From NCBI GenBank assembly GCA_030433275.1, contig JAUILK010000021.1:8177-40176 (forward strand): a stretch of 32,000 nt of DNA. The letters are read 5' to 3'. Below, piece by piece: positions 1-32,000 of the stretch. The DNA is from Gammaproteobacteria bacterium (lineage in GTDB: Bacteria > Pseudomonadota > Gammaproteobacteria > Nitrococcales > Nitrococcaceae). Numbering within the stretch: position 1 is the first letter of the stretch; each line of letters begins with the position of its first letter. Both the position numbers and the translations under genes were made by a program. The notes under the pieces are model-generated. The model worked only from the letters and a program-made list of their open reading frames with translations. It was not told the origin of the DNA and did no database searches.

Positions 1-436
1 CAAGATCTATTGTTTGCAGCCGATTAGCGCGCTGGCGCTGGAAGCGACGCAGGACGGCATTGATCCAGCCGGCCGCCCAGCTTTTGCCCAGTGCCCGTGC
101 GGTATCCACCGTAGCTGAGACGGCCGCATGCGGCGGTATCTGCGTGTAGAGTAATTGATACAAGCCGAGTTCGAGAAGCAGGGTGAGATCACGGTCGCGA
201 TTGCGTGGGCGCTGTTCCAACAGATTAAGCACCAACGCCTCCAGCCGGGAGTGCCAGCGCAGTACCCCATAGCAAAGCTCTTGACAGAGTGCCCGGTCAC
301 GGCTGTCCTGCAGTGCAGCGAGGGGATCCGCTAAGGCATTCGGTAGGGCACGGCCGTGCGTCAGGACATCTTGCAAGGCCTGTATGGCCGCCTGGCGTGA
401 TGATGTGGCGGGACCGGGGTGTCGTCGACCAGGCAC
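1..436 (-). CDS. rsmB: 16S rRNA (cytosine967-C5)-methyltransferase RsmB, N-terminal part; the gene runs off the left edge of the window
   Basis: It is absent from the ORF track because no stop codon falls in the window. My own minus-strand translation from GTG 436 gives RQAAIQALQDVLTHGRALPNAL...CQELCYGVLRWHSRLEAL...LELGLYQLLYTQIPPHAAVSATVDTARALGKSWAAGWINAVLRRFQRQ, which is the NusB-like N-terminal domain of RsmB. It follows the canonical def-fmt-rsmB order. The start codon is uncertain. Confidence 0.8.
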   Translation of the reverse strand, partial: MPGRRHPGPATSSRQAAIQALQDVLTHGRALPNALADPLAALQDSRDRALCQELCYGVLRWHSRLEALVLNLLEQRPRNRDRDLTLLLELGLYQLLYTQIPPHAAVSATVDTARALGKSWAAGWINAVLRRFQRQRANRLQTIDL

Positions 437-440
437 GGGC

Positions 441-1385
441 TTAGCCCAGACGGTCAGGTGGGGTGAGTGGGTAACCGTTGAGGAACGCCTTGGCGCGCTG
501 GCGTTGCCGACCCGGGATTTGCAACTCCTCGATGCGCAGCAATCCCTCGCCAGTGACGACATCGATGCCGGCATCGCCAATCTCTACGATGCTGCCTGCG
601 GCGGCGATTGGCGATTTGCTGGTCAGTGCCCGTGCCAACCACACTCGAAGGACACGTTCATGGTGTTGGGTGTATGCAACTGGCCAGGGGTTGAAGGCTC
701 GAATTCGACGGGCAATCTCTGTAGCCGGGCGGTGCCAGTCGATGGCGGCCTCTTCCTTGTTTAGCTTCGTGGCATACGTGGCCTCGGTCGAGTTTTGGGC
801 TCGTGGCTCGATCTCACCGGCTAGCCAGCGCGGTAGAGTGGCCGTTATGAGTTCCGCTCCCAGCTCAGCAAGCCGATCGTGGACGACGCCGGCGGTGTCG
901 TGCGGGTGAATCGCGCAGTCCCGTTGAGCCAGGATGGCGCCGGTGTCCAGGCCGGCGTCCATGCGCATGATAGTGACTCCCGTTCGATCATCACCGGCGA
1001 TAATCGCGCGCTGTATGGGGGCTGCACCGCGCCAGCGCGGCAGTAGTGAGGCATGGATGTTCAAGCATCCCAGTGCTGGGATCGCTAGCACTTCCGGCGG
1101 CAGGATCAACCCGTAGGCTGCGACCACTATAAGCTCTGGAGCCAACTCAGCGAGTTCTGCTCGTGCTGCGGCGCTGCGCAGGCTCGTCGGCTGATACACG
1201 GGCAGGTTGCAACCCTGTGCGGCTATTTTGACAGGGCTCGGGCGCAGCCGTCGACCTCGGCCGGCGGGGCGGTCCGGCTGCGTGTAGACGCCGATCAGGC
1301 GCTGCGGACCTTGACTCAGCTGCTGCAAGGCGGGCACGGCAAATTCTGCCGTGCCCGCGAAGACGATCAACGGGGCATCGCTCAT
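441..1385 (-). CDS. fmt: Methionyl-tRNA formyltransferase
   Basis: 314-aa ORF with IVFAGTAEFAVPAL at the N-terminus and the HASLLPRWRGAAPIQRAI formyltransferase motif. It begins 12 nt downstream of def. Confidence 0.95.
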   Translation of the reverse strand: MSDAPLIVFAGTAEFAVPALQQLSQGPQRLIGVYTQPDRPAGRGRRLRPSPVKIAAQGCNLPVYQPTSLRSAAARAELAELAPELIVVAAYGLILPPEVLAIPALGCLNIHASLLPRWRGAAPIQRAIIAGDDRTGVTIMRMDAGLDTGAILAQRDCAIHPHDTAGVVHDRLAELGAELITATLPRWLAGEIEPRAQNSTEATYATKLNKEEAAIDWHRPATEIARRIRAFNPWPVAYTQHHERVLRVWLARALTSKSPIAAAGSIVEIGDAGIDVVTGEGLLRIEELQIPGRQRQRAKAFLNGYPLTPPDRLG

Positions 1386-1397
1386 CGAGAGAGCGGC

Positions 1398-1931
1398 TCA
1401 GATCACACGTTGTCTCGGATGCGCCGGCACCGTGCCTTGGCGCACCTGTTTCTCCAGCTTCTTACGCAAACGCTTGCGCTTGAGTTCGGAGAGATAATCA
1501 ACGAAGAGCTTACCCTCGAGATGATCGAGTTCGTGTTGAATGCAAACCGCCAGTAAGCCGTCGGTTTCGAGCTCGAACGGCTCGCCGCTGCGAGCTTGGG
1601 CGCGGACTTGCACCCACTCGGCGCGCCGCACCGTGTCAAAATAACCGGGTACCGACAGGCAACCCTCCTGCATTTCCTCTTCGCCCCGGCGTTGCAGGAT
1701 CTGTGGGTTGATGAAGGTGAGCGGTTCGTTCTTGGCTTCGGTGATATCGATAACCACGATGCGCTGGTGCACGTTCACCTGGGTGGCGGCTAGGCCAATG
1801 CCAGGGGCGTCATACATGGTCTCGAAGAGGTCGTCCACCAAGCGACGTATTTCGTCGGTCACCTTGTCGACCGGTTGTGCCCGAATGCGAAGCTGCGGAT
1901 CGGGGTAATGCAGGATATCCAAGATTGCCAT
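1398..1931 (-). CDS. def: Peptide deformylase
   Basis: 177-aa ORF carrying the three deformylase motifs: [17 protein letters not shown] and QHELDHLEG. Confidence 0.95.
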
Positions 1932-2055
1932 ATTTGATCCGTTGCGATTGGCGACACTTCATTGCTAATCTGAACTCAGATTACTTGAGCTCGAACTATA
2001 ACGAATTAAACTCGGTTGCCGCTACCATGGAGAGGGCTTCAAACAGGGAACGTCG

Positions 2056-3138
2056 ATGCTCGTCAAAAACAAGTTTGCTTGGATACTATGTGTTCTGCTC
2101 ATGCTCGCCTCCCCGCTCATGGCAGCCGAGCTTCCGCTTAAGCAGGAACACCCGAACCACTATACCGTACAGCCCGGTGACAATCTGTGGGACATATCGG
2201 CCCGCTTTTTAGAGGATCCTTGGTATTGGCCTGAGATCTGGTACGTTAATCCGGCAATCAAAAATCCCCACCTGATTTACCCGGGCGACGTGATCAAGTT
2301 TACCATGGTTGGCGGCCGACCCCGGCTCGTCGTCGAACGGCAAGGCGGCACTATAAAGCTGTCACCGCATGTTCGAGCGGAAGAACTGGAAGAGGCTATC
2401 CCGGCCATTCCGATTAGTGCCCTGCAGCCGTTTATTACCGGTGACCGCATGGTGTCGGCTGAACAATGGCACCAGGCGGCCCACATCGTGGCTGCCGCCG
2501 ATGAGCACGTGATGGGGGCACAGGGGGATTTGATCTACGTGCGCGGTCTCGACCAGGATGGGACGGATCGCCTATACGGTATTCTGCGCAACAGGGGGCC
2601 GCTGGTGGATCCGGAAAGCGGAGCGGTGCTCGGCTATCAAGCCACTCATGTCGGCGATGCCGTGTGCAGGCCAAGTGGTGAGCCCGCCATGTGCACCATC
2701 AGACGCAGCAATCGTGAGGTATTGCCTGGAGATCGTTTGCTGCGTGTAGAAGAAAAGGCGCTCAGAGGCCGGTTTTACCCGCGCCCTCCGACGCAAGCGG
2801 TCGAGGGAGTGATCATCGCAGTTATGGGCGGCGTCTCACAGATCGGTCAATATAATGTGGTGGCCATCAACCGTGGTGAGACACAAGCTCTCAAGCCCGG
2901 TGATGTGCTACTGGTCTACAAATCGGGACGACAAGTGGTTGACCGCTTCGATGGGCGTCGTGATCGGGTGGGGTTGCCGGACGAGCGGGTCGGAAGCATG
3001 ATCATTTTCCGTACCTTTCCCCAGTTGAGCTTTGGATTGATCATGGAGGCTACCCGTGCTATGAGCGTTCATGATCGGATCCGCAGCCCGGCTACACAAT
3101 TGCCGTTGCAGCGCGCCGGCATACCGGCGCCGCTCTAG
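2056..3138 (+). CDS. tsaP: Secreted LysM peptidoglycan-binding protein, TsaP-like
   Basis: It has a signal-peptide-like N-terminus (LCVLLMLASPLMAAE) and a LysM motif, YTVQPGDNLWDISARFLEDPWYWPEIW...NPHLIYPGDVI. It sits between def and dprA, as the Pseudomonas/Neisseria TsaP-family gene does. The symbol rests on motif plus synteny only. Confidence 0.7.
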   Translation: MLVKNKFAWILCVLLMLASPLMAAELPLKQEHPNHYTVQPGDNLWDISARFLEDPWYWPEIWYVNPAIKNPHLIYPGDVIKFTMVGGRPRLVVERQGGTIKLSPHVRAEELEEAIPAIPISALQPFITGDRMVSAEQWHQAAHIVAAADEHVMGAQGDLIYVRGLDQDGTDRLYGILRNRGPLVDPESGAVLGYQATHVGDAVCRPSGEPAMCTIRRSNREVLPGDRLLRVEEKALRGRFYPRPPTQAVEGVIIAVMGGVSQIGQYNVVAINRGETQALKPGDVLLVYKSGRQVVDRFDGRRDRVGLPDERVGSMIIFRTFPQLSFGLIMEATRAMSVHDRIRSPATQLPLQRAGIPAPL

Positions 3139-3208
3139 CCAAACAAGCTGGTGATGTCGGCGCGTATTCCGTTAGCTGGTTCCGCCGGGCGCAGCAGGGC
3201 AGCGCATC

Positions 3209-4330
3209 ATGCCGAATCGTTTGCGGGGCGAATCACAAGTGGCTTGGCTGCGCCTATATCGCACGCCGGGCATTGGCGTTCGCACCTTTCAGCGCATACT
3301 CGCGTGCTTTCAAACCCCTGCGGCTTTTCTGGCCGCCTCGCGTGAAGAGCAGGCGCAAGCGGGGCTTGCCGCCGATGTGCTTACTGCTCTGGCGCATATC
3401 GACGAGGCTAGGATAGAGACGGATTTGCGGTGGCTGGAGGGCGAAGGACACCACTTATTGTGCTGTACCGATCCGGCTTATCCTGAATTGTTACGGCGCA
3501 TCCCGGTACCGCCACCGCTGCTGTTTGTCGTTGGTCAGCCCACTGTTTTGAATCAACCGCAGCTTGCCATGGTGGGCAGTCGTAATCCAACCCCGGGTGG
3601 CATGAGCAACGCCCGCGCTTTCGCAGCGCATTTGGCAAGCGCCGGATTGACAATCACCAGCGGTTTGGCGCTCGGGATCGACGCCGCCGCCCATCGTGGC
3701 GCGCTTGAGGCCGATGGTTTTACTGTTGCCGTTTTGGGCACCGGGCCGGATCGCATATATCCAGCGCGCCACCGTGATCTTGCTCACGCCATCGCCGAGC
3801 GGGGCGCACTGATCAGCGAATTGCCGATCGGCAGTCGGCCGCGACGTGAGCATTTCCCGCGGCGCAACCGCATCATCAGCGGTTTGACTTTAGGTACGTT
3901 GGTCGTCGAGGCGAGCCTGCGCAGTGGCTCATTGATCACGGTGCAGCATGCGCTCGAGCAGGGGCGGGAGGTGTTCGCCATCCCCGGTTCGGTCCACAAT
4001 CCGCTCGCGCGAGGCTGCCATGCGTTAATCCGCCAGGGGGCGAAGCTGGTGGAGTCTGCGGCTGATGTGTTGGAGGAGCTTCCTCCATTTGCAGGGGCAA
4101 TGACCGAGAGGCGAGCATTGCCCGGTTCCGAGCGGACGGCCTCTTTGGGTTGGGAGTATCGGCGTGTATTAGCTGCATTGGGGCACGATCCGGTCCCGGT
4201 GGACGTGCTGCTCCAACGCACCGGATTGACGCCCGATACGCTTTCCGCCATGCTTTTACAATTGGAATTAATGGGCTATGTAGCGACCTGCCCCGGCGGC
4301 CGGTATGCGCGCCGGAACGATGGGGCGTGA
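3209..4330 (+). CDS. dprA: DNA-processing protein DprA (Smf)
   Basis: 373-aa ORF with the DprA Rossmann-like core: LAMVGSRNPTPGG, TSGLALGIDAAAHRGAL, FPRRNRIISGL and LVVEASLRSGSLIT. It also has a winged-helix-like C-terminus. Confidence 0.9.
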   Translation: MPNRLRGESQVAWLRLYRTPGIGVRTFQRILACFQTPAAFLAASREEQAQAGLAADVLTALAHIDEARIETDLRWLEGEGHHLLCCTDPAYPELLRRIPVPPPLLFVVGQPTVLNQPQLAMVGSRNPTPGGMSNARAFAAHLASAGLTITSGLALGIDAAAHRGALEADGFTVAVLGTGPDRIYPARHRDLAHAIAERGALISELPIGSRPRREHFPRRNRIISGLTLGTLVVEASLRSGSLITVQHALEQGREVFAIPGSVHNPLARGCHALIRQGAKLVESAADVLEELPPFAGAMTERRALPGSERTASLGWEYRRVLAALGHDPVPVDVLLQRTGLTPDTLSAMLLQLELMGYVATCPGGRYARRNDGA

Positions 4331-4332
4331 GG

Positions 4333-4806
4333 ATGAAAGAGAACGTTTTCGATGTGTTGATGTATCTGTTTGAAAATGACCTCTATAACGAGGAGGAGTT
4401 AGGTCCAGATAGGGAGCTTGTCGAGACGGAGTTGTTCGAGGCGGGGTTTAGCCGGCTTGAGATTCGTAAGGCATTCGATTGGCTCGATGCGCTTTCGGAT
4501 AGCCGTAATGCCCCTGTTTTGGGACCCGGAAGCAAGCGGTCGATCCGCTTGTTCACCGAGTCGGAGCTGGCTAAGTTGGAGGTGGATTGTCGCGGTTTTC
4601 TGCTCTATCTGGAGCAAGTCGGCATCTTGACCTCAGTCAGCCGCGAACTGGTTATCGACCGCATGATGGCCCTAGATGATGAAATTGATTTGGATACCTT
4701 GAAATGGGTGATCCTTATGGTTCTTTTCAGTCAGCCCGGACAAGAAGAGGCGTATGCTTGGATGGAGAACCTGATATTCGACAATCCGGCGCATTTCCTC
4801 CACTGA
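4333..4806 (+). CDS. smg: Smg protein (DUF494)
   Basis: The ORF-track entry 4150..4806 overlaps dprA. The internal ATG at 4333 lies 2 nt after the dprA stop and gives a 157-aa protein, MKENVFDVLMYLFENDLYNEEE..., typical of Smg in both length and position. Confidence 0.85.
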   Translation: MKENVFDVLMYLFENDLYNEEELGPDRELVETELFEAGFSRLEIRKAFDWLDALSDSRNAPVLGPGSKRSIRLFTESELAKLEVDCRGFLLYLEQVGILTSVSRELVIDRMMALDDEIDLDTLKWVILMVLFSQPGQEEAYAWMENLIFDNPAHFLH

Positions 4807-4869
4807 ATCTGCTTTACAGCATGCCTACATTGTCTATGCCGTCCGACCCATCTTCAGACTGTTTTTAAC

Positions 4870-7194
4870 ATGGCAAAAAATCTGGTAATCGTTGAATCAC
4901 CAGCCAAGGCGCGCACGATCAACAAGTACTTGGGGACCGATTTCGAGGTGTTGGCCTCTTATGGTCATGTGCGTGACCTGGTGCCCAAGGAAGGAGCGGT
5001 GGACACCGAGCGTGACTTTGCCATGAAGTACGCGACCATCGAGCGCAATGCAAAGCACGTCGATGCCATTGCCAAGGCCATTCAGAAGATCGACGCCATT
5101 TATTTGGCAACGGATCCGGATCGGGAAGGGGAGGCTATTTCCTGGCATCTCTCGGAGTTGCTTAGAGAGCGTGGCGTGCTTGATGACAAGCCCATCCATC
5201 GAGTTGTCTTCTATGAGATTACCCAGCGCGCCATCCAGGCGGCCATGGCGCATCCCCGCGGATTATCGACAGATCTTGTCAATGCGCAGCAGGCTCGGCG
5301 GGCGCTGGATTATCTAGTCGGCTTCAAGCTATCGCCTTTGTTATGGAAAAAAATTACCAGTGGGCTCTCTGCCGGCCGAGTCCAGAGTCCGGCACTGCGG
5401 TTAATTGTGGAGCGCGAGCAGGAAATCGAGGCCTTCACTCCGCGTGAGTACTGGACGATCGAGGCTGATCTGGAAAAATCGCAGCAGCGCTTCATCGCCC
5501 GATTATCCACCCTTGCCGGGCAGCGGGTCGAGCAGTTCTCGATCAATACGGCTGCGCAAGCGGCTGAGGTGACAGCTCGACTCAGGCAAGCGGCGGACAG
5601 CCGCTTGCGGGTTGCCAAAGTAGAGCGCAAGCAGCGGCGACGGAACCCAGCTGCCCCTTTCATCACCTCGACCTTACAGCAAGAGGCCTCGCGCAAACTA
5701 CGCTTTTCTACTCAGAAAACCATGCGAGTGGCACAGCAGCTCTATGAGGGCATCGACACCGGCAGTGGTGCCATTGGCTTGATTACTTACATGCGCACCG
5801 ACTCGGTCAACCTGGCCCAGGAGGCCGTATCGAATATCCAAGAAGTAATTGCCGAGCGATACGGCCGTGACAAACTGCCGGAGCGTCCGCATCGGTATCG
5901 AACTCGGGCCAAGAATGCTCAGGAGGCGCATGAAGCCATTCGGCCGACCGATGCTTGGCGGCTGCCAGATGAGCTCAAGGCCTTCCTGACCCAGGATCAA
6001 TATCGACTCTACGAGCTTATCTGGAAGCGCTCGGTTGCCTGTCAGATGATCCATGCCACGATCAATACGGTGGCGGTGGACCTTGCCTGTGACAGTGAGG
6101 GGGTATTCCGAGCCACTGGCTCCACAGTTGCAGATCCGGGTTTCATGGCGGTGTATTCGGAAGGCACCGACGATGCCAGCCTCGCCGAGGACAACGAGCG
6201 GACCCTGCCGTCTATGCAGGTCGGCGATGAGATCAAGTTGTGGGAAATCCGGCCCGAGCAGCACTTTACCGAGCCGCCCCCGCGCTATTCGGAAGCGAGC
6301 TTGGTGCGGGCGCTGGAGGAACGGGGCATCGGTCGCCCATCCACCTACGCCGCTATTTTGTCGACGCTGCAGCAGCGCAATTATGCGCTGTTGGAGAACC
6401 GGCGATTTCGCCCTACGGATACTGGGCGGGTAGTGATCAAATTTCTCAAGGAGCACTTCGATCGCTATGTAGATTACGATTTTACGGCCCGCATGGAAGA
6501 TGATCTGGATGCCATTTCACGCGGCGAACGGGACTGGATTCCGGTGCTGCGTTCATTCTGGGAACCGTTTAAAGAGCGTATTGACGATAAGAGTAAGGTT
6601 TCGCGTGGCGAGGTGATGCAGGCACGCGAACTCGGTGTCGATCCGGTCAGCGGTCGCCCCGTGACCGCCCGGTTGGGTCGTTATGGCCCCTATGTGCAGA
6701 TCGGAAGCGCGAACGATTCGGAAAAACCAACCTTTGCCGGGCTGGTTCAGGGGCAGAGCATCGACACCATTACGCTCGATGAGGCCTTGGCATTATTCAA
6801 GCTGCCTCGGGATTTGGGCGAGACGCCGCAGGGGGAGAAGCTTGTAGTCGGCATCGGTCGTTATGGTCCCTATGTGCGCTATGGCAGCAAGTTCGTTTCC
6901 CTGAAGCGCGAAGATGACCCTTATACCATCACCCGCGAGCGGGCGTTGGAACGGGTGGCCGAGAAGAAGGAAGCCGAGGCGAATCGGCTTATACGTCGGT
7001 TCGATGGTGCTGAGGTGGAAATTCTACGCGGTCGGTTTGGGCCGTATATCACCGACGGTAAGAAAAAAACGCGTATTCCCAAGGGGCGAGACCCCAGTGA
7101 GCTCGATCTCGAAGAGTGCCGTGAGCTGTTGGGCAAGGTGCCGGAGCGTAAGAGCGGGCGGCGTGGGGGCGGGCACCGACGTAAGAGCGGTTGA
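4870..7194 (+). CDS. topA: DNA topoisomerase I (type IA)
   Basis: 774 aa. It has a Toprim N-terminus (LVIVESPAKARTI, ATDPDREGEAI) and the active-site Tyr context GLITYMRTDS. The C-terminal region has three GR(Y/F)GPY(V/I) repeats and no tetracysteine zinc ribbons. Confidence 0.95.
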   Translation: MAKNLVIVESPAKARTINKYLGTDFEVLASYGHVRDLVPKEGAVDTERDFAMKYATIERNAKHVDAIAKAIQKIDAIYLATDPDREGEAISWHLSELLRERGVLDDKPIHRVVFYEITQRAIQAAMAHPRGLSTDLVNAQQARRALDYLVGFKLSPLLWKKITSGLSAGRVQSPALRLIVEREQEIEAFTPREYWTIEADLEKSQQRFIARLSTLAGQRVEQFSINTAAQAAEVTARLRQAADSRLRVAKVERKQRRRNPAAPFITSTLQQEASRKLRFSTQKTMRVAQQLYEGIDTGSGAIGLITYMRTDSVNLAQEAVSNIQEVIAERYGRDKLPERPHRYRTRAKNAQEAHEAIRPTDAWRLPDELKAFLTQDQYRLYELIWKRSVACQMIHATINTVAVDLACDSEGVFRATGSTVADPGFMAVYSEGTDDASLAEDNERTLPSMQVGDEIKLWEIRPEQHFTEPPPRYSEASLVRALEERGIGRPSTYAAILSTLQQRNYALLENRRFRPTDTGRVVIKFLKEHFDRYVDYDFTARMEDDLDAISRGERDWIPVLRSFWEPFKERIDDKSKVSRGEVMQARELGVDPVSGRPVTARLGRYGPYVQIGSANDSEKPTFAGLVQGQSIDTITLDEALALFKLPRDLGETPQGEKLVVGIGRYGPYVRYGSKFVSLKREDDPYTITRERALERVAEKKEAEANRLIRRFDGAEVEILRGRFGPYITDGKKKTRIPKGRDPSELDLEECRELLGKVPERKSGRRGGGHRRKSG

Positions 7195-7760
7195 CGGTGT
7201 GCGCTTTGGTCGGTTTTCGTCTGCGCCGCTATTCGGCATTATTGAGCGTCGGCGGTGTCATCGGCTATCCCACGGAAGCCGTTTATGGCTTAGGCTGTGA
7301 TCCACGGTGCCTCGATGCCGTCGGTCGTTTGTTGGCACTGAAGGGTCGCTCGGCGCGCAAGGGATTGATATTGATTGCTCCTGAAGCTGGTTGGCTCGCC
7401 GAATATATGGCTCCCCTCAACGAGGTGATGATGGCGCGAATGATGGCGAGTTGGCCGGGTCCGGTGACCTGGGTGGTGCCGGCTGCGGCTCGAGTACCCG
7501 CTTGGCTGACTGGCGGCCGTGAGACCATCGCGCTGCGAGTAACGGCGCATCCCATCGCCAGTGCTCTGTGCCGGGCCTTCGGCGGAGTGCTGGTGTCGAC
7601 CAGCGCCAATCGCGCCGGAGGCGCGCCGGCGCGCACGGCGTTGCGCACGCGGCTATTGTTTGGCCCTGATTTGGATGCGGTCGTGCCGGGTAAGCTCGGC
7701 GGGCTCGATCGTCCTACCCCGATTTTCGATGCGCGCTCGGGGGCGATCCTACGGGAATGA
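7191..7760 (+). CDS. tsaC: L-threonylcarbamoyladenylate synthase, TsaC/YrdC type
   Basis: 189-aa YrdC-domain protein with GGVIGYPTEAVYGLGCDP and STSANRAG. The TTG start at 7191 overlaps the topA stop by 4 nt. An in-frame GTG at 7197 is an alternative start. Confidence 0.88.
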   Translation: MTVCALVGFRLRRYSALLSVGGVIGYPTEAVYGLGCDPRCLDAVGRLLALKGRSARKGLILIAPEAGWLAEYMAPLNEVMMARMMASWPGPVTWVVPAAARVPAWLTGGRETIALRVTAHPIASALCRAFGGVLVSTSANRAGGAPARTALRTRLLFGPDLDAVVPGKLGGLDRPTPIFDARSGAILRE

Positions 7761-7862
7761 GTTCGCGTTCCATGATAGCCGAGAGCCGGTTGTCAATTAG
7801 TTCGGTAGATAGTGAGCTGTTGGTGGGGACAGCATTGACACACCATGGCAAATCGAGAGCAA

Positions 7863-8807
7863 ATGAAACCCCGGATGGACAAGCCTAGCCCAGAGGCCGT
7901 GAAAAGCTATCTCTTGGATCTGCAGAATCGGATCTGTGAGGCCATTGGCGCCGAAGACGAGGTCAGCACACGCTTCCAGGAGGATCCCTGGAGCCGTGAG
8001 GAGGGTGGTGGCGGTCGTACTCGTGTGTTACTAGAAGGTGCTACCTTTGAGCAGGCCGGTATTAACTTCTCCCATGTATATGGCAGCGCTCTGCCGGACA
8101 CCGCTAGCGCCCGCCGCCCGGAGCTGGCTGGGCGGTGTTACCAGGCTATGGGTGTTTCACTGGTCATCCATCCGCGCAACCCCTTCGTTCCGATCTCTCA
8201 TGCTAATGTGCGTTTTTTCCTTGCCGAGAAGCCGGGTGAGACCCCGGTGTGGTGGTTCGGTGGCGGCTTCGATTTGACCCCTTGCTACGGCTACGATGAA
8301 GATGTGCTGCATTGGCACCAAACCGCCAAGGCCGCCTGTGATCCATACGGTGAACAACTCTATCCACGCTTTAAAGCATGGTGTGATGAATACTTCTATC
8401 TGCCGCATCGTAATGAGCCGCGGGGGGTGGGAGGACTATTCTTCGACGATTTCGCAGGTGCTGGGTTCGAACACGCTTTTGGCTTCATGCGCTCTGTGGG
8501 TAATGGCTTTCTCCCGGCTTACCTGCCCATCGTCAGGCGCCGCAAGAGCACTGACTACGGTGAGCGTGAGCGTCGTTTCCAACTCTATCGGCGGGGCCGC
8601 TACGTGGAGTTCAATTTGCTCTTCGACCGCGGCACACGTTTTGGCATTCACTCCGGTGGGCGCGCCGAGTCCATTCTTATGTCGTTGCCGCCGTTGGTGC
8701 GTTGGGAATATGGTTGGCAGCCGGAAGTCGGCTCAAGGGAAGCGGAACTTTATGCGCGCTATCTACAGCCTCGCGATTGGTTGACGGAATTGGTGGTAGA
8801 GCGCTGA
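7863..8807 (+). CDS. hemF: Oxygen-dependent coproporphyrinogen III oxidase
   Basis: HemF-like throughout ([41 protein letters not shown]). I chose the ATG at 7863 ([28 protein letters not shown]) because it resembles the enterobacterial HemF N-terminus. The ORF track starts at 7845. Confidence 0.92.
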
Positions 8808-8887
8808 GAAGTCAATCCCCGCGCAAGCGGACGATCCAGCGGCTTTCAATTCTTTCTGGGTGTGCGCTATGGCGTGTGGCACGTTAT

Positions 8888-9526
8888 TCAGTGCCGTGCT
8901 TGGGTGTGTTGGTAAAAGACATAACGGTTGAGGATCGTTTGCGTTTCGGCGGTGATATCCTCATCAAAACGGATAGCTAGGGTTCGGCGCTTGGTATCGG
9001 TATGGTCCTGGTTTATCCGTACTACCTCGCCTTTGAGCTCGAAGTGTTCCGCGTTACTGAGTCGGACTTGCAGATGAATTGGATGGCGACCCGGGTGGGT
9101 AAAGCTTGAAGGCAAGTCGGTTAGTGACAACCCCGTGACGGAGAGGTCGCGTACCTGGGGTGCTTGCAGCAGGCCTCGACTGTCGATTACCCGGATATCG
9201 CCCTGGTAGGGGTGAACGCGTACCGCTCGCTCGGTCCCGTAGCGCTCGATGATGGTGGGATAGCTAAAGCGCAGGGCCACTGGCGAGCCGGCTGTTGGAT
9301 GCTCCACGTAGAGCTTGAAATCAAAAACGTAATTGCCTTGTTCGAGCTTGAGTTGCAGGCGCTCGGTATTACTCAGCAACGCTAGCAGTTCGGTATCACC
9401 GCTGTAGGGATCGAGCACAAACGCGCATGAGCGAATTGCGGGAGCCTGGCGCGGCTTACTCGAAGCAAACAGCTCGCGTAGGTAACCCAACTCCTCAGCG
9501 GTGAGATGGGCTGATTTAATCGCCAT
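8888..9526 (-). CDS. PilZ-domain protein (YcgR-like two-domain layout), 212 aa
   Basis: The ORF track extends to 9760, but that N-terminal extension is Pro/His/Arg-rich junk. The ATG at 9526 is preceded by GGGAGGG. The C-terminal half has the PilZ DxSxxG motif (RDLSVTGLSL) and a beta-barrel-like pattern. The RxxxR motif is not canonical (TERAVRV). Confidence 0.6.
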   Translation of the reverse strand: MAIKSAHLTAEELGYLRELFASSKPRQAPAIRSCAFVLDPYSGDTELLALLSNTERLQLKLEQGNYVFDFKLYVEHPTAGSPVALRFSYPTIIERYGTERAVRVHPYQGDIRVIDSRGLLQAPQVRDLSVTGLSLTDLPSSFTHPGRHPIHLQVRLSNAEHFELKGEVVRINQDHTDTKRRTLAIRFDEDITAETQTILNRYVFYQHTQARH

Positions 9527-9696
9527 AAGCAACCCTCCCGGTGGTTGTGGCTGTGCCCTGCCGCGGTGAGGCCTATGAGGGCATAATGTCCGTATAGCGG
9601 GAGTATGGCAAGCTTGTTGCGAAGTCGGCCGGTCAGTGTGGCTGCCATGAGGGTGCGGGCAGGCATGCTTTGGCCAGGGAGATCGTGGACACGGCG

Positions 9697-10482
9697 ATGT
9701 GGGTGGGAAAGCTAATCGGTGGTTTGCTCGGATATTGGCTAGGAGGGCTATTCGGTGCACTGTGCGGTGTACTGCTGGGGCATCTGCTCGATCGAAGTCT
9801 GGCTGCTTCCCGTTTTGTTTTGGGTGATCTCGGACGTATTCACGAAATTTTTTTTCGTTCCACGTTTGGCATTATGGGCCATGTGTGCAAGATAGACGGC
9901 CGCGTCAGCGAAGCGGAGATCGCGGCGGCCGAATCGATCATGGCTCAAATGAACCTCTCTGCGGAGCAGCGCCGTGCGGCGATCGGTTACTTTAATGCCG
10001 GCAAGCGAGCCGATTTCGACCTAGATAGAGCCTTGAGCGAGTTTCGTCGGGCTGGTCGGGGACAGATCAATCTGTTGCGGATGTTCCTGGAAATCCAGAT
10101 CCAGGCGGCCCTGGCCGATGACCGCATCGACGAGGCGGAGCGTAGTGCGTTGCTCTATATTGCCCGGGGGCTCGGCCTGCAGGAAAGTGAGTGTGCTCGT
10201 TTGGAGGCTTTTCTGGCGGGCAGCTATCAACGTGCCTATGCAAATCCGCCAGGCGGTGCTCGGAGCGATGGGCTTGCGGATGCGTACTGCACATTGGGCA
10301 TCAGCCCAAGCAACAGTGATTCCGAGGTAAAAAAAGCCTATCGACGGCTGATGAATCAACATCATCCGGACAAGTTGGTTGCGCGCGGTTTACCCGAGGC
10401 GATGATCAAGATGGCACAGCAACGCACCCAGGAGATACGGGCCGCTTATGATTCCATCAAGCGGGCTCGCGCCATGAGATAG
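9697..10482 (+). CDS. djlA: Co-chaperone DjlA (membrane anchor, TerB-like domain, C-terminal J domain)
   Basis: The N-terminus MWVGKLIGGLLGYWLGGLFGALCGVLLGHLLD resembles the DjlA membrane anchor. The central region has a TerB-like ADG/ADD repeat pattern. The J domain is YCTLGISPSNSDSEVKKAYRRLMNQHHPDKL. The ORF track starts 27 nt earlier, at 9670. Confidence 0.8.
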   Translation: MWVGKLIGGLLGYWLGGLFGALCGVLLGHLLDRSLAASRFVLGDLGRIHEIFFRSTFGIMGHVCKIDGRVSEAEIAAAESIMAQMNLSAEQRRAAIGYFNAGKRADFDLDRALSEFRRAGRGQINLLRMFLEIQIQAALADDRIDEAERSALLYIARGLGLQESECARLEAFLAGSYQRAYANPPGGARSDGLADAYCTLGISPSNSDSEVKKAYRRLMNQHHPDKLVARGLPEAMIKMAQQRTQEIRAAYDSIKRARAMR

Positions 10483-10544
10483 CCGTCGAACCTTGTTGTA
10501 GGGTACTCCGATCGCCGCGCGGGCGCCGAATCAATCAATCCGAA

Positions 10545-11972
10545 TCAGCGCTGATAACGGGCTTGGTAACTCATTGTGGCTGTGCCGGTTGCAGGTACAG
10601 CAACCGTCCATTGGGCGACTGTGGACGATACGCGTTTGTGCGGTGCGCTTTGTTGCACGATCTCCCAGTCACCGAGCAGGCGCTCGCGGAGTTGCACTGT
10701 GACCGATTCTGCCCCGGCGTTGTGCAGTTCGATGCGCCAACCGACTTCGTAGTGATCTTTGCCCAGGCGCCGTAACAGCGCACGTGTGCGATGGGCGGTG
10801 ATATCAAAAGCCGTGCCGAGGACGAGTTCCAGCGGCTTGCCGGCAGGCGTATGGTCGATCCGGTCGGCCCCCAGATAACGCGGCTCGCCATCTGTGCCCA
10901 CCTCTCTTATACGCACCGTGCCGGCTGGAAGCGCAAGTGGGTGTTCTGCAGTGGCGGTATCCACATGCAGGCGTACTCGAACGGGCGTTTCACCGCCACT
11001 ATCGGTGGCGCTTCCGGTAACCCGATAGCGACGCTGTACCGCCAAGCCTTCGGCTCGGAACAATTTCAGGCTCAGGGCGGTGGAATCGGGCAGACTCACC
11101 GGCTGATTTAGGCGGTATAAATGCCATGCGAATGCCGGTTCGACTGCGCTCGCCTCGGCCGAGGGGGGCATGCGCTGCGCTTTCATTATGGCGGGGCTGA
11201 CCCCGTTGGAGCGGGCAATATTCCCGGCGATCAGGCGCACCTTGGCGTTCGGGTAGTTTCCGCCACTGTGGTTGACAATCTGTGCGAAACCCTCTAATCG
11301 AAGCCGCGTAGCCTGCAGTTCAGCCCAATAGTTCATTTGCCAGCCGAGGCCGTCGCTTAGATAAATTAGATCGAGCTTGTGGTGGCCATCTATAGCGTCC
11401 GATAGTCGCAAATCAAGTGCGGGCGCGGCCACATCGACACGCGGATTCAGCGGCAAGGCAATGCGCCAGGGTGCCTCGGGTCCACCGATTTCCAGCCGCT
11501 TGCCGATCCGAACGATCGGATTACCTTCCTCGGCGCTGATGAGCACCCCTCTGCGTGGTTGGCCTTTTTCTCCGGTGCGGGGCATAAGCAGAACCGTGTG
11601 GCCTTGATAAGCTTGCAATAGCGTGCTGGGGGTCCACTGCGCGTTGTGAAACCGTTGCTGCTGGACATGAACAGCTGAGTCCAGGGTAACGGCCAGTGTA
11701 TCCGGCTGTAGACGCGTCGGTAGATCGAAGAGTGTAAGCTGTTTACAGGCCGGAGAGAGGGAGAGTTCTCGAGCGTCGTGGACTAGGCTCAGGCGATTTT
11801 GATAAATCGTTAGGGTTAGTGCGCGGCGGTTTTCGGTAGCGTTATGAGCGGTCGTGGTTGCAATCGGTTGCAGGATCGTGCAGTCGACAGGCAGCGAGCG
11901 AGCCGTCGCTGTCCCCATTGCACTGGCAGCAGTCAGGGCGAACACCAGAAATGGTCGGTAACTTCCGTGCAA
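10545..11972 (-). CDS. Secreted DUF4140/DUF4139-domain protein (MuiA-like family), function unknown
   Basis: 475 aa with a signal peptide (FLVFALTAASAMGTATA). The N-terminal pattern is LTLTIYQNRLSLVHDARELSL...LFDLPTRLQPDTLAV. The C-terminal pattern LPAGTVRIREVGTDGEPRYLGADRIDHTPAGKPLELVLGTAFDITAHR matches what I recall for DUF4139 proteins. The family assignment is from memory and was not searched. Confidence 0.6.
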   Translation of the reverse strand: MHGSYRPFLVFALTAASAMGTATARSLPVDCTILQPIATTTAHNATENRRALTLTIYQNRLSLVHDARELSLSPACKQLTLFDLPTRLQPDTLAVTLDSAVHVQQQRFHNAQWTPSTLLQAYQGHTVLLMPRTGEKGQPRRGVLISAEEGNPIVRIGKRLEIGGPEAPWRIALPLNPRVDVAAPALDLRLSDAIDGHHKLDLIYLSDGLGWQMNYWAELQATRLRLEGFAQIVNHSGGNYPNAKVRLIAGNIARSNGVSPAIMKAQRMPPSAEASAVEPAFAWHLYRLNQPVSLPDSTALSLKLFRAEGLAVQRRYRVTGSATDSGGETPVRVRLHVDTATAEHPLALPAGTVRIREVGTDGEPRYLGADRIDHTPAGKPLELVLGTAFDITAHRTRALLRRLGKDHYEVGWRIELHNAGAESVTVQLRERLLGDWEIVQQSAPHKRVSSTVAQWTVAVPATGTATMSYQARYQR

Positions 11973-12035
11973 TGCGGCCTCCCCCTTGAAGCTAAAGGTT
12001 TAGTGTGGCGCACCACCGAAAGGATGGCGCTTCGA

Positions 12036-12749
12036 TCATGTGTTTGGCCGTCGTGTGCGTAACAGCTGCGCTTTAGCCGCATTGAGGCGCGCAGCGAGGT
12101 AATTGGAACCGCCCCGGTCCGGGTGCAGCCGTTGTATCAGTCGCCGGTGGGCGGCCACAATTTGTGCGCGGTCGGCGCCATTCGCAAGCCCGAGCATGGC
12201 GTGCGCTTGGCTATCCGACAAGGTACCGCCGCCGGGATCGTAGCTTGTGTTCTCAGTACCCCAGTCGGCTCCATTAGCCTGCCAGCCTGTATGAGTTTGA
12301 TCGAGGTAGGCGGCCAAGAGTGCTGCCGTTTCCTCGTCGAGTGCTAGGTAGGCGTTGTGCAGTACCTGCAATTCATTCAGTGCAAGTTCGCTCAACCGGC
12401 GGCCCTGCTGACGGCTTTCTAGGATTGTGCCGTCGATGCGCCCGTTACGCGGATCGATAGTAAGCACTAAATTTTTCGTTTGCAGGTAACCACAGCCTTC
12501 TGTTTGGGGGCGCGCGCCTTTAGTCGGGCCATTCAGTTTAGCGAGCAGTCGACGCCCTAGCAGGGCGGCGCCGAGGAGGAGCCCGAGTATCCAGTGCAGG
12601 CGCCCGGTCGCAACCAGCAGAGCAAGCAAGCTCAGGCCGACGTAGCCCAGTAGTCGTGGTAAACGCCGCCGCAGCACGGTGCGAGCCTCGGTGGAGAGCC
12701 AGAGGACGAAGGCGGTGATTATGGCGGTGAGCAGGAGCAGTTGAATCAT
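12036..12749 (-). CDS. Membrane-anchored J-domain (DnaJ-like) protein, 237 aa
   Basis: The internal ATG at 12749 gives MIQLLLLTAIITAFVLWL, followed by a second hydrophobic helix. The C-terminal J domain is AHAMLGLANGADRAQIVAAHRRLIQRLHPDRGGS, with the HPD motif. The 63 upstream residues in the ORF track (to 12938) do not look like protein. Confidence 0.65.
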   Translation of the reverse strand: MIQLLLLTAIITAFVLWLSTEARTVLRRRLPRLLGYVGLSLLALLVATGRLHWILGLLLGAALLGRRLLAKLNGPTKGARPQTEGCGYLQTKNLVLTIDPRNGRIDGTILESRQQGRRLSELALNELQVLHNAYLALDEETAALLAAYLDQTHTGWQANGADWGTENTSYDPGGGTLSDSQAHAMLGLANGADRAQIVAAHRRLIQRLHPDRGGSNYLAARLNAAKAQLLRTRRPNT

Positions 12750-13134
12750 TGACACGCACCGATAAAGCCGCGCACCCGGAAAATGGAACAGGGCCGCCGG
12801 GAAAGCGGCTATGCGAGGCTGGCAGCCGCAGAGAAACTTGGTGTGGACTATACGAGATAGCGTGTGGTTGGGTCGATCCGCCGCCTGCCGCGGCGGGCGT
12901 ACCGCCACCTTTACCACCATGGCGAGGATCAGTGTCATTCGGCGCCTATTAGGCCAGGCATATCGGGAATACGCTTAGCGTTTTTCGTTAATTTTCCTAC
13001 GCGCAGTCTATGGAGCGAGCATTGAATTCTATATGCACGACTCATGGTGTGCGGGTGCCGCTGAATCGGGCATGATTGTCCCGCGATGGCCATCTACTCA
13101 ATCCGTGCATCTCTAATATTTGAGTGCATGATGC

Positions 13135-13146
13135 GGATTGCAATCC
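13135..13146. promoter_or_regulatory. Perfect 12-bp palindrome GGATTGCAATCC in the long non-coding region upstream of sqs; possible operator
   Basis: Read directly from the sequence. The palindrome lies inside a 7-bp inverted repeat, GTGCATG (13124-13130) and CATGCAC (13167-13173). It is about 250 bp upstream of the sqs ATG. No regulator is assigned. Confidence 0.25.
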
Positions 13147-13398
13147 GAAAGGTGAGTATTGCGATCCATGCACGCATATTGCTGTCCCGCACGGCGCGGC
13201 TCATTTGCCAGCGCCCGGCGTGCAGCTTACACTCCTTACGGCTGGCTCAGGGTTGGATTGAATAATTTGGGTAATCCACGAACGGGGCGTTCGACCAGTG
13301 ATGGTGAGCGGATTCTAGGACACGGCAGGCGAGTAAGCGCGCCGAACTTTTCGTCGCTCGTCTGCTCTGCAGTATCACGGAGTGAAAAAAAGCCTAAT

Positions 13399-14484
13399 AT
13401 GCAAGCCAGCGACCAGCAAGCTCCGCCGGATAAGGGCGCCGTGGTTTCTCAGCAGCAGATGCTGCCCGGTGTCTCGCGCACGTTTGCTCTTACCATTCCG
13501 CAACTTCCCGAGCCGCTGCGAACCTCGGTCACCAATGCTTATCTGCTATGCCGGGTTGCGGATACGATCGAGGATGAACCCGCTCTGAGCGCTCGGCAGA
13601 AACAGACTTTTCATGATCGATTTCACGCTATCGTTGCGGGGGGGGAGGAATCGCCCAGCTGTTTCGCAGCTGATCTCTATCCTCTGCTGTCGAAGGCGAC
13701 GTTGGCCGATGAGCGCGAGCTCATCCGGCAGCTGCCCGGGGTGATCGCGATTACCCATTCGTTGCCGATGAAGGAGCGGGCTGCTCTGGAGCGGTGTGTG
13801 CGGATCATGTGCGAAGGAATGCCCTGGTTTCAGCGTAATCGGCGGCAGGGCGGACTCGACGACATATTCGAGTTCGAGCGTTACTGCTATTACGTTGCCG
13901 GCGTGGTCGGAGAGATGCTGACAGAGTTGTTTTGCCAATATTCCACCGACATTTCCCGGCAACGAGAGCGGTTGCATGCCCTGAGTGTTTCGTTCGGGGC
14001 GGGCCTGCAAATGACCAATATACTCAAGGACGTATGGGAGGATCATCGGCGAGGTGCGTGCTGGTTGCCCCGCGATGTTTTCCAGCAGTTTGGGTTCGAG
14101 CTGAGCGATTTGAGCGAAGCGCATTATGATCCGGCCTTCGGTGCCGGGATTCGGGAGTTGGTGGCGCGGGCTCATGGTCATCTTCGCAACGCATTGGCCT
14201 ACGTACAATTGCTTCCTCCGGGCGAAGTTGGAATACGGCGATTCTGTCTGTGGGCTCTGGCGATGGCGGCGCTTACCCTGCAGCGGTTGAATGCCAATCC
14301 CGCTTATCGTTCGGGCAGTGAGGTGAAGATATCGCGCCGCGCCGTTCGTACGACGGTGCTGAGCTTCGGCTTGGCGGCCGGGCGGGATACCATGCTGCGG
14401 TGCCTCTTCGACTGGGCGGCCCGCGGATTGCCATTACGCAGTGTGGACTGCACGGGGGTGGAACATAGGCAGGTCAGGGTGTGA
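13399..14484 (+). CDS. sqs: Squalene synthase (farnesyl-diphosphate farnesyltransferase, single-enzyme Sqs type)
   Basis: The ATG at 13399 gives 361 aa. VSRTFALTIPQLPEPLRTSVTNAYLLCRVADTIEDE carries the first Asp-rich motif. YCYYVAGVVGEMLTELF and GLQMTNILKDVWEDHRRGACWLP carry the second. This resembles eukaryote-type and Methylococcus-type Sqs rather than the shorter HpnC/HpnD. The 80 upstream codons in the ORF track look non-coding. Confidence 0.85.
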   Translation: MQASDQQAPPDKGAVVSQQQMLPGVSRTFALTIPQLPEPLRTSVTNAYLLCRVADTIEDEPALSARQKQTFHDRFHAIVAGGEESPSCFAADLYPLLSKATLADERELIRQLPGVIAITHSLPMKERAALERCVRIMCEGMPWFQRNRRQGGLDDIFEFERYCYYVAGVVGEMLTELFCQYSTDISRQRERLHALSVSFGAGLQMTNILKDVWEDHRRGACWLPRDVFQQFGFELSDLSEAHYDPAFGAGIRELVARAHGHLRNALAYVQLLPPGEVGIRRFCLWALAMAALTLQRLNANPAYRSGSEVKISRRAVRTTVLSFGLAAGRDTMLRCLFDWAARGLPLRSVDCTGVEHRQVRV

Positions 14485-14544
14485 CCTGCTCTTTCCCATG
14501 ATCGCCTGCGCCTGGCTCCGGCGTGTCTATAGTTGGAGAACTGT

Positions 14545-16512
14545 ATGAGATCAATGGAGCAACAGCCCGAGCTACTCTCGGCCGGGATCGGGGGTGTCGC
14601 CTATCCATGGGATCTTGGCGCGCAAACGGTCGAAGAGGCGATTCTTTCGGCTCGCGCAGCCTTGATGGCTCGTATGCATCCGGACGGTTATTGGTGTTTT
14701 GAGCTTGAAGCCGATTGCACCATTCCGGCCGAGTACATCATGATGATGCATTACACCGGAGAAATCGAGGCGGCTCTGGAGCTGAAGCTGGCACGCTATA
14801 TCCGCGAACGTCAGCTCATGGAAGGCGGTTGGCCGCTCTACTACGGTGGTGCTATAGACATCAGTTGCTCGGTGAAGGCGTATTTCGCCTTGAAGCTGGC
14901 GGGAGATGATCCCGACGCGGCGCACATGCGCCGGGCACGCAAGGCGGTTCTTGAGCGCGGCGGCGCGGTTAACGCCAATGTGTTCACGCACATCGCTCTG
15001 GCCCTTTTTGGCGAAATCCCCTGGCGCGGTGTGCCATTCATGCCGCCTGAGATTCTGCTTTTACCCCGCTGGTTTCCATTTCATCTGAGCAAGGTCTCTT
15101 ATTGGTCGCGCACGGTGATGGTGCCTTTGTTCATTCTGGCCGCGTACAAGCCGCGCGCGCGCAATCCGCGCGCTATACACATCGGTGAGCTCTTCGTTAC
15201 CGATCCGCAGCTTGAAACCGATTATTTTAAGGCACGTTCCCGCCTCAACCGCTTGTTCATCACCCTCGATGCGGTGGGACGGCGTATCGAGCCACTCATT
15301 CCCCGGTCGGTGCGTGCCAAGGCGTTACGCCGGGCCGCCGAGTGGTTTATCGCGCGTCTCAACGGAGAGCACGGCTTGGGTGCGATTTTCCCGGCCATGG
15401 TCAACTCTTACGAGGCGCTCGAGCTGTTGGGATATGCAGCCGATCATCCCCTTCGGCAGCAGGTTCGCAAGGGGCTGCGCGATTTGGTGGTTGAACAAGC
15501 CGATCGCGCCTACTGCCAGCCCTGTTTATCCCCGATTTGGGATACCGCGCTGGCTTGTCTCGCCCTGCAGGAAGCTGACCGTGGCAGCAGTTGCGTGCAG
15601 GCCCGCCGCGCTCTGGATTGGTTGCAGGCCCGTCAGCTGTTGAACACACCGGGAGACTGGTCCGAACAGCACCCGAGCCTTCCGGGTGGAGGTTGGCCGT
15701 TCCAATTTCGCAACGATCATTACCCGGATTTGGATGATACTGCTATTGTAGCCTGGGCTATGCAACGCGCCTCGAACAGCGAGCGCTATGGCGAGTCCGT
15801 GCGCCGAGCGACGGTTTGGCTGCTCGGTATGCAATCCGCCAACGGCGGCTTTGCGGCATTCGATTCTGACAATACGCGGTATTATCTCAACGAAATTCCG
15901 TTCGCCGACCATGGCGCTTTGCTTGATCCTCCGACGAGCGATGTGACTGCCCGCGTAGTGGCATTGTTCGGTAGCTTGAATGGGCAACTGCGCGATCGCA
16001 GTGCTTTGGATCGCGCTATTGCGTTTTTGCGTCGTGAGCAGGAACCCGAAGGTTGTTGGTACGGGCGTTGGGGTACCAATTATATCTACGGTACGTGGTC
16101 GGTTCTGACCGCGCTTGAGCAACTCGGCTGCGATTTAAATGCGCCCTGGGTGCGTAAGGCCGTGGCTTGGTTGAAAAGTGTGCAGCGAGATGACGGTGGG
16201 TGGGGAGAGAGCAACGATACCTATCTGGACCACCGGAATTGGGAGGGGCAAGCGGCCGAAAGCACACCGTTTCAGACGGCTTGGGCGGTGCTGGCGCTCA
16301 TTGCCGCCGGGGAATGTCGCTCGCCCGAAGTGTGGCGGGGGGTCGAGTACCTGCTGCGCCACCAGCGCTCGGACGGGCTTTGGCGCTGCCCTTGGTTTAC
16401 AGCGCCGGGATTTCCGCGAGTCTTTTACCTCAAATATCATGGCTATGATGCGTATTTCCCGCTGATGGCGTTGGCGCGCTATCGAAACTGTGTTTTGGAC
16501 AATAGGGCATGA
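14545..16512 (+). CDS. shc: Squalene-hopene cyclase
   Basis: It has the catalytic DxDD motif (DLDDTA, nt 15727-15738) and repeated QW-type motifs (e.g. RREQEPEGCWYGRWG, QRDDGGWGES, QRSDGLW). The ATG at 14545 has GGAGA 5 nt upstream. The ORF track starts at TTG 14533. Confidence 0.95.
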   Translation: MRSMEQQPELLSAGIGGVAYPWDLGAQTVEEAILSARAALMARMHPDGYWCFELEADCTIPAEYIMMMHYTGEIEAALELKLARYIRERQLMEGGWPLYYGGAIDISCSVKAYFALKLAGDDPDAAHMRRARKAVLERGGAVNANVFTHIALALFGEIPWRGVPFMPPEILLLPRWFPFHLSKVSYWSRTVMVPLFILAAYKPRARNPRAIHIGELFVTDPQLETDYFKARSRLNRLFITLDAVGRRIEPLIPRSVRAKALRRAAEWFIARLNGEHGLGAIFPAMVNSYEALELLGYAADHPLRQQVRKGLRDLVVEQADRAYCQPCLSPIWDTALACLALQEADRGSSCVQARRALDWLQARQLLNTPGDWSEQHPSLPGGGWPFQFRNDHYPDLDDTAIVAWAMQRASNSERYGESVRRATVWLLGMQSANGGFAAFDSDNTRYYLNEIPFADHGALLDPPTSDVTARVVALFGSLNGQLRDRSALDRAIAFLRREQEPEGCWYGRWGTNYIYGTWSVLTALEQLGCDLNAPWVRKAVAWLKSVQRDDGGWGESNDTYLDHRNWEGQAAESTPFQTAWAVLALIAAGECRSPEVWRGVEYLLRHQRSDGLWRCPWFTAPGFPRVFYLKYHGYDAYFPLMALARYRNCVLDNRA

Positions 16513-17258
16513 GTCGCATCGGCATAGTGAGCGCCTTGGCAGTCGAAGCCCGCTGTCTGCAGGGTCGCCGCGGTTTGCTCGGGTGGCGGAATGCGCTGCC
16601 CGCCGAGGCCGTTCTGGGGGTGTCTGGCCCCGGAGCTCTATGCGCACAGCACATGGCCGAGCAATTGGTGGCGCAAGGCGCTACGGAATTGGTCAGTTGG
16701 GGATTGGCGGGTGGTTTGGGCCCGGAGATTGCCCCTGGCACGTTGATCGCCGCTGATCGGGTAGTGGTTGCTAGCGGCGGTGCTGGCTATGCTACCGACC
16801 CAAGTTGGCGGCAACGCTTACTCTCGGCTCTCCCACGACGGGTGGAGGTGGTCGAAGCACCGTTGTTTGCGAGTGAGAGCATCGCTGCAACTTCTGCGGA
16901 TAAGGCCGCATTGTGGCGCCGTTATGCGGCGGTTGCCGTAGATATGGAAAGCGGTGCCATTGCTTGCGTGGCAAGTCGGCATCGATTGCCGTTATTGGTG
17001 CTGCGAGTTGTGGTAGATCCGGCTGATATGGCGCTGCCCTCAGCACTTGCCAATCTCATGGCTCGCGATGGTGGAGTGCGTCTATCTCGCCTGGTTGGCC
17101 TCCTGATCCGCCGGCCGAGCGTACTTTGGCCCTTGCTCGGGCTTGCTTGGAATGCTCGGATCGCCACTTCGACCTTGCGGCGGGTCGGGCCAATGGTGAC
17201 GGATCGCGGTGTTTGGCCCCCAGCTGCCGCTGAGGGCAATCTCTCATTACTCCCTTGA
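16509..17258 (+). CDS. hpnG: Hopanoid-associated nucleosidase/phosphorylase HpnG (PNP/UDP_1 family)
   Basis: Its start overlaps the shc stop (ATGA at 16509-16512). The protein is MSRIGIVSALAVEARCL...VSWGLAGGL...AVAVDMESGAIA, a nucleoside phosphorylase fold. Its position right after shc is typical of hpnG. Confidence 0.75.
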   Translation: MSRIGIVSALAVEARCLQGRRGLLGWRNALPAEAVLGVSGPGALCAQHMAEQLVAQGATELVSWGLAGGLGPEIAPGTLIAADRVVVASGGAGYATDPSWRQRLLSALPRRVEVVEAPLFASESIAATSADKAALWRRYAAVAVDMESGAIACVASRHRLPLLVLRVVVDPADMALPSALANLMARDGGVRLSRLVGLLIRRPSVLWPLLGLAWNARIATSTLRRVGPMVTDRGVWPPAAAEGNLSLLP

Positions 17259-17329
17259 TTCTGCTCTATGAGCTCCTGACTACTGCCAGCTGTTTTTTTA
17301 CATTGTCGAGCAGCGGTAGTGAGCGCCCC

Positions 17330-19279
17330 TTACGGCTTTGCCGCTGATTGATTTTGGGCGTCTGAGCCGATTTTTGCCGGACCGTGTATCCGTTGTTTGC
17401 GGCAGGATCGTGTGCCGACTATGTGCTGTACTCGGCCATCGTTTTGCAGTGTGGCCAGAATGCCGTTGGCATCGAGCCCGGTATCTGCTAGCTGCTCTTC
17501 TTGGCTACCGTGCTCGATAAAGCGATCGGGCTGCCCGATCTGAAGCAACGGGATACTGATCCTTTCTTTGGCCAAAGCCTCGCCGACGGCACTGCCCGCG
17601 CCCCCAGCGACAGCATTGTCTTCGACGGTTACGATGAATTCGTGACTGGTGGCGAGTTCGACGAGCAGCTTCCTATCCAACGGCTTTACGAAGCGCATAT
17701 TGACTACGGTTGCCCCCAAGCGCTCGCCTACCTCTAGACACGCCGATAGGAGCGTGCCGAAGGCTAGGATAGCAATACCTGAACCCGATTGGCATATCTG
17801 CGCCTTGCCGATCGGCAAGGCGCGCATTTCTGGGTCGACTGCCACACCGGCCCCTTTACCGCGTGGGTAGCGTACGGCCGCCGGACCGTCGAGGAGGAAA
17901 CCGGTATAAAGCATCTGTCGACACTCGTTTTCGTCGGCCGGCGCCATAATGACCATGTTCGGCACGCAGCGCATGAAGCTCAGGTCGAAGGTGCCTTGGT
18001 GGGTCGCGCCATCGGCGCCTACCGCGCCGGCGCGGTCCACTGCAAAGAGTACCGGTAGATTTTGCAGAGCCACATCGTGGATGAGCTGATCATAGGCCCG
18101 TTGCAAGAAGGTAGAATAAATAGCCACCACGGGCTTCAGGCCATCGGCGGCCATGCCAGCGGCAAGCGTTACGCTGTGTTGCTCGGCTATGGCGGTGTCG
18201 AAGTAACGTTCCGGGAAGCGCTCGGAAAAGCCCACCAACCCTGAGCCCTCACGCATTGCAGGGGTAATGGCCACCAAGCGCTGATCATGGCGTGCCATGT
18301 CGCAGAGCCAGTCGCCAAATACTTGGCTGTAGGTAGGAATTGCAGGGGGGGTGCTCGACTTGCGTATTCCAATTTTGGGGTCGAATGGCGAGACACCGTG
18401 ATACTGGATCTGATCGGCCTCCGCCGGTGGGTAGCCTTTGCCTTTGCGAGTCACCACGTGCAGCAGCCGCGGTCCTTGTTGAAAGCGCAGATTGCGCAGC
18501 GTGTGGATCAGCGTTGGCATATGGTGTCCGTCGACCGGCCCAAAGTAGCGAAAGCCGAGTTCTTCGAACAATGTACCGGGCACGACCAATCCTTTGGTAT
18601 GTGTTTCGACCCGTTTAGCGAGCTCCCACATCGGCGGTACCGTTTGCAGGATACGTTTGCCGCTTTCGCGCAGGGCTGTGTACTGCCGGCTTGAGGCGCA
18701 GCGGGCAAGATAGTTGCTCAGGCCGCCGACGTTACGCGAAATGGACATCTCGTTGTCGTTGAGGATCACCAGTAAATCTGGGTGCCGATCACCCGCATGG
18801 TTGAGGGCTTCATAAGCCATTCCGCAGGTCATACCCCCATCGCCGATCACCGCCACGGCTCGTCGTTGCGAGTTTTGCCGTGCGGCGGCGAGTGCCATGC
18901 CGAGCGCTGCGCCGATCGCAGTGCCGGCATGACCCACGGCGAACGTATCATACGGGCTTTCGTCGCGATGCGGGAAAGGTGCCAAGCCGCCGTGCTTGCG
19001 GATGGTGTGCAGCTGTTCCCGCCGACCGGTCAGAATCTTGTGTGGATAGGCTTGATGACCAACATCCCATACTAGGCGGTCTTCCGGCGTTTCGAATACG
19101 TAATGTAGCGCGATTGTCAGTTCTACGGCACCGAGCCCGGCGCCGAGGTGGCCACCGTTACCGGAGACCGTCTCCAGCAAAAATTCCCGTAGCTCCCGTG
19201 CGAGAACCGGTAACTGCGCTTCGGGCAATTGCCGAAGGTCCTCGGGATACCTCACGGATTCCAGCAGGGAGCGTGCCAT
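17330..19279 (-). CDS. dxs: 1-deoxy-D-xylulose-5-phosphate synthase
   Basis: The ATG at 19279 gives [18 protein letters not shown], a typical Dxs N-terminus. It has [19 protein letters not shown] and the TPP-binding [18 protein letters not shown]. The ORF track adds 17 N-terminal residues. A tail of about 35 residues follows the usual Dxs C-terminus. Confidence 0.94.
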
Positions 19280-19632
19280 AGCGAACACCTTTCCATACTC
19301 AGCGGTTGACCTTGATCGTTTCTTAAGCATTCATTGTGACTGCGGTTGTGATGAACAGCCACCATCAGTTTAATCGGCCGTATGCCACCGGCCACGAATC
19401 GAGCTGCTCTACAGAGACATAGAAAATCGACTTCATCTGTCAACTTAGGCTTGAATGATCGAGCGGTCTAGTGCTAAACGTGACACAACGCGCACGGCTT
19501 GTGGTTTTTGGGCATTGTACCCTCCGTTGCGCAGACGAGTCGCTGGGACGCAAAATTACCACAGTCCCGCCGCTATGAGTGTGGCGAATTGCCGACAAAC
19601 TGCCTGACCCAGTACTGAGCCGTGGATATGCA

Positions 19633-20553
19633 ATGGACGTGATATTGGCTCAACCCCGTGGATTTTGTGCCGGTGTGGTTCGCGCCGTCGAGATCGTCGA
19701 AAGTGCCTTGGCACTCCACGGCGCCCCTGTCTATGTACTGCACGAGATCGTGCACAATCAGCACGTAGTCCAGGATCTCAGCAAGCGCGGTGCAATTTTT
19801 GTGGAGTCCCTCGAAGAGGTCCCCGTGCAATCAGTGATTATATTCAGCGCTCACGGGGTCGCGACCGCTGTAGCTCAGCGAGCCAGGGGGATGGGTCTTC
19901 GGATTATTGACGCGACCTGTCCGTTGGTGAGCAAAGTCCATCGGCAGGCGCAGCGCTATCGTGACGCAGGCTACGAACTTATCATTGTTGGTCATGGCGG
20001 GCACCCCGAAGTGCAGGGTACTCGTGGTCGAGTGGAAGGGCCGGTGCATGTGCTTGCAACGGCGGAAGAAGTCGATGCGTTGCGCGTTCAGGACCCGCAA
20101 GCGCTCGCCTACGTCACGCAAACGACTTTGAGTCTCGACGATACCCGTGAGGTTGTTGCGGCGCTCAAGGCCCGATTCCCAAAAATTCAAGGCCCCGGCC
20201 TGAACGACATCTGTTACGCTACTCAAAATCGCCAGAACGCGGTGCGTGAACTCGCCGCACAAGTCGATGTGTTACTTGTGGTCGGTGCTCGCAACAGCTC
20301 CAATTCCAACCGCTTGCGCGAAGTTGGCGAACAGATGGGGGTTCGTTCCTATCTCCTGCAAACCGAGGATGATCTGGAACCGGAGTGGTTCCCTGCTTGC
20401 ACCCGCGTGGGCATAACCGCGGGGGCATCGGCTCCGGAAGTGCTGGTGCAGCAGGTACTCGAGCGCTTGCGTGTGTTTGGCGTTGAGACGGTTGCTGAGC
20501 TCGACGGCGTGAAGGAAGCGACGCGCTTTCGGCTACCACCCATGTCGGATTGA
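19633..20553 (+). CDS. ispH: 4-hydroxy-3-methylbut-2-enyl diphosphate reductase
   Basis: The ATG at 19633 gives MDVILAQPRGFCAGVVRAVEIVE. The three cluster cysteine contexts are present (FCAGV, DATCPLV, NDICYAT), as is SSNSNRL. The product is 306 aa. Confidence 0.93.
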   Translation: MDVILAQPRGFCAGVVRAVEIVESALALHGAPVYVLHEIVHNQHVVQDLSKRGAIFVESLEEVPVQSVIIFSAHGVATAVAQRARGMGLRIIDATCPLVSKVHRQAQRYRDAGYELIIVGHGGHPEVQGTRGRVEGPVHVLATAEEVDALRVQDPQALAYVTQTTLSLDDTREVVAALKARFPKIQGPGLNDICYATQNRQNAVRELAAQVDVLLVVGARNSSNSNRLREVGEQMGVRSYLLQTEDDLEPEWFPACTRVGITAGASAPEVLVQQVLERLRVFGVETVAELDGVKEATRFRLPPMSD

Positions 20554-20614
20554 TAGGGCGGCGCGCGTTTGGATTTTAACTTACCCCTCTTCGGTCTAGG
20601 GAAGGAAGTTTATT

Positions 20615-21766
20615 ATGGGCATCCCGCTGATCCAGAAGTACCGGATCGGTCGTTATATCCTCTCCAAGCGAATCAAGGGCGAGCGGCGTTACCCGCTGGT
20701 GTTGATGCTTGAGCCGTTGTTTCAGTGCAATTTGGCGTGTGCTGGTTGCGGCAAGATCGACTATCCCAGCGAGATTCTGCGCAAACGTTTGAGCGTCGAA
20801 CAGGCACTCGGCGCGGTGGATGAGTGCGATGTGCCCGTAGTCTCTATCCCCGGGGGGGAGCCATTGATTCACAAAGAAATGCCGCGCATCGTCGAGGGGA
20901 TCATCGCGCGCAAAAAGTTCGTCTATCTTTGCACGAACGCAATTTTATTGGCGAAGAAGCTGGATGATTACCGTCCCTCGCCGTATTTGACATTCTCGGT
21001 GCATTTAGACGGCAATCGCGAGCGACACGATGAGTCGGTTTGTCAGGAAGGCGTGTTCGACAAGGCGGTTGCCGCTATCCGCAAGGCGCGCGATCGGGGT
21101 TTTCGGGTCAACATCAACTGCACCCTTTTTCAGGGCGAGGATCCGGTGGAGGTCGCCGATTTCTTCGACTTTGTTACCGACCTCGGCGTCGAGGGTATCA
21201 CTGTTTCCCCGGGCTATAGCTACGAGCGTGCTCCGCGCGATGATGTTTTTCTGGCCCGCAGCCAGAGCAAGCAGCTGTTTCGTGAGGTCTTCCGTCGCGA
21301 TCGCCGCCGGCGCTGGCCGCTGAGCCATTCTGTGTTGTTTCTGGATTTCTTGGCGGGCAATCAAACCTATGAGTGCACGCCTTGGAGCAACCCCACCTAC
21401 AACGTCTTCGGCTGGCAAAAACCATGCTATCTTCTGGCGGACGAAGGTTATGCTGCTACGTTTAAGGAACTCATGGAGGAGACCGACTGGAAGCACTATG
21501 GCACCGGGCGAAATCCAAAATGCGATAATTGCATGGCGCACTGTGGCTATGAGGGAAGTGCGGTAGCTGACACTCTGCTACACCCTTGGAAAGCGCTTGG
21601 GGTGAGTTTGCGCGGCCCGCGTACCCGAGGTCCGATGGCACCGGAAGTGCCGATTCATTATGCCCAGGAAGAGCTGGCGGCCCGTGGCGATGAGGTTCGG
21701 ATACCAGTGGAGCGCATCTCTCGGAGTGAGCCACGCGCGGCTGTGCCACCCGGGGCGCAGCGCTGA
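20615..21766 (+). CDS. hpnH: Adenosyl-hopene transferase HpnH (radical SAM)
   Basis: It has a strong RBS (GGGAAGGAAG) and the radical SAM CxxxCxxC motif CNLACAGC at nt 20726-20749. At 383 aa and placed in the hopanoid cluster next to ispH, it fits HpnH. Confidence 0.9.
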   Translation: MGIPLIQKYRIGRYILSKRIKGERRYPLVLMLEPLFQCNLACAGCGKIDYPSEILRKRLSVEQALGAVDECDVPVVSIPGGEPLIHKEMPRIVEGIIARKKFVYLCTNAILLAKKLDDYRPSPYLTFSVHLDGNRERHDESVCQEGVFDKAVAAIRKARDRGFRVNINCTLFQGEDPVEVADFFDFVTDLGVEGITVSPGYSYERAPRDDVFLARSQSKQLFREVFRRDRRRRWPLSHSVLFLDFLAGNQTYECTPWSNPTYNVFGWQKPCYLLADEGYAATFKELMEETDWKHYGTGRNPKCDNCMAHCGYEGSAVADTLLHPWKALGVSLRGPRTRGPMAPEVPIHYAQEELAARGDEVRIPVERISRSEPRAAVPPGAQR

Positions 21767-21770
21767 TTCA

Positions 21771-22751
21771 GTGGGCGTCGGGCTCGAAGTGCTGTGGACG
21801 GCTTATCCGGCATTGTTGGGGATGATTTTATGGTTGGGGGTGCTCGTCGTGCCATGGAGGCCTTGGAGCACTCAGGAACGGCTGGACGTTCGAGACGGGG
21901 TTGGGAAAGACGTTAGTCTGAGCGATATCACCGTTTTGATTCCAGCGCGCAACGAAGCGCAGATGATCGCTCGCTGCTTGTCTGCGCTGAGTTCGCAAGG
22001 CAAAGACTTGCAGGTCGTGGTCGTTGACGATCAGTCCACGGACGATACTGTTGTGGCCATTCCCGCGCTTCCGGCGCTACGCCTCGAGGTTATCCCTGGA
22101 CGGCCGTTGCCGGAAGGTTGGGCCGGCAATCTCTGGGCCTTGGAGCAAGGGATGCAACGGGTTCGCACGCCGCTTATTTTGTTGCTCGATGCCGATATTG
22201 TGCTGGTTCCGGGCATGGTGGCCACACTACGTGCCCGGCTCTTGCAGCAGGGTTTGGATCTGGTTTCGGTCATGCCGTGGTTGCGTATGCAAGCTCTTTG
22301 GGAGCGGCTGCTCATCCCGTCGTTTATCTTTTTTTTCAAGTTGCTGTATCCGTTTCGACTCGCTAATTCCGGTTCGGTGCGCTTTTCTGCCGCCGCGGGT
22401 GGTTGCATCCTGTTGCGCACCGAGGCCTTGCATCGCATCGGTGGTTTCGCGGCCCTGCGTAGTGCGCTCATCGATGACTGCACTCTGGCGCGGCGAATCA
22501 AGTTGGCTGGAGGGTTGAGTTGGACCGGTCTGACGCGCAGCGCGTGGAGTCTGCGAAGCTACCGGCGTTTGAGCGAGCTCTGGAATATGGTAGCCCGTTC
22601 CGCGTTTATCCAGCTGCGTTATTCAACTGTTCTTCTGCTTGCGTGCACGCTTGTAATGATGACCGGTTTCTGGGGGGCCGTTGTCGGGCTAGCGCCGGGG
22701 GAGGGGATGGTTCGATGGGTTGGTCTGGCCGGGTGGTTTTTTTATGCATAA
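21771..22751 (+). CDS. Family-2 glycosyltransferase, hopene-associated HpnB-like (HpnI not excluded); N-terminal and catalytic portion, ending prematurely after a T7 run
   Basis: It has an N-terminal TM helix, then the GT2 core ITVLIPARNEAQMIARCL...LQVVVVDDQSTDDT...LLLDADIV...GGCILLR. The start is uncertain: GTG 21771, GTG 21789 or ATG 21822, and the ORF track begins inside hpnH at 21660. The frame ends GWFFYA* at 22751, while the homologous C-terminus continues in another frame. Confidence 0.65.
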   Translation: MGVGLEVLWTAYPALLGMILWLGVLVVPWRPWSTQERLDVRDGVGKDVSLSDITVLIPARNEAQMIARCLSALSSQGKDLQVVVVDDQSTDDTVVAIPALPALRLEVIPGRPLPEGWAGNLWALEQGMQRVRTPLILLLDADIVLVPGMVATLRARLLQQGLDLVSVMPWLRMQALWERLLIPSFIFFFKLLYPFRLANSGSVRFSAAAGGCILLRTEALHRIGGFAALRSALIDDCTLARRIKLAGGLSWTGLTRSAWSLRSYRRLSELWNMVARSAFIQLRYSTVLLLACTLVMMTGFWGAVVGLAPGEGMVRWVGLAGWFFYA

Positions 22752-22906
22752 GCTATTTGCCGACGCTGTTGTACTATCGATTGAGCCCGCTGTGGGCGCT
22801 GCTGTTGCCGATCATCGCCACGCTGTACCTGGCTATGACCTGGACGTCGGCCATGCGTTACTGGCGCGGCATACGTTCGCGCTGGAAAGGGCGTACTTAT
22901 GTGTGA
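22742..22906 (+). pseudogene. Out-of-frame C-terminal segment of the same HpnB-like glycosyltransferase, in the -1 frame relative to 21771..22751
   Basis: From nt 22742 this frame reads LCISYLPTLLYYRLSPLWALLLPIIATLYLAMTWTSAMRYWRGIRSRWKGRTYV*. That is the conserved membrane C-terminus (…WKGRxY) I recall for HpnB-type enzymes. The frame switch maps to T7 at 22737-22743. Confidence 0.55.
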
Positions 22907-23071
22907 GGCGAATTTAAATCTGGCTATCGAGTCGAAGGTCTGATTGTCACTAACGAAACCGCAGTCGTTATCGCCTACTTGGATGTGAACGGTCTCGTAA
23001 AGCAGGCGTGATGAACCGGTAGAGGCGGTGAAGGTTACCGAGTCGGGTGGTTTGATCGATGCCTTAGCGAT

Positions 23072-23584
23072 TCAGGCGGCGGCTGCCAGAGCCGCTGGCT
23101 GCAGCGCTTCGACCAGCTCCAGCAGCAGCGCTTTTTCGGGTGGCGAGAAACGCTCGTGCGCATCATAGGGGTAGCGGGGTACTGTGGCGGCCCCGATATC
23201 GAGGCAGTACTCCAGGATCATCCGACGCCGTTTGTTATTCACTCGAGGATCCGAGTGATCGAAAATCACGGGCATGGCCAATTGTCGAAGTTCACGCAGC
23301 ATCGTGCGGTTCGGCTGCTTACTGAGAAAGCGCTCGACGAAGGCGTTGACCTGCCCTGCGGTAAGCACGCTCAGGCCATGTGCTTCGTGGTCCAGTTCAG
23401 CGAGCCGCCGTAAGGCAAACTCGTAGACAAGGGCGGCCTCCGCGGGCTTGCTTCGGCCGTCGGCCCATACCATCTCGATGAGCGGAATCAGTTCGAGGAG
23501 GTAGATCTCGTGACCTTGAATACCGTACTGAGTTTCCAGCACCGTCAGAGCATCTTCACGCGTGATGTGCACTACGTTTTTCAT
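23072..23584 (-). CDS. Hypothetical protein, TerB-like (tellurite-resistance TerB / DjlA N-domain-like fold)
   Basis: The ATG at 23584 gives MKNVVHITREDALTVL. The pattern LIPLIEMVWADGRSKPAEAALVYEFA, with a second helical half, resembles the TerB-like ADG...E motif. This is a weak assignment from pattern only. An alternative start lies at 23605. Confidence 0.45.
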   Translation of the reverse strand: MKNVVHITREDALTVLETQYGIQGHEIYLLELIPLIEMVWADGRSKPAEAALVYEFALRRLAELDHEAHGLSVLTAGQVNAFVERFLSKQPNRTMLRELRQLAMPVIFDHSDPRVNNKRRRMILEYCLDIGAATVPRYPYDAHERFSPPEKALLLELVEALQPAALAAAA

Positions 23585-23668
23585 TCGTATGCTACCCTCT
23601 AGCATGACTCACACATCGGCAGTATGGCAGCAACTCGTCTCGCCGCGTCCCCGGTCGTCTGTTATTTG

Positions 23669-25954
23669 CTACCGTTGATGCTTTTTGAAAGCGTCAGCGA
23701 GGGCTGTCGTTGGGCCGCGCTCTTTGGCGCTAGCTTTGCGTTGGTCGAATGGCCGCTGCTGCCCATCACCTGATAGGCGCATGGAAAGCTCGATGCGGCT
23801 GCGTTTGAGATCGACGCTCACCACCCGGACGGTTACGACATCGCCCGGTCTGGCCACATCGCGCGGATCGCGCACGAAATGCTCGGCCATAGCTGAGATA
23901 TGGACCAGGCCATCTTGATGAACTCCGATATCCACGAAGGCGCCGAAGTTGGTGACATTGGTCACGACGCCCTCGAGAATCATACCGGAGGTGAGATCTC
24001 CCAGATGCTCCACTCCATCCCGAAAATGGGCGGTGCTAAATTCCGGGCGCGGATCCCGCCCCGGCTTCTCCAGCTCCCTCAGGATATCGGTTATGGTGGG
24101 GATGCCAAAGCGTGCATCGGTGAAATTGGCGGGCGTGACGGTGCGCAGCAATTCGGCATTGCCAATTAATGATTGAATGGGGTAAGCCATGGCCGTAGCG
24201 ATGCGCTCAACTAGTGAATAGGCCTCGGGATGCACGGCAGAGGCATCCAGAGGCTGCTCGCCATGGCGAATCCGCAAGAAGCCAGCGGCCTGCTCAAAGG
24301 CTTTGGCGCCGAAGCGCGGTACGGCCTTGAGTTCTTCCCGGCAGCGAAATCCCTTTTGGTTGTCACGATAGGCAACCACCCGCTTGGCCAGCGCCGAAGA
24401 AAGTCCGGCGACGTGTGTCAGAAGCGCGGCTGAAGCTGTGTTCAGGTCGACGCCTACGGCGTTGACGCAGTCTTCGACCACGTCTCGTAAGGCGCTTGTG
24501 AGTTCCGTTTGATCAACGTCGTGTTGATATTGGCCGACGCCGATCGAGCGGGGCTCGATCTTGACCAACTCGGCGAGCGGGTCCTGGACCCGGCGAGCGA
24601 TCGAGACCGCGCCGCGTAGGGAAACGTCGAGGTTCGGCAGCTCGTCGGCGGCCTGTTGCGAGGCGGAGTAAATCGATGCCCCTGCTTCGGAGACCATTAC
24701 GTCCTGCGCGCCGATTTCCGGGTGTGCGCGACGCAAGTCACCGACCAGCTTTTGGGTCTCGCGCGAGGCGGTGCCGTTGCCGATGGCGATCAATGTAACT
24801 CGATGCGCTTGTGCAAGTGCGGCCAGAGCGGTAACCGTTTCAGTCCAGCGGTGCCTTGGTGCATGCGGGTAGACTGTGGTCGTGTTCAATAGCTTACCGG
24901 TTGTGTCCACGACAGCAACTTTGCAGCCCGTCCGCAGACCAGGGTCGATACCCAGCACCACGTGCGCTCCGGCCGGTGCAGCGAGCAGCAGATCGCGCAG
25001 ATTGCGGCCGAACACCCGAATGGCTTCTGAATCCGCCGCCGCCTTGAGACGACCGAACAGATCGGTCTCCAACCGGGGGAGCAGCTTCACCCGCCAGGTA
25101 AATCGAGCCACTTCGGCGAGCCAGTGCTCGCCGGGCCGGGTACCCTCGCGCAATCCGAGATAACCGCTGATCATGCGTTCCGCGATGCTGGGTGAGCAGC
25201 GGGGCTCTTCGAGCTCATCCGGCATGATCAGGCGTAGGCGCAGCACGCGTGCGCGCCGGCCCCGCAGCAGCGCCAGTGCTCGGTGGGAGGGAATTTTGCA
25301 GATGGCCTCGCGATAATGAACGTAGTCGGAGAACTTGGTGTCGTTTTGCGCCGCCTGTTCGGTGCCTTCGGCGATCAGCAGCCCATGCTGCCAAGCGTAT
25401 TCGCGCAGACGATCCAACAGCCCCGCGTCTTCGGCGAAGCGTTCGGCGAGAATAAATCGAGCGCCTTCTAAAGCACTGCCTGGAGCATTGATTCCCTGCG
25501 ACGGATTAAGATAGTGTGCCGCCAGAGTTTGCGGATCCTGCGACGGGTCGGTCAACAGGGCCTGTGCGAGTGGCGCCAAACCTGCCTCGCGCGCGATTTC
25601 ACCTTTGGTGCGGCGCTTTTTTTTGAATGGTAGGTAGAGATCTTCCAGGCGAGTCCTGGTGTCTGCCTGCCGGATCGAGCGGGCAAGCTCCGCAGTGAGC
25701 TCGCCCTGCTCTGAAATGGTCTTTAGAATTACCTCACGGCGCTTTTCCAGGCCGCGCTGATAACTTAATCGTTTCTCCAGTGTCCGCAACAGATTGTCAT
25801 CGAGCCCACCTGTCACCTCTTTGCGATAACGGGCGATGAAGGGCACGGTTGCACCTTCGTCGAGCAATTCAATCGCCGCTGCTACTTGCTTGGAGTTTAC
25901 CCGCAGTTCCTCAGCGATACGCTGCGCGATGTTTTGCGCCATGAGTTGGTCCAT
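23669..25954 (-). CDS. tex: Transcription accessory protein Tex (YqgF/HhH/S1 domains)
   Basis: 761 aa. The N-terminus has LLDEGATVPFIARYRKEVTGGLDD. It has a YqgF-like core (GIDPGLRTGCKVAVVD) and a C-terminal S1 domain (GVVTNVTNFGAFVDIGVHQDGLVHIS). Confidence 0.93.
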   Translation of the reverse strand: MDQLMAQNIAQRIAEELRVNSKQVAAAIELLDEGATVPFIARYRKEVTGGLDDNLLRTLEKRLSYQRGLEKRREVILKTISEQGELTAELARSIRQADTRTRLEDLYLPFKKKRRTKGEIAREAGLAPLAQALLTDPSQDPQTLAAHYLNPSQGINAPGSALEGARFILAERFAEDAGLLDRLREYAWQHGLLIAEGTEQAAQNDTKFSDYVHYREAICKIPSHRALALLRGRRARVLRLRLIMPDELEEPRCSPSIAERMISGYLGLREGTRPGEHWLAEVARFTWRVKLLPRLETDLFGRLKAAADSEAIRVFGRNLRDLLLAAPAGAHVVLGIDPGLRTGCKVAVVDTTGKLLNTTTVYPHAPRHRWTETVTALAALAQAHRVTLIAIGNGTASRETQKLVGDLRRAHPEIGAQDVMVSEAGASIYSASQQAADELPNLDVSLRGAVSIARRVQDPLAELVKIEPRSIGVGQYQHDVDQTELTSALRDVVEDCVNAVGVDLNTASAALLTHVAGLSSALAKRVVAYRDNQKGFRCREELKAVPRFGAKAFEQAAGFLRIRHGEQPLDASAVHPEAYSLVERIATAMAYPIQSLIGNAELLRTVTPANFTDARFGIPTITDILRELEKPGRDPRPEFSTAHFRDGVEHLGDLTSGMILEGVVTNVTNFGAFVDIGVHQDGLVHISAMAEHFVRDPRDVARPGDVVTVRVVSVDLKRSRIELSMRLSGDGQQRPFDQRKASAKERGPTTALADAFKKHQR

Positions 25955-26102
25955 CCGAATCAGTAGCAGATACCGCTCACCAGTACGATAATAGCGGCTT
26001 CCAGCCGCGCAATGCTTTATTTAAATAGGCGCGGCGGAAAACTGACGTGTTTTGCTGCCGCCACCCTTTATCCGTAATCGGACGCGGCGGGCCCTCAGCA
26101 AG

Positions 26103-26124
26103 GCCCCTGTGGCTGGGCAGGGGC
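26103..26124 (-). terminator. GC-rich hairpin immediately after the AI-2E transporter stop; possible terminator without a U-tract
   Basis: GCCCCTG (26103-26109) and CAGGGGC (26118-26124) form a 7-bp stem with an 8-nt loop, abutting the stop codon at 26125-26127. No T-run follows, so the call is weak. Confidence 0.25.
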
Positions 26125-27237
26125 TCAGTGTTCCGAGTTTTCGGGCTCGTCGTCTACCCTCCGGGGCTTACCGTAGAGGCTGCTGCGCAGATAACGATCA
26201 TGGGCATGCCGCAGTAGCACCGCGACAATTGCGGCGATCGGCAGTGCCAGCAAAACTCCAGTGAAGCCGAACAGCTGCCCGCCGGCGAGCACAGCGAAAA
26301 TCACCGCCACGGGATGTAGACCGATGCGATCACCGACCAGTAACGGTGTCAGTACCAGACTCTCGAGTAGCTGACCGACCAAGAACACGCCACAAACCAA
26401 GCCGAGCGGTATCAGCCAGTCGCTGAACTGAAACACCGTAGCCAATGCCGCCGAGCCGATCCCGACGATAAAGCCAAGATAGGGCACGATGCTGGCAATA
26501 CCCGCCAGCAGCCCCACGAGCAATGCCAGATCGAGTCCGATCAGCCATAACCCGAATGCGTAAATGACACCCAGCGCGAGCATGACTAGGAGCTGGCCGC
26601 GCAGGAACGCCGCCACAACCTCGTTACACTCGCCCGCCAGCGCGCTGATGCTCGGCTCCATCGGGCGTGGCAAGAGTTCACGAATGCGCCTGATCAGTAC
26701 ATCCCAGTCCCGCAGCAAATAGAAGGCTACTACGGGGATAAGGGCCAGGTTGGCTAGCAATCCGGCCAGTGCGAGACCGGAGCTTGTTGCCTGAGCGATC
26801 ACCCGGACCGCAAGGCTGCCGGTGGACTGCCAGTGTTCGGCAATCGCCCCACGCAGGGTCGCAAAATCCAGCGATTCGATGGCGACCCCAGCGTGGGTGC
26901 GCAACCAGGGCAGCCCGATCTGGTGCACCCAATCCACCATTTGTGGCAGTAACGAGCGTAGGGAGTCGATTTGACTACCAAGCATAGGGAGGAGCAGCAA
27001 GAACGAGCCGACGCCGACTAGGCTCAGTCCGGTGAATACCACAATGACCGCGAGGGTGCGATGCAACCGCAGTTGCTCCAGACGGTCGGCCAAGGGATCG
27101 GCAAGATAGGCGAGTAGCGTGCCGGTGAGAAAGGGCATCAGAATGGGTCGCAACAAGTAGATGAGCATACCGCCCAGAGCTAGGGCCAGTAGGAGCGGCC
27201 AAGCTCGGCGGTCGGGGAGGTCAAGAGAAGTTGTCAT
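26125..27237 (-). CDS. AI-2E family transporter (PerM/UPF0118)
   Basis: 370-aa polytopic membrane protein with the layout and motifs typical of UPF0118: LLLALALGGMLIYLLRPILMPF, a long central loop, and the C-terminal GLHPVAVIFAVLAGGQLFGFTGVLLALPIAA. Confidence 0.85.
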   Translation of the reverse strand: MTTSLDLPDRRAWPLLLALALGGMLIYLLRPILMPFLTGTLLAYLADPLADRLEQLRLHRTLAVIVVFTGLSLVGVGSFLLLLPMLGSQIDSLRSLLPQMVDWVHQIGLPWLRTHAGVAIESLDFATLRGAIAEHWQSTGSLAVRVIAQATSSGLALAGLLANLALIPVVAFYLLRDWDVLIRRIRELLPRPMEPSISALAGECNEVVAAFLRGQLLVMLALGVIYAFGLWLIGLDLALLVGLLAGIASIVPYLGFIVGIGSAALATVFQFSDWLIPLGLVCGVFLVGQLLESLVLTPLLVGDRIGLHPVAVIFAVLAGGQLFGFTGVLLALPIAAIVAVLLRHAHDRYLRSSLYGKPRRVDDEPENSEH

Positions 27238-27576
27238 GGCCAGTTTTTACGGCGGCAATGGGCAAATCCGATTTTGCCTCGAGCGGGGCGGGTCGAACAA
27301 CGGCGGTTGTTCCTAGCACAGTGTGTGGTCATGGGGCGTATCCATATGGTGCCGCGACTCTCACCCAGATCTTTTAAGCGGCTAATCTGTGGTAGAAGAG
27401 CTTGAAGAGCCGTATTTTTTGTTAGTCTGATATGGGGGAATAGGACTATAACAGATGGGTGCCGGTATGAGCGCATCCAAGGGTTTTTTTTAGGAGAGAG
27501 CGGGTCTGGAACCCACGGCTGCGGGAGGATGGCGTAGGCGGTGCGCCGAGCGCATGGCGTTATCTGGAGGCCCACA

Positions 27577-28725
27577 GTGCGTAATCCGTATCGTGTCCTG
27601 ATCTGGATGAGTCTGTTTCTAGTCGTCGTGGCTCTTGTCAGCGTTATGTTGGCAGTCCCGCTGCGCAGTGCCTTCATGGCGAATCCGGTATTCAATGGCA
27701 TGATCCTAACTGTGCTGTTCATCGGGCTTGTCGTCGATTATCGACAGGTGTTGGTGCTAGCTCCTGAAGTGCGTTGGATCGAAGCCTTTCGCCGTGCCGA
27801 AGGCGAGATGCCGTTGCCGAGCAGTCGGTTGCTTGGTTCGATGGCTCGTATGCTGACGGGTCGCCATGGGGACCGTTTCAGTCTCTCGGCGCTGTCGTTG
27901 CGCGCTTTGCTGGATGGAATCCGATCCCGCCTGGATGAGGCCCGCGACTTGTCTCGTTATATTGTCGGGCTGTTGGTTTTTCTGGGATTGCTCGGAACGT
28001 TTTGGGGCCTGCTTGAGACCCTGCGCGCCGTGGCGGGCGTGATCGGCGAACTGAACGTGCACACTCAGGGCACGGCAGCCATGTTCAGCGCGCTCAAGCT
28101 GGGTTTACAGCGGCCGCTCTCCGGTATGGGCACCGCGTTTAGCTCCTCGCTGTTCGGTTTGGCGGGTGCGTTGGTGTTGGGTTTTATTGATCTGCAGGCA
28201 GGGCACGCCCAAAACCGTTTTTACAATGACCTTGAAGAATGGCTCTCCGGTCAAACCCGATTATCCTCTGGAGCTTTCACTGGGGAAAGCGAGGGCATAT
28301 TGCCCGCCTATGTCCATGCCTTGCTGGAGCAGACTGCGGACAGTTTGGATAGGCTGCAGCGCGTGATGACACGCAGTGAGCATGAGCGGCACTCTGCTGA
28401 TCAAAAGCTGCTGAGTCTCACCGAGCAGATCGCGAACCTTTCCGAGCAGGTACGTAGCGAACAGAAGGGTTTGATCGGCTTGACTCGGATGCAGGCCGAG
28501 CTGCGGGGCCTATTGGACCGGCTTGCTGTTGGGCTCGAGGGTAACGAGGAGCATGCCCAAGAGGCAGGTGAATCCCTGCGTCATATTGTGCACGGCATCA
28601 CGAGCTTGCGCCAGGAGCTTATCGTGGATCGAGAACGTCTGAGCAACGAGTTACGCGAGGAAGTACGCTTGCTGACACGCACGGTGGCCCATTTGGGCAC
28701 TGTGGAGCGGTCCTCGAATCAATAA
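27577..28725 (+). CDS. MotA/TolQ/ExbB-type proton-channel family protein with a C-terminal helical tail of about 170 residues
   Basis: The GTG at 27577 has GGAGG (27566-27570) 6 nt upstream. The ORF track starts at 27541. Four hydrophobic helices are predicted. The channel-core-like motifs are YIVGLLVFLGLLGTFWGLLETL and GMGTAFSSSLFGLAGALVLGFIDL. Residues from about 210 to 382 are charge-rich and heptad-like (LDRLQRVMTRSEHERHSADQKLLSLTEQIANLSEQVRSEQ...). Confidence 0.7.
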   Translation: MRNPYRVLIWMSLFLVVVALVSVMLAVPLRSAFMANPVFNGMILTVLFIGLVVDYRQVLVLAPEVRWIEAFRRAEGEMPLPSSRLLGSMARMLTGRHGDRFSLSALSLRALLDGIRSRLDEARDLSRYIVGLLVFLGLLGTFWGLLETLRAVAGVIGELNVHTQGTAAMFSALKLGLQRPLSGMGTAFSSSLFGLAGALVLGFIDLQAGHAQNRFYNDLEEWLSGQTRLSSGAFTGESEGILPAYVHALLEQTADSLDRLQRVMTRSEHERHSADQKLLSLTEQIANLSEQVRSEQKGLIGLTRMQAELRGLLDRLAVGLEGNEEHAQEAGESLRHIVHGITSLRQELIVDRERLSNELREEVRLLTRTVAHLGTVERSSNQ

Positions 28726-28735
28726 CGCAAAGGCA

Positions 28736-30055
28736 ATGTTCGAAGCGCAGCGGCGCGGCCGCTACAGTCTCAATATTTGGCCGGGTTTCGTCGACTCTTT
28801 AGCCACGATTCTGTTGGTGTTCGTCTTTGTTTTACTGCTGTTCGTGGTGGGGCAATCCTATCTGAGTCAGGAGTTGACGGGGCAGAGTCAGGCACTGGAG
28901 CAGCTGCACGCGCAGCTGGATCAGCTTGCCCAGATGCTTTCGCTTGAACGGGAGCGCAAGGCGCAGGCCGAGGCAAGGCTATCACGGGTCTACCAACAGT
29001 TGCATGACACGCGCTCAGAGCGGGATCAATTGCATGCTGATCTGCAGATGACACGGGTCGAAATCAGCCAACTCAAGGCCGATGTGGCGCATGCCAACGA
29101 ACGAATCGATGTTTCCGAGCGGCAGCTCAAGCGGCGGTTCAGCGAGATTGCCTCGTTGCAGGCGGACATCGGTATGCTACGGAAGGTGCGTGAGACGCTT
29201 GAGGTGAAGGTCGGCGAGTTGGCTTCACATCTTGAACACTCCCAGGAGAAACTTGGTGTGGCTCGAGATCGCACTAAGGCGCTTGAGGCGCGGCTTGCCG
29301 AGGTGCAGGAGCGCACTCAACTGGCCCAGCAAACGCTGCGACGGCGGGAGGTCCGTATTCAGGATCTGGTGACCCAAGTAGAGGAGCGGCAAAAGGCGCT
29401 TGCGCACCAGCATTGGCTAAGCGCCGCTGCCGATGACAAGCTCAACGCCCTGCGCCGGCAGATCGAGGCTTTGCAAGAGCGGATCAACACGCTGGCCGTT
29501 GCGCTGCAGAGCTCCGAACAAACGGTGGCTTCTCAAAAGGTAGAGATCCGCCGTCTCGGCGGGCAGCTCAACGCGGCATTGGTTAAGAAAGTTAAGGAGC
29601 TGTCGTATTACCGTTCGGAATTCTTCGGCCGATTGCGTCGGGTGCTGGGCGATGTGCCGGAGATCCGGATCGTCGGCGATCGTTTCATGTTCCAGTCCGA
29701 GCTCTTCTTCCCCAGCGGTTCGGCGCAAATCGAAGCGTCGGGCAGGGATAAGCTCGATCGTCTCGCTGCCGTGCTCGAGGAAGTTTCCCGGCGCATCCCC
29801 GGCGAGGTCGATTGGGTGTTGCAGGTGGATGGTCATACCGACCGGCGTCCCATACACACGCTCCGCTTCCCTTCCAACTGGGAACTCTCGACGGCCCGTG
29901 CCTTAGCCATCGTCCATTATCTCGTCAGCCGGGATGTGCCGCCAAACCGGTTGGCGGCGGCGGGGTACGGCCAATACGATCCGCTCGACTCACGTAATTC
30001 AGAACGGGCCTTCGCGCGCAATCGCCGGATCGAGCTACGGTTGACGAGCCGCTGA
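28736..30055 (+). CDS. MotB-type partner: single TM with conserved Asp, long coiled coil, C-terminal OmpA-like peptidoglycan-binding domain
   Basis: It starts 10 nt after the upstream stop. It has a basic N-terminus and the TM helix WPGFVDSLATILLVFVFVLLLF (Asp20, nt 28793-28795). Residues about 45-290 look like coiled coil. The OmpA/MotB C-domain motifs are FFPSGSAQI, VDGHTDRRPI, NWELSTARALAIVHYL, GYGQYDPL and NRRIELRL. Confidence 0.78.
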   Translation: MFEAQRRGRYSLNIWPGFVDSLATILLVFVFVLLLFVVGQSYLSQELTGQSQALEQLHAQLDQLAQMLSLERERKAQAEARLSRVYQQLHDTRSERDQLHADLQMTRVEISQLKADVAHANERIDVSERQLKRRFSEIASLQADIGMLRKVRETLEVKVGELASHLEHSQEKLGVARDRTKALEARLAEVQERTQLAQQTLRRREVRIQDLVTQVEERQKALAHQHWLSAAADDKLNALRRQIEALQERINTLAVALQSSEQTVASQKVEIRRLGGQLNAALVKKVKELSYYRSEFFGRLRRVLGDVPEIRIVGDRFMFQSELFFPSGSAQIEASGRDKLDRLAAVLEEVSRRIPGEVDWVLQVDGHTDRRPIHTLRFPSNWELSTARALAIVHYLVSRDVPPNRLAAAGYGQYDPLDSRNSERAFARNRRIELRLTSR

Positions 30056-30096
30056 TCGAGCGGTTCGGATGGCCGCGCCGCACGGGTAGCCGGGGT

Positions 30097-30597
30097 TTAC
30101 AATTGCAGTTCGTCGAGAAAGGTCTCGAACAATCGCTCGAGCAGCGGCAGATGGGCGTTGAGTGTATGGTCTCCATCGAGTGCATGCAGCCGTGTGCGGT
30201 GTTGCTGCGCAAAGCGCCAGCTATGCTCAATGGGAATGATATCGTCAGCCCAGCCGTGCACGATCTCCACAAGGTTGGCGCGTGGCGGCGAATTGATTTG
30301 ATAACCGGGCATGAGCAGAGCGGGCGCGATCAAGAAAAGCCCCAGCGGATTTAGGGTGCGGCTCGCCACGGTAGTCACGTAGCCGCCCATGCTCGAACCG
30401 ACGAGCACTAGCGTGTCACCCATCGGTGGGTTGAGGGATAATAAATAACGCACTCGCTCGTCGGCGTCGTGGGTAAAGCGGAAGTCTGGGCTTTCCACGG
30501 CGAGTCCACGCCGGCGGGCGAGTTCGGCTAGTGCCGTGATTTTATATCCCCAAGGCCCGCTTTCCTTGCCGTGCGCGAAGTAGACACTCGTGCTCAT
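30097..30597 (-). CDS. Small alpha/beta-fold hydrolase (YqiA-like esterase size class)
   Basis: 166 aa. It has the nucleophile elbow GSSMGG (LVLVGSSMGGYV), then HGWADDIIP and a late His (DGDHTL), consistent with a Ser-Asp-His triad. The substrate is unknown. Confidence 0.65.
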   Translation of the reverse strand: MSTSVYFAHGKESGPWGYKITALAELARRRGLAVESPDFRFTHDADERVRYLLSLNPPMGDTLVLVGSSMGGYVTTVASRTLNPLGLFLIAPALLMPGYQINSPPRANLVEIVHGWADDIIPIEHSWRFAQQHRTRLHALDGDHTLNAHLPLLERLFETFLDELQL

Positions 30598-30613
30598 GAC
30601 CTAGCCAGTATTA

Positions 30614-30922
30614 TTATTGCCGTTGGCCAGCGGTAAGTGCAGCCAGTTCGACGGTAGGCCAAGCGTCGAACGGCCAAGGTCGTTTTTCGCGATTGAAGGT
30701 GACATAGAGCAGCACCTGGTAGAGGTAGGTGCTTAGTTGCTGTGCGAATATCAACAGCCGGGGGTTGCATGCGCCGCTGAGCAATGTGGCGGCGAACTGG
30801 AAGGCCACGATGGCCGTCAGTACCATTCCGGCGGTACTGTAAATAACCGAGAATAACACGATGAATAGGCCTCTCAGCCAGGTCTCCCGGCGGGTGAGGT
30901 GCGCTTTCAGCGTGGGATCCAT
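30614..30922 (-). CDS. DUF4389-domain small membrane protein
   Basis: The ATG at 30922 gives MDPTLKAHLTRRETWLRGLFIVLFSVIYSTAGMVLTAIVAFQFAATLLSG...LSTYLYQVLLYVTFNREKRPWPFDAWP. This matches the DUF4389 pattern I recall. The ORF-track N-terminal extension to 31090 is low-complexity sequence. Confidence 0.65.
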   Translation of the reverse strand: MDPTLKAHLTRRETWLRGLFIVLFSVIYSTAGMVLTAIVAFQFAATLLSGACNPRLLIFAQQLSTYLYQVLLYVTFNREKRPWPFDAWPTVELAALTAGQRQ

Positions 30923-31083
30923 GGAAAATGCCTCGTGTCGATGGGGCCAGGAGCGCATGATAACCGCCCTCGCGGTTGTGTAGTAGCCATCCGAGCGGGC
31001 CGTTCCACTCTTAAAAGCAGCCAGCCTCGGTTCCGGAGTGCTGGACGAGGGGCTCAAATACCGTGGGGCAGATGGGTTCGCGA

Positions 31084-31455
31084 TCAACACAGATCCAGCG
31101 CAAAGCGCTTGAGATCTTCCAGTGCCACCACCTCTAGGGCGGCCTCATGGGTGGCCGCGAGTACCACGCGTGGCGGGCAGCCTGCCTCCAGTGCCTCCTG
31201 CCAACGTGCTGCGCAAAGACACCAGCGGTCGTTGGGTTTGAGCCCAGGGAAGCCGGCCTCGGGTAGTGGAGTAGTGAGGTCATTGCCACGGGCGCGCGAG
31301 AAGGCGAGAAAAGCCTCAGTTACTTGAGTGCAAACCGCATGTACGCCAAGATCCTCGGGTCCTACTCGGCAGTGGCCGTCGCGATAAAACCCGGTTATAG
31401 GATCGTAGCAACAAGGCTCCAGCTCACTACCCAGTACGTTGCGATGTTCTGCCAT
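31084..31455 (-). CDS. DUF2237 family protein
   Basis: The ATG at 31455 gives MAEHRNVLGSELEPCCYDPITGFYRDGHCRVGPEDLGVHAVCTQVTEAFLAFSRARGNDLTTP...RWCLCAARWQEA, the characteristic Cys-rich DUF2237 sequence. Confidence 0.75.
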   Translation of the reverse strand: MAEHRNVLGSELEPCCYDPITGFYRDGHCRVGPEDLGVHAVCTQVTEAFLAFSRARGNDLTTPLPEAGFPGLKPNDRWCLCAARWQEALEAGCPPRVVLAATHEAALEVVALEDLKRFALDLC

Positions 31456-31590
31456 GGCTTTTATGGATCCTCTTTGCAAATCGTAACGAGACACCCAGTG
31501 TAGTCGCGGTGCTCGCTAATTCGAAGCCGGTTGCGTGTTGCGCCACCCAATCGAGCCGCAAAGCTCGTTTTCCTTCCGGGTAGGCACCAC

Positions 31591-32000
31591 TCATTGGTCG
31601 TTTATGGCAGCCAGCATGGAGTGGGCGGCTGTGATGATCTGCTCTTCATCTGGCAGTACTTGTTGTGCCGCTTTTCCCAAGGGGATATAGCTGTCGTCGC
31701 CGACGACGCGCCGAATTTGAATACCGTGACCGCAGGTTTCGACGATGGCGGTGACGATCTCCTCAGAGATCGCGCCGGTGCGCCGACCCTCATCGACCAC
31801 CAGAACCCGGCCGATCGACCGCGCGTGCCGAGCGATGATTATGCGGTTCAGTGGTTTAAGCCAGCGCAGATCGATGATACGTATCCGTCTCCCGCTCTGC
31901 CGGAGCAGCCGCCTCGCCGCTCGCAGCGACAGCCAGACCCCATTGCCATAGGTGATGATCAGCAACTCACGTGCCTGTGCATGATATACCCGCGCTGAAC
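31591..32000 (-). CDS. TPP-dependent 2-oxoacid dehydrogenase E1 beta-like / transketolase C-terminal domain protein; C-terminal part only, with the gene start beyond the right edge
   Basis: The frame stays open to the window edge (…SARVYHAQARELLIITYGNGVWLSLRAARRLL...IRIIDLRWLKPLN...VLVVDEGRRTGAISEEIVTAIVE). This is typical of the transketolase_C domain of E1 beta or fused E1 subunits. Confidence 0.7.
   Translation of the reverse strand, partial: SARVYHAQARELLIITYGNGVWLSLRAARRLLRQSGRRIRIIDLRWLKPLNRIIIARHARSIGRVLVVDEGRRTGAISEEIVTAIVETCGHGIQIRRVVGDDSYIPLGKAAQQVLPDEEQIITAAHSMLAAINDQ

What the first reader, a model, noticed from the sequence alone, without database searches (positions are those of the whole stretch)
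27577..30055. Orphan MotA/MotB-type two-gene module with coiled-coil extensions on both subunits: a candidate uncharacterised ion-driven motor
Seen in the sequence: two co-oriented ORFs lie 10 nt apart. ORF A (382 aa) has two N-terminal hydrophobic helices and a loop of about 70 residues. It then has GLLVFLGLLGTFWGLLETL ... GMGTAFSSSLFGLAGALVLGF, the pattern of the MotA/TolQ/ExbB channel core, followed by about 170 residues of heptad-like, charge-rich sequence. ORF B (439 aa) has a short basic N-terminus and one TM helix with an Asp near its cytoplasmic end (WPGFVD20SLATILLVF), placed like the ion-binding Asp of MotB, ExbD and TolR. It continues with about 245 residues of coiled-coil-like sequence and a C-terminal OmpA/MotB peptidoglycan-binding domain. 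Established knowledge: MotAB, PomAB, ExbBD, TolQR, AglRQS, GldLM and ZorAB are ion-driven membrane motors, and each is coupled to a dedicated output partner. Inference: none of those partners is present in this window. The neighbours are a divergent AI-2E transporter and a convergent small hydrolase. The tail on the A subunit recalls ZorA but is much shorter. A long coiled coil on the B subunit is not a feature of any characterised stator family I know. The output of this putative motor is therefore unknown.
Basis: partly seen in the sequence, partly recalled or inferred. Interest (0 to 1): 0.8.

Follow-up and report, generated by a model that had tools for sequence, protein, structure and literature searches.

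The report
Uncharacterised ZorAB-like membrane motor gene pair
Two adjacent genes in a Nitrococcus chromosome encode what looks like a small ion-driven membrane motor anchored to the cell wall by an unusually long coiled-coil stalk. The pair is conserved in hundreds of proteobacterial species, resembles the core of the Zorya anti-phage system, sits among housekeeping genes, and has no known job.

Summary
ORF A (27577-28725, 382 aa) and ORF B (28736-30055, 439 aa) are intact, co-oriented and 10 nt apart.

- **A subunit.** A has a 4-TM MotA/ExbB/TolQ/ZorA-type core, with a fold match to ExbB, TolQ, ZorA and MotA. It also has a ~150-aa helical cytoplasmic tail.
- **B subunit.** B has one TM helix with an invariant W-P-G-F-V-Asp20 motif. 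A ~265-residue heptad coiled coil follows, then an OmpA/MotB-type peptidoglycan-binding domain.

The pair is not an isolated orphan. It belongs to a large, vertically inherited family found in at least 577 species of Alpha-, Beta- and Gammaproteobacteria. B passes NCBIfam NF006543 (PRK09039, "peptidoglycan-binding protein"), which names no function. By sequence, A is closest to ZorA: 37 of 37 diverse homologues hit PADLOC ZorA models. However, no Zorya effector, flagellar, Ton/Tol or gliding partner lies nearby, the flanking genes are housekeeping genes, and the family has no hit in the phage collection and none on a genuine plasmid.

My best reading is a housekeeping, ZorAB-like 5:2 ion-driven complex. 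B would be tethered to the wall and the A ring and tail would be the moving or signalling part. The output is unknown.

B's stalk varies from 179 to 459 aa in whole heptads, whereas A's tail length is nearly constant. I found no paper on this family. It is a new variant of a known kind and of moderately high interest.

The parts
27238..27576 (+). Upstream intergenic region shared with the divergent AI-2E (PerM-like) transporter gene. It contains the ribosome-binding site GGAGG at 27566-27570 for ORF A.
   Evidence: Sequence read. No sigma-70-like promoter or Rfam element was detected here.
27577..28725 (+). ORF A, the A subunit (382 aa, GTG start): a ZorA/MotA/ExbB/TolQ-superfamily channel protein with a cytoplasmic helical tail.
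27586..27747 (+). Two N-terminal hydrophobic helices of A (about residues 4-24 and 37-57) joined by a short conserved loop (invariant N40). This is a MotA-like TM1-TM2 hairpin; the basic N-terminus and the post-TM2 segment point to the cytoplasm.
   Evidence: AF2 helices and conservation. The topology is inferred from the positive-inside rule.
27961..28191 (+). Channel core of A. TM3 (residues 129-150, FLGLLGTFWGLLET, invariant G137, G140, T141, G144 and T148), a ~30-aa periplasmic loop (invariant P180), and TM4 (residues 184-205, GMGTAFSSSLFGLAG, invariant M184, F188 and G194).
   Evidence: Invariant columns in alignments A2 and A3. The Pfam MotA_ExbB and PADLOC ZorA matches cover this region. 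Fold match.
28303..28716 (+). Cytoplasmic tail of A (residues ~243-380). It consists of two long helices and is heptad-phased from 243 to ~333. Its length is nearly constant across the family, and close relatives share a conserved C-terminal LRxExRLLTRT motif.
   Evidence: The PADLOC ZorA1 match extends to residue 344.
28726..28735 (+). 10-nt A-B spacer (cgcaaaggca), consistent with operon-type coupling.
   Evidence: A-B gaps are mostly 3-30 nt in 78 related loci.
28736..30055 (+). ORF B, the B subunit (439 aa). It is a member of NCBIfam NF006543 (PRK09039.1-2, "peptidoglycan-binding protein").
   Evidence: (397.6 bits against a cutoff of 305).
28778..28852 (+). Single TM helix of B, with the W15-P-G-F-V-D20 motif at its cytoplasmic end. 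The Asp20 codon is at 28793-28795.
   Evidence: The motif W-[PA]-[GA]-[FYW]-V-D is present in 78 of 78 family members. W15, P16, V19 and D20 are invariant.
28853..29647 (+). Periplasmic coiled-coil stalk of B (residues ~40-304). The heptad register is nearly continuous with 2-3 local shifts. Conserved IASLQ and RDR(S/T)KALEA motifs are present.
29648..30052 (+). OmpA/MotB-type peptidoglycan-binding domain of B (residues ~305-439). The YRSEFFGRL lead-in helix and the GHTD...NWELSxARA motif are intact.
   Evidence: Pfam OmpA, 62.5 bits. PDB sequence hits to MotS, MotB, PomB and TssL. Foldseek best hits are the MotS, PomB and MotB periplasmic domains. Invariant residues.

Best explanation
The two genes encode the A and B subunits of a ZorAB/MotAB-type ion-driven inner-membrane complex, most likely A5B2, which belongs to a distinct, chromosomally inherited housekeeping family.

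**Proposed mechanism**
- Two B transmembrane helices carrying Asp20 sit inside a ring of A subunits. The conserved Thr/Ser-rich TM3 and TM4 helices of A form the ion path.
- Ion flow through Asp20 drives rotation, or a conformational cycle, of the A ring relative to B.
- B is fixed to the peptidoglycan by its C-terminal OmpA-type domain through a long dimeric coiled-coil stalk that preserves its heptad register.
- The moving or signalling output is the bundled, fixed-length cytoplasmic tail of A. Alternatively, the output could be strain transmitted along the B stalk.
- The likely role is an envelope function that links the state of the cell wall to the cytoplasmic face of the membrane. It is not flagellar rotation and not classical Zorya defence.

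**Shown:** the domain architecture, homology, conservation of the key residues, operon linkage, phyletic spread and housekeeping context.

**Inferred:** the 5:2 stoichiometry, ion coupling, which part moves, and the biological output.
For: - **A subunit, fold.** The AF2 model of A (pLDDT 82) retrieves only 5:2-motor A subunits among its top 50 PDB matches. These include ExbB 5sv0_D (E 1.2e-3), TolQ, ZorA 8vvn_D (6e-3), and MotA/PomA.
- **A subunit, sequence.** All 37 diverse A homologues hit PADLOC ZorA1 and ZorA3 (best E 1e-15) and 29 of 37 hit Pfam MotA_ExbB. In NCBIfam, which also holds MotA, ExbB and TolQ models, the only channel-family hits are ZorA_2 and ZorA_4.
- **Conserved core residues.** T141, T148, G137, G140 and G144 in TM3 and M184, F188 and G194 in TM4 are invariant.
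- **B subunit.** The Asp motif is present in 78 of 78 homologues. The OmpA domain scores 62.5 bits with an intact GHTD/NWELSxARA motif. Its closest folds are the periplasmic domains of MotS, PomB and MotB.
- **Operon linkage.** B follows A in every locus not cut by a contig end, usually 3-30 nt apart.
- **Stalk register.** Stalk length is congruent to 4 mod 7 in 53 of 71 homologues, and the heptad register is continuous.
- **Housekeeping inheritance.** At least 577 species carry the family. Synteny is conserved with suhB/efp in Alphaproteobacteria and with perM in the Nitrococcus/Spiribacter group. No phage record matches, and the only five matches in the plasmid collection are megabase-sized Sinorhizobium and Shinella replicons, not mobile plasmids. 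Flanking genes give no PADLOC hits.
Against: - The window's A protein is below the Pfam MotA_ExbB gathering score (18.3 vs 22.9) and has no significant PDB sequence hit.
- Stoichiometry, ion flow and rotation are untested.
- The B stalk would be 23-65 nm long if extended, which is longer than a periplasm is wide. Its length varies widely between species, which is hard to reconcile with a simple perpendicular wall anchor.
- The AF2 monomer folds the stalk as a hairpin, and I could not resolve the real geometry.
- No output partner is identified in this genome's window.
Confidence: 0.6

Rival explanations
1. It is a Tol/Ton-like periplasmic force transducer. Here the A ring is the static part and the B dimer is the rotor. 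B would combine the roles of TolR (Asp-bearing TM helix), TolA (long helical spacer) and Pal (OmpA domain), and would apply torque or tension to the wall or outer-membrane region. In Alphaproteobacteria this might occur together with the adjacent secreted Pro/Ala-rich OmpA-like protein.
For: - ExbB and TolQ are the best structural matches to A.
- The long, length-variable helical periplasmic segment is reminiscent of TolA domain II (my own knowledge).
- About 38 alphaproteobacterial loci carry a third gene directly upstream that encodes a signal peptide, a Pro/Ala-rich linker and an OmpA domain.
- The heptad phase is preserved along the stalk, as expected for a stiff transmission element.
Against: - A wall-bound OmpA domain at the tip of a rotating axle is mechanically awkward.
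- No TolA, TonB, TolB or Pal gene lies nearby.
- By sequence, A is nearer to ZorA than to ExbB or TolQ.
- A's conserved, fixed-length cytoplasmic tail suggests that the output is on the A side.
- The third gene is absent from the gammaproteobacterial loci.
Confidence: 0.15
2. It is an anti-phage defence module: a minimal or novel Zorya-type system whose effector genes lie elsewhere or are still unrecognised.
For: - The best sequence matches of both subunits in PADLOC are ZorA1/ZorA3 and ZorB3/ZorB1.
- The A subunit has a ZorA-like C-terminal tail.
Against: - No ZorC, D, E, F or G gene and no other PADLOC hit occurs in the flanks or in the 32 kb.
- NCBIfam ZorA_2 and ZorA_4 scores of 16 bits fall far below cutoffs of 100-500.
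- The tail is ~150 aa, compared with several hundred residues in ZorA profiles of 683-1063 positions.
- The family shows conserved synteny with housekeeping genes across orders, and the only plasmid-collection matches are megabase-sized Sinorhizobium and Shinella replicons rather than mobile plasmids. This is the opposite of a mobile defence island.
Confidence: 0.1
3. It is a passive structural tether. B would simply link the inner membrane to the peptidoglycan through a coiled-coil spacer, with A as an accessory or assembly factor and no ion-driven motion.
For: - The OmpA domain and the long coiled coil are typical of structural envelope proteins.
- Stalk length varies widely.
- The function is unknown.
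Against: - The buried Asp in B's TM helix is present in all 78 family members. The Thr/Gly-rich TM3/TM4 core of A is invariant. Such conservation is hard to explain without ion coupling.
- A and B are strictly co-encoded.
Confidence: 0.1
4. It is a flagellar stator paralogue, which is how many database records annotate homologues ("flagellar motor protein MotA", "chemotaxis protein MotB").
For: - Source annotations use these names.
- B's C-terminal domain is most similar to the periplasmic domains of MotS, PomB and MotB.
Against: - A gives no hit to any MotA or PomA NCBIfam model at E <= 0.1.
- B scores 57-100 bits against MotB, MotD and MotS equivalogs whose cutoffs are 250-312.
- B's plug and linker are replaced by a 265-aa coiled coil.
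- No flagellar gene lies in the 32 kb.
- The pair is kept in Spiribacter species with ~1.9-Mb genomes. These are described as non-motile (my own knowledge, not tested here).
Confidence: 0.03

Closest known systems
ZorA/ZorB core of Zorya anti-phage systems (structures 8QYD, 8QYH and 8VVN; Hu et al. 2024, cited within PMC11890865; Mariano et al. 2025, PMC11890865)
   Same: - A MotA-like A subunit with a C-terminal helical cytoplasmic tail.
- A B subunit with one Asp-bearing TM helix and an OmpA-type peptidoglycan-binding domain.
- A-then-B gene order.
- It is the best sequence relative: PADLOC ZorA1 at 1.6e-13 and ZorB3 at 4.5e-21, with 37 of 37 family members matching.
   Different: - No ZorC/D, ZorE or ZorF/G genes.
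- The tail is ~150 aa instead of several hundred.
- B carries a 265-aa coiled coil that ZorB lacks.
- The context is housekeeping, syntenic and vertically inherited, not a defence island.
- Scores are far below the NCBIfam ZorA cutoffs.
Flagellar stators MotAB, PomAB and MotPS
   Same: - A 4-TM topology of A, with an N-terminal TM pair plus a TM3/TM4 core.
- B has an Asp near the cytoplasmic end of its TM helix.
- The wall-binding domain of B is closest in fold to MotS, PomB and MotB.
   Different: - A's cytoplasmic loop is only ~70 aa.
- A gives no MotA or PomA model hit.
- The plug and flexible linker are replaced by a rigid coiled coil.
- There is no flagellar context.
ExbB-ExbD and TolQ-TolR (with TonB or TolA)
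   Same: - They are the best structural matches to the A core.
- The GLLGT-type TM motif is shared (my own knowledge of ExbB and TolQ motifs).
- TolA domain II provides a long helical periplasmic element, which is a functional analogy to the B stalk.
   Different: - ExbD and TolR lack an OmpA domain and a coiled coil.
- They need a separate TonB or TolA subunit.
- ExbB and TolQ have 3 TM helices and no long C-terminal tail.
- No sequence-level hit was found.
NCBIfam PRK09039 family (NF006542 to NF006546, "peptidoglycan-binding protein")
   Same: B is a bona fide member: NF006543 scores 397.6 bits against a cutoff of 305.
   Different: The family name describes a domain, not a function. I found no experimental paper (and the other literature searches).

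Membership tests
MotA/ExbB/TolQ/ZorA superfamily (5:2 motor A subunits) | Match to Pfam PF01618 MotA_ExbB at or above the gathering score | tested here: inconclusive
   The window protein scores 18.3 bits against a gathering score of 22.9. The close homologue P0018 scores 23.7. In all, 29 of 37 family members match at E <= 0.01, best 1.7e-6.
MotA/ExbB/TolQ/ZorA superfamily (5:2 motor A subunits) | The fold of the TM core, with long TM3/TM4 helices extending into the cytoplasm | tested here: met
   The AF2 model has pLDDT 82. All 50 top Foldseek PDB hits are ExbB, TolQ, ZorA, MotA or PomA, with probability ~1.0 and TM-score (target-normalised) up to 0.54.
MotA/ExbB/TolQ/ZorA superfamily (5:2 motor A subunits) | A5B2 assembly and ion-driven rotation | not testable with these tools
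   No multimer prediction or experiment was available. This is inferred from homology only.
MotB/ExbD/TolR/ZorB-type B subunit | A single N-terminal TM helix with a conserved acidic residue near its cytoplasmic end | tested here: met
   D20 lies in the W-P-G-F-V-D motif, which is present in 78 of 78 homologues and is invariant in alignment A4.
MotB/ZorB-type B subunit | A C-terminal OmpA-like peptidoglycan-binding domain with binding-site residues | tested here: met
   Pfam OmpA scores 62.5 bits. GHTD and NWELSxARA are invariant. The fold matches MotS, PomB, MotB and Pal. Actual binding was not tested.
Zorya defence system (types I-III) | ZorA and ZorB accompanied by ZorC+ZorD, ZorE, or ZorF+ZorG in the same locus | tested here: not met
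   No PADLOC hit in 10 flanking proteins. Pfam content of the whole 32-kb window is housekeeping. Related loci show no conserved effector-like neighbour.
Zorya defence system (types I-III) | ZorA family score above the NCBIfam cutoff, and a long (several hundred aa) tail | tested here: not met
   NF033915 scores 16.3 against a cutoff of 100, and NF033917 scores 15.8 against 500. The tail is ~150-175 aa, and the PADLOC ZorA profiles are 683-1063 positions long.
Flagellar stator (MotAB, PomAB, MotPS) | Equivalog-level match to MotA/PomA and MotB/PomB/MotS models | tested here: not met
   A gives no MotA or PomA hit at E <= 0.1. B scores 99.8 against 283 for MotD, 93.3 against 264 for MotS, and 64 against 300 for MotB.
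Flagellar stator (MotAB, PomAB, MotPS) | Genomic or functional association with flagellar genes | tested here: not met
   No flagellar gene occurs in the window or in the related loci inspected. Whole-genome association was not testable.
ExbBD-TonB and TolQRA-Pal | An ExbD/TolR-type B subunit (no OmpA domain) plus an adjacent TonB or TolA | tested here: not met
   B has an OmpA domain and no ExbD or TolR hit. No TonB or TolA gene lies in the window.
NCBIfam NF006543 (PRK09039.1-2, peptidoglycan-binding protein) | Whole-protein score at or above the curated cutoff | tested here: met
   397.6 bits against a cutoff of 305.

The most novel reading that the evidence does not exclude
This is a new functional class of 5:2 ion-driven machine. 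It would be a housekeeping sister lineage, possibly the ancestral stock, of the Zorya ZorAB core. Its wall-anchored B subunit carries a register-preserving periplasmic coiled coil of 23-65 nm, and its A ring bears a fixed-length cytoplasmic tail. The machine would couple the mechanical or geometric state of the peptidoglycan and periplasm to a cytoplasmic process in ordinary growth, not in phage defence or motility.
Probability: 0.35. Interest if true: 0.8.

Novelty: new variant of a known kind. Interest (0 to 1): 0.62.

Why it matters
Every characterised 5:2 motor has revealed a distinct way of delivering membrane energy to the cell envelope or beyond. The known examples are MotAB, ExbBD, TolQR, GldLM, AglRQS and ZorAB.

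This family matters for four reasons:
- It is widespread: at least 577 species and about 2,600 clusters at 50% identity.
- It is retained in small genomes.
- It is routinely mis-annotated as a flagellar protein.
- It has an architecture seen in none of the characterised families, namely a long phased coiled coil on the B subunit.

If it is a housekeeping relative of ZorAB, it would give Zorya an evolutionary origin. It would also offer a tractable system, for example in Sinorhizobium meliloti or Azospirillum, for asking what a wall-tethered motor with a cytoplasmic tail does in normal physiology.

Tried and rejected
- **PDB sequence searches with A.** A phmmer search gave no hit. A full-length profile was swamped by coiled-coil noise, with ZorA 8vvn at only E 0.02. 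A profile of the TM core gave only non-significant ZorA hits at E ~1. Sequence alone therefore cannot place A among solved structures, and fold search was needed.
- **Promoter and terminator scan.** Nothing exceeded the shuffled expectation.
- **RNA searches.** Rfam and tRNA searches of the window found nothing.
- **Literature.** Eight full-text searches (two further queries failed on term syntax and searched nothing) and four papers read turned up no paper on this family. The two papers that mention PRK09039 are incidental.
- **Mobile origin.** No phage record matched. The "plasmid" hits were megabase-sized Sinorhizobium and Shinella replicons; the S. meliloti one I inspected carries a housekeeping neighbourhood.
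- **Simple equal-armed hairpin for the B stalk.** The AF2 monomer suggested it, and the model matched SMC arms. It does not fit the family. The RDR-to-OmpA arm is constant at ~115 aa while the TM-to-RDR arm varies from 144 to 337 aa, and the heptad register runs through the predicted break.
- **Perpendicular extended rod for the B stalk.** This is also unsatisfactory because of the stalk's length.
- **AI-2E transporter as a partner.** I considered this because of the shared adjacency in Nitrococcus and Spiribacter. The gene is 7.8 kb away in Thioalkalivibrio and was not among the conserved neighbours in the alphaproteobacterial loci, so the adjacency is probably lineage synteny.
- **PilZ protein at 8888-9760 as a partner.** It lies 18 kb away and is unlinked in the related loci.


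Full report
**Observation**

The window carries two intact, co-oriented ORFs. ORF A ends at 28725. ORF B is 28736-30055 (439 aa, ATG start), and the spacer is exactly 10 nt. Asp20 of B is encoded at 28793-28795. Both proteins are 100% identical to database entries from a 57-kb NCBI contig. They are 89% and 82% identical to Nitrococcus mobilis proteins, so the source is a Nitrococcus chromosome.

**Anatomy of A**

The AF2 model, built with a 37-sequence alignment, has mean pLDDT 82. It gives helices 4-24, 26-35, 37-73, 87-94, 105-159, 166-232, 243-320 and 324-380. Hydrophobicity and the positive-inside rule suggest the following layout; the topology is inferred.
- A MotA-like TM1-TM2 pair at the N-terminus.
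- A ~70-aa cytoplasmic loop ending in the conserved RLDExRDxSRY segment.
- TM3 (FLGLLGTFWGLLET).
- A ~30-aa periplasmic loop.
- TM4 (GMGTAFSSSLFGLAG).
- A cytoplasmic helical tail of ~150-175 residues.

Across relatives of 33-76% identity, G137, G140, T141, G144, T148, P180, M184, F188 and G194 are invariant.

**Anatomy of B**

B has a short basic N-terminus, then a TM helix beginning with W15-P-G-F-V-D20. The AF2 model (pLDDT 74) shows one very long helix (16-172), a low-confidence break (173-179), a second long helix (180-304) and an OmpA fold. Pfam OmpA scores 62.5 bits. The GHTD and NWELSxARA residues typical of peptidoglycan-binding OmpA-like domains are invariant. The closest solved sequences and folds are the periplasmic domains of MotS, MotB, PomB and T6SS TssL.

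**What family is A?**

The window protein is formally below the Pfam MotA_ExbB gathering score (18.3 vs 22.9 bits). It has no significant PDB hit by sequence, even with profiles. Three independent lines nevertheless place it in the 5:2-motor A-subunit superfamily.
- 29 of 37 diverse homologues match MotA_ExbB.
- All 37 match the PADLOC ZorA1 and ZorA3 models, best E 1e-15. In NCBIfam, which also holds MotA, PomA, ExbB and TolQ models, the only channel-family hits are two ZorA subfamilies, both far below cutoff.
- The top 50 Foldseek hits of the model in the PDB are exclusively ExbB, TolQ, ZorA, MotA and PomA.

The family is therefore a divergent member of the superfamily whose nearest sequence relatives are ZorA proteins.

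**What family is B?**

B passes the curated cutoff of NCBIfam NF006543 (PRK09039.1-2, "peptidoglycan-binding protein"; 397.6 vs 305 bits). It fails all flagellar MotB, MotD and MotS equivalogs by a wide margin. The B family is therefore already catalogued, but only under a domain-level name.

**Distribution and context**

- An exhaustive HMMER scan of 1.84 billion representatives found 2,590 clusters at 50% identity with E <= 1e-3, and 524 with E <= 1e-30.
The best 80 were mostly Alphaproteobacteria (Rhodospirillales, Acetobacteraceae, Azospirillum, Kiloniellales, Hyphomicrobiales). There were also Gammaproteobacteria (the Nitrococcus, Spiribacter and Thioalkalivibrio group, and the Xanthomonadales Dokdonella and Chiayiivirga) and Betaproteobacteria (Thauera).
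- I clustered all ORFs of 83 loci. The B gene follows the A gene in every locus not truncated by a contig end, usually 3-30 nt downstream.
- Neighbours are housekeeping genes and are lineage-specific: suhB and efp upstream in many Alphaproteobacteria, thiE-sel1-suhB-A-B-ABC-rpmE in Sinorhizobium meliloti, and a divergent perM in Nitrococcus and Spiribacter.
- The 32-kb window is core chromosome. It holds fmt, def, a LysM protein, dprA, topA, tsaC, hemF, a PilZ protein, a DjlA-like protein, a hopanoid and isoprenoid cluster, and tex.
- No flanking protein hits PADLOC. The family has no hit in the phage collection, and the only "plasmid" hits are megabase-sized Sinorhizobium and Shinella replicons.
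- This pattern indicates vertical inheritance of a housekeeping function. It does not fit a defence island or a flagellar regulon.

**A possible third component**

In about 38 alphaproteobacterial loci a gene directly upstream of A, on the same strand, encodes a signal peptide, a Pro/Ala-rich low-complexity linker and an OmpA-like domain (Pfam OmpA, 42.6 bits). Several other alphaproteobacterial loci have an unclustered ORF in the same position. It is absent from the window and from the other gamma- and betaproteobacterial loci.

**The stalk and the tail**

- *Stalk length.* In 71 B homologues, the distance from the TM Asp motif to the YRSEFF motif that opens the OmpA domain ranges from 179 to 459 residues. 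It is congruent to 4 mod 7 in 53 cases. The rest fall in classes expected from 3- or 4-residue coiled-coil discontinuities. Close relatives differ by 7, 14, 21 or 28 residues, and some carry tandem duplications of a ~150-200-aa module.
- *Register.* In the window protein one heptad register runs from residue 39 to ~192, that is through the AF2 "break", with only two or three local shifts further on.
- *Which arm varies.* Where an RDR(S/T) motif is present, the segment from it to the OmpA domain is constant (115 aa in most), and only the membrane-proximal arm varies (144-337 aa).
- *Geometry unresolved.* The AF2 monomer packs the two helices as an antiparallel hairpin, since it aligns to SMC arms. 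The unmatched arm lengths argue against a simple equal-armed hairpin. A fully extended rod of 23-65 nm exceeds the width of a periplasm (my own knowledge: roughly 20-30 nm).
- *A tail.* By contrast, the A tail is nearly constant in length. The distance from the TM4 motif to the C-terminus is 190-200 aa in most homologues.

**Mechanism**

The conserved buried Asp in B, the invariant Thr/Gly-rich TM3/TM4 of A, the strict A-B operon and the fold all point to a MotAB/ZorAB-type A5B2 ion-conducting complex. This is an inference from homology; stoichiometry and ion flow were not tested. B ends in an intact wall-binding domain, and A carries a conserved, fixed-length tail that is homologous to the proximal ZorA tail (the PADLOC match reaches residue 344). 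The most economical model is therefore the one proposed for ZorAB and MotAB (PMC11890865, PMC9389320). B is the wall-tethered stator axle, and the A ring with its tail turns or switches in response to ion flow, delivering its output in the cytoplasm. The register-preserving stalk implies that strain or orientation is transmitted between the wall anchor and the membrane core, rather than the two being connected by a slack linker. What the output acts on is unknown.

The rival readings, in my order of likelihood, are:
- a Tol/Ton-like transducer in which B is the moving part;
- a Zorya-like defence module with unrecognised effectors;
- a passive tether;
- a flagellar stator paralogue.

**Comparison with known systems**

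The pair works most like ZorAB, but it fails the defining features of Zorya: there are no effector genes, the scores are sub-threshold, the tail is short, and the context is housekeeping. It fails the flagellar stator and ExbBD/TolQR membership tests. It is a member of the MotA/ExbB/TolQ/ZorA superfamily by fold, and of NCBIfam PRK09039 for the B subunit. I know of no characterised stator-type B subunit with a long coiled coil. Recent surveys of 5:2 motors and of MotAB relatives do not describe one (PMC9389320, PMC12505986, PMC12204202). Eight full-text literature searches found no paper on this family.

**Verdict**

I rate it a new variant of a known kind, with interest 0.62.

Noticed in passing
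window 13159-22751: A hopanoid and isoprenoid gene cluster. It comprises squalene/phytoene synthase (13159-14484), squalene-hopene cyclase (14533-16512), a PNP_UDP-type HpnG-like gene (16509-17258), dxs (17330-19330, - strand), ispH/lytB (19579-20553), a radical-SAM gene with DUF3463 that is HpnH-like (20615-21766), and a family-2 glycosyltransferase (21660-22751).
   Followed up: no
window 8888-9760 (-): A 290-aa protein with a C-terminal PilZ domain. PilZ proteins are known to bind stator units in flagellar systems (PMC11725899). This one lies 18 kb from the A-B pair and is not linked to it in the related loci.
   Followed up: partly
window 2056-3138 (+): A LysM-domain protein lies between def/fmt and dprA. 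From my own knowledge, this position and domain recall the type IV pilus secretin-associated protein TsaP. I did not test this.
   Followed up: no
window 9670-10482 (+); L002 3904-4704: A DjlA-like protein (TerB + DnaJ domains) lies about 17 kb upstream of the pair in the window and about 5 kb upstream of it in Spiribacter. This is probably residual synteny within the lineage.
   Followed up: no
window 12036-12938 (-) and 23072-23605 (-): Two sizeable ORFs (300 aa and 177 aa) have no Pfam family at E <= 1e-5 and no PADLOC hit. The neighbouring ORF at 10545-11972 is a DUF4139 protein.
   Followed up: no
Alphaproteobacterial loci, e.g. L058 7015-8004, L032 1607-2980, L074 6896-7927: A third gene sits directly upstream of A on the same strand in about 38 loci. 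It encodes a signal peptide, a Pro/Ala-rich linker and an OmpA-like domain. It is a candidate extra component and is absent from the window.
   Followed up: partly
B homologues P0150, P0222 and P0190; 71 loci: B shows tandem duplications of a ~150-200-aa coiled-coil module. The arm from the RDR motif to the OmpA domain is strictly constant at ~115 aa, while the membrane-proximal arm varies from 144 to 337 aa. The stalk geometry remains unexplained.
   Followed up: partly
L039 9058-9606 (Defluviicoccus MAG): The B gene appears truncated: the ORF carrying the TM Asp motif is only 182 aa and has no OmpA motif. This could be a pseudogene or an assembly frameshift.
   Followed up: no
Database names of homologues: Annotations are inconsistent and probably wrong. 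A homologues are called "flagellar motor protein MotA", "flagellar biosynthesis chaperone FliJ", "ElaB/YqjD/DUF883" or "PerM". B homologues are called "chemotaxis protein MotB".
   Followed up: partly
L083 3337-4482 (Sinorhizobium meliloti): A Sel1-repeat protein lies between thiE and suhB, just upstream of the S. meliloti A-B pair. I do not know whether it is functionally linked to the pair.
   Followed up: no
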